The notes below the pieces were generated by a model that did no database searches, was not told where the DNA came from, and saw nothing but the letters and a program-made list of their open reading frames with translations. Shown here piece after piece: positions 1 through 64,000 of a stretch of 64,000 nt of DNA (position 1 is the first letter of the stretch; every line of letters starts with the position of its first letter). Position numbers and translations under genes: made by a program. The stretch covers positions 782,624-846,623 of the forward strand of contig CAVQQD010000003.1 of the NCBI GenBank assembly GCA_963714975.1. Reading direction: 5' to 3'. The DNA comes from an uncultured Gammaproteobacteria bacterium. Its GTDB lineage: Bacteria > Pseudomonadota > Gammaproteobacteria > JAURND01.

Positions 1-651
1 TTGTTCTGTTTGTTGTAGGCGCCAGTCCAACTCGTCGACAGAAGGAACTTCTATGCTGGCTTCATCTAAGTATTCAGGCCTGCGGTAAATAATGGAGAGA
101 AAAATTTTTCTTTTTTTGCTGATTTGAAATTCGGAAGAAATTTCATGAGGGTTTTTTAAGTTGAGTGGCATATTGCCGGAGATCAGCAAACCGTTGTTAC
201 TGCCCAGCGCAATGTAAGAGCTGCGTTTGTAACGACGAATCCAAGGTTTTACTGCGGCATAATCAAAGCAAGGTATTAGATCGAGTCGAAATCTTATATT
301 TCCTGAAGTAACTTCCAAAACGCGAATTATTTGTTGGTAAGGTTTGTGCTGGCCCCCTTTGCGCATCGTAAAAAAATCGGTCAAAAGCGCTTCGCCAGTC
401 TTAGTCTGAAACAATGTCTCTAAGATCATGGTTCGTTCACGGTAGCGCTGCGATGACTTAAAACGTCCGATAGGGCGGATTTGGCAATGGCCCCCATTTT
501 CCCAATCGAGCAATCTACCAAAGCAACTTGCCGAATCAATTCTGGGCATACAGCACCAGTCAATGGATCCATATTTGGAAATTAAGGCAGAAGAATGACA
601 ATCACTGATATAACCATAATCACTAATTGGCACATTAGTTTTGGTAGGCAT
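1..651 (-). CDS. Glycoside hydrolase family 15 (glucoamylase/trehalase-like) protein, N-terminal part; the gene continues past the left edge of the window
   Basis: Minus-strand ATG (plus 649-651) opens MPTKTNVPISDYGYISDCHSSALISKYGSIDWCCMPRIDSASCFGRLLDWENGG..., which matches the GYISDC / IDWCC-PR-DS block of GH15 N-termini. A purine-rich AAGGAAC sits just upstream and no stop occurs before position 1. Confidence 0.6.
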   Translation of the reverse strand, partial: MPTKTNVPISDYGYISDCHSSALISKYGSIDWCCMPRIDSASCFGRLLDWENGGHCQIRPIGRFKSSQRYRERTMILETLFQTKTGEALLTDFFTMRKGGQHKPYQQIIRVLEVTSGNIRFRLDLIPCFDYAAVKPWIRRYKRSSYIALGSNNGLLISGNMPLNLKNPHEISSEFQISKKRKIFLSIIYRRPEYLDEASIEVPSVDELDWRLQQTEQ

Positions 652-704
652 TTTGTTCCTTCGTTCCCTGAAGTTTGCGGAAATAAATTCCCCTTATGCA
701 AATC

Positions 705-810
705 CCCATTCCATCCTGAGGATGGCCGGTCCGCTTGTCCTGAGGAGCGAAGCGTCTCGAAAGGACGGCTGCTTCCTTCGTGACGCTTCGCTCCTCAGGA
801 CGAACGGGGA
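705..810. repeat. Imperfect palindromic (hairpin-forming) element, family 1
   Basis: The 20-bp arms GTCCTGAGGAGCGAAGCGTC (737-756) and GACGCTTCGCTCCTCAGGAC (782-801) are exact reverse complements. The 28-nt core GACGCTTCGCTCCTCAGGACGAA(C/T)GGGG (782-809) recurs inside the NRPS gene at 21404-21431. The element is intergenic between convergent-oriented neighbours. Confidence 0.7.
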
Positions 811-817
811 AGAGGGG

Positions 818-1234
818 TTATTCGCATTTACTATTGCAAGATTTAACGCATTGCCATAGAGCAATATGAGCGCCCGTAGGGTCAGTAAGGATAGCAAATC
901 GTCCAAGGTCTCCTATATCGGTGCTAGGAACTTTCACGGTGGCACCTAGGGATGTTGCTTTAGTAAGCGTTTCATCGATATTGTCTACACTAACATAGCT
1001 CATCCAGTGCGGAGGAATTTGCCCTTGTTTGTCTGCGGGAGTTTCTATAATACCGCCGCAATCACCACTAGGGGTTTTAATCATGGTATATTTTTGATTA
1101 TTTTCACTACATGTTTCACTCTCTCGATACTCCCAATTAAATAAAGCTTGGTAAAAAGATTTTGCTTTTTCCACGTCAGGTGTCATTAATTCATTCCAGC
1201 AAAAATCTCCGTGCTTTGATGGGTTTTTACTCAT
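818..1234 (-). CDS. VOC (glyoxalase/bleomycin-resistance/PhnB-like) family protein
   Basis: 138-aa ORF with a strong SD (AGGAGA 8 nt upstream of the ATG). Composition and motifs such as HGDFCWNEL, GATVKVP and FAILTDPTGAHIALWQ fit the PhnB-like VOC fold. Confidence 0.55.
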   Translation of the reverse strand: MSKNPSKHGDFCWNELMTPDVEKAKSFYQALFNWEYRESETCSENNQKYTMIKTPSGDCGGIIETPADKQGQIPPHWMSYVSVDNIDETLTKATSLGATVKVPSTDIGDLGRFAILTDPTGAHIALWQCVKSCNSKCE

Positions 1235-1390
1235 AAGTTTTTCTCCTATTGGGTTGTCTAAAAAAAATGCTTCTGATTATGGCATAGTGTATTAACTAGT
1301 GAAACTCTTTCATAACTATCACACCGTCATCCTGGATAATCTGGACAATCCCGCGATCAAGTCGCCAAAGCGGGTCGCTGATGTGGGTAG

Positions 1391-2299
1391 TTATGAATGC
1401 ACAATTTCAAATTTTGATTTTGAAGGTTTGGCATTTTTTTCGATAAATTCAATAATTGCTCCCGCGACATCGAGGCCAGTAGTTTTTTCAATACCTTCAA
1501 GTCCAGGGGATGAGTTGACTTCAATAATTAGAGGTCCGCGTTCAGAACGCAGCATGTCTACCCCAGCGACATTTAAGCCAACAAAATTTGCAGCTAAAAT
1601 GGCAGTTTTTTCTTCTTGTGAGGTTAGTTCAATATTATTGCTACTGCCACCGCGGTGAATATTAGACCTAAAATCTCCAGGTTTTGCTCGACGTTCCATA
1701 GCAGCCACTACTTTGCCTCCAATCACTAAGCAGCGTAAATCGGCTCCTTTAGATTCTTTAATATATTCCTGGACCATGATATTGACTTTCAGGCCCAAAA
1801 AAGCTTCGATTACGCTTTCAGCGGCTTTACCCGTCTCTGCTAAAACCACCCCAATACCTTGGGTCCCTTCTAATAATTTAATTACCAAGGGTGGCCCCCC
1901 CACCATTTTTATTAAGTCATTGATATCTCCAGGAGAATGGGAGAAACCCGTGATCGGTAAGCCTAACCCTTTACTAGATAAGAGTTGCAGGCAGCGTAAT
2001 TTGTCGCGTGAACGAATTATTGGCATAGATCGATTCACACAATAAACTCCCATCATTTCAAATTGACGTACTAAAGCAGTGCCATAGAAAGTAATTGAAG
2101 CACCAATACGAGGGATCACTGCATCAAATCGCGGCAAAGCTTCACCTCGATAGTGAATGGTAGGATGATGAGAGGCAATATTCATATAGCAACGCAGCGG
2201 ATTTACTAAGTGAACCTCATGATTTCGTTGACTGGCAGCAGTTACTAGGCGGCGTGTCGAGTGAAGCTTTGGATTGCGGGTTAATATCGCTATTTTCAT
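1391..2299 (-). CDS. rimK: Ribosomal protein S6--L-glutamate ligase RimK (ATP-grasp)
   Basis: The 302-aa ORF opens [18 protein letters not shown] and has ATP-grasp motifs typical of RimK. The start codon is a clean ATG. Confidence 0.85.
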
Positions 2300-2322
2300 A
2301 ATGAATCTCAGCCAAATTTAAG

Positions 2323-2793
2323 TTAAGTCGACGCAGGAGTTGTTACTAAATAAGATAAGGCGGGATTGACGATCACACGCTTCCTCATCGCCGTGCGGCC
2401 TAGCAACATGCGAAAATGCATGGTGTCGCGATTAGTTAAAGTCACTTCAATTGGCCAGGAATCTGCACCTATCTGTATTAGTGTTTTAATCACATAGCGC
2501 CGCTCACGATGTCCCCCGGAGTCGGTTACCCAGCGGATATCTTCAACTTGGGTGACACATTCTACGACTACATCGCTACGGCGTTGCAAAGGGTGGATTT
2601 TAAAACGAATATAGTGCCTTCCATGTTTTTTAAACGATTTTATTCCAAAGGCGTGAAGCGCTGAAGTTCGAGCGCCGCTATCTACCTTGACCTTGATGTG
2701 ATTGATGCCTAAGTTGGGTAATGCCACCCATTCCCGCCATCCTACAGTCATTTGTGATTTTTGAACATTACGTAGTAGCTTCTTTTCCTTCAT
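2323..2793 (-). CDS. RimK-associated retropepsin-like aspartic protease (the 'putative ATP-dependent zinc protease' family, RimB-like)
   Basis: 156-aa ORF immediately upstream of rimK on the same strand, with a 23-nt gap. It carries a VDSGARTSALHA motif (DSGA aspartic-protease signature), and the conserved gene pairing with rimK supports the call. Confidence 0.6.
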   Translation of the reverse strand: MKEKKLLRNVQKSQMTVGWREWVALPNLGINHIKVKVDSGARTSALHAFGIKSFKKHGRHYIRFKIHPLQRRSDVVVECVTQVEDIRWVTDSGGHRERRYVIKTLIQIGADSWPIEVTLTNRDTMHFRMLLGRTAMRKRVIVNPALSYLVTTPAST

Positions 2794-2897
2794 TTCTAAT
2801 CGGTCCTTTTCGATAGGTCGGCGAAGTGTAGCATAGGCAAGGGCAGAAATTCATCTTGACCGTAACTTCCCAGCCAAGTACTATTTCGGCTGGCCAT

Positions 2898-2973
<76 letters not shown>

Positions 2974-3425
2974 ATGGAAATCCATTTCAAATCAAGCAGT
3001 TATATCGAACTATCCCCTTTCGTTTTGTCTAACACAAAAACCGCTTGCGCGACTTTGCTTTCTGGCTCAAATACCACCATTCAAAAATTGCTGAAGTGCA
3101 GTAATTTGAGTATGTAATTGCCCAGTACTCACCTTAGAATCTTCAAGTAAAGTGCTTTGAATTACGTGGCGTCGTGCCATAGTTAAAGCAGGCGCACCAT
3201 TTTTGGTGCAGACTTTATTTGCCGCTGCAATTAAATTATTAATTTAATAATTCCAATCCACAAGAAGTCAAGTCTACGCTTTAAAAATTTTTAAAAAAAT
3301 TAGAATAAGTGATTTATTTTTCTTATTAATTGGGTTATCATTTCTTTAAATTAAATTGAACCTTTTAGAGATGCAAGCATACTCAAAGTAACTCAAGCCA
3401 GTAATATCAAAATAGGGGGAAACTT

Positions 3426-4184
3426 ATGGAAGATAAAAAAAGCAATTTGAAGCAGCGAAGCACGGCTAGTCTATTGCAGGAGGTATCGTCAAATATAGAG
3501 TACCAAAATAATGAAATTATCAGAGAATTATTCGAGAGAAAATTTGAAACTACAGAACAAGCCAAACAAATAATCAACGTAGCTGAGAAACTTGCCATGA
3601 GGGGTAATATGGAGGCCCAATTCCAATTGGGATGCTGCTATGGAGCCGGAAAATGGGTTAAGTATGACTCCGAAAAAATGATGAAATTCTATAAATTAGC
3701 TGCTGATCAAGGTTTAGTAGAAGCGCAATTCAGCTGGGCCTACAACCAATGCCACTTCTGCTTACTCCCCGAGATAGAAAACCAAAAAGAAGGGTTGAGG
3801 ATGTATCTGCTTGCTGCTCTACAAGGTCATGTAAAAGCAAAGGAGAATCTATTTTATTTGTGGAAGTTCCCTAAAAATACTGATACAGCCTATGAGTTAG
3901 GAGTACAATTTGTTCTGGAAAAAATACATTCCACGAGTGAACAACACAAGCAATTACTAGAAAATCAATTGCGGCTTTTAAAAGAAAATTTTGATCCCCA
4001 TCTTGGAAATAAAAAAATCGCAACCTTCGAAGAAGAAACAAACGCAAGTTTGTTCCAACAAAAGAATACTTTTTTTAATAGTCAACAAGCTACAGAAGAA
4101 AAGAAGCCCATTAATCAGTCTATGGGAGGGAAAGTTAAAGAAAAAGAACTGATTGTCCCAAAGTGTTTTGGTCCGCCACCTTAG
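3426..4184 (+). CDS. Sel1-like repeat (SLR/TPR-like) protein
   Basis: The 252-aa ORF has a good SD (AGGGGGAAACTT ATG). It contains repeated A-x-F-x-LG-x-x-Y-x-x-G units (AQFQLGCCYGAGKWVKYD..., AQFSWAYNQ...) characteristic of Sel1 repeats. Confidence 0.6.
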   Translation: MEDKKSNLKQRSTASLLQEVSSNIEYQNNEIIRELFERKFETTEQAKQIINVAEKLAMRGNMEAQFQLGCCYGAGKWVKYDSEKMMKFYKLAADQGLVEAQFSWAYNQCHFCLLPEIENQKEGLRMYLLAALQGHVKAKENLFYLWKFPKNTDTAYELGVQFVLEKIHSTSEQHKQLLENQLRLLKENFDPHLGNKKIATFEEETNASLFQQKNTFFNSQQATEEKKPINQSMGGKVKEKELIVPKCFGPPP

Positions 4185-4439
4185 CTGAAAGTTAAGAAAA
4201 TACGATACTTCAAGATGCTAAAAAGACAGTATCTTGAAGTGCAATGGGTATATACTGAGCTGCGCCACGAAAAAATCACACCCCATTTAAATGGATTTAA
4301 ACGACTGAAAGCTGTTAATGTGCTCATATAAACTCTCAGCCAATGCGCATTGATTTTTTTCATATTCTTCGTAGCGCTGATTAATCTCTGCATGTTGATC
4401 TAATAGTAATTCTGCCGCGCCGTTAATAACTGGAACAAG

Positions 4440-4640
4440 CGCAAGCATTATTAAATGATGCTTGCCCACTCAATGCTCCTGCCCGTGCTGACCTGCGGCG
4501 TGATTTTTTACAACAATTAGCAGAATATAAAAAAGCTGACCCTGATAAGCCGCCCACCTCAGCAAGCGTTACAAAAGCGCGCTATTCAAGTGAGTTCATC
4601 AGTAACAACAACTACTACGAGTCGATTAATTTCCCCACAA
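4440..4640. repeat. Inverted duplicate of the 3' end of the WD40 gene (gene-end remnant)
   Basis: Plus-strand 4440-4560 is near-identical to the reverse complement of ~4880-5000. It encodes ...NAPARADLRRDFLQQLAEYKKADPDKPP, versus the WD40 protein C-terminus ...NAPARADLRRDFLKQLAEYKKADPAKPP. There is no upstream ORF, so it reads as a truncated remnant. Confidence 0.6.
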
Positions 4641-4777
4641 GCTAAGTGATAATAGTGATCTCGATCTGACGCGCAGCACGCGGACATTATAAATCATTGA
4701 TTCAGATACAAAAATTCACGAGAATTCGTCACGAATTCCACGTGACGGTCTCGATTTTAAGGCAATCCCTTGGGATA

Positions 4778-6790
4778 TTAGGTTGACGAAGACGAATAGG
4801 TTGTGGAGCTCGAGGAGGCGACCTGTGACAAGCTACTCTGTCCTTGAATATCACGCAAGAGTTGCATCATATTTTGCAACGCTTGCTGCTGTGCTGATGT
4901 GGGTGGTTTAGCAGGGTCCGCTTTTTTATATTCTGCTAATTGTTTCAAAAAATCACGCCGCAGGTCAGCGCGGGCAGGAGCATTGGGTGGGCAAGCGGTA
5001 TTGAGTAGTTCTTGGGCTTGTTTCAATAATGCACCGGTGGTGAGTAAGGGAGTCTTCATGCTCGGAGGAGATTTTTGCTCTGATTGCGGGGCAGAAAAAA
5101 ATTGTGGATAGGCAGTAATAGGTGGTTGGGATTTTTGGCTGGAGCTTGGTGCAGAAGCAAGCCAAGGCCTAGGTGTTGTGAACGAAAATAATCCTCGCTT
5201 AGCAGTGGATCCCACAGATTTATTGTCTTTAGGCTGAGACGATGGAAGAGAGGGTTGTTTTAATTGAGTAGTTGATGATTGAGGTAAATTCAATGGAGCT
5301 GTACGAGAGGGTAGAGTAGCACGACGTGCTTTTGCGGAGGAAGATACCTTGGATTCTGTTTGAGGCGATACTGTTTCACTCACTTGAACTGATAATGATA
5401 AATCCTCCGAATTGACCTTAGTTTGTGCAATGTTTTGCGTTTCTTGAACCAGGGTAGTGCTGGGTTGTGCTCTTTTTTCTTCAGGAGGTTCCACCAAAAC
5501 CTCTTTCACATTCGCCCCATAGAGCTCCAATAAGCGTTTACTCTGGCTGTCCATACGGCAGCCCTGTAACTCTACCCCTTGAACCAGCAAGGGCATGGCC
5601 GAATGGGATGGCATTCCCACAAAACGCACTGAAGTATCTTTTCGAGAGACGGCCCAAAGACTGATAGTGCCTGCCCCATCACCGAAGGCTAAGCCGTCTT
5701 CATCAAGACGCAAGGAATTGAGAATATCTTCGTCGTTCTGAGCCAAAAAATGAGCGGTAGTCACGGCGACCGTGAAAATAGCTTGATGCCAAGAGATCAC
5801 CCCTAAACTGCGACCACTCTTGATCTCCCACAGACGCACGGTTTTATCATCGCTACCGGAGGCCAGCCAGTGGCCCTTGAGGTTGAAGGCGACACTTTTC
5901 ACCGCCATCGAATGCCCTCTGAGCTCACTCATCGGCTTTTGAGTGGTGGTATCCCACAGGCGCACGGTTTTATCAGAGCTTCCCGAGGCTAGCCAGCGGC
6001 CATCTGGGCTGAAAGCGACACTATGCACTACATTCGAATGCCCAGTGAGCAAACCTGCGGGCTTTTGGGTGGTCACGTCCCACAACCGCACGGTGTTATT
6101 CCAACTGCCACCGGACGCTAACCAGCTGCCATTGGGGCTGAAGGCGACACTGTTCACCGAATATGAATGTCCGGTGAGCTTGTCCAGGAATTTTTGTGTG
6201 GTGACTTCCCACAGGCGCACGGTATTGTCCTCGCTGCCGGAGGCGAGCCAACGTCCGTCTGGACTAAAGGCGACACTTTCCACTTTTCCTGAATGCCCGG
6301 TGAGCGGTTGGCCTACTAGCTTTTGCTCAGTCACGTCCCACAGACGTACGGTATGATCAAGACTGCCGGAGGCGAGCCAACGGCCATCAAAGCTGAAGGC
6401 AACACTCAGCACGAAACTCGAATGCCCTTTGAGTTGGCCTATTGGCTTTTGCTCAGTCACGTCCCACAGGCGCACGGTGTTATCCCAACTGCCGGAGGCG
6501 AGCCAACGTCCGTCTGGACTGAAGGCGACACTACTCACGTCTTTTGAGTGCCCGGTGAGTGGCTGGCCGATGGGTTGGCCGGTGCTATTGTCTTGGAACA
6601 TAATCGTGTTTCCTTGCGAGACCGCCAACCAGGGTTTGCTGGAGTGCCAGGCAATAGCCGAAGCTGCTTCAGCCAACGGCAACCAGGGTCGCTCCCCCCA
6701 GTCGGCTTCCCGTAGATCAGCGCCCTTAAGATTAGCGTGATAGAGGATGGTGTGGCGCAGGGTAGCGCCGCGCAGGTTGGCCTCTCGCAA
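4778..6790 (-). CDS. Pentapeptide-repeat + WD40-repeat protein with a Ser/Pro/Gln-rich C-terminal tail
   Basis: The N-terminus carries pentapeptide repeats (ANLRGATLRHTILYHANLKGADLREAD). About 8 WD40 units follow (GHS..V.SVAFSPDGRWLASGS.D.TVRLWDV) and are near-identical at the DNA level. The C-terminus is a low-complexity S/P/Q tail. Local GC is well above the window baseline. Confidence 0.8.
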   Translation of the reverse strand: MREANLRGATLRHTILYHANLKGADLREADWGERPWLPLAEAASAIAWHSSKPWLAVSQGNTIMFQDNSTGQPIGQPLTGHSKDVSSVAFSPDGRWLASGSWDNTVRLWDVTEQKPIGQLKGHSSFVLSVAFSFDGRWLASGSLDHTVRLWDVTEQKLVGQPLTGHSGKVESVAFSPDGRWLASGSEDNTVRLWEVTTQKFLDKLTGHSYSVNSVAFSPNGSWLASGGSWNNTVRLWDVTTQKPAGLLTGHSNVVHSVAFSPDGRWLASGSSDKTVRLWDTTTQKPMSELRGHSMAVKSVAFNLKGHWLASGSDDKTVRLWEIKSGRSLGVISWHQAIFTVAVTTAHFLAQNDEDILNSLRLDEDGLAFGDGAGTISLWAVSRKDTSVRFVGMPSHSAMPLLVQGVELQGCRMDSQSKRLLELYGANVKEVLVEPPEEKRAQPSTTLVQETQNIAQTKVNSEDLSLSVQVSETVSPQTESKVSSSAKARRATLPSRTAPLNLPQSSTTQLKQPSLPSSQPKDNKSVGSTAKRGLFSFTTPRPWLASAPSSSQKSQPPITAYPQFFSAPQSEQKSPPSMKTPLLTTGALLKQAQELLNTACPPNAPARADLRRDFLKQLAEYKKADPAKPPTSAQQQALQNMMQLLRDIQGQSSLSQVASSSSTTYSSSST

Positions 6791-6941
6791 ATCAGTATGC
6801 GCCAGAAACCCGTAGCTAAAATCTGCACCCGGGAGTTGCGCGCCACGCCAATCGCGCCCGCTAAAGTTGATCTGGCAGGCATTGAGTACCGTCGCGGCAT
6901 TAGCAGAGGCAGTCGCTAAGCTGGTCTCTTTCTTGCTGCGA

Positions 6942-7430
6942 TCAATCAGGGCGAACAGGGCTTGTAGTCATAAAATAATCCCCGAGGGAAGCATGAAAAA
7001 AATGCCAGCTGTGATCACTACTTTCTTGCAAGGGGCAGCCCTGGCGCAAGCGAGCACCATCGGGGAGTTGATCGCTCAGTAACTGTTGTGCTGGATCCTC
7101 TTCCAGGCTAGGAGTGGAGGAGTCGTAGCGCAAGCTCACCTGATTAGCTACCAACAGGCATTGGGCAAATTGGAAACAAAACACTCGATAGGCCGCTTTG
7201 AGCCAATATACCTGTACGTCATCGCCGCCTTTCGCTGCTTGTTCCTTAAGAGCCTGCATCGCTGGTTTGCCGAGAATAGTCGCGGGGTCTTGCAGGAAAC
7301 TGCGTTGCTGCCAGGCTTTTCGAGCCTGACGAGTAAACCACTGCTCCGGTTTGTTCTGACGTGAATGGCGAGAGGAGGCGCATCCGGTAACGCGACCAAT
7401 CTGGCGCTCCCTGGTCGGTATGCGGGACAA
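6942..7430 (-). CDS. Linker ORF between the NACHT-like ORF and the WD40 ORF; probably a frameshifted segment of one larger STAND-type gene
   Basis: It overlaps 7246..8007 in a different frame and is separated from the WD40 ORF by 151 nt in a third frame. No recognisable domain is present. Confidence 0.3.
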   Translation of the reverse strand: MSRIPTRERQIGRVTGCASSRHSRQNKPEQWFTRQARKAWQQRSFLQDPATILGKPAMQALKEQAAKGGDDVQVYWLKAAYRVFCFQFAQCLLVANQVSLRYDSSTPSLEEDPAQQLLSDQLPDGARLRQGCPLQESSDHSWHFFHASLGDYFMTTSPVRPD

Positions 7431-8007
7431 AACTTTCGGCCTCGTTGAGCGCCTGCATCCGCTGGCTGCGACAGCCGATGATCAGCTTCACCCTGTCCTT
7501 GGTCTCACGCAAATGATTGGCATCATATAAATTGATAGCGGCTTGTCCTGGGATTTCATCATAACCGTCGGCAATCCATAGGGTATGATACTCGCTTTGT
7601 AGCTCCCGAATTTCATTGCGGGTGAAGCCGCCAATCTCGGGAAGACTACGATAATAATCCCACAACTGCTGGGGATTAACTTGAGCGGAAGATAAGGGAA
7701 TAAACAGCGGCATTAACGCTTGAGGTGGCGGATCCCCGGGACGATAAGCCTGCCAGGCGGGGTCTTGCCACAGAATTTGGAGCAGATGGCGATTAAAGGT
7801 GCTTTTGCCCGCACCGCCCACGCCTTGCAGCACCAATACCTGGGCAGGACCTTGTAAGAATTCTTTTTCTACCCAAGGATATAGGGGATCGCAGGGTTGT
7901 CCCATCCCGGCTTGCGACTGACCGTTAGGGGCGATATAGCAAGAGAGTTCTTGGTTGAGCTGGGGGTCGGTTAATACCATGTGGCGGCTACCCCGGTTGG
8001 CCGCCAT
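7246..8007 (-). CDS. NACHT-type P-loop NTPase domain ORF (STAND family)
   Basis: Walker A VLVLQGVGGAGKST is present. A NACHT-style Walker B hhhhDGhDE appears as TLWIADGYDEIP. Confidence 0.55.
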   Translation of the reverse strand: MAANRGSRHMVLTDPQLNQELSCYIAPNGQSQAGMGQPCDPLYPWVEKEFLQGPAQVLVLQGVGGAGKSTFNRHLLQILWQDPAWQAYRPGDPPPQALMPLFIPLSSAQVNPQQLWDYYRSLPEIGGFTRNEIRELQSEYHTLWIADGYDEIPGQAAINLYDANHLRETKDRVKLIIGCRSQRMQALNEAESFVPHTDQGAPDWSRYRMRLLSPFTSEQTGAVVYSSGSKSLAATQFPARPRDYSRQTSDAGS

Positions 8008-9736
8008 AGGTACTACGCAGCACTAGGCCGGAAGTGCCTTCCCCCACGATGTTTTTCGTGGCTTCGGCGGTGATTTTTTCCTGACAAAATCGCTGACTCT
8101 CTTCAGCGCTAATTGCCAAATCTGTAGCTGGCCTGCTAGGAGTGGGGGTGGTCTGTTGCGTCTCGCTACCCAGGGTGCCGCGGTAGCGGCCTTCCCAGGT
8201 ACTTAGGTCAAATTGGGGATCACTGGTGTAACGGTTATACCGCGCCGGGAGTAAATGCCCCTTCGCATCGTGCGGCATGAAGTATGTGCTCTCTTCCAGC
8301 TTCGTCGCGGCGCTGAGAGTACTGTGTAATAGCAACCGCGTGCGTTCGGCGGCTCGGTACAATGCATTAGCTTCATACAGATTACGTGGTTCCTGCAGGG
8401 AATCAGGGCTCTGGACCAGCCAAAATAACGCATAGTGACTCTGTAATTCATGCCATTCGGCTTCGGTAAAATCGGCGGTTCCCGTCGGGGGCTGATGGCG
8501 ATGGATAAATAAGGGCGAAGTCCCCTTTTGGGGGGCCACTTGCAGGGGCAGCCAAGTGCTAGGGGGTGGATCCCCCGGACGGAATGCTTGCCATTCGGGG
8601 GCTTGCCATAAACCTCGTGCGGTTTCTGTCAATGGCGCACTCGGATCTTCTTCATCCTTACCGAGCCACAACAACACTTCAATTCGAGAATGGAACAGGG
8701 TTTGTTGAATGGCCTTTTGCAATCCAGGTACCGCTTTGGATTCGGATTGTGCTTGAAAATGATCGCGCAATTGACACAGTTTCACCCCCACTCCATAGCG
8801 CGGATCAGACGGATTGAGCCACCCCACGCTTTGATCGTCAGTCAATAACAAGACACCCCCTAAAGAACTCGTTCTCAGCGTGGTATTCACCAGAGAAGCG
8901 GTAATTGTCAGGGATTCACTCATTTCTGGCTTGGGCGAGGGCGTGGATACAGACACTTCATATTTTTTCTCTTTTTCTTCGGAGAAGGGCACCCCCTCCG
9001 GCCCCTTCGACCCGGCCCGTTGCCAGCAGGCATCTAGCCCTTTGGCCAGAGTTTTTAACGAAGGACGAGCCGAGGCCACCGGATCCGTGGCCGCTTTCAG
9101 GAATGCGATTAAGTCCGGCGGACAGGTAGGTGGCAGCCCTGCTCCTTTCTGCCACTCTTTGGCCACAGTGGAGGAGCCACTCGCGATGTGCCAAATCAAC
9201 TGCCCGAGCTTCTCCACATCTTCGGCTTCCGTCATGGGCGTCTCTTGTACCAAGGGCAGCAGTTGGGCTCGACCTTGAGCATCGAGGTATAAGTGCTGGC
9301 AATCCCAACCGAGGTGGGTCGCGCCCAGGGTACGGCGTTGGTATACACCCACCGCCACATCCCGCAATAGGCGACAGCGATTGACCCAAGACTTATTGGC
9401 GGGTGATTTCAGAAACTGATCAAAGCGCATTTCAGGTAAAGCCGCTAGGACTAAGGAACTGCTTTTGGTCCCCTGACAAATCCCTTTAACCGGTAACCAA
9501 AAGGGTAAGGCGCTTTGGGCAAAAGCTTGCAGGGACTTTTGCTGTAGTGGGGAAGCAGGCAACAGCTGCACCGTCACCGCTTCTCCTTGATAAGTCCCCC
9601 GGAACAAGGTAGTGGATTTTCCTTCGAGGGGCTTACCCTGTTGCAGCGCTTCGGCAGAAAGCATGGGCCAGGAAGCGGAAGTTTTGCTTCCCTGATTCGA
9701 ACTTGTGGGGGATGATGTGAGAGATGGTTCCTGCAT
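7988..9736 (-). CDS. Pseudokinase-like N-terminal domain plus a degenerate NACHT-like repeat; the upstream part of the STAND locus
   Basis: The N-terminus has a kinase-like fold (GKSTTLFRGTYQGEAVTVQLL ... HLGWDCQHLYLD) without a canonical catalytic loop. The C-terminal half parallels the 7246..8007 protein (WQAPEWQAFRPGDPPP / LYEANALYRAAERTRLLL versus WQDPAWQAYRPGDPPP / LYDANHLRETKDRVKLII) but lacks a Walker A. Confidence 0.5.
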   Translation of the reverse strand: MQEPSLTSSPTSSNQGSKTSASWPMLSAEALQQGKPLEGKSTTLFRGTYQGEAVTVQLLPASPLQQKSLQAFAQSALPFWLPVKGICQGTKSSSLVLAALPEMRFDQFLKSPANKSWVNRCRLLRDVAVGVYQRRTLGATHLGWDCQHLYLDAQGRAQLLPLVQETPMTEAEDVEKLGQLIWHIASGSSTVAKEWQKGAGLPPTCPPDLIAFLKAATDPVASARPSLKTLAKGLDACWQRAGSKGPEGVPFSEEKEKKYEVSVSTPSPKPEMSESLTITASLVNTTLRTSSLGGVLLLTDDQSVGWLNPSDPRYGVGVKLCQLRDHFQAQSESKAVPGLQKAIQQTLFHSRIEVLLWLGKDEEDPSAPLTETARGLWQAPEWQAFRPGDPPPSTWLPLQVAPQKGTSPLFIHRHQPPTGTADFTEAEWHELQSHYALFWLVQSPDSLQEPRNLYEANALYRAAERTRLLLHSTLSAATKLEESTYFMPHDAKGHLLPARYNRYTSDPQFDLSTWEGRYRGTLGSETQQTTPTPSRPATDLAISAEESQRFCQEKITAEATKNIVGEGTSGLVLRSTYGGQPG

Positions 9737-19421: not shown

Positions 19422-20366
19422 CGAACCAGGTAAGCGGCAGCAGAGGATTTGGGTAGGTGATGGCGAAGCGAGGAAAATACAGCGTTACTTCGCCATACCT
19501 ATGCTCCTCTGCTACTCGCTTACCCCTCGTTGACTGGATGAACACCCCCCAAAAACCTGGACACTCGTACCCCAAGCCCACAACACGCCGCGGACAATCG
19601 AGGAGTTCTCATGGAGTAAGAGCTTATTGATCCAGGCATACCACTGCGGCCTAGACCAACGCCAAGTGAAAAAATGGGTGAACATCAAGAAAAGAGTTTT
19701 GCACAAACGCACATTGCGATAAGCTTCCATCGTCACGGCTATAACCTCCATCTGGTTATTGTTGTGAAAGTGCCTCAAGAATGCGATCAACATTCTTTTG
19801 GCGCGGCCTCGGAGGCACAAGCCCCCGAGGTTTTAGCATTATTCATTGACTTTAGCTGAAATGCAAATATTTCTTAAGAGTGGCTTATCTTAGGCATTGA
19901 CTTCTCATCCCACTGATCTATTCTGAGTGACCCATCACACCTCTGCTTTCAATTTCTGTTTCTTTTATAAATCTTTTGCTGCACTTGTTAATTTTTCCTT
20001 AAGCTAGTAGACTGTCAACGTGGTTGGGCAGTATCGCAAGTGCGACATCGCAAGTGCGACAGGCCAACCCACTGTTATTTTGAGCGAACCGAAGGGCCTC
20101 CTAGTAAGCGTCGTCCTGGCATGGATGTTAGGATTCAGCCACAGGGATGTGACAGTTTCGCTTCCTACCTTGGATTGTTAGTGATCAAAAACCATCCATG
20201 GTTTTTGCCCTGCGGGTCGCTTCGCGTGGCTAATTTGTTCCTGACAAATTAGTCCTGCAGGGATTAGGAGGTCGGGGGAGGTCTTTCGCTTCGCTTAGAA
20301 TGACAAATTTGTTAGGAATTTATTGAGGAGGGAATTTAAAAACCCACGTGAAGTTATTGCAGTCCT

Positions 20367-23300
20367 ATGGCCCCTAATATTTTTACTTGTTTTATCATTG
20401 GAGAGGATAATCTCCATTTGGAATGTGCCAAAATTATCCAACAACAAGGACAGCAAATAATAGGCATTATCTCTGCGTATGAAGCCGCAGAACTATGGGC
20501 TTTGCAACAGGGAATTCCCCACTATGCCTCGCTAGCAGCCGCCCAAGAAGCACTCAACAAGACTCCTTTTGATTATTTATTTAGCATCGTCAATGCGCAG
20601 ATTTTGCCTGCCGCGATACTCAATTTGCCTCGGCAATTGGCGATTAATTTTCATGATGCGCCTTTACCACGGTATGCTGGAGTTCACGCCACTTCCTGGG
20701 CGATCTTAAATCAAGAAAAGACGCATGGCATTACTTGGCATGTGGCTACTGAAACCGTCGATGCCGGTGATATTTTACAGCAAGTGATGGTGCCAATTAC
20801 TGAAGATGAAACTGCGTTGAGTTTAAACCTCAAATGCTATGAAGCCGCGCTGCAAAGCTTTCCTGAGTTAGTGAAATCTTTGGCGAATCACAGTTATCAA
20901 CGCCAACCCCAAGATCTAAGACAACGTACCTATTTTGGTCTCCATCAAAAACCTGCTGGCGATGGCTGGATTGATTGGAATGCCAGTGCCGAAGATATTG
21001 AGCGATTATTTCGGGCTACTCAATTTGGCTCCTATCCTAATCGGTTTACTTGTCCTAAATTTAAGTTGTCATTCCAGCCGGACGAACCGTCATCCCAGCA
21101 AGGAAGCTGGGAAGATGAATTTATTATCACTCAATTAGAACTATTACCCGAGCCATCGACTGTAGCTCCTGGAACCATTGTTGCTACTACAGAGGAGTAT
21201 TGGCGCGTTGCGACCGCTACTTGCGACATCGCTATTCGGCAGATTTGTACTTTAGAAGGTGATGCAGTCATTCTGGAAGGAGAAGGGGTGCTAGATCAGG
21301 CTCACCCCTCATCCGGCCTTCGGCCACCTTCTCCCACAAGGGGAGAAGGAGTGAAGTTGAGGGCTTATGAGGCTCGAGCGGAAATCTCCCCTTTGTCCTT
21401 CGAGACGCTTCGCTCCTCAGGACGAATGGGGGGCAGGGGGGATTTAAACAGCGGAGGAGGCGATGAAGCCTACTGGGTTTCCCAATGGCAATCCATAGAG
21501 CCTGCCAAAATTCCCTTCCTGAATTTTAATCACCTCGAAAATAAATCCTCATTCCTTCTCCCCCTGTGGGAGAAGGTGGCCGAAGGCCGGATGAGGGGAG
21601 AACCCTCAGAATTCACCCCTCATCCGCCAGCCTACCCTGAGCCTGTCGAAGGGGCACCTTCTCCCACAAGGGGAGAAGAAGTAATGCCGGGGATGTATGA
21701 GAGGAGGTATTATCACCTACAACAATGGACCCTCCCCACCTCCTTACAAAAATTATTACACCAACATTACCCTACTCACGATTTCAACACCCTTCTTTTA
21801 GCCCTCTGGCTCGTCTATTTTTATCGTCTCGGTAATCAACCCAACGTAGGAGTGCTGCTGCAATTACCTGATCAAAATGCTTCACATCCTAGTGATCTGG
21901 ATCCTGGCATCCATGCCAGGACGAGTTTAGAACTACCGTATTTCACTGTCTTACAAGACGGATTACACTTCGGCCAAGTAGTGTCCCAATTACAAGATGA
22001 GTTACAGGCCATGCAACAAAAAGGCAGTTATTTACGCGATATATTTTATCGTTATCCAATTTTAACCGAAGTCAAACACGCCGTGTTTACTGCAGTGGTG
22101 ATTGGAGAAATCAATCAGCTACAAAAATCTCGTGCTGCTTTGGTGTTGGGGATATCTGCCAAAGATTATAGTTTATCTTGGCACGTCGATCAAAATTGCT
22201 TAACACAAGAACCCTACTTAAAAACCATCCTAGATCAAATGCCCGGCCATTTAGAAACCTTGCTAACCGCCATTACCACGCAACCAGAAACTCCCATTGC
22301 CGATTTAGTGCTACTTACACCCCAAGAACAGCAGCAAATCTTAATTGATTGGAATCAAACTGAAACAGACTATCCACGCGATAAAACTATTCCGCAATTA
22401 TTTGAAGAACAGGTTCAAAAACATCCCAATAAAATCGCCGTTTGTTTTGAAAATCAATCGCTCACCTATCGTGAGCTTAATCAACAAGCCAATCAACTTG
22501 CGCATTACTTAAGTCAACAAGGGGTGGTAGCTGAAACTTTAGTCGCAATTTGCATGGAACGCAGCATCGAAATGATTATTGGGATTTTGGGGATTTTAAA
22601 GGCGGGGGGTGCTTATGTGCCGATTGATCCTGAGTATCCAAGAGCGAGAATAAAGTTCATTTTCGAGGATTGTCGGGCTATGTTTGTGCTTACTCAATCT
22701 CGTCTTGCTAAGAAAATACATGCTATTACAGATGGCGCTGTTATTACGGTTGATAAAATTAAAAATATCAAAATTCATAACAAAGAATCTATTAGCTTAA
22801 ATTTTGACTCTTCTCAATTAGCTTATGTCATTTACACCTCAGGTACTACGGGAAAACCCAAAGGGGTTCTTATTAAACATCAGGCGGTGGTGAATACGGT
22901 CTTGGCAAAGTTACGAAAATTTGCCATTAATCACTCTGATAGAATCTTAAATTTTTCCACCCTTAGTTTTGATGCTTCTGTGTGGGAGATATTTCCCTGT
23001 CTATTTGCAGGAGCAACCTTATATCTGGCCAGGAAAGAAAATTTGTTACCAGGCAGTAAACTTACGCATTTTCTAGAAAAAAATAAAATTACTATCGCTA
23101 CTTTAGTGCCTTCTATACTAGCGATAACTCCACCACCTTCTACCTCCCATTTGCGGATAATTATTTCAGCGGGTGAATCATGCTCGAAGGCGGTAGTAAA
23201 GCAATGGGAAAACGTCGCTATTTTTGTTAATGCCTATGGGCCCACTGAATTTACAATTTGTGCTGCTATGGCAATCGTAGGTAAAGATGCAAATAAAATA

Positions 23301-26300
23301 ACTATTGGTAGACCGATTGCAAATACTAAAATTTTTATTTTAGACGATAAAATGCAGCTTTTACCCGTAGGCATCACCGGAGAGTTGTACGTCACAGGAC
23401 ACGGTTTGGCAAAAGGATATTTAAATCGAGATGCACTGACTAAAAGTAAGTTTATACCTTGGGCTTTGGAGCATGGAACCAAAGAGGTATCTCAAATAGT
23501 GTATAAAACGGGTGACTTGGCTCGTTGGTTGCCTGATGGTAACCTAGAATATATGGGCCGAGTGGATGAACAAATTAAAATTTTAGGCTGTCGGGCAGAG
23601 TTAGGTGAACTGGAAGAAATAGCAGTAACGTATCCTAATATTTTACAAGCTGCGGCTTGTCTAGATACAACAGCCGAAAAAAACCAAATTAACCTCTTTT
23701 TTGTCAATAAAAGTGACCGCAATGCAATTGATATTGCAAAGTTTAATCGCTTTCTAAAAAAACAGGTCCCTCGCTACACTGTTCCCTCTAAAATAATTGA
23801 AGTAGCTCGATTTCCAAGAACCGTTAATGGGAAAATTGATAAAAATTTATTGCTCAAAAAAATGTTTTTCATTAAGCAACCAGTTATAGAACCTCCGTCG
23901 ATCAAAGAAACATTACTCCTGGAAATTTTTCAAAAGATACTGAGAATTGATTCACTCCATTTAGAGGATGACTTCTTTCTCCTGGGGGGTGACTCCATTT
24001 TAGCAATGCATTTGGTTTCCAAAATCAATGCATTAGGCTTCCATTGTTCCGTGCGAGATGTATTTGAAGCATCCACCATAAAAAAATTGGTCATAAGGTT
24101 ACATAAAAAAAATCCTATAGAACCGATTGCGCTATTATCCAAAGATTTTTCCTTAACTCCAATTCAGCGTTGGTTTTTTGCGCAATCTTTCAGGCATCCG
24201 AAGCAGTTTGTTCAAATTTGCTGGCTAGAATTTCAAAAACCCATTAATTCAGAATTACTCGTTTGCTGCTTGCGGGAAATTATTGAATGGCATGAAATTT
24301 TTCGTCTTCGCTTTAAAAAGAAAGAAGGAATTTGGCAACAATATTATGCTGATAAGGTTCATGAATCATGCACCGATTTTCCAGTTATCGATAACTCTTC
24401 GCTGGTAATTCAGGATTTTGCGAATGAGTGGGTGATGAATGTGGCCCAGGATTTTAATTTTGAGACAGGCTATCTACTCAAGGTGGCCTTAGTACGCCAG
24501 CAAGGGAAAATTACCCATTTACTCTTAGCAGCACATCATTTGATTATGGATGGTGTATCTTGGCAAATTTTCTTTGATGATTTGCAGAGTTTATATGCAG
24601 GATCGGAAAAAGAGGGTAATAATTGGCAAAAATTTGCCAATAGTACTTCCTATCAACAGTGGGTTTACGCGCTAGAAAACTATATAGTTTCTTCGCAATT
24701 TAAAGCAGAGCAAAGCCATTGGCAAGGTGTTGATCCATTTACGTACATTCCTATTGATCACCACCAAGGGACTAATACGGAAAAATCTGCAGAATATGTC
24801 ACCGTAACATTAACCGAGGAAGAAACTCAGCGTTTATTGCGCACACTCGCTAAAACGCATCACTTGAATACCGATGAAATTCTAATTGCCTTGTTGGCAA
24901 AGTCCCTCATGCGCTGGTGCCAAACAGATTGCATCACGCTGGATATTGAACGCCACGGTCGGGAAGAATTAACAACGGAAATTAATTTAACAGGCACTTT
25001 AGGTTGGTTTACTAGTCTATTTCCTCTGCGGTTAAGCTGTAATAAAAATTTATCGCTACTCGAAATCATCCAATCGGTTCAGCAGCAATTACAAACGGTA
25101 CCACGTCATGGCATTAGTTATGGGTTACAGCATTATTTTTCTGGAGAATGGAAGCCAAAATCCAGTCTGCATGAGGGTGAAAATTTTACATCCCTGCACG
25201 CTGGATCCCGGCATCCTGCCGGGACGACGGGCCGCATCGCCTTTAATTACTGGGGTCAATTGGATCAAGCTTTTGCACAAAATTTCTTCACTTTGGGTGA
25301 GTTAAAATTGTTATCGCATCCCGAAAATATTCGTCCCTATTTGATCACTATTGATGCCGTAATCAAAAATAAGCAACTGCAACTAAGTTGGGCTTATAGT
25401 CGCAACTTCCATCGCCATGAAACCATCCAAGATCTCGCGCAGAATTTTGTGACTGATCTTCGAAATTTATTAACAAACACTCAGTTACAAAAACCAAAAA
25501 TTAGCTATGCTTTGACCGCGGTTCAACAAGGGTTACTCTTTGAACAATGTCGCTTTCCGCAAGCGCATTATTATCAAGCACAAGCGTGTTGGGAGCTGAA
25601 ATTATCTGGTCATTTTGATGCCAAATTATTACAAGCCGCATGTCGCTTTTTAGTGCAGCGTCATGATGTGTTGCGAACTCGTTTTGTGGTGTCAGGGTCG
25701 CAAGAGCCCACGCAATTCGTTGAAGAATCTATGGAAGTGCCTTGTGACATAATAGATCTACAGCAAGCGAAAGACCCTGAAGTGCAACTCACAAAGTTTC
25801 GTCTTGCCGACCAAGCTGCTTTGATTCATTGGCAAGCAACATCCCTTTTACGTGTTCAAATAGTGCTGCTGCCTGAAAATCGCTGTTACTTAATTTTGCA
25901 TTTTAATCACATGATTTTAGATGGCTGGAGTTTTTCGATTTTAGTCAAAGAATTTCACCAGTATTGTCAGGCGCAACAACAAGGATTAGCGCTGAATTTG
26001 CCCCCTACTTATCCTTTTGCTGATTATGTCCACTGGTTGCAGCACCAGAGTTGGAGTGCAAGTCAGGCGTTTTGGAAAAATTATTTGGCTAAATTTAATG
26101 AACCTGTCAATTTAAAGGTCTTGGGATTATTCGATGCGACGGCTGAAAAAACCGAGCTCTCGCGATGCGAGTTTGTGTCAACTCCCTTGTCTTCTGAATT
26201 AGGTCAAAAATTACAGCATTTTTGCCAAATGCAGCACATCAGCTTAAACACATTCTTTCAAGCGTTATGGGGTATTTTATTGCACCGCTATACCCAGACC

Positions 26301-29300
26301 CCTGATATTGTGACGGGCATGACCGTGTCGGGACGCAATATTGACTTGCCTCAGATCCAAGAGCGGGTAGGATTATTTATTAATAGTATTCCCTTGCGAC
26401 AACAGTTTGTCCCTGAGATAACAGTGCTGGCTCACTTGCAACAATTGCAAAAGACTATTACGTGCTTAATTCCGCACAGCACCTTCCCTCTTGCCGCCAT
26501 TCAAGCCTGCTCTGCACTATCTACTGCAGAACATCCCTTGTTTGATAGTCTAGTCGTCTTTGAAAATTATCCCCAAGCAACCCAAGAGGAAATCGAATTT
26601 TGGGATCCAACTCATTATGGTTTGACTTTGCTTATTACTCAAGGTTCCTGTTTGAAGCTGAAATTAGGCTATGATTGCCAACGTATTAATATAGAACGAG
26701 TCCAAAATTTACTGGAACATTTACAACATCTTTTGACCGTAGTCTTAGACAATCCACAGCAACAGATTGCCCGCTTACCTTTATTGACTACAGCAGAATA
26801 TCAAAAGCTATTTGCTCCAACCCAAACTGTAGTAGTGCTGGAAAATGTGGTAAGTTGTTTTCAAAAACAAGTAGTTAGTTCTCCTCACCATCCCGCGCTA
26901 GTTTGGGAGGGTCAGGTCTTGAGTTATCAAGACTTAGAAAATCAATCCAATCAATTGGCGCATTATTTAGCGACATTTCCGCATCATGGTGAAATGCCGA
27001 TTGGAGTATGCTTACCCCGTTGTCCCGAATTAGTCATCAGTTTGCTCGCGATCTGGAAGATGGGGGGAGCTTATTTGCCTTTAAATCCTGACTATCCGAC
27101 GGCTCGATTGCAAAGTATAGTAGATAGCCATCAAGTGAATCTTTTAATTTCCAAGAACATGATTCAAAAACTTACCGTGAACCATCCGATATTGTTGGAT
27201 CAAGTTCAAGCGAGTATCTGTCAACAACCTACTTATTATCCTCAGCATAGGATTCAACTGACGGATTTGGCGGCCATTTTAACCACTTCAGGCACCACCG
27301 GTAATCCTAAAAGCATTGCCCAAGAACATAAAACACTGGCGAATCTTGTGCATTGGCAACATCATGCATTTGCTTCCTCAGCAAAAAGACGAGTGACGCA
27401 ATTAGCAGCAATGAATTTTGATGTTTCATTACAAGAAATAACTTATGCGCTTGCTCAGGGCGATACGCTATATATTGTGCCAGAAACTATCAAACAATCC
27501 CTGGCGGAATTACTACGCTTTTTAGCGATCAATAAAATTCAACAAGCATTTTTAACCACTGCTTTATTGGAAGTTTTTTGTGAAGCGGCCTTATTTTTTA
27601 AACCCAACTTAAACTATCTGACTGAGATTTATGTAGCAGGAGAGGCATTAAAAATCTCTGGCCCGATCAAACAATTTTTTTCGCAAAATCCTCATATAGA
27701 CTTGGTGAATGAATATGGACCGACGGAAACTCATGTAGTAGCGACTCATCGATTATCAGTAGATACCATCGATAATTGGCCTTATTTACCGCCCATTGGA
27801 CGCGCAATTGACAACATCCGCTTATATGTCTTAGATGCCCAGTTACAAGCCTTACCGATCGGTATTCCGGGTGAGCTGTATATAGGTGGCGTCAATTTAG
27901 CGCGTGGTTATCTCCACAATGACAAGCTCACCCAAGAAAAATTTGTCCCCAATCCCTTTGATCCTATTGGTACCTCACGCTTATATCGTACGGGTGATCA
28001 GGTTCAGTGGAATGCGGCAGGGGAATTACTTTATTTAGGCCGTTACGATGATCAAGTAAAAATTCGCGGTTTTCGTATTGATCCGCAAGAAATTGAAGAA
28101 GCCTTACTAACACATAGCACCATTCAACAATGTTTGGTGACTGTGATTTCAGAGGAAAAATCAGCGCAATTAGTGTGCTATTTTGTCCCTTCTGATAAAA
28201 ATGAAGATGCAGAAAGTTTACGCCACCCATTGCGAAAAATATTACCTGACCATTTAATTCCGACCTATTTTATCAGGTTACAGTCCTTTCCCTTAACACG
28301 CGTTGGCAAAATTGATCGGCAGGCACTACCCCGACCTGAGCAAAGGAATGCCATAAGTAATACCACTTTTCGTCACGCTTATGAGCAACAACTCGCCGAG
28401 TTGTGGTCCGAAATTCTCCTTTGCACTTGCATAGATCGAGAGGTATCTTTTTGGGCTTTGGGTGGTGACTCGATTAAAGCTTTGCGCTTATTATTCTTAA
28501 TTGAACATCATTTGCAAGTGACGTTATCGCTGCAGGATTTTTTTACAGCACCTTCCATTGCCCAGATGAGTGATCGCATTCGTTTGACACAAGCGGATAA
28601 GGTATTGCAAAATCAGTGGCAAACCCTAGATTTTAAAGGATGCCACTTACCTTCTCCCTTAGTGCCATTACAAACCACAGGAGAAAAAACACCGCTGTTT
28701 ATTATCCACCCGATTGGTGGCACAGTTTTTGCCTTTTTAGATTTGGTCCGTTATCTGGGAAATGAGCGACCTATTTATGGAATTCAAGACCCCAACGTAG
28801 CTGACAATAACCATATTTCTTTTTTTAAAAATTTAGAAGAATTAGCAGCCTATTATGTTTATGCATTGCGCAGTGTCCAGCCTCAGGGTCCTTATTTTTT
28901 GTCGGGTTGGTCCTTTGGTGCTACTGTTGCCTTTGAAATGGCGCGACAAATTCTCGCTAGTCATGAAAAAGTAGAATTTTTAGGCTTACTCGATGGTTGG
29001 GCGGCGTATCCCAGCGAATTGCAAAATGAAAAAACATTCAAACAACTCATTCAAAAACAATGTGATGACTTATACCAACAATTTCATCTCAATCAACTAA
29101 AAAATCCTGATTTCTGGGTGGAACTACAATGGCAACGCAGTGATCTGCTTTGGCGATATAAGTTAAGACCTGTAAACACAGCTATAACTTTATTTAAAGC
29201 GAAAGAAGGGATACCAGGATTTCATGAGTCGTATGAGAAAGATTATGGCTGGCATCAATTTACCACCAAGCCAGTAGAAGTGTATGAGGTTCCGGGGGAT

Positions 29301-29387
29301 CATGCTTCGATGTTTCAGGAACCTTATGTGCAATCTTTAGCTGGTGCAGTATCTGCTGCATTAAATGAGGGACATATGGTTCATTAG
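20367..29387 (+). CDS. Nonribosomal peptide synthetase, two modules with an N-terminal formyltransferase (F) domain: F - partial C - A1 - T1 - C - C(NHxxxDG) - A2 - T2 - TE
   Basis: The N-terminus is Fmt-like (..HDAPLPRYAGVHATSWAILNQE..). A-domain cores appear twice (YTSGTTGKPKGV / TSGTTGNPKSI, NAYGPTE / NEYGPTE, GELYVTGHGLAKGYLNR / GELYIGGVNLARGYLHND, YKTGDLARW / YRTGDQVQW). T domains are LGGDSILA and LGGDSIKA. C domains carry HHLIMDGVSW and NHMILDGWSF. The TE has GWSFGATVAFE. Confidence 0.85.
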   Translation: MAPNIFTCFIIGEDNLHLECAKIIQQQGQQIIGIISAYEAAELWALQQGIPHYASLAAAQEALNKTPFDYLFSIVNAQILPAAILNLPRQLAINFHDAPLPRYAGVHATSWAILNQEKTHGITWHVATETVDAGDILQQVMVPITEDETALSLNLKCYEAALQSFPELVKSLANHSYQRQPQDLRQRTYFGLHQKPAGDGWIDWNASAEDIERLFRATQFGSYPNRFTCPKFKLSFQPDEPSSQQGSWEDEFIITQLELLPEPSTVAPGTIVATTEEYWRVATATCDIAIRQICTLEGDAVILEGEGVLDQAHPSSGLRPPSPTRGEGVKLRAYEARAEISPLSFETLRSSGRMGGRGDLNSGGGDEAYWVSQWQSIEPAKIPFLNFNHLENKSSFLLPLWEKVAEGRMRGEPSEFTPHPPAYPEPVEGAPSPTRGEEVMPGMYERRYYHLQQWTLPTSLQKLLHQHYPTHDFNTLLLALWLVYFYRLGNQPNVGVLLQLPDQNASHPSDLDPGIHARTSLELPYFTVLQDGLHFGQVVSQLQDELQAMQQKGSYLRDIFYRYPILTEVKHAVFTAVVIGEINQLQKSRAALVLGISAKDYSLSWHVDQNCLTQEPYLKTILDQMPGHLETLLTAITTQPETPIADLVLLTPQEQQQILIDWNQTETDYPRDKTIPQLFEEQVQKHPNKIAVCFENQSLTYRELNQQANQLAHYLSQQGVVAETLVAICMERSIEMIIGILGILKAGGAYVPIDPEYPRARIKFIFEDCRAMFVLTQSRLAKKIHAITDGAVITVDKIKNIKIHNKESISLNFDSSQLAYVIYTSGTTGKPKGVLIKHQAVVNTVLAKLRKFAINHSDRILNFSTLSFDASVWEIFPCLFAGATLYLARKENLLPGSKLTHFLEKNKITIATLVPSILAITPPPSTSHLRIIISAGESCSKAVVKQWENVAIFVNAYGPTEFTICAAMAIVGKDANKITIGRPIANTKIFILDDKMQLLPVGITGELYVTGHGLAKGYLNRDALTKSKFIPWALEHGTKEVSQIVYKTGDLARWLPDGNLEYMGRVDEQIKILGCRAELGELEEIAVTYPNILQAAACLDTTAEKNQINLFFVNKSDRNAIDIAKFNRFLKKQVPRYTVPSKIIEVARFPRTVNGKIDKNLLLKKMFFIKQPVIEPPSIKETLLLEIFQKILRIDSLHLEDDFFLLGGDSILAMHLVSKINALGFHCSVRDVFEASTIKKLVIRLHKKNPIEPIALLSKDFSLTPIQRWFFAQSFRHPKQFVQICWLEFQKPINSELLVCCLREIIEWHEIFRLRFKKKEGIWQQYYADKVHESCTDFPVIDNSSLVIQDFANEWVMNVAQDFNFETGYLLKVALVRQQGKITHLLLAAHHLIMDGVSWQIFFDDLQSLYAGSEKEGNNWQKFANSTSYQQWVYALENYIVSSQFKAEQSHWQGVDPFTYIPIDHHQGTNTEKSAEYVTVTLTEEETQRLLRTLAKTHHLNTDEILIALLAKSLMRWCQTDCITLDIERHGREELTTEINLTGTLGWFTSLFPLRLSCNKNLSLLEIIQSVQQQLQTVPRHGISYGLQHYFSGEWKPKSSLHEGENFTSLHAGSRHPAGTTGRIAFNYWGQLDQAFAQNFFTLGELKLLSHPENIRPYLITIDAVIKNKQLQLSWAYSRNFHRHETIQDLAQNFVTDLRNLLTNTQLQKPKISYALTAVQQGLLFEQCRFPQAHYYQAQACWELKLSGHFDAKLLQAACRFLVQRHDVLRTRFVVSGSQEPTQFVEESMEVPCDIIDLQQAKDPEVQLTKFRLADQAALIHWQATSLLRVQIVLLPENRCYLILHFNHMILDGWSFSILVKEFHQYCQAQQQGLALNLPPTYPFADYVHWLQHQSWSASQAFWKNYLAKFNEPVNLKVLGLFDATAEKTELSRCEFVSTPLSSELGQKLQHFCQMQHISLNTFFQALWGILLHRYTQTPDIVTGMTVSGRNIDLPQIQERVGLFINSIPLRQQFVPEITVLAHLQQLQKTITCLIPHSTFPLAAIQACSALSTAEHPLFDSLVVFENYPQATQEEIEFWDPTHYGLTLLITQGSCLKLKLGYDCQRINIERVQNLLEHLQHLLTVVLDNPQQQIARLPLLTTAEYQKLFAPTQTVVVLENVVSCFQKQVVSSPHHPALVWEGQVLSYQDLENQSNQLAHYLATFPHHGEMPIGVCLPRCPELVISLLAIWKMGGAYLPLNPDYPTARLQSIVDSHQVNLLISKNMIQKLTVNHPILLDQVQASICQQPTYYPQHRIQLTDLAAILTTSGTTGNPKSIAQEHKTLANLVHWQHHAFASSAKRRVTQLAAMNFDVSLQEITYALAQGDTLYIVPETIKQSLAELLRFLAINKIQQAFLTTALLEVFCEAALFFKPNLNYLTEIYVAGEALKISGPIKQFFSQNPHIDLVNEYGPTETHVVATHRLSVDTIDNWPYLPPIGRAIDNIRLYVLDAQLQALPIGIPGELYIGGVNLARGYLHNDKLTQEKFVPNPFDPIGTSRLYRTGDQVQWNAAGELLYLGRYDDQVKIRGFRIDPQEIEEALLTHSTIQQCLVTVISEEKSAQLVCYFVPSDKNEDAESLRHPLRKILPDHLIPTYFIRLQSFPLTRVGKIDRQALPRPEQRNAISNTTFRHAYEQQLAELWSEILLCTCIDREVSFWALGGDSIKALRLLFLIEHHLQVTLSLQDFFTAPSIAQMSDRIRLTQADKVLQNQWQTLDFKGCHLPSPLVPLQTTGEKTPLFIIHPIGGTVFAFLDLVRYLGNERPIYGIQDPNVADNNHISFFKNLEELAAYYVYALRSVQPQGPYFLSGWSFGATVAFEMARQILASHEKVEFLGLLDGWAAYPSELQNEKTFKQLIQKQCDDLYQQFHLNQLKNPDFWVELQWQRSDLLWRYKLRPVNTAITLFKAKEGIPGFHESYEKDYGWHQFTTKPVEVYEVPGDHASMFQEPYVQSLAGAVSAALNEGHMVH
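21296..21700. repeat. Cluster of palindromic repeat elements inserted in-frame within the NRPS coding sequence (F-domain/C-domain linker)
   Basis: Three copies of a ~48-bp unit CACCCCTCATCCGGCCTTCGGCCACCTTCTCCCACAAGGGGAGAAGG lie at 21303-21350 and 21614-21686 (direct) and 21551-21598 (inverted). The family-1 core GACGCTTCGCTCCTCAGGACGAATGGGG is at 21404-21431. GGGGGGCAGGGGGGATTT is at 21427-21444. The ORF stays open and translates this stretch as low-complexity peptide (..PSPTRGEGV.. appears twice). Confidence 0.6.
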
Positions 29388-29436
29388 GGTCAAAAATTTA
29401 CTAATACGATGTTTTAACAAAATTTGGAGATTACTT

Positions 29437-31530
29437 ATGCATCAAAAAGATCGACAATTAGCGATTTCTTCGATTTTCGAATATAGCCGTCAGCCTATGA
29501 TTATTTTAGCCTCAGATGGAAAAATAATTGATGCAAATAAGGCTGTTATCGATATGTATGAATTGCGAAACAACACTTTGCAGGGTGCAGATTATTTTGC
29601 TCTTTTAGAAAAATTGGAATTAACTCCTCCAGTAACAGATGAACAGCTAAAAATGCTGCTTCCTGGTAATCCTGCTATAAAGCAAATTGCAAAAATTGGT
29701 GTAAGTAATAAGAATTACGTAATCGAATGGTCTATTCATTCCCTGATTCTAGATTTGGAAAAAATTTATGTCATTTTAGGTACTGATATTACTGCCGAGG
29801 AAGAAGTAAAAGTACTTGAAGAAAGAGGTAGAGAACAAATAAAAATAATGGCTAAATTGAATCAAGAAGTCCTCGGTGTTTCTGCAAAAGAACACGGAGT
29901 GTTGGAGAAATACGCTCATTCCATTCGTCACCATTTAGAAAGCATTATTGCCTGTATGCCAGGAAATATATATTGGATGGATAAAGATTGTAATTATTTG
30001 GGTTGCAATAATAATGTTGCAAGGATTTTGCACCTGAATAATCCTACAGAAATTATTGGGTTAAGTTATGACGATATGGCTAGGCTTAAAGGAGTAGACC
30101 CGGAGGAGTATAAAAAATTCAAAGAAGATGATTTGGAAGTAATACGAACAGGCGAGCCAAAACTAAATACTGAGGAACCCCCCCTTACAGATGAAAATGG
30201 AAATGTAGTATATTTTTTAACTAGTCGTGTTCCATTAACCGATGAACAAAAGGAAGTAACAGGTGTAGTGGGTGTTTCTATTGATATTACGGAACGCAAA
30301 ATCCTAGAACAAAAACTTTCCAAAGCCTTGGAGGCCGCCGAAGCTTCCGATCGTGCTAAAACGGATTTTATCCAAAACATGAGTCACGATGTCAAAACGC
30401 CGCTGGCGGGTATTATTTCCATGGCGCACAGGATCGGCACGCAACTCGAGGAGCCCGATGCTCTCGAAGATAATTATGAAAATGTGCAGATGATTAAAAA
30501 TTCGGGTAGGCAATTGATAGAATTTTTTATGAATTGTTTAGAGATGGGGCGGATTGAAACGGGGGAGGTGGGACTTAGCAATGAAAATTTCAATCCCCAA
30601 ACCATAATGGATCAGCTTGTCGAGATGTTGACCCCTTCCATGAAACAAAAAGGCTTAGGATTTTATTCCACTTATGATCCCGCTATTCCTGAAATGGTGT
30701 ATGCCAGCGCGCCGGGATTTTATCGGATAATTTTAAATTTACTAGGCAATGCGATTAAATTTACTGAGGAAGGCTCGATAAGCATGGACATTCTCTTACA
30801 GAAAACTCGCGATGAAGACACTGGCAAAGACAAAGAGGAACTTTGTTTAAAAATCCGCGATACTGGCATGGGCATTCCCCAAGAAAAAATCGCTAGCATT
30901 TTCGACCGCTTTACGCGCTTAACGCCTTCCTATGAGGGTAAATTTGAGGGCCATGGGATTGGGCTGTATATTGTGCATAAATTTGTCACTTTGATGGGAG
31001 GAAAAATTGATGTGGACAGCGAAGTGGGTAAGGGCAGTTGCTTCACCATCACGTTTCCTTTTTTACCCGCCAAGGCATTCCTGAAACCGAGAGCAGTCAA
31101 GCCTAAGTTTACCAAGCTAGCTCCCCTTGGGGATGCTATCAGCGAGGATGAAGAAACTGGCCCGCGTATTTTGTTGGTCGAGGATAATCGGATGGCTCAA
31201 AAAGGCATGGAATCGATTCTCACGCACTTAGGTTATACGCTCGATATTGTGAATACAGGTAAAAAAGCCCTAGATATTTTTGAATTGGATAAATATGTGC
31301 TGATTATTACCGATATTGGATTAGATGATATGAGTGGGACGACAGTAGCAGCGCATATTCGTACTGCAGAAAAGGGTCGAAAAAATCCAGTGCCGATTGT
31401 GGCTCTGACGGCCCATAATGTTGAAAAAGTGCAAGCGGAATGTGCAGCAGTGGGCATTAATGGGGTATTGGAAAAGCCCCTGACTGAGGAAGCGGCTCAG
31501 GAGGTGTTGGATTGTTTTGTCCAGAAGTAA
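29437..31530 (+). CDS. Hybrid sensor histidine kinase (two PAS domains, HisKA, HATPase, C-terminal receiver)
   Basis: The ORF track opens this frame at 29365, overlapping the NRPS stop. The ATG at 29437 has an SD GGAGA 7 nt upstream, so it is the preferred start. The second PAS (IIACMPGNIYWMDKDCNYLGCNNNVARIL) is paralogous to the PAS of the 17254 HK. The H-box is HDVKTPLAGI. The receiver block is ILLVEDN...DIGLDDMSG...K. Confidence 0.85.
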   Translation: MHQKDRQLAISSIFEYSRQPMIILASDGKIIDANKAVIDMYELRNNTLQGADYFALLEKLELTPPVTDEQLKMLLPGNPAIKQIAKIGVSNKNYVIEWSIHSLILDLEKIYVILGTDITAEEEVKVLEERGREQIKIMAKLNQEVLGVSAKEHGVLEKYAHSIRHHLESIIACMPGNIYWMDKDCNYLGCNNNVARILHLNNPTEIIGLSYDDMARLKGVDPEEYKKFKEDDLEVIRTGEPKLNTEEPPLTDENGNVVYFLTSRVPLTDEQKEVTGVVGVSIDITERKILEQKLSKALEAAEASDRAKTDFIQNMSHDVKTPLAGIISMAHRIGTQLEEPDALEDNYENVQMIKNSGRQLIEFFMNCLEMGRIETGEVGLSNENFNPQTIMDQLVEMLTPSMKQKGLGFYSTYDPAIPEMVYASAPGFYRIILNLLGNAIKFTEEGSISMDILLQKTRDEDTGKDKEELCLKIRDTGMGIPQEKIASIFDRFTRLTPSYEGKFEGHGIGLYIVHKFVTLMGGKIDVDSEVGKGSCFTITFPFLPAKAFLKPRAVKPKFTKLAPLGDAISEDEETGPRILLVEDNRMAQKGMESILTHLGYTLDIVNTGKKALDIFELDKYVLIITDIGLDDMSGTTVAAHIRTAEKGRKNPVPIVALTAHNVEKVQAECAAVGINGVLEKPLTEEAAQEVLDCFVQK

Positions 31531-31543
31531 CCGCTTTCTCTCT

Positions 31544-31583
31544 AAATCCCCCCTTACCCCCCTTTTTCAAAGGGGGGGATTTA
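31544..31583. repeat. Family-2 palindromic element (AAATCCCCCC...GGGGGGGATTT) 14 nt downstream of the HK stop
   Basis: AAATCCCCCCTTACCCCCCTTTTTCAAAGGGGGGGATTT. The same architecture recurs at 57189-57268 and 60648-60795. Confidence 0.55.
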
Positions 31584-31861
31584 CGCTTGGGCGGTGGCGA
31601 GAAGATTTTAGTGTGGAGGTCACCATGGATGTCTTACGATACAATGAATTAAATATTTCCGCGGTAAAAAAGCAGTACGATACTGTCGTGGCTTTACTCC
31701 AACAAAATAATTTTGCAGCGAGTGGGGTCAAGCAATTCGTAGGAACACCGTTTTACTTAGTGCCTTTGGATTCAACCCAGGGCTTGTTGTTTCGAGTAGT
31801 TTCCCATTTTCCTTGCTGCTCAGGGTAGAGTAGGGGTGCATGGTCTTCCTGACCTTTTCTT

Positions 31862-32938
31862 TTAATCAGCCAAATTGCTTATCCATCCCCTTTGAGTCAA
31901 GATCTTAGCTGCTAAGGTGATCTGGCGCTCGGTAAATTGTTTTTTGCGTTTATTCCAGGCATAGGTTTGTTTCACTACATCGTCCAAGGTATGTGCAGAT
32001 TCTTGTTGCACTATCCAATGTACCGTAGATAATAACTCTAATCCAAATGATGATTCGAATCCTTCAACCAATTTTACAACCTGATCAAAACGTGTCCGAG
32101 TTTCGGCATGATTTTCAAGAAAAGCGCTAGCTGCTTCAACTGCACCCTGCCGCAACCTGAGCTGCTTGTTTGGATTATCACCACCGTCGACGTATCCTGA
32201 GATCAAATGTCCTTCAATGTCATTTAGTACATGACGCAAATTTTCAGCGTAAGGGCCATAGAGTCCTTTTACATAACGAAGTCGCAGTGGTTCACCAGCT
32301 ACCTGCATAAAATACATTAATTTTTGAACCTCTAGCAGCGTAACAAAAGGATCAAGTAAAGCGTTTAGATAGCGATGCATCAGTTGAACCAAAGTAGCTC
32401 GTCCCGCTGTCATTTTAGGAGCTTTTCGACTATAGGTTGTTTTTTCTCTGACAAACTCTGGTTCATAGATGATAATTTGGACATTTTTTAAGGGTTTTAA
32501 TGCCGCTATGATGAGTGGCTTAATTTGTGCCCATTTTAGTCCACCCAATCCGCTACCAAGGGGAGGGATTGCAATCGAGTGAATATTGTATTTACTGATG
32601 ACTGTGGCTAACGACTTAAGACCAGCTTCAATGTCTTCAATTCGGCTCTTATCTTTCCAATGTCGCTTAGTGGGGAAGTTGATGATATAGCGGGGAGTTC
32701 CTGGGTAAGTGGTTTCATACACAAACATGTGGCCTGGCTGCACTTCTGCGTGCTTACAGGCAGTGACATAAGCTTTGAAATTATCTGGAAATGTATTTTT
32801 GAATTGCAAAGCAATGCCACGACCCATGATGCCGACACAATTCACTGTGTTCACAATGGCTTCTGCATTTTCTTGCAAAATATCGCCTGTTTTGTACTCA
32901 ATCACTCTCATCCACCTCGTTAATATTAGTAGTACCAC
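31862..32938 (-). CDS. darG: DarG-like antitoxin: N-terminal macro domain (ADP-ribose hydrolase) plus C-terminal DarT-interaction domain
   Basis: The macrodomain motifs AIVNTVNCVGIMGRGIALQF and AIPPLGSGLGG are present. At 358 aa it matches DarG size, and it lies immediately downstream of and overlapping the darT-like ORF. Confidence 0.65.
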   Translation of the reverse strand: MVLLILTRWMRVIEYKTGDILQENAEAIVNTVNCVGIMGRGIALQFKNTFPDNFKAYVTACKHAEVQPGHMFVYETTYPGTPRYIINFPTKRHWKDKSRIEDIEAGLKSLATVISKYNIHSIAIPPLGSGLGGLKWAQIKPLIIAALKPLKNVQIIIYEPEFVREKTTYSRKAPKMTAGRATLVQLMHRYLNALLDPFVTLLEVQKLMYFMQVAGEPLRLRYVKGLYGPYAENLRHVLNDIEGHLISGYVDGGDNPNKQLRLRQGAVEAASAFLENHAETRTRFDQVVKLVEGFESSFGLELLSTVHWIVQQESAHTLDDVVKQTYAWNKRKKQFTERQITLAAKILTQRGWISNLAD

Positions 32939-33597
32939 TCAGGTATTATTTCAATGGATTGTGGATACTTAGTGGTAGCCTTGCTCAACTCCAGCGCCAC
33001 TTGTTGATATGTCGCACTTGATTTTACACCAATGCGATCGACCAGACACCATGGAAAAGAATGTTCCAGCAAAAATTCTGCTTGCTTACCTTCTTTTAAT
33101 ATTGGATTGCTATCACCACCCCACTGCTTAGCCAAAACAGCCTCCCAGTTAATTTCATTTAACCGAGTAAGGTCACAACGATCCTCAAAGTAATAAGAAC
33201 CTGCATTTGACAAAGTAAAGACCCAACGCTTCTTATTTGTTGCTGCCCAATTTATCGTACGAAGCAGGTCAGTTTCAAGGTGTATAATTGGTTCTTATCC
33301 GCCCTCGTAAATTAAATCCGGGTTCCCTTGGTGAATCACGTAAAGCATAATTGAGCGTGGACAGAAATAAAAAGGTACACATTGGCCTATATATAAGTCA
33401 GGATAACTCTTTAACTTAAGTTCCTTCAGACGACGCTGTTTGATTTTATTCATACCGATACTAGTGCCTAAAGATGAATATTTTGTAATCTGAGCGTCGC
33501 ACCAAAGATGATTGTCGGCGATGATAGAAGGCAAACGATCTACATGTAAAATATGATAAATTTTGGGATGTTCTGGAATAGCCATAGTTTCTCCCAT
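32926..33597 (-). pseudogene. darT: DarT-like (DUF4433) DNA ADP-ribosyltransferase toxin gene, disrupted; the two ORF-track pieces are 33295..33597 and 32926..33213
   Basis: The N-terminal piece (PEHPKIYHILHVDRLPSII...VPFYFCPRSIMLYVIHQGN) and the C-terminal piece (DLTRLNEINWEAV...KQAEFLLEHSFPWCLVDRIGV) both match conserved DarT blocks, including the catalytic-Glu AEFL motif. They sit in different frames, separated by ~80 nt. Confidence 0.6.
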
Positions 33598-33654
33598 GGG
33601 CTAGCGTTTAATAGCAATTTAGGCGCTCAATTTTCACGAATTGGTTAATTCTAC

Positions 33655-33905
33655 ATTGTTTCATTATTAGTTGGCTGCTCCTTCAGCTGTTTTATTCCCG
33701 CTGCCGTCAGCATAGCATTTGTCGCTTTTTCAACAGAAGCTCGCACAGGGTCTAGATCCAATCGTGCATAAATAGCCGTTGTTTGGGGCGACTTATGATT
33801 TAAGGATTTTCCAATGATAGTGAGAAGCGCCTGTACGAGCTTGCCAGCTTCCTAGGGTACGTCTTAGATCATGTATTCGTAGATCAGCAATACCAGCATC
33901 TTCAA
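33655..33905 (-). pseudogene. Tyrosine integrase C-terminal fragment (frameshifted remnant)
   Basis: Minus-strand translation gives ...IADLRIHDLRRTLGSWQARTGAS.. and, after a frameshift, ..IGKSLNHKSPQTTAIYARLDLDPVRASVEKA... These match the integrase box II and the C-terminal tyrosine region. There is no N-terminal part. Confidence 0.45.
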
Positions 33906-33949
33906 TTTTGCTAAGCAAGAAGGTGAGATTTCTGCCAATACAGCTGCCT

Positions 33950-34406
33950 ACTGCAAAGCAAGGTCACGCTTACCAGAAGAAGCTTTATCAGGATTAACAA
34001 GAGAGTCAGCAGAACAATTGGAAGGACGAACTCCATTAGAATGGTGATGGAGAGAACGGCATGTAAAATTAATTGATGGTTCATGTATATCAATGCCAGA
34101 TACTCCTGAAAATCAAGCCACCTATCCACAACCTGATACTCAAACTAAAGGAGTCGTTGGTTTGTGGAAATTAATTTGTTAGCCATCAAAAAAACCATGA
34201 AAATGGATGTTTTACGTGGGAAATCGCCTAAAATGGTACACAAGGAGGTTTGGGCGCATTTACTGGTTTATAACTTGGTTAGAAAAATAATGGCTCAAGC
34301 AGCAATCAAGCATAATAAAAATCCCCGCGAATTGAGCTTCAAATTAGCATTGCAAATTATTTTTGCATTTCGTCAGGCAAAAATTTTTTCTGAAAAAACG
34401 AAATAA
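33950..34406 (+). pseudogene. IS4-family transposase remnants (N-terminal and C-terminal fragments; the DDE core is deleted)
   Basis: Plus-strand translation of ~34030-34180 gives ...VKLIDGSCISMPDTPENQATYPQP.TQ.KGVVGL..., an IS4 N-terminal motif. The 80-aa ORF 34164..34406 ends ...EVWAHLLVYNLVRKIM..., an IS4 C-terminal motif. A stop lies between them. Confidence 0.5.
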
Positions 34407-34481
34407 TTTACAGTAAAATGCTTCAAGCAATTGCATATAAAAAAGTTGGAAATCGACCGGGGCGTAGTGAACCGCAAATGG

Positions 34482-34802
34482 TTAAGCGTCGGCCAAAATC
34501 TTTCCCTCGGCTGCAAAAACCAAGGAAATCCTACTATAAAAAAGTGAGCGCTTAAAATGACTATTTCTTAAGTTAGTGCCATTGGGTTTATTATCATCTA
34601 TCAAGCATTGTTTCCATTTATGCTTATTCAGCAAGGGTTGACAATAATCCACATGGGATCTAAATTCATCTTGAGAAATGATATCGAATCCATCTTCTCC
34701 GTTTCTGATCTGGCCTTTAGAGTCATGTGTACTAATCAAACAATCATCATAATCCAAACTAAGGGCTAAAATTTTTTTTGGCATACTATTGTATCTCTTC
34801 AT
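34482..34802 (-). CDS. Hypothetical small protein
   Basis: A 106-aa ORF in an AT-rich mobile-element-remnant region. No recognisable domain. Confidence 0.25.
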   Translation of the reverse strand: MKRYNSMPKKILALSLDYDDCLISTHDSKGQIRNGEDGFDIISQDEFRSHVDYCQPLLNKHKWKQCLIDDNKPNGTNLRNSHFKRSLFYSRISLVFAAEGKILADA

Positions 34803-35121
34803 CCTACGTTGTCATTTCATTGTTAAAAAATCATTTGAAGACCCCATGGACCCTATACAAGATTTTTTGTGCAAAATGAACAAAAATATGGCGAGAATAT
34901 TACACTATCCAGCAAATGTGTCAATTTAATGGGCGAAATATTGAAAGGGTGAGTAATGAAGTATCATTAGACGACATGAAAATCTTAGTGGAATGCGCGA
35001 CTTTTGCGCGATTCGGTGCTGCTCCACTCTGCTTTATTAGGCATTTGCAGTGGGGTGCCCGCCTAATACCTGCCAATAAGGTGTGCCTTCTACTGTTACA
35101 ATAATAATTTACCCCGTGGGT

Positions 35122-35148
35122 AAAAAGTTCCCCCTTAAGGGGGAACTT
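35122..35148 (-). terminator. Rho-independent terminator for the repeat-peptide gene
   Basis: Stem GTTCCCCC / GGGGGAAC (with an extra A-T pair) and a TTAA loop. On the minus strand the hairpin is followed by TTTTTA (plus-strand A-run at 35122-35126). It lies ~40 nt downstream of the stop at 35187. Confidence 0.5.
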
Positions 35149-35186
35149 TGCACACCACTTCTTCATTTTTTCCCTAAAAGACCCTA

Positions 35187-35447
35187 TTAAGGATAATAGG
35201 GATGATACGGATGTACGTACGGGTGGTAGTATGGATGATATGGGTAATAAGGATGATAGGGATGCACGTACGGATGGTAGTATGGATGATACGGATAATA
35301 GGGGTGATAGGGATGCACGTACGGATGATAGTACGGGTAATAAGAAACGGAAACACCAAGCTGGGCATAGCTCCCTAATGACGTAACCGCCAATAGACCA
35401 GCAGCCAAGGCCAAGGCAATCCGCTTTTTTAAAGAACCAAGTTTCAT
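35187..35447 (-). CDS. Secreted His/Tyr/Pro-rich tandem-repeat peptide
   Basis: Signal peptide MKLGSLKKRIALALAAGLLAVTSLGSYAQ, then YPYYHPYVHPYHPY repeated three times (42-nt DNA repeats), ending ..HPYYP. Followed by a terminator. Confidence 0.55.
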   Translation of the reverse strand: MKLGSLKKRIALALAAGLLAVTSLGSYAQLGVSVSYYPYYHPYVHPYHPYYPYHPYYHPYVHPYHPYYPYHPYYHPYVHPYHPYYP

Positions 35448-35681
35448 AGCAACCTCCTCTAAATCTTACTTGTGCCTTAAGTATAGTATTTTTTCGGGGG
35501 TTAATAGGGAATATTTGTATTTTTCTTGCACAATCTGTGCTTATTGGTAGGGAAGTTAGTCTATTCAGCCTACCGCTTCTGTAGTCTGGTTGAGATCTTT
35601 GAATAGTGTGCCAAATTCACAAATGAAAGCCAGATTAACAGCAGGCCCTAGTTAGTGTCAGTGGCAGGAAAGCAAAATTTT

Positions 35682-38600
35682 TTAGAAGGAGGCATAGGAA
35701 GTAGTGCTGCCTGTTGCCGTTGCGTTATCTCGTTTATTTTCTGCTACCGTTTTCAACACCCGATCAATAGTATTTGAGAGACGAGGGTGCAGGAAGTAAT
35801 TAGGTATTTTGGGATGCCGCAAGGCATTGCCCTCTGTTATTGCTTTGGGCAACCATGCGAAAAAATTTCTTGTTTCTTCAGCCGATACGTTATTGTCACG
35901 AAGTGTTTGCTCGAAATTTCCTGTTTTTTTGCTATTGGCTAACGCAGACAGAAAATGATTTGCTAACTGATACGTCAACGGCGCATTTTTCTCTAATAAT
36001 ATTCTTTCGCCTTTCATGCTGTGCCACAGCGTAAATATATCTGCTTCATTTATGGGTTGTTCTGAAGTGCAATGATCCATTAAATTTTTTAATGAGCCAT
36101 TGCGCTGCAATAACCATGCTAGTGAAAATGGGTCAGGTTCTGTTTGCGAGATATTAACCACTGTATTAATAAATTCATTGTATATTACATGCAGGTCGAG
36201 TAAATTTAGGTCCTGCAGTAAACTACGCCCATGGATTAAGTTATGCTGTAATGCGTCTAAGTGATCAAGTGATCCTTGCGAATAATAACGTTTTAATACC
36301 TGGGCAGTAAAATACATGCATCCTTGCTCAGCAAACATGCGCAGCGTGGGCGTGATTTTCTTAGTACTGATTGAAGTAATATCTTCTTCATGTTTTATTG
36401 CTGTAATAAAACGCCGGATTGCGGTTAAATTTTCACTAAATTGTGGAAATTTATCTTTGGAATCTTTTGGAAAAAATGTCGTCGAGCTGGTAGAGCTACT
36501 CCTTCTCCTGATACTAGAGGGAGTTGTTTTAGCATCCATGGGGATGGATGGTGAATAAATTCCTCGTAATTCAGATTCTATAGAAGCTCTTCTTTTCCTG
36601 TTACTATCAGGAGTGCTTCTAGATGCTATCGGGGGAGGGGTAACTGAATAAAGCTTTAAGGAATCGGATTCTGTAGACTTTCTTCTAGAAGTAGCTGTAG
36701 TTCTTCTTTGTTTTATTTCTTTTCCATCGGTGGACTGCAATGAAAAAGATTTGGTTCGCGGTCTTTCGGTGTGCGAACCTGTTAACTTTTTTTTCGAATT
36801 TTCATACTTCGGACTTAATGCTTTAAGTTTATCAGATATTGATTTTAACCGTGACTCCACGAAAGAGAAGTTTTTAAAGCTAATTTCATCTATGGCTTGT
36901 TGCTCATTAATCGCTTGTTTTTTTAATGCATCTGCATTTTCAAGAATTTCAGTTGTATCTCGTACAAATGTGCTATAATCATCGTAATAACGAGAAGTGC
37001 TATACTCGCTTGGCATAAATTCCATTCTACTATCTGAAATTTTTTTTGCTAGAGTAGCATACTCTTGCTCGGTATCTTCTATTATTTTTATTAAATCATT
37101 GATTTTTTCCTGCGGCACGGTTTTTTCCATAGTGTCGATTTTTTCTTTCTGTGAGTCATTCAATGTGGAAGAGGGTGGTGACAAAGGTGGTTGCACTGAA
37201 GTTTGATCTGTATCATCGGATGGAAGAGGTAGTTTCTGTGTTTTGGATTTTCGTTTTGGTGTCGGTTTTTGTTCACTGGTTCTTATCTCTTGCTGAGGTT
37301 TATGTTGTTTAAGGTTGGGCTTATTTTTAGATTTATTTAAAAAACAAAAGTATATAAAAGCGCCTATCCCTGCCACTACTGTCAATAGGGAAACGAAAAT
37401 AAAGGGGTTTTCATTTTTTGAAGTCTGGTGCTCGCTAGTTTCACTACTGTTAGGCTCAATCTGTGGATTTTCATAACACAGAAAGCTTGAATTTCTATGT
37501 GTTTCGATATAATTTTCTGTCAAAGGAGTTCTATAGAGATTCACAGATTGGTCGCGTTGTGTTTCAGCATAATTCTTTAGTAATTCAATCATAGGTAATG
37601 CAATCGTAGGAGGACGTCCAGAGAATTGAAGTGTACCAAGCGCTGTTTGGTCTTTCTTATTTTTTTTGTTAATAATATATGGGTTTTTTCTTATTATTTT
37701 TTTAACAAAATCAACGTTATGAAATAACACTGCCACATGCAAAATAGTATCTCCGTTGTTGTTTTTTACGTTAAGATCGATCCTGTCATCAGCTAATATT
37801 AATTTAGTGATAGCCATCCTATTAACAGTTTTTACAGCATAAAATAACGCAGTTTCGCCAACATTATCTTGCAAATTAATGTCCGTTCGAGTATTTCTTA
37901 GAATTGATTTTACTATGTTTTTTTGTCCTTTTAAGACAGCAACCATTAGTGCCGTCCGACTCTTTTCATTTTTTAGATTAGGGTTGGCACCTTTTCTCAG
38001 TATTTTTTTTATAATATCGTGGGAAGCAGAATATATAGCTATATGTAAAAGCGTATTTCCATCCCTATCTTTCTGATCTAGGTTAATTCTTTTATCATCT
38101 AACAACAAGTTAACAATATCTAAATCTAGATCTAGAGAGTTTAATTTCAAACTTACAAATATAGCAGAGTTATTTTGGTAGCCAAGGATATTAATGTCGG
38201 TATGAGGCTTATTCAGGAGCAGTTCTATTATGCCCCTATGTCTTTTTATAGTAGCATACATGAGCGCCGTAAAACCTGCGGTATCTTGTAGATTAGGATC
38301 CGCGCTTTTTTCCAATAATTTATCCACAATGTTTAAGTAACCATAATTTGCTGCCATCATTAATGCTGTCTCTCCTTTATTATTTTGTTTATTAATATCA
38401 GTGACTTGTTGTTCTAGTAGGTCAAAAGCGATTTTTGGTTTATGATCTTCAAGTGCCTGCATTAAGGGTGTATTTCCCTTGTTATCTTCTGTTTTCGTTG
38501 ATTGTTGTTTCGCATCTACTGTAGAAAAGAAGTAAGTATGTGTAGCAATAGCCAATGGTCTAATGCGCTCAGAGGGGTAAGTAGACAACTTGATGAGTTT

Positions 38601-39041
38601 GTTTTTTGTACGATAAATTAAGTGATCTAATGCGGCGTTAGTTTTACGCAGTAAGGTTGATTGCCTCACCCAGGTAATACCCAATAGGGGAAGAGAGATA
38701 GCTATATTTTTAGGGAAGGGAGACGTAGGGCCATTAATATAATGCTTGATCCCATGTAAGCAATTGATACATAACTCGGTATCCCAGTAATCCGGTGTAC
38801 GTGCAATATAATCTTGTAACGCCGTTATTAGATGTTTTACTGCGACATCATCGTTTTTTTCTATCTGGCCGTTACCTGCTATCGTATAATATTTGGAGAG
38901 TTTAGCAGCGACAAATTCAACTAAAGGTTGCACATCTTCGTCGGTTAAATCTTCATCTTCCTGAAAAATAAATTCTTGTAGGTTGAATTTATCTTGACTG
39001 CTTAGTATAAACTTAAAAGTTGCGGGTTCACTATCTTGCAT
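35682..39041 (-). CDS. Large ankyrin-repeat protein (about 9 ANK repeats) with one TM segment, a long Ser/Thr/Lys/Arg-rich region and a C-terminal domain of unknown function; effector-like
   Basis: ANK consensus blocks are present (GNTPLMQALE..., GETALMMAANYGYLNIVDKLLEKSADPNLQD..., GNTLLHIAIYSASHDIIKKILRKGANPNL...). The TM segment is FIFVSLLTVVAGIGAFIYFCF. The region is very AT-rich. Confidence 0.8.
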   Translation of the reverse strand: MQDSEPATFKFILSSQDKFNLQEFIFQEDEDLTDEDVQPLVEFVAAKLSKYYTIAGNGQIEKNDDVAVKHLITALQDYIARTPDYWDTELCINCLHGIKHYINGPTSPFPKNIAISLPLLGITWVRQSTLLRKTNAALDHLIYRTKNKLIKLSTYPSERIRPLAIATHTYFFSTVDAKQQSTKTEDNKGNTPLMQALEDHKPKIAFDLLEQQVTDINKQNNKGETALMMAANYGYLNIVDKLLEKSADPNLQDTAGFTALMYATIKRHRGIIELLLNKPHTDINILGYQNNSAIFVSLKLNSLDLDLDIVNLLLDDKRINLDQKDRDGNTLLHIAIYSASHDIIKKILRKGANPNLKNEKSRTALMVAVLKGQKNIVKSILRNTRTDINLQDNVGETALFYAVKTVNRMAITKLILADDRIDLNVKNNNGDTILHVAVLFHNVDFVKKIIRKNPYIINKKNKKDQTALGTLQFSGRPPTIALPMIELLKNYAETQRDQSVNLYRTPLTENYIETHRNSSFLCYENPQIEPNSSETSEHQTSKNENPFIFVSLLTVVAGIGAFIYFCFLNKSKNKPNLKQHKPQQEIRTSEQKPTPKRKSKTQKLPLPSDDTDQTSVQPPLSPPSSTLNDSQKEKIDTMEKTVPQEKINDLIKIIEDTEQEYATLAKKISDSRMEFMPSEYSTSRYYDDYSTFVRDTTEILENADALKKQAINEQQAIDEISFKNFSFVESRLKSISDKLKALSPKYENSKKKLTGSHTERPRTKSFSLQSTDGKEIKQRRTTATSRRKSTESDSLKLYSVTPPPIASRSTPDSNRKRRASIESELRGIYSPSIPMDAKTTPSSIRRRSSSTSSTTFFPKDSKDKFPQFSENLTAIRRFITAIKHEEDITSISTKKITPTLRMFAEQGCMYFTAQVLKRYYSQGSLDHLDALQHNLIHGRSLLQDLNLLDLHVIYNEFINTVVNISQTEPDPFSLAWLLQRNGSLKNLMDHCTSEQPINEADIFTLWHSMKGERILLEKNAPLTYQLANHFLSALANSKKTGNFEQTLRDNNVSAEETRNFFAWLPKAITEGNALRHPKIPNYFLHPRLSNTIDRVLKTVAENKRDNATATGSTTSYASF

Positions 39042-39214
39042 AATCCCTACCTCACAATGGCATCACCAAAAAATCTTGGTTTTACCCCAAAAAAAGGGGG
39101 GGGCATTTTTAATAAACTAATAACAATGAGACTATACTATCATAATGTAAAGCCTGGCAAGGTTTGGAATGATGATGTATTATACTTGTCCACCCATGTG
39201 GCGAGCAGCTAAAC

Positions 39215-40585
39215 ATGACATTAGACATCGTCCTATTTTCACGATTGCAATTCGCCTTCACTATAAGTTTTCATATATTATTTCCGGCTTTTAGTATTGG
39301 TTTATCCGTATTTATTGCCATTATAGAAGGAATATATCTTAAAACCAAAAATGATCAGTATCTCCAAATAGCTAAATTTTGGACCAAGGTATTTGCATTA
39401 ACTTTTGGAATGGGGGTGGTATCGGGCATTGTTATGGAATTTCAACTGGGTACGAATTGGTCAGGTTTTGTGCACTCAGTTGGCAGCGTTTTAGGGGCAT
39501 TATTCACTTACGAGGTGATGACAGCTTTTTTTATTGAAGCAGGTTTTCTAGGCGTCATGCTATTTGGTTGGAATAAGGTGAGCCCGCGGTTGCATTATTT
39601 AGCCACCTTGCTAGTCACAGTGGGCACTACGCTATCTGCTTATTGGATTATGTCAGCCAACACCTGGATGCAGCATCCAGTCGGCTATGAGATTGTGAAT
39701 AATATTTTCGAATTGCGCAGCTGGTCTGAGGTAGTATTAAACCCCTTTAATTGGCCGCGATTCATCCACATGTTATTGGCATCTTATATATCAGCTGGCT
39801 TTGTTATTTGCAGTGTGTCTGGCTTTTATTTATTGCAAAAAAGGCATATCGAATTTTCACAAAAATGTTTAAGTTTTACCTGGATTGGACTTTGTTTCTT
39901 AGTGCCATTGCAGATTTTTGTGGGCGATATCAATGGTCTATTTATAGTAAAATATCAACCGATCAAAACGGCCGCCATGGAAGGATTGTGGGAAACGACA
40001 GAGGGCGCGCCGTTTTTAATTTTTGCTATTCCTGATCAAAAGCACCAGACTAATCATATGGAATTGAAAATACCCTATGCGGCATCATTTATTAATACTC
40101 ATCATTGGAATGGAAAATTGCTGGGCTTAAAATCTGTCTCGAAAGACGAGCAACCTCAGGTGGGGCAAGTATTTTATAGCTTCAGAATCATGGTTTATTT
40201 AGGCGTGCTGATGTTAATCCTGTCAGTAATCTCTTTATACTTGCGCTATAAAAAACGGTTATTTGATAGTAAATGGTTTTTAAAAATTAATGTATTTAGC
40301 GCGCCTGCGGGATTTATTGCTTTGTGGTGTGGCTGGATCACTGCAGAAGCAGGCAGGCAACCCTGGATTGTCTATAACTTGATCAAAACGGCGGAAGCGG
40401 TGTCGAACGTGGCTTTGCATGATGTAATTACTTCATTCGTCTTAATAATAATTGTCTATGGCATCATTTTTGGATTTTTTTATTTTTACTTCTTACATCA
40501 GATGCTTAAAAAAGGACCTGTGGTATCAGAGCCGATTCGGCAACCATTTGAGTATATGTATATTCCAAACCAGGAGAAAAACTAA
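39215..40585 (+). CDS. cydA: Cytochrome bd ubiquinol oxidase subunit I
   Basis: The N-terminus MTLDIVLFSRLQFAFTISFHILFPAFSIGL is canonical CydA. The 456-aa size fits and cydB follows. Confidence 0.9.
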   Translation: MTLDIVLFSRLQFAFTISFHILFPAFSIGLSVFIAIIEGIYLKTKNDQYLQIAKFWTKVFALTFGMGVVSGIVMEFQLGTNWSGFVHSVGSVLGALFTYEVMTAFFIEAGFLGVMLFGWNKVSPRLHYLATLLVTVGTTLSAYWIMSANTWMQHPVGYEIVNNIFELRSWSEVVLNPFNWPRFIHMLLASYISAGFVICSVSGFYLLQKRHIEFSQKCLSFTWIGLCFLVPLQIFVGDINGLFIVKYQPIKTAAMEGLWETTEGAPFLIFAIPDQKHQTNHMELKIPYAASFINTHHWNGKLLGLKSVSKDEQPQVGQVFYSFRIMVYLGVLMLILSVISLYLRYKKRLFDSKWFLKINVFSAPAGFIALWCGWITAEAGRQPWIVYNLIKTAEAVSNVALHDVITSFVLIIIVYGIIFGFFYFYFLHQMLKKGPVVSEPIRQPFEYMYIPNQEKN

Positions 40586-40586
40586 T

Positions 40587-41585
40587 ATGCATTGGCTAGC
40601 TTCAATATGGGTGGTGATTATTGCCTTTGGAGTTATTATGTATGTCATTCTCGATGGTTTTGACCTGGGCATCGGCATCCTCTCGATTTTTTTTAAAGAC
40701 GAGCATGAAAGAGATCTTATGATCAGCACCATTTTACCAGTATGGGATGGCAATGGGACCTGGCTGGTTTTTGGTGGGGCTGCACTCTATGGCGCTTTTC
40801 CCTTAGCTTTTAGCGTAATCTTACCGGCCATTTACATGCCGATTTTAATTATGGTGCTGTCTTTACTATTCAGAGGCGTAGCGCTTGAATTTCGCTTTAA
40901 AGCAATTAAAAGTAAAGTTTTCTGGGACATGTGTTTTTTTTCGGGTTCCATGGTCGCTACGATTAGTCAGGGTTTGATATTGGGGACATTTGTGAGGGGT
41001 TTTTCACTGATCCCTGAGCAAACAGTGCTTGGCTATGAACAGTGGATCAATCCCTTTGGTATCGCTTGTGCCATTGCCCTGGTTTTTGGCTATGTTCTGC
41101 TGGGTTCAAACCGCTTGATCGGAAAAACGACTGGAGCAATACAGCAAAAAACCTTTGCCATTTCCGCTAAAACACAATACATCATTATTTTTTCTGTCAT
41201 TTTGGTCAGCCTCTGGTCCCCCTTCCTTGATGCTGCTATCAGGTCTCGATGGTTTAACCCGCAGCATATGTTTTACCTTGCCCTGTTACCTTTCTTAGCT
41301 GCCTTATTCCTGTTTATGCACTGGCGTGCCATCAAGAAAAAACATGAGTATTTACCTTTTTGGTCTCTTATTGGAGTTTTTATTACCTGTTATATCGGAT
41401 TCATTATTAGCAGCTATCCGTACATTGTACCTAGACACATCACCTATATCGAAGCGGCTGCAAATGATACTACGTTAACCGTCATGATGATTGGTGCGGC
41501 GATCATGTTGCCCGCTTTGCTTTTCTATACCTATTATTCATATCGGATTTTTCGTGGAAAAGTCACTGATAAATTGGGATATTAA
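40587..41585 (+). CDS. cydB: Cytochrome bd ubiquinol oxidase subunit II
   Basis: The ATG at 40587, with SD CAGGAGAAAA, sits 1 nt after the cydA stop and opens MHWLASIWVVIIAFGVIMYVILDGFDLGIGIL. The ORF track's 40452 start would overlap cydA by 134 nt. Confidence 0.85.
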   Translation: MHWLASIWVVIIAFGVIMYVILDGFDLGIGILSIFFKDEHERDLMISTILPVWDGNGTWLVFGGAALYGAFPLAFSVILPAIYMPILIMVLSLLFRGVALEFRFKAIKSKVFWDMCFFSGSMVATISQGLILGTFVRGFSLIPEQTVLGYEQWINPFGIACAIALVFGYVLLGSNRLIGKTTGAIQQKTFAISAKTQYIIIFSVILVSLWSPFLDAAIRSRWFNPQHMFYLALLPFLAALFLFMHWRAIKKKHEYLPFWSLIGVFITCYIGFIISSYPYIVPRHITYIEAAANDTTLTVMMIGAAIMLPALLFYTYYSYRIFRGKVTDKLGY

Positions 41586-41707
41586 TGTTACTGTTCATGA
41601 AACGTAAAAATTATTTATTGTGGTTTATTGGCTTGTACTTAGGATCTTTATTGGCCTTTGGTGTTTTAATGGGCATTTTAAAATTAGTCCTATTAGCAAT
41701 CAGTTAA
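41585..41707 (+). CDS. cydX: CydX-like small membrane subunit of cytochrome bd oxidase (40 aa; absent from the ORF track because it is under 60 aa)
   Basis: The ATG overlaps the cydB stop (TAATG). It encodes MLLFMKRKNYLLWFIGLYLGSLLAFGVLMGILKLVLLAIS, a single-TM peptide with the W-F-x-G...LLA pattern of CydX/YbgT. Confidence 0.5.
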   Translation: MLLFMKRKNYLLWFIGLYLGSLLAFGVLMGILKLVLLAIS

Positions 41708-41712
41708 GAATT

Positions 41713-42579
41713 TCAGTAGCCCCTACTACCCCTGCTCATGGTTAATGGCAGATTTTGCTGAGCTTCGTCTTGGAAATCGCAAAGGAATTTTTTATGTTGC
41801 CAAAAACCACCAGCCGCAAAGACAAGACCAAGCGTAATTAATCCACATGCAATAGCAACACCAAGTTGAAGATGAGGCAACACAGTTGAAGTCATACTCC
41901 ATTCACGTTGATCACACAGGGTAGGTACAAGCACCGTGACCCCTCCAACAATTAACTGTATAGATACGACCATAGACAGAAAACATAAGACTTGCCGACG
42001 GTCATAATCTCTTTCGCTTGCAAAGCTATAGATGAGCCCATTATATTTGGGCAATGCTTTTTTAAGGGGTTTAATATCCGTATTAATAAATGTTAAAAGG
42101 TAAAAAAACTTATCATCATCTTTAGGTTGAACAAACTTAAGATCAGTTACTTGTGCACTTTCGAAATCTGAATCAATAAAAATACTTGGATTATTAAAGG
42201 TGCAATTTTTTAAATTAGAGTACTTAAATTTTGCACAAAATAGAGATACAGTTTGGGGTAGCCTTATTGTGGCATTTTCTAAGTTTGCCTGCGAAAAATT
42301 TGCAACTATTTTACTGTCCCCATAACGAAAGGAAAAGCTTATATCGCAGCCACTTAAATCAGAGCCAGAAAAATCAAAACGAGGAAGAAGATTTTCGTGT
42401 TCGTTTTCAAAGGTTTTATATGGATATTTACGGATACCTCGGCCCGTTTTCTTATAGAAGCGGAGTATGTAGTTGCTACTAGGCCAAGATTGATATTCAA
42501 AGCAAATATCGTATTGTTTCAGATTTAAATTCGCAAAATTAAAAGTAAATTCATTTCTAGCCTTCTTATAATCTTTCAT
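41713..42579 (-). CDS. Pentapeptide-repeat protein with C-terminal transmembrane helices
   Basis: Pentapeptide repeats A(N/D)LxxxDLSGCDISFSF, FSQANLENATIR and FKYSNLKNCTFNN are present. The C-terminal hydrophobic segments are VLCFLSMVVSIQLIVGGVTVLV and VAIACGLITLGLVFAAGGFW. Confidence 0.6.
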   Translation of the reverse strand: MKDYKKARNEFTFNFANLNLKQYDICFEYQSWPSSNYILRFYKKTGRGIRKYPYKTFENEHENLLPRFDFSGSDLSGCDISFSFRYGDSKIVANFSQANLENATIRLPQTVSLFCAKFKYSNLKNCTFNNPSIFIDSDFESAQVTDLKFVQPKDDDKFFYLLTFINTDIKPLKKALPKYNGLIYSFASERDYDRRQVLCFLSMVVSIQLIVGGVTVLVPTLCDQREWSMTSTVLPHLQLGVAIACGLITLGLVFAAGGFWQHKKFLCDFQDEAQQNLPLTMSRGSRGY

Positions 42580-42885
42580 GACCTTATCAAAATATTGGTC
42601 TGTAGGTGCAGCAGGGAGGGGGGAAGCTCAATATATTCGATTAGTATATTTTTGATAAGATCTTGAATCAATATAGGGCCTAGAGTCTTTTCAAGCTCAG
42701 AAACTATACCCTCTTTTGGAGTCCAAACGGATTTTTCTTTTTCATTACCTTTGGTTATCATAGCTATCTTACAAGTCTTGCGCGCGAGGCATAGGCTTGT
42801 GGGATTATACTAGCTTGTTTAGGACTTTACAACCCCATGGCATTGGTCTTGGTCGTGGGGATTGGTATAGTTTGTGTTATGCATG

Positions 42886-43881
42886 CTATGCAGAAATTAA
42901 TCCCACCGCTTGGAAAACTTGTTTCACCATTTTATTGGCTCGTTCATTGGCGGCAATAGCCCCCTGTTGAAGAATAGTATGCAAAATCATTTCATCAGCG
43001 CGTAATTCGTGGTATTGGCGTTGGATCGGTTCTAATAGGCTAATCAACTGCTCCGCTAAATCACCTTTAAATTTTCCGTAGCCGCTGCCTTGATAAGTTT
43101 GTTCTAATTCTGCAATGCTTTTTCCAGAAGTGGCGGAGAATAAACTGAGTAAATTGGATATGCCTGGTTTATTCGCACTATCAAAACGCACTTCGTTACC
43201 TGAGTCGGTCACTGAACGTTTCAGTTTGTTGCGAATCAGGTCGGGCGGGTCGAGTAGGGCCAAGTAATTATGTTCATTAGGGTCTGATTTGGACATCTTT
43301 TGTTGTGGTTCTTGCAAGCTCATGATTCGTGCCCCTTGCTCTAAAATGTAGGGGGTGGGGATGGTGAAAATTTCCCCGTAATAATGGTTAAAGCGCATCG
43401 CAAGGTCACGGGTTAACTCTAAATGTTGTTTTTGATCTTCGCCGACCGGCACTTGATCTGCGTTGTAGATTAAAATGTCGGCTGCCATCAAAATGGGGTA
43501 GCTAAATAAGCCACAATTGATATTGCTGGCATAGCGTTGGGATTTATCCTTGAATTGGGTCATACGATTGAGCTCACCCATATGAGTAAAGCAATTCAAA
43601 ATCCAAGCTAATTGGGTGTGGCCAGGGACATGGGATTGGGCAAACAGGGTATTTTTGTGTGGATCAATGCCGCAAGCGATATAAAGCGCGAGCATGTCAT
43701 AGCAACGGCTGCTTAACGCTTTGGGGTCTTGTTTCACGGTTAAGGTGTGCAGATCAGCTAACATGAATAGGCAATCGTATTCTGTTTGCAGCTGGGCCCA
43801 GTTTTGAATGGCGCCAAGATAGTGCCCAATCGTCAGGTGTCCTGAGGGCTGGATGCCACTTAGTACGATTTTTTTTGCCAT
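42886..43881 (-). CDS. trpS: Tryptophan--tRNA ligase
   Basis: GIQPSGHLTIGHYLGAI provides the HIGH-type motif and KMSKS appears as KMSKSDPNE. The protein is 331 aa and has an SD AGGGA. Confidence 0.9.
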   Translation of the reverse strand: MAKKIVLSGIQPSGHLTIGHYLGAIQNWAQLQTEYDCLFMLADLHTLTVKQDPKALSSRCYDMLALYIACGIDPHKNTLFAQSHVPGHTQLAWILNCFTHMGELNRMTQFKDKSQRYASNINCGLFSYPILMAADILIYNADQVPVGEDQKQHLELTRDLAMRFNHYYGEIFTIPTPYILEQGARIMSLQEPQQKMSKSDPNEHNYLALLDPPDLIRNKLKRSVTDSGNEVRFDSANKPGISNLLSLFSATSGKSIAELEQTYQGSGYGKFKGDLAEQLISLLEPIQRQYHELRADEMILHTILQQGAIAANERANKMVKQVFQAVGLISA

Positions 43882-44074
43882 TTATCCCTGCCTTAATATA
43901 AAGCTTCGTAGTATACGCATTGTCGTTAGGGTGTCAAAACTATTTGCTAATGTGGGTTATCTTAACGTTATCTTAAAAATTTGTTTAAAAACTAATGCAA
44001 GCATGGTAAACTAGCTCCGCTTCTGAAGCCTCGGGAGTTTTAGGGACGACGTCCCTTAATTAGCAATAACTAAT

Positions 44075-44524
44075 ATGGAGATTTTTCAGATGGTAAAAAT
44101 TAATTTTGGTAGGATCCTTAAAGGTGCCTTGATTGTTTCTGGTGTGGCTTTATGCTGCAATGTTCAAGTGGCTAGCGCCGACATGATGTCAAGTGACCAA
44201 AAAGCAGCTTTGATGCAAGAAGCCCAGCAGAAATGGGATAGCTTATCGGACGAACAGAAGCAAGTCATCAGGCAGCGGTTAGTTGAAAGATGGAAAAATA
44301 TGTCACCCGAGCAAAAAACAGCTATGAAAGAGCGGCTGCGTAATGTGTGGGAGAATATGACCCCTGAAGAACGTAAAACCGTACGTGAAAAAATGCACGC
44401 CAAATACGAGAGTCTAACCCCTGAAGAAAAGCAGAAAGTTGATGAGAAGTTCAAAGCCGAGTGGGATGCATTATCACCTGCTGAGCGTGAAAAAGTGTTA
44501 GCAATGGAAGGCAACAAGCAGTAA
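44075..44524 (+). CDS. Secreted DUF3106-like protein with repeated S/T-P-E-(Q/E)-(K/R) motifs
   Basis: Signal-peptide-like ALIVSGVALCCNVQVASA is followed by repeats LSDEQKQVIRQR, MSPEQKTAMKER, MTPEERKTVREK, LTPEEKQKVDEK and LSPAEREKVLA. The likely start is the second Met (MVKINF...). Confidence 0.5.
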   Translation: MEIFQMVKINFGRILKGALIVSGVALCCNVQVASADMMSSDQKAALMQEAQQKWDSLSDEQKQVIRQRLVERWKNMSPEQKTAMKERLRNVWENMTPEERKTVREKMHAKYESLTPEEKQKVDEKFKAEWDALSPAEREKVLAMEGNKQ

Positions 44525-44554
44525 TAAAGGAGGATGATATGCACATGAAACTTG

Positions 44555-44640
44555 TGTCATCCCGAGCAACGGCGAGGGATTCTCTTGCAACTGGCATGGA
44601 GATTCCTCGTCACAAGCTCCTCGGGATGACGGATATGTGT
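44555..44640. repeat. Imperfect palindromic element, family 3 (10-bp outer arms TCATCCCGAG / CTCGGGATGA)
   Basis: TGTCATCCCGAGCAACGGCGAGGGATTCTC ... GAGATTCCTCGTCACAAGCTCCTCGGGATGACGG. A partial copy (GTGTCATCCCGCGAAGCG) lies at 58405-58425. Confidence 0.5.
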
Positions 44641-44750
44641 CATGTGCATATTCCTTAATGTTGACCTAACAAGAATAATATGTAATTCTGTGCGCTTGGA
44701 TATGGCTTATAAGTAAGGAATTGTAAATTATTATAATATTGAGGTGAATT

Positions 44751-44894
44751 ATGAGTGTGAAGATAGTAGCTGTTGTAGCAGCCAGTGCTTTATTTGTAAC
44801 CAGTGCTTTTGCCTGTCCTTTTCTGAGTATATTTTCCAAAAAACCAGCTCCAAGTCCTGATAGGGAAGCTCAATATACTGCAGTTCAAAGTTAA
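44751..44894 (+). CDS. Candidate small secreted peptide (47 aa; not in the ORF track)
   Basis: SD GAGGTG 7 nt upstream of the ATG. It encodes MSVKIVAVVAASALFVTSAFACPFLSIFSKKPAPSPDREAQYTAVQS, a signal-peptide-like N-terminus with a Cys after AFA. Confidence 0.3.
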   Translation: MSVKIVAVVAASALFVTSAFACPFLSIFSKKPAPSPDREAQYTAVQS

Positions 44895-44996
44895 TTAAGT
44901 TAATTTATGAGGTGGGAATAAGGTAGTGTGCACATTGTACGCTACCCTATTTTTTTTAAATTAATGGTACGTTAATGAACATTTTTTGCCAGCCTC

Positions 44997-46775
44997 ATGA
45001 CAGCGCCTAAAACCCTAACCAGTGCCTTCCATCTCTACAAACGTCTCTTGGCCGCAGTAAAGCCCTATATTTTGGTTTTTATTCTCGGCATTACTTGCAC
45101 GGCTTCAGCTTCTGGAATTGATGCCGGTCTGGCTTGGCTGATTAAACCTATCATAGATAATGGTTTGACGGACCGGAATTCGCAATTTTTGCGGATACTG
45201 CCGTTGGCCATTGTGGGAATATTTCTGGTACGGGGAATAGCCGTCTTTTTCTCGAGTTATTGTGTGGCTAAAGTGGGACGCAGTGTGGTCATGGATTTTA
45301 GACAAAAAATATTTACGCATATGCTGCACTTACCGGCCAGCTTTTATGATCGGGAATCTTCAGGCCAGTTGCTTTCTCGCTTGATTTATAATGTGGAACA
45401 GGTGGCGGGAGCGACTACCAATGCCTTACTGATCATTGTGCAAGAGTCGGTATTGGCCATTGGTTTAGTGGTAGTTATGTTCTTATTAAGCTGGCAATTG
45501 ACGCTGTTATTTATGATTGTATTTCCGCTGATTGCCTGGTTTGTGCGTTATACTAGCCGTCGTTTGCGTAAGCTCAGCACGCATGTCCAAAAAACCATGG
45601 GTCAACTCTCCCATATTGCGGAAGAAAGCATTGAAGGCTATCGAGTGATCCGCATTTTTGGTGGTGAGAGCTATGAGCAGCAAAAATTTACCGCGGCGAC
45701 CCGAGATAATCGTCGGCGTGAAATGAAGATCGTAGCCACTAATGCGATTGGTTCGGCTGTGACACAAATTATTATTTCATTTTCAATCGCCATGATTTTA
45801 GTCATCGCGACCTTACCTTCAATATCGGTTTCTGCCGGTAGTTTTGCGGCCTTAGTGGCTTCTATGTTTACTTTATTACGTCCCTTGCGGCGCATTAATC
45901 AAGTGAACAATCTTTTGCAGAAAGGTTTGGCCGGTGCGCAAAGTATTTTTGAGCTACTTGATGTGGTCCCAGAAAAAGATACTGGACCTTTAATTTTGAC
46001 TCGTGCCAAGGGAAATATTGAGTATCGTCACGTCAACTTTTCATATCCCTCTACCCAAAAGAAGGTTTTGAGCGATGTTTCTTTTCGTATTGAACCTGGT
46101 GAGACCATAGCTTTAGTAGGTAAATCGGGGAGTGGGAAGTCCACCTTGGTAAGCCTCCTGCCACGATTTTATGAATTACAGCAAGGCTATATTTTTCTAG
46201 ATGGGCATGATATTCGCGAGTATCGCCTTGCTGATTTGCGCAATCAATTTGCCTTGGTGACCCAAAATATTACCTTATTTAATGACACCATTGCTCGTAA
46301 CATTAGTTATGGGCGGCTCAGTCAGGCCAGTGAAGCTGATATTATTCGAGCAGCGGAAGCAGCCCATGCCATGGAGTTTATTCGAGAGTTCCCTGAAGGG
46401 CTTGATACCTTGATAGGCGAGAACGGCGTATTGCTTTCTGGGGGCCAACGTCAGCGTATTGCCATTGCCAGGGCTATATTAAAAGAAGCGCCCATCTTAA
46501 TTTTGGATGAGGCGACTTCAGCATTGGATACAGAGTCCGAACGTCATATCCAAATTGCTTTTGAAAGCTTAATACGCAATCGCACGACTCTGGTCATTGC
46601 TCATCGCTTATCGACTATAGAAAATGCTGATCGGATTTTGGTGGTGGAGAAGGGTTGCATTATCGAAGCTGGCTCTCATGCCGAGCTATTGGTACAAAAC
46701 GGGCATTATGCGCGATTACATGCTTTACAGTTTAAAGAGCCTGCCCAACATGTTGATTCTGAAGTTGTGGTATAA
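44997..46775 (+). CDS. msbA: Lipid A export ABC transporter ATP-binding/permease protein MsbA
   Basis: Six-TM N-terminal domain and an ABC cassette (GKSGSGKST, LSGGQRQRIAIARAIL, ILDEATSALD). lpxK is directly downstream. Confidence 0.9.
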   Translation: MTAPKTLTSAFHLYKRLLAAVKPYILVFILGITCTASASGIDAGLAWLIKPIIDNGLTDRNSQFLRILPLAIVGIFLVRGIAVFFSSYCVAKVGRSVVMDFRQKIFTHMLHLPASFYDRESSGQLLSRLIYNVEQVAGATTNALLIIVQESVLAIGLVVVMFLLSWQLTLLFMIVFPLIAWFVRYTSRRLRKLSTHVQKTMGQLSHIAEESIEGYRVIRIFGGESYEQQKFTAATRDNRRREMKIVATNAIGSAVTQIIISFSIAMILVIATLPSISVSAGSFAALVASMFTLLRPLRRINQVNNLLQKGLAGAQSIFELLDVVPEKDTGPLILTRAKGNIEYRHVNFSYPSTQKKVLSDVSFRIEPGETIALVGKSGSGKSTLVSLLPRFYELQQGYIFLDGHDIREYRLADLRNQFALVTQNITLFNDTIARNISYGRLSQASEADIIRAAEAAHAMEFIREFPEGLDTLIGENGVLLSGGQRQRIAIARAILKEAPILILDEATSALDTESERHIQIAFESLIRNRTTLVIAHRLSTIENADRILVVEKGCIIEAGSHAELLVQNGHYARLHALQFKEPAQHVDSEVVV

Positions 46776-47778
46776 CAAATCTGGATCCCACGGACAATCC
46801 CGCGATCAAGTCGTGGGAGCGGGACGATGGAGTCCCTGGTTATATAGCTTAATTCCTTTGTCTTTACTCTATCGCGGTGCGGTAGCGGCCAAACGTTGGT
46901 GTTATCGGTCAGGGTGGTGTAAAACCACTGAATTCTCTGTGCCAATAATTGTGATCGGCAATTTGACTGTTGGTGGCACGGGCAAAACTCCGATGCTGAT
47001 TGCCTTAGCGCAATTTTTGCAAACACAAGGCTATCAGCCAGGGATTGTGAGTCGTGGCTATGGAGCTAAAACTAAGTGCTTTCCCTATGCAGTTTCTGCG
47101 CAATCAAATCCGCGAGAAGCAGGGGATGAGCCAGTGTTAATTGCGCGTCGCACTGGCTGTCCAGTAGTGATTGGGCCTAATCGAGTTGCAGCAGTGCAGG
47201 CATTACTCGCCACGAATTCCTGTGATGTTATTTTAAGTGATGACGGTTTGCAGCACTATGCCCTGGGGCGCAGTCTGGAATTAGTGATGATTGATGGGGA
47301 ACGTCGTTTTGGTAATGGCCTGTGTTTACCTGCAGGACCGTTGCGTGAGCCAGTGCAGCGTTTAAATGAGGTTGATTTTATTATTTGCCAAGGCGGAAGT
47401 CCTGTGGAGAATGAGTGGCAGATGGATTTGCTACCAGGGGAATTATATAACTTGCGAGATCGAGGGCGGAAATTTTCTGCACCTGCGGTTACTCAGGTTC
47501 ATGCGTTTGCTGGGATTGGTAACCCGGCGCGCTTTTTTCGTGAGCTGCGAAATAAGGGCTTTAGTGTGATCGAACATATTTTCCCGGATCATCATAATTA
47601 TTTTCCAGGGGACATTGCTGTAGGCCCAGAAGAGATTGTGATTATGACGGAAAAAGATGCGGTAAAATGCCAAGCCTTTGCCCAAGATAATTATTGGTGC
47701 CTACCAGTCACAGCCCAATGTGATCAAAAGTTATGGGAGGCTGTATTGCAAAAACTGACCAAAATTAATAGGAATTAA
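46750..47778 (+). CDS. lpxK: Tetraacyldisaccharide 4'-kinase
   Basis: The internal ATG at 46750 overlaps msbA by 26 nt; the ORF track opens the same frame further upstream at 46624. The N-terminus KLW...PWLYSLIPLSLLYRGAVAAKR parallels E. coli LpxK KIW..LW.LL.PLSWLYG. The P-loop is VGNLTVGGTGKTP. Confidence 0.8.
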   Translation: MLILKLWYNKSGSHGQSRDQVVGAGRWSPWLYSLIPLSLLYRGAVAAKRWCYRSGWCKTTEFSVPIIVIGNLTVGGTGKTPMLIALAQFLQTQGYQPGIVSRGYGAKTKCFPYAVSAQSNPREAGDEPVLIARRTGCPVVIGPNRVAAVQALLATNSCDVILSDDGLQHYALGRSLELVMIDGERRFGNGLCLPAGPLREPVQRLNEVDFIICQGGSPVENEWQMDLLPGELYNLRDRGRKFSAPAVTQVHAFAGIGNPARFFRELRNKGFSVIEHIFPDHHNYFPGDIAVGPEEIVIMTEKDAVKCQAFAQDNYWCLPVTAQCDQKLWEAVLQKLTKINRN

Positions 47779-47781
47779 TAT

Positions 47782-48273
47782 ATGGACATTGATACTAACG
47801 TACACAATAAAAGTTATGGATTATTTTATCTTAAAACTGGAATATTATTTTTTTGGGGCCTATGGTTTGGAATTGTTTTTCTAAGCAATTTGATTGATTT
47901 GTTAAATGTTCATTATGGAGTAATGATTAATTTTAAATTTGATTCGGGTAATTACCAGGCAGTAGAAAAAGTGATATCAATATATAACACCCCGAACTAT
48001 ATTTTAACTTTATTGTTTCATTTTAATATTATTATCCAAGGTGTTACAGCATTTTTATTTTTAATTGCGGCTGTTAGCTTCTACAGATTAAAACCATATT
48101 CTTGGAAATTTGTAAATTTAGCGTTTGCAATTAGTATTGCATTATGGGGAGTTTTCATGATTATGGAAGAAGTTTTTATCGCATATCAATTTGAACCAAC
48201 TCATATGCGCTTAGGCATGTTTGAAATGATTTCTTTATTAATGTTTCACTTATTACAATTGGAGAGACCATAA
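47782..48273 (+). CDS. Hypothetical membrane protein
   Basis: 163 aa with four predicted hydrophobic helices. No recognisable domain. Confidence 0.45.
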   Translation: MDIDTNVHNKSYGLFYLKTGILFFWGLWFGIVFLSNLIDLLNVHYGVMINFKFDSGNYQAVEKVISIYNTPNYILTLLFHFNIIIQGVTAFLFLIAAVSFYRLKPYSWKFVNLAFAISIALWGVFMIMEEVFIAYQFEPTHMRLGMFEMISLLMFHLLQLERP

Positions 48274-48564
48274 CAGACCACCCTTCTATGTGACCGTCAT
48301 TTGATTTTTGCAGGTGGGGGAGAGGAGGTGCTTTGCACCAGTGGTCTGAGAAGGTTCCTCGTTATGAGTTACATAACGCATAGCAACTTTATACATTAAA
48401 AATAGGAGTAATGCCGCGATATAAGGTGTAAAAGGACTATTAAGCGCTTCTCCAAAGGAAGAAGCCTTCCAAGGCTGGGCAGGTGCAAGAGCATCAGCAC
48501 TACCGCCCTATGCAATAAAAAAATATGAAAGTAAAGGTAAGCTATCAGATGGCGCGGAAGAAAT

Positions 48565-48599
48565 CCCTTCTCTCACAGCACTTTGCTGTAAGAGAAGGG
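48565..48599 (-). terminator. Candidate rho-independent terminator downstream of the avidin-like gene
   Basis: 15-bp stem CCCTTCTCTCACAGC / GCTGTAAGAGAAGGG with one mismatch and a 5-nt loop. On the minus strand it is followed by ATTTCTTCC. It lies 12 nt past the stop codon. Confidence 0.4.
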
Positions 48600-48610
48600 A
48601 TTCTGGCGCG

Positions 48611-49045
48611 CTAGGTAGTTTGTTTATTAAAAGTGTCTGATCCGATGGTGTTCGCATCCCAATTAGCTTGTACAGGATCATCTGCTTTTCTAGCTACTAA
48701 CCAAATCGTTTTTAATTCGTCATTATTTCGGTTGAAATTACCCGTCATTGCGACCACACTATTGCAAGCAGGATAATTGACAATCAGTGCGATAGCGTTG
48801 CCATTGTAATAACCTGTTACTGGAACTGGCTGCCCAATCGCAGCTTTGCAATTTCCCACTGCGGTGATGAAGCTACCGGTTAAACTGCCTGCATTTGCTT
48901 GCTCGCTATTCCAAGTCAAAGTTAGGGTGGAACCACGCTGATTTTTGTAGGTGATTGAATTGCTGGGTGCGGCGCTAATTGCCGTGCTGCCCATCACTAA
49001 GCAGCTCACCATGCTGATGACTATTTTGGTTCTGATTTTTTTCAT
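48611..49045 (-). CDS. Avidin/streptavidin-family (biotin-binding beta-barrel) secreted protein
   Basis: Start at MKKIRTKIV with SD AAGGAGA and a signal peptide. The block LTLTWNSEQ..SLTGSF.TAVGN...TGYYNGNAIALIVNY...WLVARKADDPVQANWDANTIGSDTFNK parallels streptavidin GTWYNQLGS..LTGTYESAVGN...[25 protein letters not shown]. Confidence 0.75.
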   Translation of the reverse strand: MKKIRTKIVISMVSCLVMGSTAISAAPSNSITYKNQRGSTLTLTWNSEQANAGSLTGSFITAVGNCKAAIGQPVPVTGYYNGNAIALIVNYPACNSVVAMTGNFNRNNDELKTIWLVARKADDPVQANWDANTIGSDTFNKQTT

Positions 49046-49164
49046 TTTTTCTCCTTGAGGATATGATGGAAAAGATAGGCAACATGCTAGCACAATCTAT
49101 CCAGCTATAGAATATCGGCATTTTACTATTTCGATATTGTCGCACTTGCCCTAAATTCGTGGAT

Positions 49165-50463
49165 TTATTCTTCAGATGAATCAGGCATTTGCCCAGGTTG
49201 GGGCGATGGACTTGAATGTAATGACCCCTTTGAGGAATCTGAATGCGTGGAGCCTGTGCTTGGAATTGGCGAATCTCGAGGTTCACTTCCTTCAGGTGGA
49301 TCCTCAAAGAAAGAAACTGATGATTTCCTTGAAGATGGGGGTGAGGGTAGCGTTTGATATGATGCTGAACTCACCTGCTGGTTATTTAACGACACTTCTT
49401 CTGCTGGAGCCAATGTCGCACTCAGGCTGCTATAAGTAGAATTTCTAGGGACTGCACCCGTAGGAACGGATGCATGTTCATGGGTAGCAGGTTTATTATC
49501 ATCAGTAAACCAATATATCCCTACCAAGAGAGAAGCCAGCCCGCCTACTGCCCCTCCACACCCCATTAAGATATAAGAAGCGATTGTTGGCACGCTGAGT
49601 ATATTGTTCAATAGCATGATGCCTGTTGCAGTTAAGATCCCATTAGCGAGTGCATTAATTAAAATACTAAATTGTTTGCCAGCTGGGGCTGTTCTATATG
49701 CCTTAGCAAAGAAAGCGGGATTTCCAAAGATTATGGGTAAGTATTTGCCGTAATAAATATAGGCTGAAGTTCCTCCTAAGCTGAGGGCAATTATCACGCT
49801 GGGTAAAAAAGCGAGATGAAAAGCGGTCATAAATCCCGCAGTTAAATAAGCACAAAATGATAAAACTGTCAGTACGGCGAGTAATGAACCCCATAAGCTA
49901 TTGCCTTTTTTATCTGCAAAGGTATTTTCTTTGGAGTTATCAGTTTTATTTTTCTCCTCGTATCCTTCTAAGAAAGTTTCCCACTCGGTTATAGCATTAA
50001 AAAGTGCGCCAGAAATTCCTGTCGCCAGAGCTACATAGAACCAGGCTTGGCTTGCTTCCATGGTCAATGAAAGCATATAGCCAGCACTGCTAATTAAGAT
50101 TGCATTGCCAAAAATAAGAGCAATTCCTAAAATAAATTTAAGTTTTTCTGTGTGGCTGTCTAATCCAGAAAAAATCGAAGCTTCTTTTCGAAATAAACGA
50201 TTTATAAAGTCATTAAATAATTTGACATTCATGTGGTGATTCACATAGCTGCTGCAAATACCAACCGCGCTACTGAAAAATGCCAAGCTCACTTCTTTAA
50301 TATTGCCCAAAGTTTTGAAAATAGAATAATTACTACCCAATACTTCTAAAGTAGCAATAAAATTTTGATAGCCGGTAACCAGTCCAGAGACAATCGAGGT
50401 TCCAAGGACACGCCAATTATAAGGTTCTTGAGGTTCTTGCTTAGAAATTTTCTGTTCGCCCAT
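49165..50463 (-). CDS. Multi-pass membrane protein with a Ser/Pro-rich acidic C-terminal tail (hypothetical, effector-like)
   Basis: The ORF track starts at a TTG (50478). The first ATG is at 50463 (MGEQKISKQ...). There are 8 or more hydrophobic helices. The tail is ..SPPSSRKSSVSFFEDPPEGSEPRDSPIPSTGS... Confidence 0.55.
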   Translation of the reverse strand: MGEQKISKQEPQEPYNWRVLGTSIVSGLVTGYQNFIATLEVLGSNYSIFKTLGNIKEVSLAFFSSAVGICSSYVNHHMNVKLFNDFINRLFRKEASIFSGLDSHTEKLKFILGIALIFGNAILISSAGYMLSLTMEASQAWFYVALATGISGALFNAITEWETFLEGYEEKNKTDNSKENTFADKKGNSLWGSLLAVLTVLSFCAYLTAGFMTAFHLAFLPSVIIALSLGGTSAYIYYGKYLPIIFGNPAFFAKAYRTAPAGKQFSILINALANGILTATGIMLLNNILSVPTIASYILMGCGGAVGGLASLLVGIYWFTDDNKPATHEHASVPTGAVPRNSTYSSLSATLAPAEEVSLNNQQVSSASYQTLPSPPSSRKSSVSFFEDPPEGSEPRDSPIPSTGSTHSDSSKGSLHSSPSPQPGQMPDSSEE

Positions 50464-50647
50464 ATGACACCATACCAATTATAAATTATGCTAATGCACG
50501 GAAAATACCAATCACGCCGAGTTAATTGCTTAGGTATGGCGTCACATTGAATACAATGCGATTTTAGAATTACTACATGAATTGTAATGATGAATGTTCA
50601 TAGTATCACCCCTGCCTTCAAATCAATTAATAAGGAGCGAAAAAAAA

Positions 50648-50675
50648 CCACTACGCTAAAGCTGTAGTGGTTTTT
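50648..50675. terminator. Bidirectional rho-independent terminator in a divergent intergenic region
   Basis: AAAAAAA-CCACTAC-GCTAAAGC-TGTAGTGG-TTTTT: an 8-bp stem flanked by an A-run and a T-run. No annotated gene ends here. Confidence 0.45.
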
Positions 50676-50929
50676 GATACGCTTTAGCCATATTTATAAA
50701 GCGCTTGCAAGCTGTAGCTCAAATTAGCGCTAATTTCCTAAGGCCTAATACTAACCCATAAGTTAGAAAAAAACAAGCATTATCAACACAATTTGGCAAG
50801 CTTGAGCGCCTAGGCCACAAGCCCAGTCCAAGCAATTGGCATGGAAGAATGCTGGGAAATGGCCTATAGTTACCAAAACGCACTGGGAACCAGCGGTTAT
50901 TTGCTGTTTTTGGCAAATCAGGGGGGTAA

Positions 50930-52159
50930 ATGAAGTTTATAGTGTTTTTTATTGGATTGAAGCAACTTGAAAATTATTCATTTAACCGAATCCAAGATAG
51001 AGAAAAATATCGTTTTGTTTGCATTATGTCAGAGAGCGATAGAAATCGTATGCCTGAAAATTATAGCGATTTATTCGATAAAATCTATAGCACACCAAGT
51101 CAAGAAAAATTACCGGATCTAGATTTGGAAGGAGTTATAGCAATTGTCAATCAAGAAATTCATGGAGCTACAGATTTGGAAAAAATATCTATCATTTGCC
51201 AAGATGAGACCCATGTTATGGTTGCTGCGCAATTAAGAACTTTATTTAACATTGGATCTGGCATAAGATTTAATGAAATCAAGCCCTTTAGAAATAAAAT
51301 GTTAATGAAGGAAATTTTAGCAAAATCGAACATCAGAGTCCCACGAAATTTCCCACTTAATCACACCAACGCTGATTTCAATAAAATAGTAGAAGTCTTG
51401 GGTCTGCCGTTTATTATGAAGCCTATAGATTCTTCTGGAAGTTTTGGCGTCAAAAAAATCCAGAATGCTGAAGAATTCACTAAGATGATCGAAGCAATTG
51501 ACAATTTAAATTTAGAATCCCATGAGGTGGAAGAATTTATTTCAGGAAAATTATTCCATTGGGATAGTGCAGCGAAAAATAAAAAATTGTTATTTATGGA
51601 GGGATCTTTATATAACCGTCCTCCCTTAGAATTTTTACAGGGAAATACCTTAGGAAGTATTCCACTGCTTCACGACGATCCTTTTCGCTCAAAGTTGGTA
51701 AAATTTGCTACTGAATCCCTGTTTGCTCTTGGTATGCCGGAAGGTCTCCAGCATATGGAAATTTTCCTGAATGACCAAGGTGACTACATATTTCTCGAGG
51801 TAGCTGCTAGAGCGCCTGGCTTCATTGCGTCTAAAGTTTATGCGAATACTTTTAATCAGAATCCACTAGACATTGATTTAAACATAGAGGCGGGAATAAA
51901 TTTTATAGAGACAGGGGATGTCTTAGGGCCATCATTTTGGGCAATTTTCCCCCTGGAGGATGGGGTAATTAAAGAATTAATTGAACCAGAACTGGAAAGT
52001 AATTATCAAATATCCTGGAGAGTCCAAGTGGGTCAAACGACACAAAAATCAAAATCTCTTTCGGACATAAGCGCTCTGGTTTTTGTTTCCAATCCAAATT
52101 ACGAGAAGTTAAAGAAAGATTTTCAAAAAATTTCAGTACATAAGGCAACTGTCTATTAA
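50930..52159 (+). CDS. ATP-grasp domain protein (carboxylate-amine ligase-like)
   Basis: The central block LGLPFIMKPIDSSGSFGVKKIQNAEEF...EEFISGKLFHWD fits the ATP-grasp fold. The start is uncertain; the alternative ATG at 51026 (MSESDRN) is possible. Confidence 0.6.
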   Translation: MKFIVFFIGLKQLENYSFNRIQDREKYRFVCIMSESDRNRMPENYSDLFDKIYSTPSQEKLPDLDLEGVIAIVNQEIHGATDLEKISIICQDETHVMVAAQLRTLFNIGSGIRFNEIKPFRNKMLMKEILAKSNIRVPRNFPLNHTNADFNKIVEVLGLPFIMKPIDSSGSFGVKKIQNAEEFTKMIEAIDNLNLESHEVEEFISGKLFHWDSAAKNKKLLFMEGSLYNRPPLEFLQGNTLGSIPLLHDDPFRSKLVKFATESLFALGMPEGLQHMEIFLNDQGDYIFLEVAARAPGFIASKVYANTFNQNPLDIDLNIEAGINFIETGDVLGPSFWAIFPLEDGVIKELIEPELESNYQISWRVQVGQTTQKSKSLSDISALVFVSNPNYEKLKKDFQKISVHKATVY

Positions 52160-52563
52160 GGTTTATTTTGGCTTTTTAAAAAATCAGGTGGAGGCCATCC
52201 TGTTTCAGAAAAATAATCAAAATAGTTTATGGTAATTTCTTCCCCTGGGTTAATATCTTTAATTGCCGTAGCGATAATTATTTTGTTTTTCTTTTGGCAA
52301 CGAGTATTTGGGTTTAAGCTATGATTTAAATAACGTGCGCCACCAATTTGAAAAATATTTAATTGGTTATATTTTCTATCATAAGCTCCGTAGAGGTCCT
52401 TTTTTTCAAACTCACCAGCTAGACTTTTATCAATTACAGCAGTGCCAAATACAAAGCCTGCAGGTATGAATTTTTTGCTGAATAAACCCATACCATGAGT
52501 CTTTGATTTTTTAACCTCCACCACTCCGTTGCTTAAAATAAACGAATTTTCTCTAAAACTCAT
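52156..52563 (-). CDS. Small SET-domain protein (putative protein-lysine methyltransferase)
   Basis: GMGLFSKKFIPAGFVFG, ARYLNHSLNPNTRC and ITINYF match SET motifs (GxG, NHS, post-SET-like Y). The ORF track starts at a TTG (52608). The first ATG, at 52563, gives MSFRENSF.... Confidence 0.7.
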   Translation of the reverse strand: MSFRENSFILSNGVVEVKKSKTHGMGLFSKKFIPAGFVFGTAVIDKSLAGEFEKKDLYGAYDRKYNQLNIFQIGGARYLNHSLNPNTRCQKKNKIIIATAIKDINPGEEITINYFDYFSETGWPPPDFLKSQNKP

Positions 52564-52598
52564 AATAATTACCTCATTATAAGTATAGTAGAATTCTT

Positions 52599-52748
52599 GT
52601 GAGCTCAAACTGAACTGAAGTCCCGCCGCCCGCCTACGGGGTCCTGCCGCGCGGACAACCCGCCGTGCTCGGCTACGAGCACGGCGGGTTGTCCGCGCGG
52701 CAGGACCCCGTAGGCGGGCGGCGGGACTTCAGTTCAGTTTGAGCTCAC
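52599..52748. repeat. Perfect 150-bp palindrome (73-bp arms, 4-nt GCTA centre), GC-rich
   Basis: Left arm 52599-52671 GTGAGCTCAAACTGAACTGAAGTCCCGCCGCCCGCCTACGGGGTCCTGCCGCGCGGACAACCCGCCGTGCTCG. Right arm 52676-52748 is its exact reverse complement. The arms are ~70% GC in a ~35-40% GC neighbourhood. Confidence 0.9.
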
Positions 52749-52970
52749 AAAATTTTTAATAAGAGATGAATATCCAGTCCGAGCCTGGTTGGCGGATAGA
52801 AATTGAGCCGTTAAGTGCTTCTTGAGTAGGGGAATAGAATGAACAAATTTGGTTGCCCACCTTGTCATAGGAGCTAGGCTGTAGACCTGGAGCGAGATCG
52901 ACGAAGTTTTTTTCCCATTCCCTGGGCTAATAAAGTAGCTGTTAACATATTGAGACTGACGCCTTCCTCT

Positions 52971-53174
52971 TTAGCTCGCATAGCTAGTGCTGTATGAAGA
53001 CTTTTCGGTAAGCGCAATCGCCATTGACCACTCTTTTGTCCTAAAAGTTACATGACTAGTTCCAGGCTGTCGGTGTTCTAAGCCATATCTATTTGCTATT
53101 GTTTTGATATTTTCTATATTCGAGTCTCGAGGATTATTACGCATCTTTTCTAGTATTTTTTCAGTTTTGCTCAT
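52971..53174 (-). CDS. HicA-like toxin-family small protein, possibly degraded
   Basis: IKTIANRYGLEHRQPGTSHVTFRTKE parallels the HicA pattern L..lG....nGSHh.lr. A different frame just downstream, at about 52850-52960 (boundaries approximate), encodes MRAKEEGVSLNMLTATLL, which resembles antitoxin RHH C-termini. Confidence 0.3.
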   Translation of the reverse strand: MSKTEKILEKMRNNPRDSNIENIKTIANRYGLEHRQPGTSHVTFRTKEWSMAIALTEKSSYSTSYAS

Positions 53175-53226
53175 GTAGGAAGGATACCAAATATGGAGCC
53201 AAATTCAAGCATCTGGGCTTTTTTTG

Positions 53227-53742
53227 TTAACTTGCCATTTTTAGTGCTGAGTTTTCATCCTCTTTTATCGAATGGTAAACTTTATCTATTTGATCATAAC
53301 CGCCTAGGAGGCCTCCCAACATTATAGTGGCTGTGAAACACACGCTAGCGATTAAAGTAGCACTATCTGGATAACCTAATTGATTTCCTAGCATAGCAAT
53401 TTGTTGATAAGTGCCCACAGCGCCGGCGCCAATGACAAATAAAAAGCTAGGTATAGTAATCGCTAAAAATAGTTTAGCCTTAAAATTATTACTTTGTTCG
53501 ACTTCTGGAGTTATCGCTGATGGCTTAAATGGAGTTTTTCTATTCTGTAATACAAACAAACTATAGAAGAAAACAGCGGCGCAATAAGTAGCAGCAATGC
53601 CGGTGAGAATAGCAAGCGCCAAACCTGAATTTGTGGGGAAGGTGAGGTAAACATAACCAATAGTCATTGCTAAGTTCACCCCAAGTCCAGCTACTGTTGT
53701 TGCGAAAGTTAGTTTGCCTCTTGCTTCTTGCGATATCGTCAT
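53227..53742 (-). CDS. Hypothetical membrane protein
   Basis: The ATG at 53742 (MTISQEARGKL) avoids overlap with the upstream lipoprotein gene. There are 4-5 hydrophobic helices. Confidence 0.45.
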   Translation of the reverse strand: MTISQEARGKLTFATTVAGLGVNLAMTIGYVYLTFPTNSGLALAILTGIAATYCAAVFFYSLFVLQNRKTPFKPSAITPEVEQSNNFKAKLFLAITIPSFLFVIGAGAVGTYQQIAMLGNQLGYPDSATLIASVCFTATIMLGGLLGGYDQIDKVYHSIKEDENSALKMAS

Positions 53743-53773
53743 GTTTTTATTCTCATCAGTAAGTAACGCGAAC

Positions 53774-54184
53774 TTAAAAACTTGCGCATATATTTTCATC
53801 GACACGAAGCACTGATTCTTGCGCAAATGCATGCTTATAATCCGCGATAATCGCATTGATTGCCTCATTATCCTTCGCGGTACCGTTGTGGATGCTGATC
53901 AAGATCTTGCTGTTCTCTGAAATCGTTCGATTGGCATTTTTGCTTAACCAAAACCCGTTGGCGTCAAGGACGGTGAAACCTTCAGGAAAACGAGGTGTAA
54001 TTTTATGCGCGACAAAGGCCTGCCACTCGCGCGCACTGACTTCACCATTGGATTTGCTCAAGCCGAAGTAAAGCTGGGTTTCTATGGCTGTCTTGCCGTC
54101 AGCAAGACAGTGTGGCTGATTGGGCACGCTGCAAGCGCTAAGCACCAATGCGAGGCCCATTGCAATAACCATTCTCATAATCAC
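53774..54184 (-). CDS. Lipoprotein of the DUF3574 family
   Basis: Lipoprotein signal MRMVIAMGLALVLSAC, then ..QLYFGLS..G.VS..EWQAFV...ITPRFPEGFTVLDANGFW typical of DUF3574. Confidence 0.55.
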   Translation of the reverse strand: MIMRMVIAMGLALVLSACSVPNQPHCLADGKTAIETQLYFGLSKSNGEVSAREWQAFVAHKITPRFPEGFTVLDANGFWLSKNANRTISENSKILISIHNGTAKDNEAINAIIADYKHAFAQESVLRVDENICASF

Positions 54185-54238
54185 ATCATCTTATAGCTAA
54201 TTTGGGTAATGCTAACAATTTTTGTGCTAAAATACCAC

Positions 54239-57200
54239 ATGAATTTACATCCCTTAGTCCAAGATTGGTTTTCTAGTCACTTGGGTTCGCCTACTGAGCC
54301 GCAACAACAAGGCTGGCCCGCCATAGCGGCTGGAAAATCGGTATTAATTTCTGCACCCACGGGTTCTGGAAAAACCTTAGCGGCCTTCTTAATTTGCATC
54401 GATCGTTTAGTGCGCAAAGCGCTGGTCGATGAATTGACTGACTCTACCGAAGTGCTCTATGTTTCGCCACTAAAAGCGCTCAGTAATGATATCGAGAAAA
54501 ATCTTGCCCGACCTTTAGCTGAAATTGCTGTTTTAGCCGAACAACGTGGCTTAAAAATGGCAGAAATCCGTGTTGCGCTACGCACTGGCGATACCTCCAC
54601 GCGTGATCGTCTAGCGATGTTACGAAAAGCACCGCATATTTTGGTGACAACTCCCGAATCATTGTATCTGTTACTTACTGCCGAAAAAAGTCGCGCTTTG
54701 CTAACTCGAATTAAGACGGTGATTGTCGACGAAATCCATGCGTTAGTAAATGATAAACGTGGCACGCATTTAGCTTTGTCGCTAGAGCGTTTAGCAGCTA
54801 TCACCGCAGAACCCCCAGTGCGGATTGGTTTATCCGCGACGCAAAAACCTCTCGATTTAGTGGCGCGTTTTTTAGTGGGAACTTACCGCCCACAGCCGGT
54901 CATTGTTGATATTGGTTATGCTCGTCAATTAGATTTGGCAATCGAAGTTCCGCGTTCTCCGTTAGGTCCCATTACTTCGAATGCGATTTGGGATGAACTA
55001 TACGATCGCATTGCGGAATTGGCCAGACAAAATCGTTCGACCCTTATTTTTGTGAATACACGCCGCTTAGCCGAACGCATTGCGCATTGCTTGGCCGAGC
55101 GTTTAGGTGCAAATCAAGTGGCAGCTCATCACGGCAGTTTATCCCGCAAAATCCGTTTGACCGTGGAAAATAAATTAAAAAACGGCGAATTAACCGCCCT
55201 GGTTGCCACCGCCTCGTTGGAATTAGGTATTGATATTGGCACTGTAGATCTGGTATGCCAGATTGGGTCGCCACGGGCCATTGCTGTGGCTTTGCAGCGT
55301 ATTGGTCGTGCTGGACACTGGCATGGGGCAGTGGCTAAGGGCCGTATTTTTGCGACCACGCGTAATGAATTATTGGAATGCGCCGCCTTAGTTTATGCGA
55401 TTCGCGCTGGTGATTTAGATCAATTGCTGCTCCCGCAACAACCCACGGATATTTTAGCCCAGCAAATTGTCGCCACCTGTGCTACCGGTGAATGGACGGT
55501 GGAGGCATTATACACGTTAATAACCGGGGCTTATCCCTATGCCAATTTATCGCGAGAGCTGTTTTTTGCTGTTTTAACCATGCTGGCTGATGGCATTGCT
55601 GGATCGCGGGGACGCTATGGGGCTTATTTGCATTGGGATCGCGTCAACCAGATCATCCGTGCGCGTCGAGGGAGCCGCATGGTGGCTATTACTAGTGGTG
55701 GTGCTATTCCAGATAATGGCTTATTTCAGGTGATTGCCGAGCCTGAACATCTTTTGGTCGGGAGTTTAGACGAGGATTTTGCCATTGAAAGTAATCGTGG
55801 TGATATTTTTTTGCTTGGCAGTACTTCGTGGTGCGTTCAACAAATCCAAAGTACTAGTGGTAAAGTCCTGGTCGAGGATGCGCGTGGAATGCCTCCCAAT
55901 GTGCCGTTTTGGCGGGGAGAAGCGCCTGCGCGCACTAAAGAATTATCACTGCATGTCAGCCAGCTCCGACAAACTTTAAGTGACTTATTGGGGAATAATT
56001 CAGAATCGCCAGCAATAGCAGCCACAATTAATTGGTTGCATACCCATTGCCATTTGGATGCTCAGGCTGCAGAGCAACTGATTGAGTACCTATTGCAAGG
56101 CCGTGCTATTTTGGGAGCAGTGCCAACGCAGTCAATGATTATTGCCGAACGTTTTTTTGATGAAAGTGGTGGGATGCAGTTAATTATTCATGCGCCGTTT
56201 GGTGCGCGAATCAATAAAGCCTGGGGACTTGCACTCAGAAAACGGTTTTGTCGTTCATTTAATTTTGAATTACAGGCAGCGGCCACCGATGACGGGATTA
56301 ATATTTCATTAGCAGAGCAGCATAGTTTTCCCTTGGCAGATGTATTTGATTTTTTGCATCCGAACACGGTGCCAGAAGTGTTAACCCAAGCGGTTTTACC
56401 ACTGCCGTTATTTGCTACGCGGTGGCGTTGGGATGCGAGTCGCTCTTTAGCCTTGCCACGTTTTTTTAATGGCAAAAAAGTGCCGCCGCAAATTTTGCGT
56501 ATGCGCGCCGAAGATTTATTAGCAGCGGTTTTTCCTGAGGCAGTGGCCTGTCAAGATAATTTAGGTGGACGGGATATTGCCTTACCGGATCATCCTTTGG
56601 TCAATGAAGCGATGAAAGATGTATTGACCGAAGCTTTGGATTTAGCGGGTTTGATTCAGGTGTTGGCAAACATTAAAAGTGGGGAAATTCACACTAAGGC
56701 AGTGGATACGGCTTTTCCTTCGCCTTTTGCGCATGAAATTCTCAATGCTAATCCCTATGCATTTTTAGATGATGCGCCTTTGGAAGAACGCCGAGCGCGC
56801 GCCGTAGAAATGCGTCGTGTGTTACCAGCAGCAGCGCTGCAGGAAGTAGGGCGCTTAGATCCTGTGGCAATAATGGAAGTGCAACAGCAGGTCTGGCCGG
56901 ATATTCGCAATGCAGATGAGTTGCATGATAGTTTATTAACGTTAATCGCATGGCCTCATTCACCCGTCGTCCTGGCAGAATGTCAGGATCCAGACAGCAG
57001 GGATGCAAAAATTTCACTTCCTTGTGGACTGGGTTTTGGCTTTCCTGCCGGAACGACAAGCTCTTTGGAGCTGCATTTTGTAGCATTAAAAAAAGCAGGT
57101 CGGGTAGCAACAGCTTTGCATCAAGGCAAGAGTTTTTACTTTGCGGTGGAAAAAGCACAAATTTTTGCTGAGATTTATCCGCAAGCGGAAATCCCCCCTA

Positions 57201-58375
57201 CCCCCCTTTGTCAAAGGGGGGATCATGAAATTCCCCCCTTTGGCAAAGGGGGGTTAGGGGGGATTTTAGACCTGTTGCGAGGATGGTTATTGCATCTAGG
57301 CCCTGTGACGGCTAGTGAATTAAGTTCAGCATTGGCGTTGGAATTAAGCGCAGTAGAGCAAGGATTGTTACAACTTGAAGCCAGTGGCTTTGTGTTACGT
57401 GGGCATTTTAAGCACCCAGCAGAAGAAGATGAAATAGAGTGGTGTGAACGCCGTTTATTAGCACGGATTCATCGCCAAACCATCAATCGCTTACGTCGAG
57501 CTATCGAACCCGTTACGCCAGAGAAATTTATGAGTTGGTTAGCCAATTGGCAACACCTAGCTGCCGGGACGCAATTAGCAGGATTGCAGGGATTGCGTGA
57601 GATAATTAGGCAATGTCAGGGGCTTGAGCTGCCAGCAAAGCTATGGGAGCGCGATATTTTTGCAAAACGAGTGCGTGACTACGATGCGGGGATGCTGGAT
57701 CGATTATGTTTGAGCGGAGAAGTTGCCTGGGGCCGCCTTTCTTGGCATTCTGGATTATTATCGGGAGAGGGGAGAATAATACCCAATCGTGCAATTCCAA
57801 TTACGTTTTTTATAAGAGAAGATTCTAGCTGGATACCGACGCGCGCGCATTTAGAAGAACGAAATTTAGAAGTTCTAAGCCATGTGGCAGGAAAAATTTA
57901 TCATTATCTCCAACAGCAAGGCGCGTGTTTTTTTGCTGATTTAGTACGCGGAGTGGGTTGTCTGCCAGCAGAAGCAGAACGAAGTTTATGGGAACTGATT
58001 GCAGCAGGATTAGTGACCGCTGATAGTTTTGATAATATGCGTGCCTTAATTGATCCGCGGCGTCGTTTGGGGCGTGGTAGACATCGTAGTGTTTTGCCGC
58101 GTTATAGTGGAGGACGTTGGGCCTTATTACCCATGTTTGCAGCGGACGATACTGCGCAACAATTAGAAGCGGTGGGTTGGTTATTGCTGCGGCGTTATGG
58201 GGTTATATTTCGTGATCTGTTAGCACAGGAATCTTTAATTCCACGTTGGCGTGAACTGCTTCCTATCTTTCGCAGCCTCGAAGATCGGGGAGAAATTCGC
58301 GGGGGACGTTTCGTGAGCGGCGTGGTCGGCGAACAGTTCGCCTTACCGCAAGCAGTTGAATCCTTACGTAGTTGA
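54239..58375 (+). CDS. lhr: Lhr-family large ATP-dependent helicase (DEAH box)
   Basis: Motif I APTGSGKTLAAF, DEAH as VIVDEIHAL, and motif VI QRIGRAGH, with the Lhr C-terminal extension. The first ATG is at 54239 (MNLHPLVQDWF); the ORF track starts at 54209. Confidence 0.85.
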   Translation: MNLHPLVQDWFSSHLGSPTEPQQQGWPAIAAGKSVLISAPTGSGKTLAAFLICIDRLVRKALVDELTDSTEVLYVSPLKALSNDIEKNLARPLAEIAVLAEQRGLKMAEIRVALRTGDTSTRDRLAMLRKAPHILVTTPESLYLLLTAEKSRALLTRIKTVIVDEIHALVNDKRGTHLALSLERLAAITAEPPVRIGLSATQKPLDLVARFLVGTYRPQPVIVDIGYARQLDLAIEVPRSPLGPITSNAIWDELYDRIAELARQNRSTLIFVNTRRLAERIAHCLAERLGANQVAAHHGSLSRKIRLTVENKLKNGELTALVATASLELGIDIGTVDLVCQIGSPRAIAVALQRIGRAGHWHGAVAKGRIFATTRNELLECAALVYAIRAGDLDQLLLPQQPTDILAQQIVATCATGEWTVEALYTLITGAYPYANLSRELFFAVLTMLADGIAGSRGRYGAYLHWDRVNQIIRARRGSRMVAITSGGAIPDNGLFQVIAEPEHLLVGSLDEDFAIESNRGDIFLLGSTSWCVQQIQSTSGKVLVEDARGMPPNVPFWRGEAPARTKELSLHVSQLRQTLSDLLGNNSESPAIAATINWLHTHCHLDAQAAEQLIEYLLQGRAILGAVPTQSMIIAERFFDESGGMQLIIHAPFGARINKAWGLALRKRFCRSFNFELQAAATDDGINISLAEQHSFPLADVFDFLHPNTVPEVLTQAVLPLPLFATRWRWDASRSLALPRFFNGKKVPPQILRMRAEDLLAAVFPEAVACQDNLGGRDIALPDHPLVNEAMKDVLTEALDLAGLIQVLANIKSGEIHTKAVDTAFPSPFAHEILNANPYAFLDDAPLEERRARAVEMRRVLPAAALQEVGRLDPVAIMEVQQQVWPDIRNADELHDSLLTLIAWPHSPVVLAECQDPDSRDAKISLPCGLGFGFPAGTTSSLELHFVALKKAGRVATALHQGKSFYFAVEKAQIFAEIYPQAEIPPTPLCQRGDHEIPPFGKGGLGGILDLLRGWLLHLGPVTASELSSALALELSAVEQGLLQLEASGFVLRGHFKHPAEEDEIEWCERRLLARIHRQTINRLRRAIEPVTPEKFMSWLANWQHLAAGTQLAGLQGLREIIRQCQGLELPAKLWERDIFAKRVRDYDAGMLDRLCLSGEVAWGRLSWHSGLLSGEGRIIPNRAIPITFFIREDSSWIPTRAHLEERNLEVLSHVAGKIYHYLQQQGACFFADLVRGVGCLPAEAERSLWELIAAGLVTADSFDNMRALIDPRRRLGRGRHRSVLPRYSGGRWALLPMFAADDTAQQLEAVGWLLLRRYGVIFRDLLAQESLIPRWRELLPIFRSLEDRGEIRGGRFVSGVVGEQFALPQAVESLRS
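57189..57268. repeat. Family-2 palindromic element inserted in-frame in lhr
   Basis: AAATCCCCCCTACCCCCCTTTGTCAAAGGGGGGATCATGAAATTCCCCCCTTTGGCAAAGGGGGGTTAGGGGGGATTTT. It is translated within the ORF as EIPPTPLCQRGDHEIPPFGKGGLGGILDL. Confidence 0.6.
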
Positions 58376-58477
58376 GGCCCATGTCTGAAACTCACCAGAT
58401 GTGTCATCCCGCGAAGCGTTGGCGACAGGCAAGGCATAGTATAGAATGGCAATTATTTTAAAAGAAGAAAGAAACTT

Positions 58478-64000: not shown

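What the first reader, a model, noticed from the sequence alone, without database searches (positions are those of the whole stretch)
4778..9736. Fragmented high-GC STAND-like locus: pseudokinase, degenerate NACHT, NACHT, linker, pentapeptide, WD40 x8
Four consecutive minus-strand ORFs, each in a different frame from its neighbour, encode the successive pieces of a NACHT-WD40 (NWD/Avs-like) architecture with an N-terminal kinase-like domain. The adjoining ORFs overlap by 20 nt and 185 nt, with a 151-nt gap before the WD40 ORF. GC content is much higher than in surrounding DNA, suggesting horizontal origin. Intact bacterial NACHT proteins with N-terminal effector domains act in antiphage defence. 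Here the gene appears frame-disrupted, so it is either a pseudogene or a sequencing problem, with an intact WD40-pentapeptide ORF remaining. The WD40 units are near-identical at the DNA level, which creates spurious antisense ORFs and recombination potential.
Basis: partly seen in the sequence, partly recalled or inferred. Interest (0 to 1): 0.6.

Follow-up and report, generated by a model that had tools for sequence, protein, structure and literature searches.

The report
Deletion-wrecked giant kinase–NACHT–WD40 pseudogene
The four ORFs are the remains of one very large NLR-like switch protein, from a rare family of uncultured soil or sediment bacteria, that lost its active kinase and part of its ATPase through three internal deletions, so it is a dead gene and not a sequencing error or a working defence system.

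The parts
9014..9625 (-). Pseudokinase domain in the N-terminal part of ORF1. It is a dead paralogue of the family's own kinase: the VAVK lysine is Q, the HRD motif reads HLG, DFG reads PLV, and part of the activation segment is missing.
   Evidence: tblastn/blastp of the L001 kinase (residues 628-874) against this stretch gives 25% identity, E 1e-11 to 9e-13. There is no Pfam hit. The same degeneracy is seen in all family members.
8252..8848 (-). Degenerate NACHT-like domain in the C-terminal half of ORF1. Walker A and Walker B are both lost (LGKDEEDPSA and FWLVQSPDS).
   Evidence: The L001 NACHT (residues 1034-1247) matches it at 28.5% identity, E 2e-12. The reciprocal hit of the L001 degenerate copy on window ORF2 is 29% identity, E 2.5e-21. 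P0025 and P0026 each match ORF2 in two stretches.
7994..8071 (-). Stub of the true kinase. The 26 residues TAEATKNIVGEGTSGLVLRSTYGGQP cover the G-loop and the first beta strands, after which the homology stops.
   Evidence: 54% identity to L001 residues 618-643. Every homologue alignment ends at window position 8006.
7987..8005 (-). Deletion junction 1. About 420 homologue residues (kinase plus linker; L001 640-1060, P0025 597-996, P0026 612-1136) are replaced by 19 nt, and the frame shifts by +1.
7348..7986 (-). P-loop core of the NACHT module (ORF2). It has Walker A GVGGAGKST, Walker B LWIADGYDE (the NACHT signature D-G-h-D-E) and IGCRSQ.
   Evidence: 62-64% identity to L001, P0025 and P0026, and 78% to P0009. 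Pfam NACHT scores 18.6 bits, below the gathering score. 663 homologues were found, and 8 of 10 tested carry PF05729 on the matching segment.
7341..7347 (-). Deletion junction 2. 103 residues of the closest relative (P0009 306-408; L001 1267-1366) are replaced by 7 nt, and the frame shifts by +1. What is lost is the helical subdomain after the P-loop core (including the DTPFMLWM..LSILP motif) and a disordered loop.
   Evidence: secondary structure of the model.
6960..7340 (-). C-terminal helical part of the NACHT module (the conserved part of ORF3), ending in WHFFHASLGDYFMTT.
   Evidence: 54-62% identity to L001, P0025 and P0026, and 78% to P0009. There is no Pfam hit.
6955..6967 (-). Deletion junction 3. 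53-71 homologue residues are missing and the frame shifts by +1. The same bases ACTACAAGCC read TTS in ORF3's frame and LQA in ORF4's frame, and both readings match the homologues. This is the pattern expected for a deletion between short direct repeats.
   Evidence: Sequence; alignments.
6701..6844 (-). Pentapeptide-repeat domain. Its first 18 codons or so lie upstream of ORF4's first possible start codon (TTG at 6790).
   Evidence: Pfam Pentapeptide scores 1.5e-13 (50.5 bits, above the gathering score) on the conceptual fusion, but only a weak NCBIfam hit on ORF4 as called. Open frame established.
5633..6679 (-). WD40 beta-propeller with six canonical repeats (5825-6553) and one degenerate blade on each side.
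   Evidence: Pfam WD40 1.5e-84, 6 stretches. TRF gives period 126, 5.6 copies, 71% matches. Motif count.
4781..5632 (-). Low-complexity Ser/Pro/Gln-rich tail with a conserved C-terminal helix (…ADLRRDFLKQLAEYKK…LLRDIQ). Its GC3 is host-like (0.396).
   Evidence: Homologous tails occur in L001B, P0025 and P0027.
4430..4564 (+). Relic of the 3' end of a second, convergently oriented copy of the same gene. It is 45 codons long and closed off by stop codons upstream.
   Evidence: Inverted repeat 4426-4576 / 4872-5030, 86% complementary. tblastn gives 87% identity to ORF4's tail, E 7e-18.
10538..11407 (+). Divergently oriented tyrosine-recombinase-like gene (context only). The same arrangement occurs upstream of the L001 homologue.
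   Evidence: Pfam PF12834 1e-14 and PF12835 2e-8. L001 7424-8113 is an orthologue cut by an IS. 242 plasmid records match at up to 44.5% identity. Three copies clustering at 90% or more identity occur in a related genome.

Best explanation
Window 4778-9736 is a pseudogene: the decayed remains of a single gene of about 2400-2750 codons for a giant NLR-like STAND protein. The ancestral domain order is pseudokinase, degenerate NACHT, active eukaryote-like (TKL-type) Ser/Thr/Tyr kinase, NACHT NTPase, pentapeptide repeats, WD40 propeller(s), then a low-complexity tail.

Shown: in this genome three internal deletions (net about 1244, 293 and 161 nt, each 3n+2) removed (i) the whole active kinase and its linker, (ii) the helical subdomain that follows the NACHT P-loop core, and (iii) a linker before the pentapeptide repeats. 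Each deletion shifted the frame by +1, which produces the four ORFs. At least one junction carries the mark of a deletion between short direct repeats.

Inferred: the intact protein works like other NACHT/NLR switches. The pentapeptide-WD40 region would bind a ligand, the NACHT would exchange nucleotide and oligomerise, and the kinase would be activated by induced proximity. The dead N-terminal kinase-NACHT duplicate would act as a scaffold or regulator. The window copy cannot do this, because it lacks the effector kinase and a complete NTPase module. At most it yields a 582-residue dead-domain fragment from the native start. A 45-codon relic of a second, convergent copy next to it shows that this locus is losing the family by deletion, as expected for non-functional DNA in bacteria.
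For: Single-ORF ancestry: P0025 (2613 aa) and P0026 (2746 aa) are uninterrupted, with the kinase at about 580-930 and 10-12 WD40 repeats. L001 is 1745+707 aa, L006 is 1004+1409 aa, and L002 holds the full content.

Same three breakpoints against every homologue: alignments run 9679-8006, 7986-7348, 7340-6960 and 6961 onward, with 400-525, about 100 and 53-71 homologue residues unaccounted for (alignment A1).

The kinase is absent from the window apart from the G-loop stub.

Frame breaks in the MAG relatives are single-base indels beside short homopolymers, with no content lost. Those MAGs are Nanopore-only (PMC12313526). The window's lesions are of a different kind.

ORF4 has no start codon across 57 conserved codons.

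Deletion 2 maps to helices 302-361 of that model.

The second-copy relic is documented.
Against: No in-frame stop interrupts any of the four homologous segments. ORF1 is open for 585 codons from its native start. Identity to relatives (45-62%) is no lower than the identity among intact relatives. So the decay is either recent or some pieces are still under selection. I could not obtain DNA from the closest relative (the 1.24-Mb contig), so the ancestral state at nucleotide level and dN/dS are unknown. The source contig (866 kb; NCBI and ENA) is probably a metagenome assembly. I had no reads, so an assembly artefact or a minority structural variant cannot be formally excluded. The function of the intact family is inferred from domain logic only.
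Confidence: 0.85

Rival explanations
1. Sequencing or assembly artefact: the gene is intact in the organism, and the frame changes are long-read indel errors or a collapsed assembly.
For: Related copies in Nanopore MAGs do show single-base frame breaks at short homopolymers (L001 15075-15085; L002 near 3350 and 5250). So do P0167 and P0168 from a close relative. The window's contig is probably from the same kind of data.
Against: Point errors cannot remove about 1.7 kb of coding sequence. All three frame changes coincide exactly with missing homologous blocks. The deletion ends do not fall in the internally duplicated kinase/NACHT segments, so repeat collapse does not explain them. Three independent precise mis-joins inside one gene are improbable.
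Confidence: 0.05
2. Gene fission: some pieces are retained as working stand-alone genes. For example, ORF1 (pseudokinase plus dead NACHT) could be a scaffold or decoy, and ORF4 could be a free WD40 protein, perhaps acting with the two intact kinase-ankyrin paralogues next door.
For: ORF1 keeps the native ATG, has a promoter-like site at 9788-9761 (not above chance) and is fully open. ORF1, ORF2 and ORF4 are called as genes in public annotation. The WD40 array is intact. The neighbouring kinases 11705-13522 and 13927-16605 are 42-44% identical to the lost kinase.
Against: ORF4's first start codon falls inside the conserved pentapeptide domain, and 57 conserved codons upstream are untranslatable in that frame. 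ORF3's conserved part begins 30 codons after its only start, inside ORF2's out-of-frame tail. ORF2 encodes a P-loop core without its helical partner domains. No relative has such a split architecture with its content removed. Promoter and terminator motifs are not enriched.
Confidence: 0.08
3. Programmed +1 ribosomal frameshifting at three sites yields one shortened STAND protein.
For: All three shifts are +1 and they sum to a return to the original frame. The open frames overlap at each junction (32, 233 and 23 nt).
Against: Relatives encode the protein in one frame. Given three frame-breaking deletions, the chance that all fall in the same class is about 1 in 4, so the pattern is unremarkable. 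The read-through product would still lack the kinase and the NACHT helical subdomain. No recoding signal was looked for or seen.
Confidence: 0.02

Closest known systems
Bacterial NACHT (NLR-related, 'bNACHT') proteins, Kibby et al. (bioRxiv 10.1101/2022.07.19.500537)
   Same: A central NACHT module with Walker A and the D[GAS]hDE Walker B signature, an N-terminal effector and a C-terminal repeat sensor. That paper lists Pkinase, pentapeptide and beta-propeller domains among the fusions found in bacterial NACHT proteins.
   Different: No PADLOC defence model hits the NACHT part of this family. Antiphage activity has not been tested. The family has an extra dead kinase-NACHT duplicate at the N-terminus. 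The window copy is a pseudogene that lacks the effector and part of the NACHT.
Animal NLR NACHT modules (NOD2, NLRP3, NLRC4, NAIP5)
   Different: Only 13-19% sequence identity. The flanking domains differ: kinase and WD40/pentapeptide here, against CARD/PYD and LRR in NLRs.
NACHT-pentapeptide-WD40 and ARM_5-NACHT proteins (P0023 from a Propionibacteriaceae MAG; P0020 and P0021 in Mortierella-type fungal assemblies; P0053, P0058)
   Same: Nearest sequence relatives outside the family (E 1e-12 to 1e-27), with the same NACHT, pentapeptide and WD40 order.
   Different: They have other N-terminal domains (ARM-like, OTU) in place of the kinase, and no dead duplicate.
ROCO/LRRK-type proteins (Dictyostelium Roco4, LRRK2)
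   Same: They work in a similar way: a nucleotide switch, a TKL kinase and a WD40 domain in one giant polypeptide. The Roco4 kinase is among the closest solved kinases (E 3e-39).
   Different: The switch there is a Roc GTPase with a COR domain, not a NACHT, and the domain order differs. This is a resemblance, not membership.
Avs (antiviral STAND) proteins, e.g. Avs4
   Same: STAND NTPase with an N-terminal effector and a C-terminal sensor.

Membership tests
NACHT NTPase (STAND) | Walker A P-loop GxxxxGK[ST] | tested here: met
   ORF2 reads GVGGAGKST. It is conserved in all relatives.
NACHT NTPase (STAND) | Walker B with the NACHT-specific D[GAS]hDE signature (criterion as stated by Kibby et al.) | tested here: met
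   ORF2 reads LWIADGYDE, i.e. D-G-Y-D-E. I, A, D, G, D and E are invariant columns in alignment A1.
NACHT NTPase (STAND) | Pfam PF05729 at or above the gathering score (26.7 bits) | tested here: not met
   18.6 bits for ORF2, 14.5 bits for the fusion and 21.8 bits for the intact L001 protein.
NACHT NTPase (STAND) | Significant homology to proteins that pass PF05729, on the same segment | tested here: met
   P0019 at E 1.8e-27 with 91% coverage. 8 of 10 distant ORF2 relatives carry PF05729 at 31.9-72.9 bits on the matching residues.
NACHT NTPase (STAND) | NACHT/NLR fold of the module | tested here: met
NACHT NTPase (STAND) | Complete module in one reading frame in the window copy (P-loop core plus following helical and winged-helix parts) | tested here: not met
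   103 residues after the core are deleted and the remainder is in another frame.
Protein kinase (Pkinase / PK_Tyr_Ser-Thr) | Catalytic domain recognised by Pfam, with the VAIK lysine, HRD aspartate and DFG motif | tested here: not met
   The window has no kinase hit at E <= 1 on ORF1 or on the fusion. The N-terminal domain has Q for the lysine, HLG for HRD and PLV for DFG. The true kinase (Pfam 9e-60 in L001) is deleted except for 26 residues.
Protein kinase fold (pseudokinase) | Significant homology of ORF1's N-terminal domain to a bona fide kinase domain | tested here: met
   25% identity over 250 residues to the L001 kinase, E 9e-13. L001's own copy matches at E 3e-21.
WD40 beta-propeller | Pfam PF00400 repeats above threshold | tested here: met
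   E 1.5e-84, 275 bits, 6 stretches.
Pentapeptide repeat | Pfam PF00805 above threshold | tested here: met
   50.5 bits against a gathering score of 20.2 on the conceptual fusion. On ORF4 as called there is only a weak NCBIfam hit (8e-4), because the start codon truncates the domain.
Known antiphage STAND systems (Avs, bNACHT as in PADLOC) | A match of the NTPase or sensor part to a defence-system model | tested here: not met
   PADLOC gives nothing significant for the window ORFs. On intact P0025 and P0026, only kinase-type models (mad6, PD-T4-6, MkoA) and one WD40-type model hit.
Known antiphage STAND systems (Avs, bNACHT as in PADLOC) | Demonstrated protection against phage | not testable with these tools
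   This needs expression of an intact relative and a phage challenge.
Programmed ribosomal frameshift gene | The frame change is conserved in relatives and the full domain content is kept across it | tested here: not met
   Relatives are single-frame, and content is missing at each shift.

The most novel reading that the evidence does not exclude
The locus is a decayed member of a subfamily of NLR-like proteins that, as far as I could find, has not been described. In this subfamily a live TKL kinase-NACHT unit is preceded in the same polypeptide by a catalytically dead duplicate of itself (pseudokinase plus Walker-less NACHT) and followed by a pentapeptide-WD40 sensor. The subfamily appears confined to a few uncultured soil or sediment proteobacteria that are rich in eukaryote-like proteins (ankyrin, Sel1, TKL kinases). 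It tends to occur in two copies per locus next to a plasmid-type recombinase gene. The dead unit could act as a built-in pseudo-partner that controls oligomerisation. A bolder version is that the window's surviving ORF1 and ORF4 still function as stand-alone fragments.
Probability: 0.3. Interest if true: 0.5.

Novelty: new member of a known kind. Interest (0 to 1): 0.3.

Why it matters
For this window it matters mainly as a correction. The locus should be annotated as one pseudogene with three internal deletions, plus a relic of a second copy. It should not be annotated as four genes, a sequencing error or a working defence system. It is also a worked example of how to tell real gene decay from the single-base indels common in long-read MAGs: check whether homologous content is missing at the frame breaks. 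More broadly, the intact relatives define a rare giant kinase-NACHT-WD40 architecture with an internal dead duplicate, in bacteria that carry many eukaryote-like genes. Its NACHT module is structurally closest to animal NLRs, so an intact member such as P0025 or P0026 would be a reasonable candidate for testing kinase-effector NLR signalling in bacteria.

Tried and rejected
1. Exact look-ups of ORF1, ORF2, P0009 and P0166 to fetch the window's own record or the closest relative's DNA all returned 'not on record'. Nucleotide-level comparison with a close orthologue and dN/dS were therefore impossible.
2. A profile of the NACHT module (A1) against PDB sequences found nothing.
3. An AlphaFold model of window ORF2 with a 5-sequence alignment gave pLDDT 35 and was discarded. 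A second model, of P0009 with 18 sequences, worked.
4. PADLOC on the window ORFs and on intact relatives gave no NACHT, Avs or bNACHT model hits.
5. I looked for an att-type direct repeat of the tRNA-Asn 3' end to delimit a genomic island and found none, even with up to 3 mismatches.
6. The promoter and terminator scan was not above the shuffled expectation (7 against 5.7, and 10 against 7.1), so it gives no evidence for separate transcription units.
7. The metagenome contig scan with A1 found only two distant loci, L007 and L008, which I did not pursue.
8. tblastn of the NACHT module against the plasmid and phage collections found no match.
9. Repeat collapse between the duplicated kinase/NACHT units as the cause of deletion 1 was rejected, because the breakpoints do not lie in the paralogous segments.
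10. Rfam over the whole window found only the tRNA.
11. A literature search for a pseudokinase-NACHT tandem arrangement found no description.


Full report
**1. The observation**

The four minus-strand ORFs exist exactly as described: 7988-9736 (582 aa), 7246-8007 (253 aa), 6942-7430 (162 aa) and 4778-6790 (670 aa). The overlaps are 20 nt and 185 nt, and 151 nt separate ORF3's end from ORF4's first start codon.

Stop-to-stop open stretches tell more. They are 9745-7991, 8022-7249, 7481-6945 and 6967-4781. The open frames therefore overlap at all three junctions, and the '151-nt gap' only reflects the first start codon in ORF4's frame. The frames run 1->2->0->1, which is three +1 shifts that bring ORF4 back into ORF1's frame.

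GC is 0.52-0.57 across 5501-9500 against 0.35-0.46 in the flanks. GC3 is 0.51-0.63 against 0.379 +/- 0.059 for 22 other genes in the window. The C-terminal tail (4781-5749) is host-like, with GC3 0.396.

The WD40 units are not near-identical in DNA. TRF finds a 126-nt period, 5.6 copies and 70-71% matches. There are six canonical WD40 repeats plus two degenerate flanking blades.

**2. Plain HMM tests**

- Pfam gives WD40 at 1.5e-84 for ORF4 and nothing for ORF1 or ORF3.
- NACHT scores 18.6 bits (gathering score 26.7) for ORF2.
- On a conceptual fusion, Pentapeptide passes (50.5 bits), NACHT drops to 14.5 bits and no kinase model hits.
- PADLOC and NCBIfam add nothing significant.

Deeper evidence was needed.

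**3. Relatives show one ancestral gene with an extra domain**

The only relative among species-representative genomes is L001, from the MAG MFD04463.bin.2.67. It encodes a 1745-aa ORF and a 707-aa continuation after a single frame break.

Pfam on that protein finds a strong kinase at 623-866 (9e-60) and Pentapeptide (4e-10), with NACHT again just below threshold. The kinase lies between the degenerate NACHT-like region and the real NACHT.

The exhaustive HMMER search with ORF2 found 663 homologues. Among them are the uninterrupted proteins P0025 (2613 aa) and P0026 (2746 aa), each with a kinase and 10-12 WD40 repeats and each matching ORF2 in two stretches.

The ancestral architecture is therefore: pseudokinase, dead NACHT, kinase, NACHT, helical region, pentapeptide, WD40, tail.

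**4. The frame changes are deletions**

tblastn of L001, P0025, P0026, P0027 and 18 other family fragments against the window gives the same breakpoints every time.

| Junction | Window positions | Homologue residues missing | What remains | What was lost |
|---|---|---|---|---|
| 1 | stops at 8006, resumes at 7986 | 400-525 (L001 640-1060) | 19 nt | the whole kinase and its linker |
| 2 | stops at about 7348, resumes at 7340-7346 | about 100 (P0009 306-408) | 7 nt | helical subdomain after the P-loop core |
| 3 | stops at 6960, resumes at 6961 | 53-71 | none | a linker before the pentapeptide repeats |

The net losses are about 1244, 293 and 161 nt, each of the form 3n+2, which explains the three +1 shifts.

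Alignment A1 shows the second deletion directly: PFTSEQT|WFTRQARKAW, skipping the conserved DTPFMLWM..LSILP block.

At junction 3 the bases ACTACAAGCC read TTS in ORF3's frame and LQA in ORF4's frame. Both readings match the homologues (FMTT[A/S] and [T/P]LQ[A/D]AL). This is the pattern expected for a deletion between short direct repeats.

ORF1 ends with a 26-residue stub of the true kinase's G-loop, NIVGEGTSGLVLRSTYGGQP.

**5. Why this is not a sequencing problem**

The frame breaks in the MAG relatives are single-base indels next to short homopolymers, and nothing is missing. Examples are AGCCCGGAT -> AGCCGGAT in L001 and two such sites in L002. The same pattern appears in P0167 and P0168 from a close relative. 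Those MAGs come from Nanopore-only sequencing (PMC12313526).

The window's lesions are of a different kind, since about 1.7 kb of coding sequence is absent. The deletion ends do not fall in the internally duplicated segments, so repeat collapse does not explain them. I had no reads, so a mis-assembly remains formally possible but unlikely.

**6. Domain identities**

*Pseudokinase.* ORF1's N-terminal domain is 25% identical to the family's own kinase over 250 residues (E 9e-13). L001's equivalent domain matches at E 3e-21. The VAVK lysine, the HRD aspartate, DFG and part of the activation segment are lost in all members.

*Dead NACHT.* ORF1's C-terminal half matches the real NACHT (28.5% identity, E 2e-12; reciprocal hit E 2.5e-21). 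It lacks both Walker motifs.

*NACHT.*
- ORF2 has GVGGAGKST and IADGYDE. The latter is the D[GAS]hDE signature that Kibby et al. give as diagnostic.
- The intact module hits a PF05729 protein at E 1.8e-27.
- 8 of 10 distant ORF2 relatives pass PF05729 on the matching segment.

Deletion 2 removes helices 302-361 of that model, the disordered loop and the start of helix 398-419. That is the helical subdomain packed against the P-loop core.

*Kinase class.* The family kinase is of the eukaryote-like TKL/TK type. The closest solved structures include CTR1, Roco4, CSK and TAK1, at E 1e-35 to 3e-40.

**7. Context**

The host is an uncultured proteobacterium, probably gammaproteobacterial. Its CydA is at most 70% identical to anything else, and the named hits are Gammaproteobacteria, Burkholderiales and Legionellales MAGs. 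The window comes from an 866-kb contig on which ORF1, ORF2 and ORF4 are called as separate genes.

The neighbourhood is rich in eukaryote-like genes:
- a Sel1 protein;
- two tandem kinase-ankyrin paralogues, 42-44% identical to the lost kinase;
- a 1119-aa ankyrin protein;
- a macro-domain protein.

A tRNA-Asn lies at 2898-2973, but no att-type repeat was found.

A plasmid-type tyrosine-recombinase-like gene sits divergently upstream in both the window and L001, where it is cut by an IS. It occurs in three copies in a related genome.

The gene's GC excess recurs in L001 (0.517 against 0.41/0.43) and L002 (0.550 against 0.49/0.46). It is unclear in L004. The composition therefore travels with the gene. 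That is compatible with a foreign origin but does not prove a recent transfer.

The family is rare. There were 8 + 16 hits in the 5.8-billion-protein index, almost all from the same MAG project; two distant loci in JGI metagenomes; and none on plasmids or phages.

Other copies are also decaying. L004 is truncated, lacks the WD40 region and has HCD and DFQ in place of HRD and DFG.

**8. A second relic**

Window 4430-4564 (+ strand) encodes 45 residues that are 87% identical to ORF4's own C-terminal tail (E 7e-18). Stop codons close it off upstream. It forms a 150-nt inverted repeat (86% complementary) with 4872-5030.

This is what remains of a second, convergent copy. Relatives also hold two copies per locus (L003, L006, and the 1.24-Mb contig).

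**9. Verdict**

The locus is a pseudogene of a giant kinase-NACHT-pentapeptide-WD40 NLR-like protein, inactivated by three internal deletions (confidence 0.85).

The mechanism of the intact protein is inferred from domain logic and from the NLR/bNACHT literature, not shown: a WD40/pentapeptide sensor, a NACHT switch and a kinase effector, with a dead duplicate as scaffold or regulator. Antiphage function is possible but unsupported here, since no PADLOC model hits the NACHT part.

The finding itself is ordinary gene decay. The family architecture is unusual and, as far as I could find, not described. Interest is 0.3.

Noticed in passing
window 4426-4576 (+) and 4872-5030: A 150-nt inverted repeat (86% complementary). 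The left arm encodes a 45-residue relic, 87% identical to ORF4's C-terminal tail, from a second convergent copy of the gene that has otherwise been deleted.
   Followed up: yes
window 11705-13522 and 13927-16605 (+): Two tandem kinase-ankyrin paralogues (TKL-type kinase, Pfam 5e-48 and 4e-53). Their DNA is 69-89% identical in blocks, and the second gene has an internal 840-nt duplication (14953-15252 against 15793-16092, 86%). Their kinase is 42-44% identical to the kinase deleted from the pseudogene.
   Followed up: partly
window 10538-11407 (+); L001 7424-8113 (-): A plasmid-type tyrosine-recombinase-like gene (PF12834 + PF12835) lies divergently upstream of the STAND gene in both genomes. 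In L001 it is truncated by an IS (6597-7484). Three copies clustering at 90% or more identity exist in a related genome (P0171-P0173). The best plasmid matches are Pleionea and Legionella plasmids at about 44%.
   Followed up: partly
window 2898-2973 (+): A tRNA-Asn (GTT) lies about 1.8 kb from the pseudogene's 3' end. No direct repeat of its 3' end occurs elsewhere in the window, so no island boundary could be drawn.
   Followed up: yes
L001 15075-15085; L002 near 3350 and 5250: The MAG copies of the gene are split by single-base indels beside short homopolymers, with no content lost. These are probably Nanopore consensus errors that inflate gene counts in those MAGs.
   Followed up: yes
L004 915-4022: Another decayed family member (P0002, 1035 aa). 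Its N-terminus is truncated, it has no WD40 part and its kinase motifs are degraded (HCD, DFQ). It sits next to a PhdYeFM/PIN toxin-antitoxin pair and an ankyrin gene.
   Followed up: partly
P0020, P0021 (fungal assemblies); P0053, P0060, P0064, P0079, P0084: The nearest NACHT relatives outside the family are ARM_5-NACHT(-pentapeptide) proteins, some annotated from Mortierella-type fungi and one carrying an OTU protease domain. This hints at exchange between fungi or their endobacteria and these bacteria.
   Followed up: no
window 35188-35340: Three tandem copies of a 51-nt unit (82-88% identical) just beyond the 3' end of the 1119-aa ankyrin gene (35682-39041, minus strand).
   Followed up: no
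window 20367-29387 (+): A 3006-aa ORF, followed by an overlapping hybrid histidine kinase/response regulator (29365-31530). The large ORF was not characterised.
   Followed up: no
L003 17985-24140+; L006 19836-23015: Relatives carry a second family copy a few kb downstream of the first. In L003 it is a 2617-aa kinase-WD40 gene, and in L006 it is a fragmented copy. The family therefore tends to occur as paired paralogues.
   Followed up: partly

What the first reader, a model, noticed from the sequence alone, without database searches (positions are those of the whole stretch)
19860..31530. Formyltransferase-initiated two-module NRPS (F-A-T-C-C-A-T-TE) followed by a hybrid PAS histidine kinase, divergent from the CDPS-HK operon
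The 3006-aa NRPS starts with an Fmt-like formylation domain, as in linear gramicidin LgrA. It has two A domains, two consecutive C domains (HHLIMDG and NHMILDG) and a terminal thioesterase. This predicts a small N-formylated dipeptide-derived product. Its stop overlaps the first ATG of a hybrid sensor kinase, though the SD-backed start is at 29437. The kinase's second PAS domain is paralogous to the PAS of the CDPS-linked kinase on the other strand. Two peptide-synthesis routes, each wired to a related PAS kinase and arranged divergently, suggest a coordinated small-molecule signalling module. The shared promoter region carries repeated TGACAAATT half-sites (20242-20250 and 20301-20309), a perfect palindrome ACAAATTTGT (20303-20312) and a tandem 14-bp direct repeat ATCGCAAGTGCGAC x2 (20034-20061). 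These are candidate operator sites.
Basis: partly seen in the sequence, partly recalled or inferred. Interest (0 to 1): 0.7.

Follow-up and report, generated by a model that had tools for sequence, protein, structure and literature searches.

The report
Formyl-dipeptide NRPS paired with sensor kinase
An intact 3006-residue peptide synthetase, predicted to make a small N-formyl-D-Phe-Xaa dipeptide, sits directly upstream of a cytoplasmic PAS sensor kinase, and this pairing recurs in Legionella and its relatives, which suggests an uncharacterised small-molecule signalling or regulation cassette.

Summary
The anatomy needs three corrections.

- The first "C" domain is an epimerase and the second is a DCL-type condensation domain.
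- A truncated C domain (C-terminal half only) lies between the F domain and A1.
- The F domain is a full two-lobed ArnA/Fmt-like formyltransferase, only distantly related to the LgrA F domain.

The architecture is F-C*-A(Phe)-T-E-C-A(Pro-like)-T-TE. A1 carries the exact GrsA/TycA Phe code. The predicted product is N-formyl-D-Phe-L-Pro(-like).

The strongest new result is conservation. An F-initiated one- or two-module NRPS lies next to a PAS hybrid kinase of the same type in seven other loci, including Legionella lytica and L. adelaidensis. Paralogues in a sister genome keep module 1 at 91-95% identity but have a different module 2.

The "CDPS" on the other strand is a genuine XYP-type cyclodipeptide synthase. 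Here it is a pseudogene, with a deletion and a frameshift.

The proposed operator motifs are not statistically convincing and are not conserved. Only the 14-bp tandem duplication is clearly non-random.

Monomodular Legionella relatives were predicted in 2016 to make N-formyl amino acids and were suggested as signals. This locus is therefore a new variant of a known kind, with moderate interest.

The parts
20367..29387 (+). NRPS gene, 3006 aa: F-C*-A(Phe)-T-E-C(DCL)-A(Pro-like)-T-TE
   Evidence: ORF. Pfam hits. An identical 3006-aa protein (P0244) is in public data on an 866-kb contig.
20367..21266 (+). Formyltransferase (F) domain, N and C subdomains, with N94/H96/D132
   Evidence: Formyl_trans_N E 6e-19 and Formyl_trans_C E 2.5e-7. 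Best solved relatives are ArnA, FDH and Fmt; LgrA F scores only E 4e-7. N94, H96 and D132 are invariant in 8 relatives. The motif NFHDAPLPRYAG is present.
21267..21686 (+). F-to-C* linker swollen by in-frame insertions of dispersed palindromic repeats (21276-21368, 21399-21425, about 21525-21690)
   Evidence: These stretches are absent from the close homologue P0001 and vary among the paralogues. Copies occur at 731-807 and 31537-31582. They fold as strong hairpins.
21687..22361 (+). C*: C-terminal half of a condensation domain, without the HHxxxDG lobe. It holds a fourth in-frame repeat at 21879-21926.
   Evidence: Pfam Condensation positions 250-456, E 4e-4. The family profile A3 matches McyB C-domain residues 196-465 at E 4e-22. 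The fourth repeat is absent from P0246.
22362..23876 (+). A1 adenylation domain, specificity code DAWTIAAIC(K) = Phe
   Evidence: Ungapped alignment to TycA. Code extraction. 1AMU (GrsA PheA) matches at E 8e-129.
23892..24116 (+). T1 carrier domain (GGDSI)
   Evidence: PP-binding E 1e-13. GGDSI at aa 1207.
24132..25466 (+).
   Evidence: Every solved match at E<1e-10 covers an epimerisation domain or E-domain region: PvdL, BacC, TycB, GrsA, TycA. Motifs PIQRWF, HHLIMDGVS, ERHGRE and FNYWG are present.
25503..26816 (+). DCL-type condensation domain (NHMILDGWS)
   Evidence: Best solved matches are C domains that, from published architectures, follow E domains: McyB 2e-65, TycB1 4e-57, BacC, PvdL, SrfA-C. 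TycC (2jgp) and LgrA C, which I take to be LCL-type from published work, score 1e-13 to 3e-20.
26847..28316 (+). A2 adenylation domain, code DVQFYAEVV(K), Pro-like
   Evidence: Code extraction. GrsB and TycB chains (which I take to be the Pro-activating modules) are among the best solved matches for the specificity stretch.
28362..28601 (+). T2 carrier domain (GGDSI)
   Evidence: PP-binding E 3e-12. GGDSI at aa 2699.
28677..29366 (+). Thioesterase domain (GWSFG)
   Evidence: Thioesterase E 2e-28. GWSFG at aa 2847.
29437..31530 (+). Hybrid sensor kinase HK2, 697 aa from the SD-backed ATG (an alternative ATG at 29365 overlaps the NRPS stop). Domains: PAS-PAS-HisKA-HATPase-REC, with no TM segment and no Hpt.
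   Evidence: Pfam. Start-site context. No TM segment, and H-box SHDVKTP. The REC Asp is present. No Hpt remnant was found. There is no terminator or stable hairpin in the 49-nt gap.
31537..31582 (.). Dispersed repeat that forms a 13-bp hairpin immediately after the HK2 stop. It is the likely 3' end of the unit.
   Evidence: Repeat family D13/I4. Fold of -37.6 kcal/mol for 31521-31640.
19821..20366 (.). Divergent intergenic region. It holds the 14-bp tandem duplication (20033-20060), a perfect 10+10 inverted repeat (20186-20207), two TGACAAATT copies (20242-20250, 20301-20309) and the palindrome at 20303-20312.
   Evidence: Promoter-like hexamers lie at 19897-19924 (+) and 20018-19991 (-). None of these motifs is shared with the upstream regions of related loci.
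18665..19421 (-). XYP-type cyclodipeptide synthase pseudogene, with a deletion and frameshift near 19125-19141
   Evidence: It is split between two frames. The merged sequence finds a 250-aa family, with an intact 88%-identical copy, P0124. The family profile matches 5OCD at 1e-80. Residues about 88-94, including the invariant G89 and W92, are missing.
17254..18651 (-). HK1: membrane (PQ-loop-like) PAS histidine kinase downstream of the CDPS pseudogene
   Evidence: Pfam. TM-like segments. It is 58% identical to the kinase that follows the CDPS in L085.
16862..17257 (-). Stand-alone receiver protein with Asn at the phospho-acceptor position
   Evidence: Response_reg E 3e-20, with a weak iREC hit. 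Alignment.

Best explanation
The gene at 20367-29387 encodes an intact two-module non-ribosomal peptide synthetase of the form F-C*-A(Phe)-T-E-C(DCL)-A(Pro-like)-T-TE.

Inferred chemistry:
1. A1 loads L-Phe onto T1.
2. The N-terminal ArnA/Fmt-like formyltransferase domain formylates the tethered amino group using N10-formyl-tetrahydrofolate.
3. The E domain epimerises the residue to D.
4. The D-specific condensation domain joins it to a proline-like residue on T2.
5. The thioesterase hydrolyses off N-formyl-D-Phe-L-Pro(-like), expected [M+H]+ about 291.13 if residue 2 is Pro.

The truncated C domain between F and A is a structural remnant that carries the F domain. The linker beside it tolerates in-frame insertions of dispersed repeats.

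The soluble dual-PAS hybrid kinase starts 49 nt downstream with no terminator between, so it is probably co-transcribed. It belongs to a conserved cassette of F-initiated small NRPS plus PAS hybrid kinase found in Legionella and related bacteria.

The most likely logic is that the kinase either senses the formyl-peptide (feedback or autoinduction) or gates its synthesis in response to an intracellular cue.

Shown: anatomy, motifs, specificity codes and conserved neighbourhood.
Inferred: formylation, product identity, co-transcription and any ligand-sensor relation.
For: - Domains and boundaries.
- E rather than C.
- DCL type.
- C* is the C-terminal half of a C domain.
- The F-domain triad N94/H96/D132 is conserved.
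- A1 code DAWTIAAIC is identical to TycA over an ungapped alignment.
- A2 code is DVQFYAEVV.
- T (GGDSI) and TE (GWSFG) active-site motifs are present.
- The same architecture occurs in P0245, P0338, P0349 and P0362; P0246 shows it from C* to A2. A Phe-type A1 code is found in five of the six compared, the window included.
- The 49-nt gap holds an SD sequence and no terminator or hairpin.
- A kinase lies next to the F-NRPS in L002, L005, L006 and L045, in L087 within an NRPS-hydrolase-kinase-PPTase operon, in L. lytica with an 8-nt overlap, and in L. adelaidensis in divergent orientation.
- These kinases share the soluble PAS-HisKA-HATPase-REC layout, with two PAS domains in most, and are 34-39% identical to HK2.
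Against: - No experiment supports any step.
- C2 has NH instead of HH in its active-site motif, unlike all relatives.
- About 110 residues of repeat-derived sequence sit in the F-C* region, with unknown effect on folding.
- A2 matches the canonical Pro code at only 7 of 9 positions.
- HK2 has no Hpt domain, although several homologues do. No cognate DNA-binding regulator is nearby.
- No PPTase, MbtH or exporter gene lies next to the locus.
- PAS kinases of this type may be numerous in such genomes, so adjacency could partly reflect shared ancestry.
- HK2-type and CDPS-linked kinases are only weakly separated by identity, 34-39% against 32-36%.
- Several low-GC F-NRPS loci show no kinase in the flanks available.
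Confidence: 0.6

Rival explanations
1. The kinase is a regulator only. The formyl-dipeptide acts outward, on an amoebal or animal host (for example as a formyl-peptide mimic or a protease ligand) or on competitors. HK2 merely switches production on in response to an unrelated intracellular cue sensed by its PAS domains.
For: - HK2 is cytoplasmic with no TM segment, so it is not an obvious receptor for an external autoinducer.
- The genome context is rich in eukaryote-like genes: Ank, STPK, WD40, Sel1, Macro and U-box in the relatives.
- Residue 2, or the whole substrate and release chemistry, differs widely among relatives that carry similar kinases.
- A 2010 analysis proposed host manipulation for the CDPS products of intracellular bacteria (PMC2922099).
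Against: - A small formyl-dipeptide could re-enter or remain in the cell and be sensed by a cytoplasmic PAS domain.
- Tight coupling, such as the 8-nt overlap in L. lytica, fits either model.
- Nothing tested here separates the two.
Confidence: 0.3
2. The assembly line is impaired or decaying. The repeat insertions, the NH variant in C2 and the missing Hpt mark a locus on its way to becoming a pseudogene, like the CDPS next door.
For: - The neighbouring CDPS is a pseudogene.
- The sister genome holds truncated copies, P0001 (608 aa) and P0246, which has no F or TE domain.
- NHMILDG is unique to this copy.
- There are four in-frame repeat insertions.
Against: - A 9-kb ORF with no stop codon and with every catalytic motif of F, A, T, E, C and TE intact is unlikely without selection.
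- All insertions are in frame and confined to the F-C* region.
- P0245 in the sister genome carries two of the same insertions and is also full length.
- From published C-domain studies, the second His of HHxxxDG is the catalytic one, and it is retained.
Confidence: 0.1
3. The released product is not formylated. If formylation is slow or skipped, D-Phe-L-Pro-S-T2 cyclises to the diketopiperazine cyclo(D-Phe-L-Pro), so the NRPS and the neighbouring CDPS are two routes to diketopiperazines.
For: - The module order A(Phe)-T-E-C-A(Pro-like) copies GrsA/GrsB1 and TycA/TycB1. From published work, their D-Phe-L-Pro intermediate cyclises spontaneously.
- A CDPS family lies beside the NRPS.
Against: - The F-domain catalytic triad is conserved across the family.
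- Relatives have Gly-, Thr- or Ser-type second residues, or only one module, so diketopiperazine formation cannot be the common theme.
- A dedicated TE is present.
Confidence: 0.1
4. The NRPS and the kinase are neighbours without any functional link. The adjacency reflects abundant PAS kinases and inheritance of one ancestral arrangement.
For: - HK2, HK1 and the CDPS-linked kinases all belong to one broad family at 32-40% identity.
- Some low-GC F-NRPS loci show no kinase.
Against: - The pairing survives changes of orientation (divergent in L002, L006 and L090; co-directional in the window, L005, L045, L087 and L089).
- It also survives changes in module number, release domain (TE or R) and substrate.
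- In L087 the kinase lies between NRPS accessory genes, a hydrolase and a PPTase.
- Only two such kinases occur in this 64-kb window, and both flank peptide-synthesis genes.
Confidence: 0.08

Closest known systems
LgrA initiation module (F-A-T) of linear gramicidin synthetase, Brevibacillus
   Same: A formyltransferase domain at the N-terminus of the first NRPS module, with the Asn-His-Asp catalytic residues. It is expected to formylate the first carrier-bound residue. The LgrA A domains are the best overall solved matches to A1.
   Different: - The window's F domain has both Formyl_trans_N and Formyl_trans_C lobes and is closer to ArnA, FDH and Fmt (E 4e-17 to 5e-13) than to LgrA F (E 4e-7).
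- It is separated from A by about 280 residues that form the C-terminal half of a C domain, whereas in LgrA the A domain starts about 20 residues after the matched part of F.
- Module 1 also has an E domain, which LgrA module 1 lacks.
GrsA/GrsB1 and TycA/TycB1 (the D-Phe-L-Pro start of gramicidin S and tyrocidine)
   Same: The Phe specificity code DAWTIAAIC is identical, and the order is A-T-E, then a DCL condensation domain, then a Pro-type A domain.
   Different: - An N-terminal F domain and C* are present here.
- Both modules lie on one polypeptide and end in a TE, so the dipeptide is the final product and not an intermediate.
- The A2 code differs from canonical Pro at two positions, 299 (I to Y) and 322 (H to E).
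Legionella BGC 'clusters C, G and I' (Tobias et al. 2016, PeerJ, PMC5126622)
   Same: These are small F-initiated NRPSs in Legionella, predicted to make N-formylated amino acids and suggested to be signalling compounds. The L. lytica and L. adelaidensis F-A-T-TE genes are 39-43% identical to the window's F domain.
   Different: - Those clusters are monomodular (F-A-T-Red or F-A-T-TE). The window gene is bimodular with E and DCL domains.
- The paper's main text does not contain the word 'kinase'.
- No product has been isolated for either.
Autoinducer synthase and sensor kinase cassettes such as Lqs (L. pneumophila) and Cqs (Vibrio), cited from general knowledge
   Same: A small-molecule synthase gene is kept next to a two-component sensor kinase gene.
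   Different: - The synthase here is an NRPS, not an aminotransferase-like enzyme.
- HK2 is soluble with PAS domains and is not a membrane receptor.
- No sensing has been shown.
XYP-subfamily cyclodipeptide synthases (solved structures 5OCD, 5MLQ; Legionella lansingensis CDPS makes cyclo(Gly-Glu), PMC5816076)
   Same: The minus-strand gene family matches solved CDPSs over its full length at E 1e-80, and the VYP and YxxEE motifs are conserved.
   Different: - The window copy lacks residues about 88-94 and is frameshifted.
- Its conserved linkage to a PQ-loop/PAS kinase is not mentioned in the CDPS papers I read.

Membership tests
Modular (type I) NRPS | Adenylation domains with core motifs and an invariant Asp235/Lys517-type specificity pocket | tested here: met
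   Two AMP-binding hits at E 1e-91 and 9e-63. Codes begin with D, and NGKIDK and VGKIDR are present.
Modular (type I) NRPS | Carrier domains with the phosphopantetheine-attachment Ser | tested here: met
   GGDSI at aa 1207 and 2699. PP-binding hits.
Modular (type I) NRPS | Condensation domain with HHxxxDG | tested here: inconclusive
   C2 reads NHMILDGWS. The second (catalytic) His is kept, but the first is Asn, unlike five relatives that have HH.
Modular (type I) NRPS | Terminal thioesterase with GxSxG | tested here: met
   Thioesterase E 2e-28. GWSFG at aa 2847.
LgrA-type formylation (F) initiation module | N-terminal formyltransferase domain with the Asn/His/Asp catalytic residues | tested here: met
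   NFHDAPLPRYAG and D132, which are invariant in relatives.
LgrA-type formylation (F) initiation module | F domain fused directly to the A domain (F-A-T) | tested here: not met
   About 365 residues (about 280 in relatives) lie between F and A. They form the C-terminal half of a C domain.
LgrA-type formylation (F) initiation module | Specific sequence relationship to the LgrA F domain | tested here: not met
   LgrA F scores E 4e-7, weaker than ArnA (4e-17), FDH and Fmt.
LgrA-type formylation (F) initiation module | Formylation of the carrier-bound first residue with N10-formyl-THF | not testable with these tools
   This needs an enzyme assay.
Epimerisation domain | E-specific motifs, and closest relatives that are E domains | tested here: met
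   PIQRWF, HHLIMDGVS, ERHGRE and FNYWG are present. All ten solved matches cover an E domain or E-domain region.
DCL condensation subtype | Closest to C domains that follow E domains | tested here: met
   McyB, TycB1, BacC, PvdL and SrfA-C score 2e-65 to 1e-47. TycC (2jgp) and LgrA C, which I take to be LCL-type from published work, score 3e-20 or weaker.
Hybrid histidine kinase | HisKA H-box, HATPase_c, and a receiver domain with the acceptor Asp | tested here: met
   Pfam. SHDVKTP. IITDIGL aligns with CheY D57.
Hybrid histidine kinase | Hpt domain for a phosphorelay, fused or adjacent | tested here: not met
   No Hpt was found in HK2 or anywhere in the 64-kb window. Homologues in L005, L087 and L089 have one.
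Legionella F-initiated small NRPS (clusters C/G/I of PMC5126622) | F domain homologous to those of Legionella F-A-T-TE/Red genes | tested here: met
   43% identity to the L. lytica gene and 39% to the L. adelaidensis gene over the whole F domain. The C* and A layout is the same.
Legionella F-initiated small NRPS (clusters C/G/I of PMC5126622) | Single module | tested here: not met
   There are two modules, with E and DCL domains.
Signal synthase and cognate sensor cassette (quorum-sensing-like) | Conserved adjacency of synthase and sensor genes across genomes | tested here: met
   Eight loci including the window.
Signal synthase and cognate sensor cassette (quorum-sensing-like) | The sensor responds to the synthase product, with density- or product-dependent expression | not testable with these tools
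   This needs binding or phosphorylation assays and expression data.
Cyclodipeptide synthase, XYP subfamily (minus-strand gene) | Full-length profile match to solved CDPSs | tested here: met
   5OCD at E 1e-80 and 5MLQ at 2e-45.
Cyclodipeptide synthase, XYP subfamily (minus-strand gene) | Intact reading frame with the invariant residues | tested here: not met
   The gene is split between two frames, and G89 and W92 are deleted.

The most novel reading that the evidence does not exclude
Legionellales carry a family of NRPS-made N-formyl (D-Phe-Xaa or single-residue) peptides. Each is paired with its own cytoplasmic dual-PAS hybrid kinase, forming a peptide-based autoinducer or 'pherotype' system. 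Signal specificity is diversified by swapping module 2 while module 1 stays nearly identical. A parallel system of CDPS, PQ-loop kinase and pseudo-receiver signals through diketopiperazines. The two cassettes travel together, as in this window and, by gene counts, in duplicate in the sister genome.
Probability: 0.2. Interest if true: 0.85.

Novelty: new variant of a known kind. Interest (0 to 1): 0.55.

Why it matters
No product of an F-initiated Legionella-type NRPS has been isolated in the literature I could search, and its biological role is open.

This locus gives a concrete and cheap target: a predicted 290-Da N-formyl-D-Phe-L-Pro-like dipeptide.

It also gives a concrete partner to test it on: a soluble PAS hybrid kinase whose pairing with the synthetase holds across Legionella and related uncultured bacteria.

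If the kinase senses the peptide, this would be a new chemical class of bacterial signal in a group of intracellular pathogens and amoeba symbionts. If it does not, formyl peptides made by an intracellular bacterium are still of interest as possible host-directed molecules.

The locus also shows that a mega-enzyme can absorb several in-frame insertions of selfish palindromic repeats in an inter-domain linker.

Tried and rejected
- **Source contigs of the window and sister genome.** Exact-protein look-ups for HK2, the receiver protein, P0001, P0122 and P0245 all returned nothing. The sister genome's gene order therefore could not be read. Its duplicated cassettes are inferred only from protein fragments that share one contig length.
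- **Genome-contig scan with the F region.** It found one distant Acidobacteriota locus and no close relative.
- **Rfam.** Nothing in the window except tRNA-Asn, so there is no known riboswitch or leader in the 5' region.
- **Shared upstream motifs.** K-mer comparison across seven F-NRPS loci found only AT-rich words.
- **Repeats in the intergenic region.** It is not built from the dispersed repeats, apart from one 17-28-nt match to 21897-21924.
- **Pfam on the CDPS fragments.** No hit, and TIGR04539 only at E 0.0035, below its cutoff. The family profile against solved structures settled the question.
- **Hpt remnant after HK2.** None found.
- **The 103-aa ORF at 31517-31828.** It has no family hit and overlaps a repeat, so I treat it as spurious.
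- **Divergent partner of the CDPS in L085.** It is not an NRPS and looks transposase-like by eye, so the juxtaposition of the two cassettes is not general.
- **Literature.** Searches for Legionella, NRPS and formyltransferase, or for N-formyl, NRPS and histidine kinase, found nothing relevant.
- **Not attempted.** Structure prediction was not run because no open question here depended on it. Taxonomy was not pinned down.

Full report
**What is there**

The window holds a 9,021-nt ORF at 20367-29387 (+), 3006 aa, followed by a 721-aa ORF at 29365-31530. Pfam finds Formyl_trans_N and Formyl_trans_C, two AMP-binding, two PP-binding, two Condensation and one Thioesterase domain in the first ORF. 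In the second it finds PAS, PAS_4, HisKA, HATPase_c and Response_reg. Scanning the large protein in pieces fixed the order of domains. It also exposed a weak extra Condensation hit (profile positions 250-456, E 4e-4) between the formyltransferase and the first A domain. An identical 3006-aa protein is already in public data, on an 866-kb contig with no name attached.

**Correcting the domain string**

- The first one (aa about 1256-1700) matches only epimerisation domains or E-domain regions among solved structures at E<1e-10: PvdL, bacitracin synthase 3, TycB, GrsA and TycA. It carries the E motifs PIQRWF, HHLIMDGVS, ERHGRE and FNYWG.
- The second (aa about 1713-2150) matches best the C domains that, from published architectures, follow E domains: McyB 2e-65, TycB1 4e-57, BacC, PvdL and SrfA-C. 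The C domains of TycC (2jgp) and LgrA, which I take to be LCL-type from published work, score 3e-20 or weaker.

So this is the ordinary T-E-C(DCL) arrangement.

The stretch between F and A1 is about 280 aa in relatives. A profile of 16 family members matches the C-terminal half of C domains, for example McyB residues 196-465 at E 4e-22. It lacks the N-terminal lobe with the active-site histidines. The architecture is therefore F-C*-A-T-E-C-A-T-TE.

**The F domain**

It has both lobes of an Fmt/ArnA-type formyltransferase. Among solved proteins it is closest to ArnA (4e-17), formyl-THF dehydrogenase and Met-tRNA formyltransferase. LgrA's F domain scores only 4e-7. The catalytic Asn94, His96 and Asp132 are present and invariant in eight relatives. 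The comparison with LgrA therefore holds for function (inferred) but not for family or layout. In LgrA the A domain begins about 20 residues after the matched part of F. Here half a C domain intervenes.

**Substrates**

The specificity stretch of A1 aligns without gaps to TycA. It gives the code DAWTIAAIC, identical to the TycA/GrsA Phe code. A2 gives DVQFYAEVV. From published codes this is nearest to proline (DVQFIAHVV, 7 of 9). GrsB and TycB chains, which I take to be the Pro-activating modules, are among its best solved matches. Both T domains have GGDSI, and the TE has GWSFG. The predicted product is N-formyl-D-Phe-L-Pro, or a proline-like residue in second position. This is the D-Phe-L-Pro start of gramicidin S and tyrocidine, capped with a formyl group and released as a dipeptide. 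One oddity is that C2 reads NH rather than HH, unlike five relatives.

**The kinase**

The first ATG, at 29365, overlaps the NRPS stop by 23 nt. A GGAG lies 7 nt before the ATG at 29437, and the PAS fold begins there, so 29437 is the likelier start. The 49-nt gap has no promoter-like or terminator-like pattern and no stable hairpin. HK2 has no hydrophobic segment, and it has an H-box and a receiver domain with the acceptor Asp. It has no Hpt domain, and no Hpt remnant exists downstream. A dispersed repeat forming a 13-bp hairpin follows its stop. HK2 and the minus-strand kinase HK1 are 33% identical overall and 36% identical over the PAS domain, E 1e-18. These are the only two such PAS domains in the 64 kb.

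**Is the NRPS-kinase pairing meaningful?**

This is the main new result. A metagenome scan with an F-domain alignment returned 80 loci, which I mapped with the window's domains. Combined with exact-protein look-ups and the plasmid collection, a PAS hybrid kinase of the HK2 type lies next to an F-initiated small NRPS in these loci:

| Locus | NRPS | Kinase position |
|---|---|---|
| L002 | F-C*-A-T-E... | divergent upstream |
| L006 | F-C*-A... | divergent upstream |
| L005 | F-C*-A-T-reductase | downstream, kinase with Hpt |
| L045 | F-C*-A-T-TE | PAS gene downstream, cut by the contig end |
| L087 | 2922-aa bimodular | NRPS, hydrolase, kinase-Hpt and PPTase in one tight operon, with a LuxR-type regulator upstream |
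| L089, Legionella lytica plasmid pLlyPCM2298_1 | F-C*-A-T-TE | the kinase gene overlaps the NRPS gene by 8 nt |
| L090, L. adelaidensis | F-A-T-TE | divergent upstream |

The pairing survives changes of orientation, module number, release domain and substrate. The A codes are Val-, Gln- and other types by my reading of published codes. All kinase-linked loci have 35-38% GC. F-NRPS loci from other phyla lack the kinase, and so do some low-GC loci in the flanks available.

The kinases are 34-39% identical to HK2, against 32-36% for the CDPS-linked kinases. Orthology is thus suggested by architecture more than by identity.

**A diversifying family**

Five other proteins share the architecture, four of them in full: P0245, P0246 (C* to A2 only), P0338, P0349 and P0362. 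Three of them have A1 codes identical or nearly identical to the Phe code. In the sister genome, P0245 and P0246 are 91-95% identical to the window in A1, and 86% and 79% in C*; P0245 is also 92% identical in F. They are only 31-39% identical in module 2. Their A2 codes are DILQLGLVW (Gly-type) and DFWNIGMIH (Thr-type). L087 and P0362 have DVWHISLID (Ser-type). So N-formyl-D-Phe is the constant part and residue 2 is the variable part.

**Prior knowledge**

Tobias et al. 2016 (PMC5126622) described monomodular Legionella NRPS clusters (C, G, I). They predicted N-formylated amino acids as products and suggested that they could be signals, partly because of neighbouring regulators. The word 'kinase' does not occur in the main text. 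I found no paper on a bimodular version, on the kinase pairing or on any product. That search covers open-access text only.

**The 'CDPS-HK operon'**

The minus strand between 19421 and 18665 is split between two frames. Pfam finds nothing there, and TIGR04539 matches only at E 0.0035. The merged sequence, however, belongs to a family of about 250-aa proteins with 176 hits. One is an intact copy, 88% identical, in the sister genome, and others come from Legionella maceachernii and Tatlockia. A profile of this family matches solved cyclodipeptide synthases over its full length: 5OCD at 1e-80 and 5MLQ at 2e-45. It is a genuine XYP-type CDPS.

In the window, residues about 88-94 are missing, including the invariant G89 and W92, and the frame shifts. 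The gene is a pseudogene here.

The order CDPS, then PQ-loop/PAS kinase, recurs in L085, and a similar kinase lies near the CDPS in L. maceachernii.

The small receiver protein after HK1 has Asn at the phospho-acceptor position and Thr in the sister genome. The E. coli CheY sequence used as the reference in that alignment was written from memory.

**The proposed operators**

- All coordinates check out.
- TGACAAATT occurs 3 times in the window against 1.34 expected, and 15 of 100 shuffles reach 3.
- By my estimate, a 9-mer repeated within 500 bp and a 10-bp AT-rich palindrome are each expected about 0.5 times.
- None of the motifs occurs upstream of the related NRPS genes, though those relatives are distant.
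- The exact 14-bp tandem duplication is real: 0 of 100 shuffles reach its count.
- Promoter-like hexamers lie further upstream, at 19897-19924 (+) and 20018-19991 (-). The repeats may therefore sit in a long leader of about 350-450 nt.

**In-frame selfish repeats**

The NRPS is 76% identical to P0001 across the whole alignment and about 90% outside the gaps. It has three extra stretches in the F-C* linker (aa 304-334, 345-353 and about 387-435). A fourth, ASHPSDLDPGIHARTS, lies inside C* and is missing from P0246. These stretches are copies of palindromic repeats found elsewhere in the window, at 731-807 and 31537-31582. They fold into strong hairpins. All are in frame, and their number differs among the paralogues.

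**Context and limits**

The window has tRNA-Asn, an integrase, duplicated Ser/Thr-kinase-ankyrin genes, and WD40, Sel1, ankyrin and Macro proteins. It also has housekeeping genes: cydAB, a class I W/Y-type aminoacyl-tRNA synthetase, an ABC exporter (probably msbA), lpxK and lhr. This profile, together with the nearest named homologues, points to a Legionellales-like intracellular bacterium. That is an inference, because the organism was not identified. No PPTase, MbtH or dedicated exporter lies nearby. The sister genome's gene order could not be read. Every step of chemistry and signalling is inferred from sequence.

**Verdict**

The locus is a new bimodular variant of the F-initiated small NRPSs already noted in Legionella. 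What is added here:
- a corrected architecture;
- a specific product prediction;
- a conserved partnership with a soluble PAS hybrid kinase;
- evidence that the neighbouring CDPS is dead in this genome.

Noticed in passing
window 21276-21368, 21399-21425, about 21525-21690, 21879-21926: Four in-frame insertions of small palindromic dispersed repeats lie inside the NRPS coding sequence, in the F-C* linker and in C*. They are translated as stretches such as GLRPPSPTRGEG and FETLRSSGR. Their number varies among paralogues, and copies occur at 731-807 and 31537-31582. This resembles the Rickettsia palindromic elements found inside genes.
   Followed up: partly
window 18665-19421 (-): An XYP-type cyclodipeptide synthase has been inactivated by a short deletion plus a frameshift that removes the invariant G89 and W92. 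An intact copy, 88% identical, exists in a sister genome.
   Followed up: yes
window 16862-19421 (-); L085 817-3369; L086 6467-10747: The CDPS gene is repeatedly linked to a kinase with a PQ-loop-like membrane N-terminus and one PAS domain. This looks like a second conserved 'peptide synthase plus sensor' cassette in Legionellales. The CDPS papers I read do not mention it.
   Followed up: partly
window 16862-17257 (-): The stand-alone receiver protein after HK1 has Asn at the position of the phospho-acceptor Asp (Thr in the sister genome) and lacks one residue of the acidic pocket. It is probably a pseudo-receiver.
   Followed up: partly
window 31528-31640: HK2 ends right after its receiver domain and has no Hpt, although several homologues (L005, L087, L. 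lytica) have a fused Hpt. A dispersed repeat forming a 13-bp hairpin starts 7 nt after the stop.
   Followed up: partly
window 20186-20207: A perfect 10+10 inverted repeat, CAAAAACCAT cc ATGGTTTTTG, lies in the NRPS upstream region.
   Followed up: partly
proteins P0001, P0245, P0246, P0122/P0123, P0124/P0158 (all on one 1.24-Mb contig): The sister genome appears to hold at least three copies of the NRPS module 1 (one full length, two truncated), two CDPS copies and two receiver copies. This suggests that the whole double cassette was duplicated and is now decaying unevenly.
   Followed up: partly
window 11705-13522 and 13927-16605 (+); 10538-11407; 2898-2973: Two paralogous Ser/Thr-kinase-ankyrin genes are present, the second with an internal duplication (repeat families D1, D4, D6-D11). 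They lie downstream of an integrase gene and a tRNA-Asn, so the region may be a genomic island that carries eukaryote-like effectors.
   Followed up: no
window 52586-52761 and 4426-5030: Two long inverted repeats: 86-nt arms, 95% complementary, 4 nt apart (52586-52761); and 139-nt arms, 86% complementary, 327 nt apart (4426-5030, beside or overlapping the 3' end of the WD40 gene).
   Followed up: no
window 35188-35340: Three tandem copies of a 51-nt unit (82-88% identity) lie inside a small minus-strand ORF next to the 1119-aa ankyrin gene.
   Followed up: no
L087 16779-17804; L088 9770-10885: A conserved alpha/beta-hydrolase-like gene (341 and 372 aa, 29% identical) immediately follows the bimodular F-NRPS in two relatives. 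It is absent from the window. It may be an editing or tailoring enzyme of the cassette.
   Followed up: partly

What the first reader, a model, noticed from the sequence alone, without database searches (positions are those of the whole stretch)
21296..21700. Palindromic repeat elements inserted in-frame inside an NRPS gene
A ~400-bp stretch of the 9-kb NRPS ORF consists of repeat units. Three copies of a 48-bp unit, CACCCCTCATCCGGCCTTCGGCCACCTTCTCCCACAAGGGGAGAAGG, are present, two direct and one inverted. Alongside them are the intergenic family-1 core (also at 782-809) and a GGGGGGATTT family-2 arm. The reading frame is never broken. The region is translated as low-complexity peptide in the linker between the formyltransferase domain and a partial C domain. 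This mirrors the in-frame insertion of Rickettsia palindromic elements (RPE) into protein genes, which has rarely been described in other obligate or facultative intracellular gammaproteobacteria. It may explain why the first C domain looks truncated.
Basis: seen in the sequence. Interest (0 to 1): 0.8.

Follow-up and report, generated by a model that had tools for sequence, protein, structure and literature searches.

The report
Palindromic repeats translated inside NRPS gene
Short GC-rich palindromic repeat elements that normally sit between genes have landed at least four times, always in frame, in one 400-base stretch of a large peptide-synthetase gene; it is a clean new example of a phenomenon already known from Rickettsia and other bacteria.

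Summary
Window 21276-21686, inside an intact 3006-aa NRPS ORF, is a mosaic of three unrelated palindromic repeat families. The first is a 47-nt unit present as a singlet plus an inverted doublet. The second is a family-2 unit, and the third is a family-1 unit nested in the family-2 hairpin loop.

A close ortholog (P0001, 88% identity over aligned positions) lacks three of these segments, which measure 93, 27 and 159 nt. Forty more distant homologs lack all of them. These are therefore insertions, each a multiple of three and free of stop codons.

AlphaFold gives low confidence for the family-2/family-1 segment and for the doublet segment, around a well-folded formyltransferase domain and half-condensation domain. 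The singlet segment scores intermediate.

The 47-nt unit belongs to a REP-like family that is abundant and intergenic in Alphaproteobacteria and in a few low-GC gammaproteobacterial MAGs. Its central hairpin is variable and covaries, and its usual form is an inverted doublet.

The idea that the insertions truncated the C domain does not: every homolog has the same half-C domain. Intragenic REPs are already documented in many species (Di Nocera 2013), so this is a new member of a known kind. How the elements are mobilised remains unknown.

The parts
20367..29387 (+). Intact NRPS ORF of 3006 aa. Domain order: formyltransferase, half-condensation, A, PCP, then C, A, PCP, TE.
   Evidence: the Pfam match to Condensation in the N-terminal region covers profile positions 250-456 only
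21276..21368 (+). Insertion 1: 93 nt, aa 304-334 (EGEGVLDQAHPSSGLRPPSPTRGEGVKLRAY). Absent from ortholog P0001.
   Evidence: alignment A1; coordinates
21303..21349 (+). Copy 1 of the 47-nt REP-like unit (singlet): CACCCCTCATCCG, then the GCCTTCGGC hairpin, then CACCTTCTCCC-ACAA-GGGGAGAAGG.
   Evidence: 100% identical over 47 nt to L113
21369..21464 (+). Family-2-derived segment (EARAEISPL...GGRGDLNSGGGD). Shared with P0001 (EIPPLKKGGRGDLK) and absent from distant homologs. It stands in place of the native linker of about 35 aa.
   Evidence: (I10)
21396..21428 (+). Insertion 2: a family-1 singlet (TCCTTCGAGACGCTTCGCTCCTCAGGACGAAT; peptide SFETLRSSGRM) nested in the hairpin loop of the family-2 unit. 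Net gain of 27 nt relative to P0001.
   Evidence: (D18, I6)
21465..21527 (+). Native sequence between the insertions: the first helix of the C-like domain (EAYWVSQWQSIEPAKIPFLNF). Conserved in all homologs.
   Evidence: helix 365-376; mean pLDDT 92 for residues 371-380
21528..21686 (+). Insertion 3: 159 nt, aa 388-440. Absent from P0001 and contains one inverted doublet of the 47-nt unit.
   Evidence: blastn 70-73% identity over 135-147 nt to canonical doublets in L058, L089 and L043
21553..21600 (-). Copy 2 of the unit (left half of the doublet).
21614..21680 (+). Copy 3 of the unit (right half of the doublet). It has a different 29-nt central module, GCCAGCCTACCCTGAGCCTGTCGAAGGGG.
731..807 (.). 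Intergenic inverted doublet of family 1 (31-nt arms). RNA fold -60 kcal/mol, z = -8.8.
   Evidence: (I4)
31537..31585 (.). Family-2 unit 7 nt downstream of the histidine-kinase stop codon (intergenic).
   Evidence: (D13)
57181..57266 (+). Family-2 inverted doublet lying in frame inside the Lhr-like helicase ORF 54209..58375 (peptide QAEIPPTPLCQRGDHEIPPFGKGGLGGILDL).
   Evidence: (I5)
60640..60800 (.). Intergenic cluster of degenerate family-2 units.
   Evidence: (D13, D14)

Best explanation
Non-autonomous, GC-rich palindromic repeat elements of the REP/REPIN or small-MITE type have inserted at least four separate times into one short, structurally permissive part of the NRPS initiation module.

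Proposed order of events:
1. A family-2 unit entered the formyltransferase/half-C linker. This happened before the split from the P0001 lineage.
2. A family-1 unit then landed in the family-2 hairpin loop.
3. A 47-nt-unit singlet landed 18 nt upstream.
4. A complete inverted doublet of the same unit landed about 100 nt downstream, after the first helix of the C-like domain.

The gene is under purifying selection, so only insertions whose length is a multiple of three and which lack stop codons in the reading frame used have survived. They are read through and translated as Pro/Gly/Ser/Arg/Glu-rich loops projecting from an otherwise intact F-C* fold. The most likely effect is neutral or slightly deleterious 'decoration', not a new function.

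Clustering at one spot is best explained in two ways. New copies may prefer to land in or next to existing hairpins. This is also one of the few places in the gene where extra residues are tolerated.

Shown: membership in repeat families, insertion relative to orthologs, an open frame, and low model confidence for two of the three inserted segments. Inferred: the mobilising enzyme, the target preference, translation itself, and neutrality.
For: - Insertion polarity. P0001 (88% identity over aligned positions, 76% by BLASTP over the full query) lacks the 93-, 27- and 159-nt segments, and 40 more distant homologs lack all repeat-derived sequence.
- Foreign character. The two repeat blocks reach 65% and 67% GC in 60-nt windows, against 42.7% for the window as a whole.
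- A wide family. It is 100% identical over 47 nt to L113.
- Canonical form. 29 of 32 unit pairs in other genomes show the same '(-) then (+)' doublet as copies 2+3.
- Normally extragenic. No CDS lies under the match in 26 of 26 annotated top hits in the plasmid collection, and the unit lies between long open frames in the low-GC gammaproteobacterial MAG loci that could be assessed.
- Maintained hairpin. There are 82 distinct central modules among 141 units, and 84% form a hairpin of at least 4 bp. Within one length class, 4 of 7 pairs change on both sides and 98% of helix cells remain paired.
- Frame. All three lineage-specific length differences are multiples of three. The doublet is stop-free in only one of six frames, and that is the frame used.
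- Structure. The AF2 model has pLDDT 83 and pTM 0.82. Segments with pLDDT below 50 (340-364 and 395-442) coincide with the family-2/family-1 segment and the doublet segment. The singlet segment scores 62-77.
- Gene still functional-looking. The 9-kb ORF is intact, and formyltransferase residues N94 and H96 are invariant and D132 nearly so.
- Nesting. The P0001 peptide EIPPLKKGGRGDLK reads as an intact family-2 unit. The window has the family-1 unit in place of its loop.
- Precedent. In-frame REP/MITE inserts, often dimers or clusters encoding 20-82 aa, are documented (PMC3733652, PMC2229807).
Against: - No transposase or RAYT was found in the window, so mobility is inferred.
- Copy number in the source genome is unknown. 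In 64 kb the 47-nt unit occurs only at this one locus.
- Exact junctions and target-site duplications could not be read, because the DNA of the P0001 genome was not retrievable.
- Translation of the inserts is untested.
- P0001 itself is only 608 aa although it lies on a 1.24-Mb contig. The orthologous gene may be broken there, which leaves room for relaxed selection in this gene family.
- The family-2 segment is not a clean addition. It occupies a linker of similar length in homologs, so deletion or replacement must also have occurred.
Confidence: 0.8

Rival explanations
1. The repeat-bearing segments are ancestral to this NRPS lineage and were precisely deleted in the P0001 lineage. On this view the window shows retention, not insertion.
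For: Only one close ortholog is available. Palindromes are known deletion hot spots (general knowledge; discussed in PMC3733652).
Against: Forty more distant homologs from many phyla lack all of the segments. The segments belong to repeat families that occur in unrelated intergenic contexts in other genomes. Three independent, precise, in-frame deletions would be needed.
Confidence: 0.05
2. Assembly or binning artefact: repeat-containing reads from co-occurring high-GC Alphaproteobacteria were chimerically joined into this low-GC contig.
For: The unit is 100% identical over 47 nt to copies in unrelated, high-GC genomes. The source appears to be an uncultured-organism assembly: the closest named relatives of its TrpS are MAGs, and its own TrpS carries no source name.
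Against: There are three separate inserts, each a multiple of three and stop-free, with conserved native coding sequence between them. Families 1 and 2 recur elsewhere in the same window in a low-GC context. P0001, from an independent genome, already carries the family-2 segment at the same site.
Confidence: 0.03
3. The inserts are functional. One version is that they act as an extended flexible linker that changes F-C*-A domain dynamics. The other is that they act at the mRNA level: the region folds to -218 kcal/mol, and copy 1 pairs with copy 2 across 194 nt, which could pause ribosomes or recruit RNases to tune expression of the 9-kb gene.
For: Very stable predicted RNA structure: z = -9.6 for 21280-21700 and -79 kcal/mol (z = -7.9) for the doublet. 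In this lineage the F-C* linker is made entirely of repeat-derived sequence.
Against: Such inserts occur in many unrelated proteins, which argues against specific function (PMC3733652). The close ortholog does without three of them. Most of the inserted sequence gets low or only intermediate confidence in the model. No conservation data are available.
Confidence: 0.1
4. The gene is under relaxed selection and is decaying, so it simply accumulates mobile-element insertions. The open frame is a transient accident.
For: Four insertion events lie in 400 nt of one gene. The ortholog P0001 is called as only 608 aa on a 1.24-Mb contig. NRPS clusters are often dispensable.
Against: A 9021-nt ORF without a stop is very unlikely to persist without selection in a 43% GC genome. 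All three indels preserve the frame, which has a probability of about 1/27 by chance. The catalytic and core motifs of all domains give strong Pfam matches.
Confidence: 0.08

Closest known systems
Rickettsia palindromic elements (RPE; Ogata et al. 2000; Claverie & Ogata 2003) and Wolbachia protein-coding palindromes
   Same: Short palindromic repeats found both between genes and, in frame, inside conserved protein genes. They are translated as extra loops that leave the fold intact, and they occur in a host-associated bacterium.
   Different: The sequence families differ and are GC-rich here. The host is gammaproteobacterial and Legionellales-like in gene content. The basic units are shorter (47 nt singlet, about 130 nt doublet). 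Several unrelated families are nested at one site. The 47-nt unit is shared across bacterial classes rather than being genus-specific.
GTAG/CGTC-tagged REPs and REPINs (Bertels & Rainey 2011; Di Nocera et al. 2013, PMC3733652)
   Same: Units are imperfect palindromes, here 47 nt. They occur as singlets and, mainly, as inverted dimers, are mostly intergenic and are shared between species. Intragenic units, dimers and clusters encoding 20-82 aa are documented, including in helicase and repair genes. CGTC REPs are mainly alphaproteobacterial, also occur in Coxiella, and lack a dedicated transposase.
   Different: The conserved core of the 47-nt unit has no GTAG or CGTC tag. The unit has two hairpins, one constant and one variable, plus a conserved single-stranded 5' motif (CCCCTCATCCG). 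No RAYT could be linked to it.
Coxiella burnetii QMITE1/QMITE2 (Wachter et al. 2018, PMC5896051)
   Same: Small palindromic elements in an intracellular gammaproteobacterium. The small form of QMITE2 is a REP that is also found in Bradyrhizobium and Rhodopseudomonas, which is the same alpha/gamma sharing seen here.
   Different: QMITEs were reported to overlap only the 3' ends of functional genes by a few bases, not to sit in frame in the middle of a domain. Sequence relatedness to the window's families could not be tested.
BIMEs and other mosaic REP clusters (E. coli; Neisseria dRS3/Correia regions)
   Same: Different palindromic unit types are interleaved or nested at one locus, and new units land in or beside old ones.
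   Different: Those mosaics are extragenic. Here the mosaic is translated.

Membership tests
RPE-like 'protein-coding palindromes' | A palindromic repeat, also present elsewhere in the genome, lies inside a conserved protein gene without breaking the frame | tested here: met
   The ORF is intact, and families 1 and 2 recur in intergenic DNA of the window.
RPE-like 'protein-coding palindromes' | Orthologs without the element show that it is an insertion | tested here: met
   P0001 lacks 93, 27 and 159 nt. Distant homologs lack all repeat-derived segments.
RPE-like 'protein-coding palindromes' | The insert maps to a surface loop and leaves the fold intact | tested here: met
   In the AF2 model, pLDDT is below 50 at 340-364 and 395-442, while the flanking domains score above 90. 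This is a prediction only.
RPE-like 'protein-coding palindromes' | Sequence belongs to one of the Rickettsia RPE families | not tested
   No RPE sequences were available. The host and base composition differ, so membership in the RPE sequence families is not claimed.
RPE-like 'protein-coding palindromes' | The insert is transcribed and translated | not testable with these tools
   This needs transcriptome or proteome data.
REP / REPIN | Short imperfect palindrome forming a stable hairpin | tested here: met
REP / REPIN | Inverted dimers are the predominant arrangement | tested here: met
   29 of 32 pairs in other genomes are '(-) then (+)' doublets with 98-215 nt between the two core starts. 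Copies 2+3 in the window have the same form.
REP / REPIN | Conserved GTAG or CGTC tag at one end | tested here: inconclusive
   By inspection: the 47-nt unit has neither tag, family 1 contains CGTC within its stem, and family 2 shows GTAG in only one of the copies read in the window.
REP / REPIN | Many, mostly extragenic, copies per genome | tested here: inconclusive
   The unit is extragenic and multi-copy in other genomes. In this genome only 64 kb is visible, with three copies, all at one intragenic locus.
REP / REPIN | A cognate RAYT (Y1 transposase) flanked by the repeats | not testable with these tools
   No such gene was found among the window ORFs scanned. The rest of the genome is not available.
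MITE | Terminal inverted repeats | tested here: met
   The doublet ends in CCTTCTCCCC...GGGGAGAAG(A/G) and folds end-to-end at -79 kcal/mol.
MITE | Target-site duplication | tested here: inconclusive
   A possible TAAT occurs at both ends of insertion 3, but without ortholog DNA the junctions cannot be fixed.
MITE | A related autonomous IS with matching ends | not tested
   None was seen in the window.
Formylation-initiated NRPS | An Fmt-like F domain with the catalytic Asn/His/Asp, followed by A-PCP and downstream modules | tested here: met
   Pfam; N94 and H96 invariant and D132 nearly invariant; fold matches to Fmt and ArnA.

The most novel reading that the evidence does not exclude
The 47-nt unit, and the similarly built family-1 unit, would belong to a REP-like element class that moves between bacterial classes and phyla. 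Copies were found in Alphaproteobacteria, in MAGs labelled Planctomycetales, and in Legionellales-like Gammaproteobacteria. Transfer might occur through phages or through exchange inside amoebae. The elements would target pre-existing DNA hairpins and, in this lineage, would be actively replacing inter-domain linkers of large enzymes (the NRPS and the Lhr helicase). That would make 'protein-coding palindromes' a general source of new linker sequence outside the Rickettsiales.
Probability: 0.15. Interest if true: 0.6.

Novelty: new member of a known kind. Interest (0 to 1): 0.4.

Why it matters
This is a well-documented natural case showing that a megasynthase can absorb about 90 extra, repeat-encoded residues at and just after a domain boundary while its ORF stays intact and its predicted fold is kept. 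That is useful for NRPS engineers choosing permissive insertion or linker sites.

It also extends the known range of translated palindromic repeats to an uncultured, apparently host-associated gammaproteobacterium.

Finally, the unit's near-identity to alphaproteobacterial copies echoes the Coxiella QMITE2/Bradyrhizobium link. It gives a concrete handle on how such elements spread, and on the still unknown enzyme that moves REPs that have no transposase of their own.

Tried and rejected
Dead ends:
- Ortholog and source DNA: the look-up of encoding contigs returned 'not on record' for P0001 and for P0121, the window's own TrpS. The listing of cluster members gave no names. Exact junctions and target-site duplications therefore stay open.
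- Curated RNA families: Rfam at gathering threshold finds only a tRNA. A permissive scan of 21200-21750 gives only sub-threshold, generic long-hairpin (miRNA precursor) matches.
- Literature by sequence: no paper in the library contains the unit's core strings.
- Named alphaproteobacterial repeats: Br-REP1 and Br-REP2 of Bradyrhizobium have different sequences. The text of the Caulobacter CIR paper was not held.
- Close Lhr ortholog, to prove the second in-frame case: the best hits are only 46-53% identical.
- Fold search of the model returned only formyltransferase matches.

Interpretations considered and rejected:
- Caulobacter CIR elements: they are described as having stops in all six frames and as never intragenic (PMC2229807), which does not fit.
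- Intein or translational bypass, as with the yeast mitochondrial 'byps': all inserts are multiples of three and stop-free, and Pfam gives no intein or Hint hit. Plain read-through is the simpler reading.
- Insertion as the cause of the truncated C domain: rejected by Pfam coverage in homologs.
- Counting intragenic copies in the high-GC alphaproteobacterial loci by open frames: abandoned because stop-free stretches there are mostly spurious.
Full report
**1. What is in the sequence**

Window 20367..29387 (+) is a single ORF of 3006 aa. Pfam gives a formyltransferase N and C domain (aa 56-293), two adenylation domains, two PCPs, condensation domains and a C-terminal thioesterase.

Between aa 304 and 440 the DNA changes character. 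GC rises from about 0.44 to 0.55-0.58 in 200-nt windows, and reaches 0.65 and 0.67 in 60-nt windows, against 0.427 for the whole window. The stretch is built from repeats:

- Unit copy 1: 21303-21349 (+).
- Unit copy 2: 21553-21600 (-). Its 56-nt arm is 93% complementary to that of copy 1.
- Unit copy 3: 21614-21680 (+). It has the same flanks but a different 29-nt central module.
- Family-1 unit: 21396-21428. Its 20-mer is identical to both arms of an intergenic inverted doublet at 731-807.
- Family-2 unit: about 21380-21447, wrapped around the family-1 unit.

The hairpin core has no expected chance matches in shuffled sequence. An HMM built from 144 units of other genomes finds only these three copies in the 64 kb. 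Two small corrections apply: the unit is 47 nt, not 48, and copies 2 and 3 form one doublet.

**2. Are they insertions?**

A search of the N-terminal 680 aa found one close ortholog, P0001, and about 170 more distant homologs from many phyla. P0001 is 88% identical over aligned positions and 76% by BLASTP over the full query. Many of the listed homologs carry a Condensation-type hit between the formyltransferase and adenylation domains.

In the alignments (A1 and A2) P0001 lacks three segments of the window protein:

| Segment | aa | nt | Length |
|---|---|---|---|
| EGEGVLDQAHPSSGLRPPSPTRGEGVKLRAY | 304-334 | 21276-21368 | 93 nt |
| SFETLRSSGRM (P0001 has KK) | 344-354 | 21396-21428 | net +27 nt |
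| NHLENKSS...PTRGEEVM | 388-440 | 21528-21686 | 159 nt |

At the same site P0001 reads EIPPLKKGGRGDLK. This is the translation of an intact family-2 unit (AAATCCCCCCTTTGnnAAAGGGGGGnnnGGGGGGATTT; compare). The window gene therefore has a family-1 unit sitting in the loop of a family-2 hairpin.

The distant homologs have none of this. Between the last strand of the formyltransferase domain and the conserved 'HExFWV' helix they carry an unrelated linker of about 35 aa.

The most parsimonious history has four events: family 2 first (shared with P0001), then family 1 into its loop, then the 47-nt singlet, then the doublet. All three lineage-specific length differences are multiples of three. The doublet is free of stop codons in only one of its six frames, and that is the frame used.

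**3. What the 47-nt unit is**

- Most hits are Alphaproteobacteria of 58-71% GC: Mesorhizobium, Bradyrhizobium, Brevundimonas, Caulobacter, Devosia, Phenylobacterium and others.
- A few are low-GC (37-47%) contigs labelled Gammaproteobacteria: L002, L039, L044, L051 and L060.
- Two are contigs of a MAG labelled Planctomycetales. One of these, L113, is 100% identical to copy 1 over 47 nt.

The units share one grammar: ACCCCTCATCCG, then a variable GC-rich hairpin, then CACCTTCTCCC-ACAA-GGGGAGAAGG.

The variable hairpin shows signs of being maintained:

- It has 82 distinct sequences among 141 units, and 84% form at least 4 bp.
- Its loops are TTC, TGC or TAC. On the other strand these read as GNA triloops; the link to stable single-stranded-DNA hairpins is from my own knowledge.
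- Within the 22-nt length class, 4 of 7 pairs change on both sides while 98% of helix cells stay paired. None of 500 shuffles reached the observed covariation score.

The usual arrangement is an inverted doublet, '(-) then (+)', with 98-215 nt between the two core starts. This holds for 29 of 32 pairs. It is the arrangement of copies 2+3, which align over 135-147 nt at 70-73% identity to doublets in L058, L089 and L043.

In annotated rhizobial replicons the unit lies under no CDS in 26 of 26 annotated top hits. In the low-GC gammaproteobacterial loci that could be assessed it lies between long open frames, for example between convergent frames in L002. The core also occurs in 66 IMG/VR stretches, all of high GC.

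Family 1 follows the same design: CCTGAGGAG, a hairpin, then CGTCTCGAAGGA. Relatives with longer central hairpins occur in Bradyrhizobium loci L053 and L077.

No Rfam family matches, and no paper in the library contains the unit's sequence.

**4. Consequences for the protein and the mRNA**

An AlphaFold2 model of the first 680 aa, built on a 42-sequence alignment, has mean pLDDT 83 and pTM 0.82.

- The formyltransferase domain and the C-like domain are confident.
- Segments with pLDDT below 50 are 340-364 (family 2 plus family 1) and 395-442 (the doublet), plus three short loops.
- Insertion 1 scores 62-77.
- The native helix between the inserts is confident (mean pLDDT 92 for residues 371-380).

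Formyltransferase residues N94 and H96 are invariant and D132 nearly so. The fold matches Fmt and ArnA structures.

Pfam matches only the C-terminal part of the Condensation profile in each homolog tested: from position 194 in P0001, 189 in P0010 and 154 in P0003. In the window protein the match covers 250-456. The 'truncated' C domain is therefore a family trait, not a result of the insertions. The doublet merely interrupts the Pfam match near its start.

At the RNA level the doublet folds to -79 kcal/mol (z = -7.9). The whole stretch 21280-21700 folds to -218 kcal/mol (z = -9.6), with copy 1 pairing with copy 2. This could matter for translation or stability but is untested.

**5. Organism and context**

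The window's TrpS is 100% identical to an unnamed database protein on an 866-kb contig. It is at most 76% identical to anything else, and the best named hits are 'MAG: Gammaproteobacteria bacterium'.

The window encodes WD40, ankyrin, Sel1, SET and avidin-family proteins and eukaryote-type kinases. This gene content is typical of amoeba-associated Legionellales-like bacteria (my inference).

**6. Comparison with what is known**

In-frame palindromic inserts were first described as RPEs in Rickettsia. They were later found in Wolbachia, Neisseria and enterobacteria (review: PMC2229807).

Di Nocera et al. (PMC3733652) catalogued intragenic GTAG and CGTC REPs in several species:

- Many lie in helicase and repair genes.
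- RPE-4 and RPE-6 are CGTC REPs.
- CGTC REPs are mainly alphaproteobacterial, coexist with GTAG REPs in Coxiella and Bradyrhizobium, and lack a dedicated transposase.

Wachter et al. (PMC5896051) found that the small form of Coxiella QMITE2 is a REP also present in Bradyrhizobium and Rhodopseudomonas.

The present case works like these. I do not file the 47-nt unit in the GTAG or CGTC families because its conserved core has no such tag, and no RAYT or other transposase could be linked to it.

**7. Verdict**

This is a genuine, well-supported example of translated REP-like insertions. Four events involving three families have hit one permissive region of an NRPS. It is a new member of a known kind.

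The points that go somewhat beyond the textbook case are:

- the nesting of unrelated families at one coding site;
- the complete replacement of the F-C* linker by repeat-derived sequence;
- a probable second case in the Lhr helicase;
- the cross-class near-identity of the unit.

The mobilisation mechanism, genome-wide copy number and expression remain open.

Noticed in passing
window 57181-57266 (inside ORF 54209..58375, +): A family-2 inverted doublet (RNA fold -72 kcal/mol, z = -8.8) lies in frame inside an Lhr-type helicase gene and encodes QAEIPPTPLCQRGDHEIPPFGKGGLGGILDL. Homologs (38-48% identical in the alignment) have an unrelated variable linker of nearly the same length at that point. 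The alignment to the solved M. smegmatis Lhr (7LHL) resumes immediately after the doublet. No close ortholog was found, so insertion or replacement is likely but not proven.
   Followed up: partly
window 52586-52761: A 176-nt near-perfect GC-rich palindrome: 86-nt arms, 95% complementary, 4-nt loop, up to 78% GC, -1.16 kcal/mol per nt. It overlaps the 5' end of the SET-domain ORF 52156..52608 (-). It is unrelated in sequence to families 1 and 2 and to the 47-nt unit.
   Followed up: no
window 4426-4564 and 4892-5030: Inverted repeat with 139-nt arms, 86% complementary and 327 nt apart. One arm lies inside the 3' part of the WD40-repeat ORF 4778..6790 (-). This may be a larger MITE or IS remnant that supplies the C-terminus of that protein.
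   Followed up: no
window 1332-1394 and 46781-46843: A fourth short repeat family (63 nt, 73% identical). One copy lies at the 3' end of rimK. The other lies between the ABC-transporter stop codon and the likely true start of lpxK.
   Followed up: no
window 3426-16605, 35682-39041, 48611-49093, 52156-52608, 60864-63170: Dense set of eukaryote-like genes: Sel1, WD40, two paralogous Ser/Thr/Tyr kinase-ankyrin proteins with long internal DNA repeats, an 1119-aa ankyrin protein, an avidin-family protein, a SET-domain protein and another kinase. This suggests a host-associated (amoeba-type) lifestyle.
   Followed up: partly
window 21078-21119 (aa 238-251 of the NRPS): A 14-aa loop (PDEPSSQQGSWEDE) in the C-terminal subdomain of the formyltransferase domain. 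It is shared with P0001 in near-identical form, absent from all other homologs, and has low model confidence. No repeat was detected there, so this is a separate, older lineage-specific insertion.
   Followed up: no
window 31862-32938 (-): Strong match to the DarG antitoxin (NF048014, E = 5.7e-138), directly downstream of the NRPS-kinase pair. A DarT partner was not looked for.
   Followed up: no
window 29365-29387: The NRPS stop codon overlaps by 23 nt the start of a 721-aa hybrid histidine kinase/response regulator ORF. A second sensor kinase lies upstream on the other strand (17254..18651). This hints at coupled regulation of the cluster.
   Followed up: no
L113 2053-2099; L058 1051-1178: Contigs of a MAG labelled Planctomycetales (69% GC) carry the unit and a canonical doublet. 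One copy is 100% identical over 47 nt to copy 1 in the 43% GC window. This reflects either very recent transfer, strong constraint on the element, or mis-binned alphaproteobacterial contigs.
   Followed up: no
window 35188-35340: Three tandem copies of a 51-nt unit (82-100% identical), just downstream of the large ankyrin-repeat gene.
   Followed up: no

Follow-up and report, generated by a model that had tools for sequence, protein, structure and literature searches.

Does the macrodomain gene that lies beside a broken DarT-like gene in the 64,000-nucleotide stretch of DNA analysed here (the window) belong to a working DarTG toxin-antitoxin system, or to one that has lost its toxin? In the intact system DarT ADP-ribosylates thymidines in single-stranded DNA using NAD+ and thereby stops replication; the macrodomain of DarG reverses the modification, and the C-terminal domain of DarG binds DarT. 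The order of the genes on the minus strand is int, darT, darG, and the interval contains the following features.

31625..31828, plus strand: 67-codon ORF, N-terminal stump of a helicase-family gene, convergent with darG
31862..32911, minus strand: darG, macrodomain and C-terminal DarT-binding domain, intact (NF048014, PADLOC, Pfam Macro)
32926..33585, minus strand: darT pseudogene, DNA ADP-ribosyltransferase toxin, 219 codons in one frame with a nonsense codon at codon 97
33294..33296, minus strand: the TAA nonsense codon of darT, context GGC GGA TAA GAA CCA (YEGG*EPIIHL)
33651..33925, minus strand: C-terminal fragment of a P4-like tyrosine integrase, about 90 codons, with one frameshift near 33823-33830
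33883..34555, plus strand: remnant of an IS4-family transposase (NF033592), homology from about 33919
34482..34802, minus strand: 106-codon ORF from the ORF list, matching no family, whose 3' end enters the IS4 remnant

The locus is very probably what remains of a small integrase-borne genomic islet with a macrodomain-type DarTG2 module, in which the toxin gene has suffered a nonsense mutation and darG is intact.

The darT frame and its stop codon

The earlier note had described a DUF4433 DarT-like gene with a KQAEFL block, split into two frames. Gene and block were found as described; the split into two frames was not. The two ORFs (33295-33597 and 32926-33213) match the Pfam DarT family (DUF4433, PF14487) at profile positions 1-79 (E 7e-26) and 108-201 (E 4e-20), and with the corresponding NCBIfam model (NF048013) they scored 102 and 82.9 bits, each below the cut-off of 150 bits. 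The distance between positions 33597 and 33213 is 384 nucleotides (128 x 3), thus both pieces share one frame, and translation of 33597-32926 in that frame meets exactly one internal stop, the TAA at 33296-33294. The 27 codons separating the two ORFs (EPIIHLETDLLRTINWAATNKKRWVFT) likewise align with DarT relatives. One-frame translation and the alignments give a nonsense codon and no indel, which rules out a frameshift in darT. When the TAA was read as Gln, the gene matched Pfam DarT over its full length (197.1 bits, positions 1-201 of 201) and the PADLOC DarT model with E 2e-63. It starts with the ATG at 33585, preceded by GGGAG (a further in-frame ATG lies upstream at 33597), and ends with the stop codon at 32926-32928. 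A frame intact for the full toxin is absent, the TAA occupying codon 97 of 219.

The TAA replaces the Gln of the conserved motif GGQxPIxHL, and Gln stands in this column in all 13 aligned relatives as well as in Thermus DarT. Since CAA is the commonest Gln codon in the window (73%) and TAA the commonest true stop there (16 of 26 long ORFs), the nonsense codon would have arisen most simply by a single C-to-T change, from CAA to TAA.

Over its whole length the repaired darT aligns with Thermus DarT (7omv; E 2e-27, phmmer) and with 13 relatives of 60-67% identity. The equivalents of Thermus R51, Y71, M78 and E160 in the 7omv alignment are R52, Y73, M80 and E170 (numbering checked with E160A and H119), all four invariant across the 13 relatives; the roles of these catalytic positions have been described (PMC9967889, PMC5179494). 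The position of Thermus H119 is Asn, as in the M. tuberculosis protein, and that of H65 is Gly. R52, Y73 and M80 precede the stop, whereas E170, located in KQAEFL, follows it. Because the stop separates the NAD-handling residues from the catalytic Glu, neither of the encoded pieces should be active, and no active toxin would be made.

A trickle of activity could be imagined if the TAA were read through, or if the two DarT pieces assembled, leaving the system merely attenuated. The one point in favour of this is that the two halves lie in one frame and show perfect conservation. We consider it most improbable: the organism uses TAA as its principal genuine stop, and here it is followed by G, a context in which TAA terminates efficiently in E. 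coli. The first possible restart, the TTG at 33213, is 27 codons further on and would drop the conserved PIxHLExDL...WxFT segment. Moreover, the residues that bind NAD would be on one polypeptide and the catalytic Glu on another.

Among 55 highly conserved columns the repaired darT departs from only 2, which lies within the spread of its intact relatives. As the gene is otherwise conserved as well as these, the lesion would be recent, or possibly a base-call error. That a decaying copy documents the loss of the system, as had been claimed, is something we infer, darT being undecayed beyond one codon, with which a base-call error and a very recent mutation agree alike.

The evidence for toxin loss consists of a single base, which a base-call error or a minority allele could explain.

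If the TAA were an error of sequencing or of the consensus, or a variant carried by a minority, the locus would be a working DarTG2 system beside old mobile-element debris. This we consider quite unlikely. It agrees with darT retaining every invariant residue, with a number of deviating columns no higher than in intact relatives, and with the single substitution that separates the gene from an intact one. The related genomes of the host lineage in the database are long-read metagenome assemblies, which may contain systematic substitution errors. On the other hand, the stop is present in the deposited sequence, where the gene caller of the source record annotated the 96-residue N-terminal piece as a gene, and errors in consensus assemblies are less often substitutions than indels. 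The state of the neighbouring genes, as described below, also speaks against an error.

Remnants around the module

The integrase fragment ends with the TAG at 33651-33653, 65 nt before darT starts. It represents the C-terminal quarter of the protein, the N-terminal three quarters being missing at the junction with the IS4 remnant, and its homology is split over two frames (33796-33963 and 33654-33851). That this is a frameshifted C-terminal fragment of a tyrosine integrase, as had been proposed, was supported by the match of the segment from 33654 to about 33925 to Pfam Phage_integrase after manual frame repair (33.7 bits against a cut-off of 27.1; positions 120-169 of 172). The fragment is 75-88% identical to integrase C-termini whose full-length forms carry Arm-DNA-bind_3 (L083, L084), and it retains the HDLRRT box and the Tyr of AIYARL. 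A complete R..HxxR..Y catalytic domain and the N-terminal arm- and core-binding domains are absent from it. Database matches of 74-156 residues raised the possibility of a family of short integrases, which was ruled out: they come from split integrases or from genes truncated by the end of a contig.

No integrase match was found beside DarTG in 80 related loci, so it is by their adjacency that integrase and darTG are taken here for one element. In the two contexts of close integrase relatives that were examined, L083 and L084, the integrase accompanies other cargo and there is no tRNA.

The IS4-family transposase fragments claimed for the region were recovered with NCBIfam NF033592, which matches the remnant at positions 59-138 (E 1e-14) and 285-332 (E 2e-11) of 332, and by tblastn, in which the remnant was 42-47% identical to annotated IS4 transposases on plasmids. 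The N-terminal approximately 58 profile positions and about 146 internal positions are missing; the two halves are about 670 bp apart in the window versus 1070-1140 bp in intact copies. In addition, the remnant has an in-frame stop at 34045-34047, changes frame at the deletion junction (~34140-34180) and is frameshifted near 34394-34403. A search for terminal inverted repeats identified none, and the remnant falls short of a complete DDE transposase gene bounded by such repeats. The 106-codon ORF at 34482-34802 overlaps the IS4 C-terminal coding segment (34394-34552) and has no Pfam or NCBIfam match; it may be a gene that lost its end when the IS inserted.

Downstream of darG, the first 61 codons (31625-31807) of the 67-codon ORF form a stump, the rest of the gene being gone. 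Phmmer against 1.84 billion representatives returned 39 matches, nearly all of which pair residues 1-61 with the N-termini of proteins of 105-130 or 909-1394 residues. The long relatives carry Pfam UvrD-helicase, AAA_19 and Ank domains; at full length, members of the family are ankyrin-repeat-bearing SF1/UvrD-like helicases of some 940-1070 residues. When the long helicase proteins were compared with the window by tblastn, the match was confined to 31625-31807. A RelE/ParE identity for the ORF was ruled out in favour of the helicase-family stump. The earlier note had ended the locus at 34406: the genes it named are present, but the IS4 remnant reaches to about 34555 and the helicase stump adds 31625-31807 at the other end.

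The integrase and the IS4 remnant are both multiply damaged, in agreement with the view that the module sits on a degraded mobile element. Their lesions are several and independent and include large deletions, which cannot be sequencing errors. The neighbourhood of darT is thus demonstrably decaying, and this argues against a working system in which the TAA is an artefact.

Near the locus neither att-like direct repeats nor a tRNA was found. A consensus promoter was not found upstream of darT, nor any significant promoter or terminator pattern or Rfam match in the region. There was no compositional anomaly, the GC content of the islet (0.39-0.45) being the same as that of the flanks. The nearest DarT and DarG relatives in the database are about 65% identical: a protein search with the repaired DarT gave none above 66%, and a scan of genome contigs gave no DarG relative above 67%. 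For want of relatives above about 66% identity, no orthologous locus gives a reading of the ancestral codon or of the island borders. The best database match of the host TrpS is 76% identical and no close sequenced relative was found; with no synteny to the window around the TrpS of the nearest genome, comparison does not define the borders either. The interval is flanked by a sensor-kinase gene that ends at 31530 and an ankyrin gene that ends at 35682. The host is probably an intracellular, Legionellales-like bacterium.

darG and the related loci

The darG ORF, claimed to be intact, proved to be so. As listed it spans 31862-32938, extended to the GTG at 32938; the real start is probably the ATG at 32911, which gives 349 codons, or the GTG at 32905, and the stop is the TAA at 31862-31864. 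The gene lies downstream of darT on the same strand with a gap of about 14 nt (darT stop 32926-32928, darG ATG 32911). Searches with macrodomain and DUF4433 profiles had been suggested as a check, and just as the latter found DarT, the former found DarG: 459.9 bits with the NCBIfam DarG equivalog NF048014 (cut-off 250 bits; positions 1-337 of 338), E 2e-137 with PADLOC DarG and 84.9 bits with Pfam Macro. Among PDB macrodomains it matched 5m31 (E 4e-48) and 5m3i (E 5e-46), and residues 168-332 match the C-terminal domain of M. tuberculosis DarG (7yk3_B, E 2e-23).

DarG keeps the equivalents of Taq N22, K80 and G119, and the equivalent of K29 is Arg, as it is in 67 of 68 relatives. The Lys corresponding to K80, whose catalytic role has been described for Taq DarG (PMC5179494), sits in FPTKRHW and is kept in 68/68 relatives. 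Departures from columns with at least 95% conservation number 2 of 121. With the stop in darT and a complete darG that has its catalytic Lys and C-terminal domain, the locus looks as predicted for an inactivated toxin and a retained hydrolase antitoxin.

A comparison with intact DarTG loci, also suggested beforehand, showed the same gene order, darT followed after a short gap by darG, in 69 of 76 related loci. In five of the 76 (about 7%) darG is intact and darT is dead or absent; the reverse combination, an intact darT with a dead or absent darG, occurred in 0 of 76. Inactivation of the toxin first would be the only viable order of loss, since losing darG first would be lethal. Seen independently in these five loci, a dead darT beside an intact darG is a common state, and this too makes a consensus error a less attractive explanation of the TAA.

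The conservation of darG could also mean that, with darT dead, it is under selection as a stand-alone ADP-ribosyl-DNA glycohydrolase in anti-addiction or DNA repair, making the cell immune to DarT toxins that arrive with plasmids, phages or competitors, or repairing ADP-ribosylated DNA. We regard this as rather unlikely. Besides its full conservation with the catalytic Lys, darG has its own Shine-Dalgarno sequence, and in L016 and L060, where darT is almost wholly deleted, darG is full length with 3 deviations each. Non-cognate antitoxins protect from DarT toxicity (PMC11543638), and orphan DarG-like or NADAR antitoxins serve phages in counter-defence (PMC11825919, PMC13309987). However, darT shows no further decay, and if the time since its inactivation was too short for neutral decay of darG, as it may have been, the conservation of darG is uninformative. 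The premature stop leaves about 370 nt of mRNA untranslated ahead of darG, which could lower its expression through polarity; no independent darG promoter is predicted at the locus, and the orphan darG of L048 has the highest count of deviations, 9. An extension of this idea, which we likewise consider improbable, is that after toxin loss darG is selected as a free-standing ADP-ribosyl-DNA glycohydrolase and that the state seen in 5/76 loci represents a general route of DarG domestication; if so, darG would shield the host from incoming DarT toxins or from DNA ADP-ribosylation of other source.

Decay of the islet and known systems

The wreck of an integrase-borne islet with a nonsense-mutated darT thus remains the preferred reading. 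From the identities, lesions and conservation observed, we infer the order of events, the loss of function and the continued expression of darG. The interval from about 31.6 to 34.8 kb would be what is left of an islet that once carried a DarTG2 toxin-antitoxin and antiphage module. An IS4 element would have inserted upstream, and a later deletion would have taken the left part of the IS together with about three quarters of the integrase gene, after which the IS4 remnant decayed further. One nonsense mutation would have hit codon 97 of darT, downstream of the codons for the NAD-binding and polarising residues and upstream of the one for the catalytic Glu; darG stayed complete with its own Shine-Dalgarno sequence. 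On this sequence-based view the locus would be immobile and would have lost its function as a toxin-antitoxin or abortive-infection system.

The locus represents a system already known, and its state of decay is a common one. An appropriate annotation is a DarTG2 module whose darT is a pseudogene through a nonsense codon and whose darG is intact, accompanied by remnants of an integrase, an IS4 element and a helicase gene; censuses of defence islands should leave it out of the active systems. The locus illustrates cleanly how a toxin-antitoxin pair decays toxin first, and beyond annotation it matters little. The share of related loci in this state, about 7%, provides a rough base rate when DarTG systems are counted by DarG matches alone.

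With the DarTG2 systems of Thermus aquaticus, M. tuberculosis and EPEC (Jankevicius et al. 2016, PMC5179494; PDB 7omv, 5m31, 5m3i, 7yk3) the locus shares the two-gene darT-darG operon with its gap of ~14 nt, a DarT domain that aligns over its full length and has the equivalents of the Arg, Tyr, Met and catalytic Glu, and a DarG with a TARG1-like macrodomain, catalytic Lys and C-terminal DarT-binding domain. It differs by the premature TAA at codon 97, with which the toxin is not makeable, and by the distance of its sequences from the characterised proteins (E 2e-27 to Thermus DarT). The integrase fragment resembles P4-like (Arm-DNA-bind_3) genomic-island integrases in its catalytic box (HDLRRT ... 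AIYARL, 75-88% identity), but it is frameshifted and lacks the arm- and core-binding domains and most of the catalytic domain. Similarly, the IS4 remnant has profile matches to both ends of the transposase as in IS4-family insertion sequences, but not the N-terminus, the region of the second Asp of the DDE triad or identifiable terminal repeats.

Like the orphan DarG and NADAR antitoxins of phage counter-defence (PMC11825919, PMC13309987), darG is a hydrolase gene without a working toxin; in contrast to them, its partner persists as a near-pristine pseudogene, on a chromosome and not in a phage, and we found no evidence for a counter-defence role of the window darG. The locus also parallels decaying chromosomal toxin-antitoxin loci on degraded islands, a general pattern in which the toxin is dead first, the antitoxin intact, and the integrase and IS broken; from these the locus differs in nothing but the apparent recency of the lesion in its toxin gene.

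The darT reading frame and its nonsense codon

On the minus strand the gene order, 5' to 3', is integrase fragment, darT (encoding the DUF4433 toxin) and darG (the antitoxin gene). The two genes were delimited as follows:

31862-32938, minus strand: darG, from the ORF listing
33295-33597, minus strand: darT N-terminal piece, matching positions 1-79 of the Pfam DarT profile
32926-33213, minus strand: darT C-terminal piece, matching positions 108-201 of the same profile
33296-33294, minus strand: darT nonsense codon TAA, from translation and alignment

The earlier note had described darT as split into two frames. Its gene content was confirmed, both pieces matching Pfam DarT in a DUF4433 profile search, but the two frames were not: the starts of the two ORFs are 384 nt apart, and translation of 33597-32926 yields one frame, whose sole internal stop lies in YEGG*EPIIHL. 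With the stop read as Gln, DarT scores 197 bits over the entire Pfam profile (positions 1-201 of 201). The likely start is ATG 33585 (MAIPEHPKIYHI...), which agrees with the N-termini of relatives and is preceded by GGGAG.

The residue aligned with the stop is the Gln of YQGGQEPILHL in the Thermus DarT structure 7omv, and Gln occupies this column in 13 of 13 close relatives aligned. Because CAA is the dominant Gln codon in the window (73%) and TAA is a commonplace true stop (it terminates 16 of the 26 long ORFs, darT and darG among them), a single C-to-T transition under the standard genetic code is the simplest account of the TAA. That the codon is read through and only attenuates darT seems highly improbable.

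The active-site residues of Thermus DarT are R51, Y71, M78, H119 and E160 (PMC9967889). They were mapped through the 7omv alignment, in which chain numbering is offset by one, as checked at H119 and E160A. R52, Y73 and M80 of the window DarT fall on the N-terminal side of the stop and the catalytic E170, in KQAEFL, on the C-terminal side; the H119 position is Asn, a residue shared with the M. tuberculosis protein. Translation could next restart at TTG 33213, 27 codons downstream of the stop, and would then miss a conserved segment. With the active site divided by the stop and this segment lost on restart, neither product should be active.

Integrity of darG and extent of decay

Translation of darG probably begins at ATG 32911 or GTG 32905, from where relatives align; both follow a GAGG Shine-Dalgarno sequence. 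The product scores 84.9 bits to Pfam Macro and 459.9 bits to the NCBIfam DarG equivalog (cut-off 250 bits; profile positions 1-337 of 338), and matches PADLOC DarG with E 2e-137. Among solved structures, its first 150 residues match the macrodomains of Thermus and M. tuberculosis DarG (5m31, E 4e-48; 5m3i, E 5e-46), and residues 168-332 match 7yk3_B (E 2e-23), the C-terminal domain of M. tuberculosis DarG from a crystal with DarT. Thermus numbering was anchored on N22, K29, H82 and W83 in the 5m31 alignment. The equivalent of K80, the catalytic Lys of Thermus DarG (PMC5179494), is the Lys of FPTKRHW, invariant across 68 relatives; the N22 and G119 equivalents are retained, and the K29 position is Arg, likewise in 67 of the 68. 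By several measures darG encodes a complete DarG, in line with the earlier description of an intact, DarG-like macro-domain protein.

DarT and DarG from 80 related loci were aligned and columns at least 95% conserved were counted. The window departs at 2 of 55 of them in DarT and at 2 of 121 in DarG, both counts lying inside the range that leave-one-out counting gives for relatives whose genes are intact. Save for its nonsense codon darT is thus pristine, which leaves two readings of the lesion: a very recent origin or an erroneous record. The pristine state of the rest of the gene would suit a base-call error; the deposited record itself, however, contains the stop, the 96-residue N-terminal piece being a called gene of an 866,452-bp contig in the protein collection, and we regard such an error as unlikely.

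Gene fragments and repeats around the module

The gap between a hybrid sensor-kinase gene (ending at 31530) and an ankyrin-repeat gene (ending at 35682) holds these further features:

33796-33963 and 33654-33851, minus strand: integrase C-terminal fragment in two frames, with TAG at 33651-33653, by homology
31625-31828, plus strand: 67-codon ORF, its first 61 residues being the N-terminal stump of a helicase family
34482-34802: 106-codon ORF extending into the IS4 remnant, with no family assignment
35187-35447, minus strand: 86-codon ORF, from the ORF listing

The integrase TAG precedes the darT start by 65 nt. The frame switches near 33823-33830, and the joined fragment, which retains the HDLRRT box and catalytic Tyr, clears the Pfam Phage_integrase threshold (profile positions 120-169 of 172), bearing out the frameshifted tyrosine-integrase C-terminus proposed beside darT. 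Many integrases share 75-88% identity with it at their C-termini, and their full-length versions bear a P4-type Arm-DNA-bind_3 domain. Most top database matches are short pieces; a separate family of short integrases was considered and rejected, as these are split or contig-truncated genes. Close relatives are split into two overlapping ORFs in two unrelated genomes (L083, 5108-6465, 298 + 154 residues; L084, 5192-6399, 270 + 132 residues).

Integrase homology stops at about 33915-33925, exactly where plus-strand IS4 transposase homology begins. The IS4-family fragments noted earlier next to the module match NCBIfam IS4 positions 59-138 and 285-332 of 332 and are 42-47% identical to annotated IS4 transposases on plasmids. 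The N-terminus and about 146 internal residues are missing; an in-frame stop lies at 34045-34047, and the frame changes elsewhere as well. Because the junction is clean, it suggests that a single deletion took the IS left end together with most of the integrase.

In the family of the 67-codon ORF, the long members (about 940-1070 residues) combine an SF1/UvrD-like helicase with ankyrin repeats; the remainder of the gene is absent from the window. In the databases, many members with a length of 105-130 residues seem to be stumps of this kind; the nearest, P0370 (107 residues), shares 87% identity. The whole gap (31530-35682) therefore amounts to a patch of gene fragments in which darG alone is intact. 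The islet is marked by neither att repeats nor a tRNA, and neither a convincing promoter nor a shift in composition sets it apart.

In the 35187-35447 ORF, three 51-nt tandem repeats encoding a His/Tyr/Pro-rich motif (YHPYVHPYHPYYPYHPY) come after an N-terminus that resembles a signal peptide; the ORF has no Pfam match. The window also contains repeated copies of a short G6/C6 hairpin, CCCCCCTTTnnCAAAGGGGGG (8 strand-matches when up to 3 mismatches are allowed, 0.02 expected), among them those at 31557-31577, just after the sensor-kinase stop, at 57201-57221 and 57233-57253, inside a 1388-codon ORF (54209-58375), and at 60652-60672 and 60770-60790. Three palindromic REP/MITE-like copies (21299-21354; 21549-21604, inverted; 21612-21701) lie within the coding sequence of a 3006-codon NRPS ORF (20367-29387); the arms of one pair span 56 nt and are 93% complementary, and all three are read through in frame (e.g. 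PSPTRGEGV, EKVAEGRMRG).

Related loci and classification

Identity to the closest DarG and DarT sequences is about 65%; most of these belong to Alphaproteobacteria and various metagenome bins. The host gammaproteobacterium has no close sequenced relative (best TrpS match 76%). Weak matches of its ankyrin-repeat proteins to Dot/Icm effector models suggest that it may have an intracellular, Legionellales-like lifestyle. The 1119-residue ankyrin-repeat protein encoded at 35682-39041 (minus strand) clusters with no other in the protein collection, and its matches to Legionella Dot/Icm Ank effector models all fall below threshold (best 93 bits, cut-off 500).

For 76 related loci the upstream sequence reached far enough: an intact darT lies directly upstream of darG in 69, both genes are degraded in two (L067, L072), and an intact darT with a broken darG occurs in none. 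In the remaining five darG is full length and darT is disrupted or largely deleted:

L021: darT frameshifted
L048: darT with stops (darT region 4056-4718, locus coordinates)
L043: N-terminal half of darT replaced
L016 and L060: only the last 35-50 darT codons remain

In L016, L021, L043 and L060 the darT region is at about 9300-10000 (locus coordinates), just upstream of darG. An apparent type I restriction specificity-subunit ORF stands in place of the darT N-terminal half in L043.

As 5 of 76 loci share it, the state of the window, dead darT with intact darG, is recurrent (about 7% of this sample), and it fits the order of loss expected for a toxin-antitoxin pair. DarG shows 0-3 deviations in four of the five loci and 9, the highest seen, in L048; such conservation is equally compatible with recent orphaning and with selection. 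That selection has kept darG as a hydrolase or immunity gene in its own right, a reading compatible with decay of the module, is unlikely, if slightly less so than a base-call error. The earlier interpretation, inactivation of the toxin with retention of the antitoxin, is supported by the darT nonsense codon and the complete darG; the system is of a known kind, and there is nothing unusual about its state of decay.

In DarTG2 systems DarT ADP-ribosylates thymidine in single-stranded DNA, and DarG undoes the modification and binds the toxin (PMC5179494; PMC11543638); phage protection has been reported for both DarTG subfamilies (PMC11543638). Because its toxin gene is not intact, the window locus should be filed as DarTG2 with a darT pseudogene and not as an active system. 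By sequence and architecture the module belongs to the macrodomain-type DarTG2 systems, of whose defining features it lacks one, an intact toxin gene.

What the first reader, a model, noticed from the sequence alone, without database searches (positions are those of the whole stretch)
35187..35447. Secreted peptide made of His/Tyr/Pro tandem repeats (YPYYHPYVHPYHPY x3)
An 86-aa ORF has a clear signal peptide followed only by three perfect 14-aa repeats rich in His, Tyr and Pro. A strong rho-independent terminator follows it. This composition suggests metal (Ni/Zn/Cu) binding or an adhesive or cross-linkable (Tyr-rich) periplasmic or extracellular peptide. The repeat array is prone to copy-number variation.
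Basis: seen in the sequence. Interest (0 to 1): 0.55.

Follow-up and report, generated by a model that had tools for sequence, protein, structure and literature searches.

The report
Unannotated secreted His-Tyr-Pro repeat peptide
A small gene missing from the protein set called on its own genome, in a Legionella/Coxiella-like bacterium, encodes an exported 58-residue peptide made almost only of tyrosine, proline and histidine; its sequence has clearly been kept by selection, but it has no detectable relatives and its function is untested.

Summary
The ORF is real and lies at the stated coordinates (35187..35447, minus strand, 86 aa). It has a textbook Sec-type signal peptide, a GGAGG ribosome-binding site 5 nt before the ATG, and an 11-bp GC-rich terminator hairpin 37 nt after the stop.

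The repeat is not 3 x 14 aa. It is 3 x 17 aa (51-nt DNA period): Y[Y/H]PYYHPYVHPYHPYYP, preceded by a 7-aa linker.

The three DNA copies differ at 11 of 51 columns. Ten of these are third-codon positions of this frame, and all ten leave the amino acid unchanged. This indicates purifying selection on this frame and rules out the three other open frames.

The mature 58-mer (Y22 P15 H11 V5) has no fixed charges, goes from about +1 at pH 7.5 to about +11 at pH 5, and is predicted to be disordered.

No homologue was found in 5.8 billion proteins, 1.84 billion representatives, Pfam, NCBIfam or the PDB. The ORF is also missing from the protein set of its own genome.

Unrelated small secreted proteins with YHP-rich tails are common in metagenomes, and none found here carries a functional name. 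My best guess is a pH-switched metal- or heme-coordinating envelope peptide. That function is inference only.

The parts
35187..35447 (-). Complete ORF including the TAA stop (35187..35189). It encodes an 86-aa precursor.
   Evidence: This ATG is the first start codon after the upstream in-frame stop; only 6 codons lie upstream.
35453..35460 (-). Shine-Dalgarno sequence AGAGGAGG. The GGAGG ends 5 nt before the ATG.
   Evidence: Read directly.
35364..35447 (-). Signal peptide, residues 1-28. Predicted signal peptidase I cleavage is SYA|QL.
   Evidence: Charge and hydropathy layout. AlphaFold helix 3-35 with block-mean pLDDT 79-91. There is no Cys, so no lipobox, and no twin-arginine motif. Cleavage is predicted by rule, not by SignalP.
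35343..35363 (-). Non-repeat linker QLGVSVS, residues 29-35. This is the N-terminus of the mature peptide.
35292..35342 (-). Repeat unit 1, YYPYYHPYVHPYHPYYP, residues 36-52.
35241..35291 (-). Repeat unit 2, YHPYYHPYVHPYHPYYP, residues 53-69.
35190..35240 (-). Repeat unit 3, YHPYYHPYVHPYHPYYP, residues 70-86.
35120..35149 (-). Intrinsic-terminator-like hairpin with an 11-bp stem, a 4-nt loop and a U-run. It starts 37 nt after the stop codon.
   Evidence: terminator scan. (96-nt fold, -29 kcal/mol, z = -2.5).
35182..35201 (-). Weaker hairpin CCCTATTA-TCCT-TAATAGGG spanning the stop codon, followed by TCTTTT.
35448..35681 (-). 234-nt spacer between the stop of the upstream ankyrin gene (35682..39041, same strand) and the ATG. 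No consensus sigma-70 promoter and no terminator was found on this strand.
   Evidence: Either read-through from the ankyrin gene or a non-consensus promoter is possible. This is unresolved.

Best explanation
This is a genuine protein-coding gene that is absent from the protein set called on its own genome. It makes a small Sec-exported peptide.

**Shown by sequence**
- The ATG has a GGAGG 5 nt upstream.
- A canonical 28-residue signal peptide precedes a predicted SYA|Q cleavage site.
- The mature part is a 7-aa linker plus three 17-aa units, Y[Y/H]PYYHPYVHPYHPYYP.
- A terminator hairpin follows.
- The amino-acid sequence of the units has been held almost constant while their synonymous sites diverged.

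**Inferred**
- The 58-residue mature peptide (22 Tyr, 15 Pro, 11 His, 5 Val) has no Asp, Glu, Lys, Arg, Cys, Met, Trp or Phe.
- It is probably released into the periplasm, and possibly travels further.
- With Pro every 3-4 residues, it probably stays extended and disordered.
- It probably behaves as a histidine pH switch: almost uncharged and aromatic at neutral pH, and about +10 to +11 below pH 5.5.

**Most likely role**
- Its 11 imidazoles sit at i+3/i+4/i+6 spacing and are flanked by phenols.
- I propose they reversibly coordinate divalent metals (Cu, Zn, Ni) or heme/Fe(III) in the cell envelope, with protonation releasing the ligand.
- This would buffer the envelope of a vacuole-dwelling Legionellales-type bacterium.

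I put the probability that the gene is real and exported at about 0.8. I put the metal- or heme-coordination role at about 0.3.
For: **Coding frame**
- 11 variable columns separate the three 51-nt units. Ten are at codon position 3 (P = 1.3e-4).
- The HPY frame has 19 synonymous against 2 non-synonymous pairwise codon changes.
- Transversions occur only at four-fold Pro and Val sites. Only C/T transitions occur at two-fold Tyr and His sites.
- The one other frame with mostly silent changes is full of stop codons (sequence).

**Translation and transcription signals**
- GGAGG lies 5 nt from the ATG.
- A terminator hairpin follows the ORF.

**Export**
- The n-, h- and c-region layout is canonical.
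- The N-terminal helix is confidently modelled.

**Disorder**
- In the repeat region, every 10-residue block from residue 41 averages pLDDT 46-47, and no secondary structure is assigned.

**pH switch**
- Computed charge is +0.7 at pH 7.5 and +10.7 at pH 5.

**Recurring architecture**
- By my count from the translations, about 37 of 120 metagenome loci carrying YHPYYHPY are small ORFs with a signal peptide and a Y/H/P-rich tail.
- They fall into several unrelated families.
- One family matches NCBIfam NF047412.

**Host context**
- The window carries ankyrin, WD40, Sel1 and eukaryote-like kinase genes.
- The closest CydA relatives are Coxiellaceae and Legionellales MAGs.
Against: - There is no expression evidence of any kind.
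- The gene caller behind the protein collection skipped this ORF, although it called 80-aa and 95-aa neighbours on the same contig.
- No consensus promoter lies in the 234-nt upstream spacer.
- No homologue was found anywhere, so conservation across species could not be tested.
- The downstream flank holds decayed genes: a split DarT and a transposase fragment.
- Nothing in the neighbourhood points to metal or heme handling.
- The metal- or heme-binding role rests on composition only.
- SignalP could not be run.
Confidence: 0.5

Rival explanations
1. The gene and its export are the same, but the role is material rather than chelation. The Tyr/His/Pro peptide would self-associate or phase-separate when histidines deprotonate. 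Alternatively it would be oxidatively cross-linked through tyrosines to form an envelope, surface or adhesive layer.
For: - The mature peptide is 38% Tyr and 19% His, has no fixed charges, and shows the computed charge switch.
- It is predicted to be disordered.
- In squid-beak His-rich peptides, His deprotonation, then His-Tyr hydrogen bonding, then Tyr stacking drive pH-dependent phase separation (PMC6884462).
Against: - No oxidase, peroxidase or tyrosinase gene lies nearby.
- There is no Gly, which the squid repeats rely on.
- A single small gene with no strong promoter is an unlikely source of a bulk material.
- Nothing was tested experimentally.
Confidence: 0.2
2. The ORF is a non-functional leftover or an accident of a tandem DNA repeat sitting in a decaying island. 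It is not currently expressed as a protein.
For: - Four of six frames are open over the array.
- The ORF was not called in its own genome.
- No homologues exist.
- No consensus promoter was found.
- The neighbours include a split DarT, a transposase fragment and uncalled ORFs.
Against: - The substitution pattern between copies is what purifying selection on exactly this frame predicts.
- The non-repetitive 5' part encodes a complete signal peptide, in frame, behind a GGAGG.
- A terminator is correctly placed.
- A recent loss of function cannot be excluded, but there is no stop or frameshift.
Confidence: 0.13
3. It is a precursor of a modified or bioactive peptide, either RiPP- or bacteriocin-like or directed at the host. 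For example, the PxxP-rich, Tyr-rich peptide could be delivered to the amoebal or host cell.
For: - The size is small and the unit is repeated.
- There are many PxxP and Tyr motifs.
- The organism carries many eukaryote-like genes.
- An ankyrin gene lies immediately upstream on the same strand.
Against: - Among the ORFs scanned against Pfam/NCBIfam in this neighbourhood, none was a radical-SAM, P450, ATP-grasp, cyclase, peptidase-transporter or immunity gene. The nearest ATP-grasp gene is 15 kb away, and the NRPS is a separate system.
- The leader is an ordinary Sec signal, not a RiPP leader.
- There are no canonical PPxY motifs and no Arg/Lys-flanked SH3 motifs.
Confidence: 0.05
4. One of the overlapping ORFs in another frame is the expressed product: 35174..35368 (-), 35202..35378 (+) or 35231..35386 (+).
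For: All three are open for 51-64 codons.
Against: - In those frames the copy-to-copy differences are 0-2 synonymous against 18-20 non-synonymous.
- None has a well-spaced ribosome-binding site or a recognisable N-terminal feature.
- None is in the protein collection.
Confidence: 0.02

Closest known systems
Small signal-peptide proteins with Tyr/His/Pro(/Arg/Gly) low-complexity tails. Examples: NCBIfam NF047412 'GCG_CRPN prefix-to-repeats', Pfam PXPV (PF12778) proteins with YHPYY tails, and the unnamed 'SAFTLSSPS...(YYHP)n' and lipoprotein '...GGC AVYPAYPGPCCY...YYHPYYHPYY' families seen in soil and peat metagenomes.
   Same: - The architecture is the same: a Sec or lipoprotein signal, a short prefix, then a Y/H/P-rich repeat tail.
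- Total length is 50-130 aa.
- Function is unknown.
   Different: - There is no sequence homology (E >= 0.56; 0 hits).
- The GCG...CRPN and AFTLSSPS prefixes are absent.
- There is no Cys, Arg or Gly in the repeats.
- The repeat here is a composite 17-aa unit whose DNA copies have diverged, not a simple 4-aa (12-nt) YYHP array.
CopQ/CzcJ/MmmQ small periplasmic peptides of Cupriavidus and Ralstonia.
   Same: - They are small, have signal peptides and contain 3-4 internal repeats.
- They are restricted to a narrow taxon.
- They are tied to metal stress (PMC2864759).
   Different: - Their repeat motif is RDXXTDG, which is acidic and polar, not His/Tyr/Pro.
- They sit in or near metal-resistance loci and are metal-induced. 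Neither is shown here.
Histidine-rich metal-binding proteins and peptides: Hpn/Hpn-2 of Helicobacter, SilE/PcoE, histatin-5, and the His-rich tails of ZraP and ZinT.
   Same: They have a high His density and plausible multi-imidazole coordination (own knowledge; PMC4671568 listed).
   Different: - There is no homology.
- Hpn is cytoplasmic and rich in His, Gln and Cys.
- SilE/PcoE use Met and His.
- Histatins are rich in Lys and Arg.
- None is made of xPY or xHPY units.
Eukaryotic His/Tyr/Pro-rich disordered material proteins: squid-beak HBPs and amelogenin.
   Same: - They are disordered and secreted.
- His acts as a pH switch and Tyr as a sticker.
- They self-assemble as pH rises above about 6.5 (PMC6884462; amelogenin from own knowledge).
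   Different: - They are eukaryotic and much longer.
- HBP repeats are Gly-rich (GHGxY).
- The resemblance is compositional and physico-chemical only.

Membership tests
Sec (signal peptidase I) secretory precursor | A positively charged n-region, a hydrophobic h-region of 10-15 residues, and a c-region with small neutral residues at -3 and -1. | tested here: met
   The n-region is MKLGSLKKR (+4). The h-region is IALALAAGLLAV (Kyte-Doolittle up to 2.57). The c-region is TSLGSYA|Q. AlphaFold models a helix over residues 3-35. This was tested by rule only; SignalP is not available.
Bacterial lipoprotein (signal peptidase II) | A lipobox, L-[AS]-[GA]-C, with an invariant Cys. | tested here: not met
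   The protein has no Cys anywhere.
Tat substrate | A twin-arginine motif, S/T-R-R-x-F-L-K. | tested here: not met
   Only K-K-R is present, with no RR.
NCBIfam NF047412 GCG_CRPN prefix-to-repeats | A GCG...CRPN prefix domain between the signal peptide and the repeats. | tested here: not met
   There is no hit at E <= 10 and no Cys. The metagenome analogue from L040 does hit, at 6.3e-10.
Pfam PXPV repeat (PF12778) | A match to the PXPV repeat profile. | tested here: not met
   No Pfam hit at E <= 10 for the mature peptide or at E <= 1 for the full-length protein. The analogue from L118 hits at 6.1e-07.
Any Pfam, NCBIfam or PDB family | Significant profile or sequence similarity. | tested here: not met
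   Searches gave no matches.
RiPP or bacteriocin precursor | An adjacent maturase, a dedicated transporter, or an immunity gene. | tested here: not met
   - The neighbours are an ankyrin protein, cydAB, DarG with a split DarT, a transposase fragment, and unassigned small ORFs.
- The nearest ATP-grasp gene is about 15 kb away.
Metal- or heme-binding His-rich peptide (a functional class, not a homology family) | Demonstrated saturable binding of a metal ion or heme. | not testable with these tools
   Only the composition and the His spacing (3, 4 and 6) are known.
Protein-coding gene under purifying selection | An excess of synonymous over non-synonymous differences in the proposed frame. | tested here: met
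   - Between the paralogous repeat units there are 19 synonymous and 2 non-synonymous pairwise codon differences.
- 10 of 11 variable columns are at codon position 3.
- Comparison between species was not possible.

The most novel reading that the evidence does not exclude
Bacteria from several lineages have independently evolved tiny exported peptides built only of Tyr, His and Pro. These would act as histidine-gated pH switches: polycationic and soluble in acid, then condensing or coordinating metal or heme near neutrality. The window's peptide would be the version used by a vacuole-dwelling Legionellales bacterium to sense or survive phagosome acidification and metal intoxication. This would be a previously unrecognised functional class of bacterial envelope peptides. 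It would have been missed because gene callers skip them and, lacking Lys and Arg, they yield no tryptic peptides.
Probability: 0.15. Interest if true: 0.7.

Novelty: new variant of a known kind. Interest (0 to 1): 0.4.

Why it matters
If the peptide is expressed, it is a clean example of a selected but unannotated orphan micro-protein in an intracellular-lifestyle bacterium.

Two technical blind spots would hide it. Gene callers reject its codon statistics. The mature peptide has no Lys or Arg, so standard trypsin-based proteomics cannot see it.

It also links to a widespread set of secreted Tyr/His/Pro-tailed peptides in environmental bacteria for which I found no functional annotation or published study. 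A 58-mer can be made by chemical synthesis, so pH-dependent assembly and metal or heme binding can be tested directly.

If it turns out to be inert, the case is still a useful calibration. It shows how repeat-internal synonymous divergence can validate an orphan ORF when no homologues exist.

Tried and rejected
**Homology searches**
- A word-indexed phmmer search of 5.8 billion proteins gave only 6 hits, at E = 0.56-7.4, all compositional analogues.
- A full HMMER scan of 1.84 billion representatives gave 0 hits.
- Pfam, NCBIfam and PDB gave 0 hits.

**DNA and locus searches**
- The peptide-pattern scan of GTDB genomes matched 268 stretches, but none was confirmed by tblastn.
- The degenerate DNA pattern for HPYVHPYHPY had 0 hits in metagenomes and 0 in viral contigs.
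- I fetched loci around cydA in 21 relatives. The closest have only 69% CydA identity and are Coxiellaceae or Legionellales MAGs.
- None of these loci has an HYP-rich ORF. They are too distant to be informative.

**Sister genome**
- The source genome and a sister genome exist in the protein database: the ankyrin protein matches at 100% and 87% (P0007 and P0008).
- Their DNA could not be retrieved.
- So copy number in other strains and orthologue conservation could not be checked.

**Context of the analogues**
- P0002, P0003, L036 and L098 have no consistent neighbours.
- No functional hint came from them.

**Literature**
- The repeat motifs appear in no paper.
- The NCBIfam name appears in no paper.

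**Structure and promoter**
- AlphaFold without an alignment gave only the signal helix. The rest is low-confidence coil, so no fold search was run.
- The promoter scan and inspection by eye found no acceptable -35/-10 pair upstream.

**Ideas rejected**
- Lipoprotein, Tat substrate, ATCUN site (the mature N-terminus is QLG), canonical PPxY/WW ligands and RiPP precursor were each considered and rejected.

Full report
**1. What is in the sequence**

On the minus strand, 35187..35447 is an 86-codon ORF: MKLGSLKKRIALALAAGLLAVTSLGSYAQLGVSVS followed by Tyr/His/Pro repeats.

Tandem Repeats Finder gives a 51-nt period with 2.8 copies, 89% matches and score 230. The repeat finder gives three in-register 51-nt copies (family D11).

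Laid out in codons, the repeat is three 17-aa units:
- YYPYYHPYVHPYHPYYP
- YHPYYHPYVHPYHPYYP
- YHPYYHPYVHPYHPYYP

One position differs (Y, H, H), and a 7-aa non-repeat linker (QLGVSVS) precedes the array. Each unit is itself built from xPY triplets and xHPY tetrads (3+4+4+3+3). TRF picks this up as a weak 9-nt sub-period.

**2. Is it a gene or an accident of repeat DNA?**

Four of the six frames are open across the array, so an ORF alone means little. The decisive evidence is internal.

- The three DNA units differ at 11 of 51 columns.
- Ten of these are at codon position 3 of the HPY frame (binomial P = 1.3e-4).
- The eleventh is the first base of the single Y/H codon.
- In this frame, pairwise codon differences are 19 synonymous against 2 non-synonymous.
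- In the two alternate sense-strand frames they are 2 against 18.
- In two of the antisense frames they are 1 against 20 and 0 against 20.
- The remaining antisense frame (16 against 4) shares its third positions with the HPY frame, but it is closed by many stop codons (GGA TAA TAG GGA TGA ..., read).
- At two-fold sites (Tyr TAY, His CAY) only C/T transitions occur. Transversions occur only at four-fold Pro and Val sites.

This is the signature of purifying selection on exactly this amino-acid sequence. It has lasted long enough for 6 or 7 of the 17 codons to differ synonymously between any two copies.

Other supporting features:
- The ATG is the first start after an in-frame stop 6 codons upstream.
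- A GGAGG lies 5 nt before the ATG.
- An 11-bp GC-rich hairpin with a U-run starts 37 nt after the stop.

Features that count against it:
- No consensus sigma-70 promoter and no terminator lies in the 234-nt spacer after the upstream ankyrin gene on the same strand. Transcription may be read-through or may use a non-consensus promoter.
- The ORF is not in the 15-billion-protein collection, although CydA, TrpS, an 80-aa transposase fragment and a 95-aa DarT fragment from the same 866-kb contig are.
- The gene caller therefore skipped it, and it is effectively unannotated.

**3. The product**

Residues 1-28 have the layout of a Sec signal peptide:
- four positive charges
- a 12-residue hydrophobic core (Kyte-Doolittle up to 2.6)
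- S-Y-A at positions -3 to -1

AlphaFold models residues 3-35 as a helix, with block-mean pLDDT of 79, 91 and 81 over the first 30 residues. There is no Cys, so it is not a lipoprotein. There is no RR, so it is not a Tat substrate.

The predicted mature peptide has 58 residues: Y22, P15, H11, V5, S2, Q, L, G. It has no acidic residues and no Lys, Arg, Cys, Met, Trp or Phe.

- Pro recurs every 3-4 residues.
- His spacing is 3, 4 or 6.
- In the repeat region every 10-residue block from residue 41 averages pLDDT 46-47, and no secondary structure is assigned. This fits an extended, disordered chain.
- Computed net charge is +0.7 at pH 7.5, +5.5 at pH 6.5 and +10.7 at pH 5.

**4. Relatives**

None were found.

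| Search | Result |
|---|---|
| Word-indexed phmmer, 5.8 billion proteins | best E = 0.56 |
| Full HMMER, 1.84 billion representatives | 0 hits |
| Pfam, NCBIfam, PDB | 0 hits |
| Peptide patterns in GTDB genomes | 268 stretches matched, none confirmed |
| Degenerate DNA for HPYVHPYHPY, metagenome and viral contigs | 0 hits |

The weak hits and a looser DNA pattern for YHPYYHPY (more than 120 metagenome loci) do reveal something. By my count from the translations, about 37 of the 120 loci are small ORFs with a signal peptide followed by a Y/H/P-rich tail. They fall into several unrelated families:
- a '...SAFTLSSPS[LV]E...(YYHP)n' family from soil and peat
- a lipoprotein family '...LLGLGGC AVYPAYPGPCCY...YYHPYYHPYYRY'
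- NCBIfam NF047412 'GCG_CRPN prefix-to-repeats' (E = 6.3e-10)
- PXPV-repeat proteins with YHPYY tails

The architecture is therefore recurrent and apparently convergent. None of the families found here carries a functional name. The analogue contexts I examined share no informative neighbours. No paper mentions the motifs.

**5. Genomic setting**

The window looks like a Legionellales/Coxiellaceae-type chromosome.
- It carries ankyrin, WD40, Sel1 and three kinase-domain proteins, a 3006-aa NRPS, cydAB, trpS, msbA and lpxK.
- The closest CydA relatives, at 69% identity or less, are Coxiellaceae and Legionellales MAGs.
- None of those loci has an HYP-rich ORF, but they are too distant to be informative.
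- A sister genome with an 87%-identical ankyrin orthologue exists (P0008). Its DNA could not be fetched.

The flank downstream of the ORF is decayed:
- DarG is intact but DarT is split into two ORFs.
- An 80-aa remnant of a DDE transposase is present.
- Several small ORFs there were not called.

**6. How it most likely works**

Shown: the coding frame is under purifying selection, and a ribosome-binding site, signal-peptide anatomy and a terminator are present.

Inferred:
- The precursor is exported through Sec and cleaved after Ala28.
- The result is a disordered, proline-kinked peptide with 11 His and 22 Tyr.
- Periplasmic pH follows external pH (own knowledge), and relatives of this organism live in acidifying vacuoles.
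- The peptide would therefore flip between an almost uncharged, aromatic state and a roughly +11 polycation.

I commit to reversible, pH-gated coordination of divalent metals or heme/Fe(III) by the His/Tyr array in the envelope as the most likely role, at about 0.3.

The rivals are:
- pH-triggered self-assembly or Tyr cross-linked material, by analogy with squid-beak peptides, where His deprotonation, His-Tyr hydrogen bonds and Tyr stacking drive condensation (PMC6884462): about 0.2
- a non-functional leftover: about 0.13
- a bioactive or modified peptide: about 0.05
- another reading frame: about 0.02

**7. Comparison and novelty**

The ORF meets the tested criteria for a Sec precursor. It fails the tests for lipoprotein, Tat substrate, NF047412, PXPV and RiPP-precursor status.

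It resembles in kind the genus-restricted, signal-peptide-bearing repeat peptides CopQ and CzcJ of Cupriavidus, which have an RDXXTDG motif and are metal-induced (PMC2864759). It also resembles the metagenomic YHP-tail families. It is homologous to none of them.

I rate it a new variant of a known but uncharacterised kind. It is moderately interesting. The gene is convincingly real and unannotated, but its function is open and no comparative data could be obtained.

Noticed in passing
window 31862..33597 (-): A DarTG toxin-antitoxin locus. DarG is intact (358 aa; NF048014, E = 5.8e-138). DarT is split into two ORFs, 33295..33597 (profile positions 1-79) and 32926..33213 (profile positions 108-201). 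The toxin gene therefore looks disrupted while the antitoxin is kept.
   Followed up: partly
window 34164..34406 (+): An 80-aa ORF clusters at 90% identity or more with a 260-aa DDE_Tnp_1 transposase (P0128) from the sister genome. It is therefore a transposase remnant. Just upstream, 33793..33918 (-) reads like a tyrosine-recombinase C-terminal fragment (IHDLRRT...), but Pfam did not confirm this.
   Followed up: partly
window 35187..35447 and 34482..34802: The HPY ORF and the 106-aa ORF downstream of it are both absent from the 15-billion-protein collection. Smaller neighbours from the same 866-kb contig are present. This local stretch is therefore under-annotated.
   Followed up: yes
window 20367..31530 (+): A 3006-aa NRPS begins with a formyltransferase domain and also has 2 adenylation, 2 condensation, 2 carrier and one thioesterase domain. 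It probably makes a formylated dipeptide-type product. A 721-aa hybrid histidine kinase follows it and overlaps it slightly.
   Followed up: no
window 774..822, 21322..21444, 21652..21701, 31537..31581, 57181..57225, 60750..60794: Short GC-rich palindromic repeat elements occur in several places, for example CACCTTCTCCCACAAGGGGAGAAGG and CCCCCCTTTTTCAAAGGGGGG. Three copies lie inside the 5' part of the NRPS ORF. They could be a small dispersed palindromic element family.
   Followed up: no
window 11705..16605 (+): Two adjacent eukaryote-like protein kinase genes (605 and 892 aa) share long diverged repeats (families D1, D4 and D6-D10, 69-97% identical). The second gene also has an internal duplication of about 840 nt.
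   Followed up: no
window 58419..60644 (+): Tandem duplicate zinc-type alcohol dehydrogenase genes (329 and 322 aa) are 95-97% identical at the DNA level over the repeat segments detected (228 and 300 nt). This suggests a recent duplication.
   Followed up: no
window 4778..9736 (-): A block with 52-55% GC sits in a roughly 40% GC window. It encodes a 670-aa WD40 beta-propeller protein, a weak NACHT-like ORF and a 582-aa ORF with no family match. It lies next to tRNA-Asn (2898..2973) and an integrase (10538..11407). It is probably horizontally acquired.
   Followed up: no
loci L028, L031, L036, L051, L060, L070, L073, L078, L086, L098, L101, L114, L143: A coherent metagenomic family with no Pfam or NCBIfam match. 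It has a signal peptide, then a conserved 'SAFTLSSPS[LV]E..SQIE' prefix, then long (YYHP)n / YYHR arrays, for a total of 90-135 aa. The two members scanned matched neither Pfam nor NCBIfam.
   Followed up: partly
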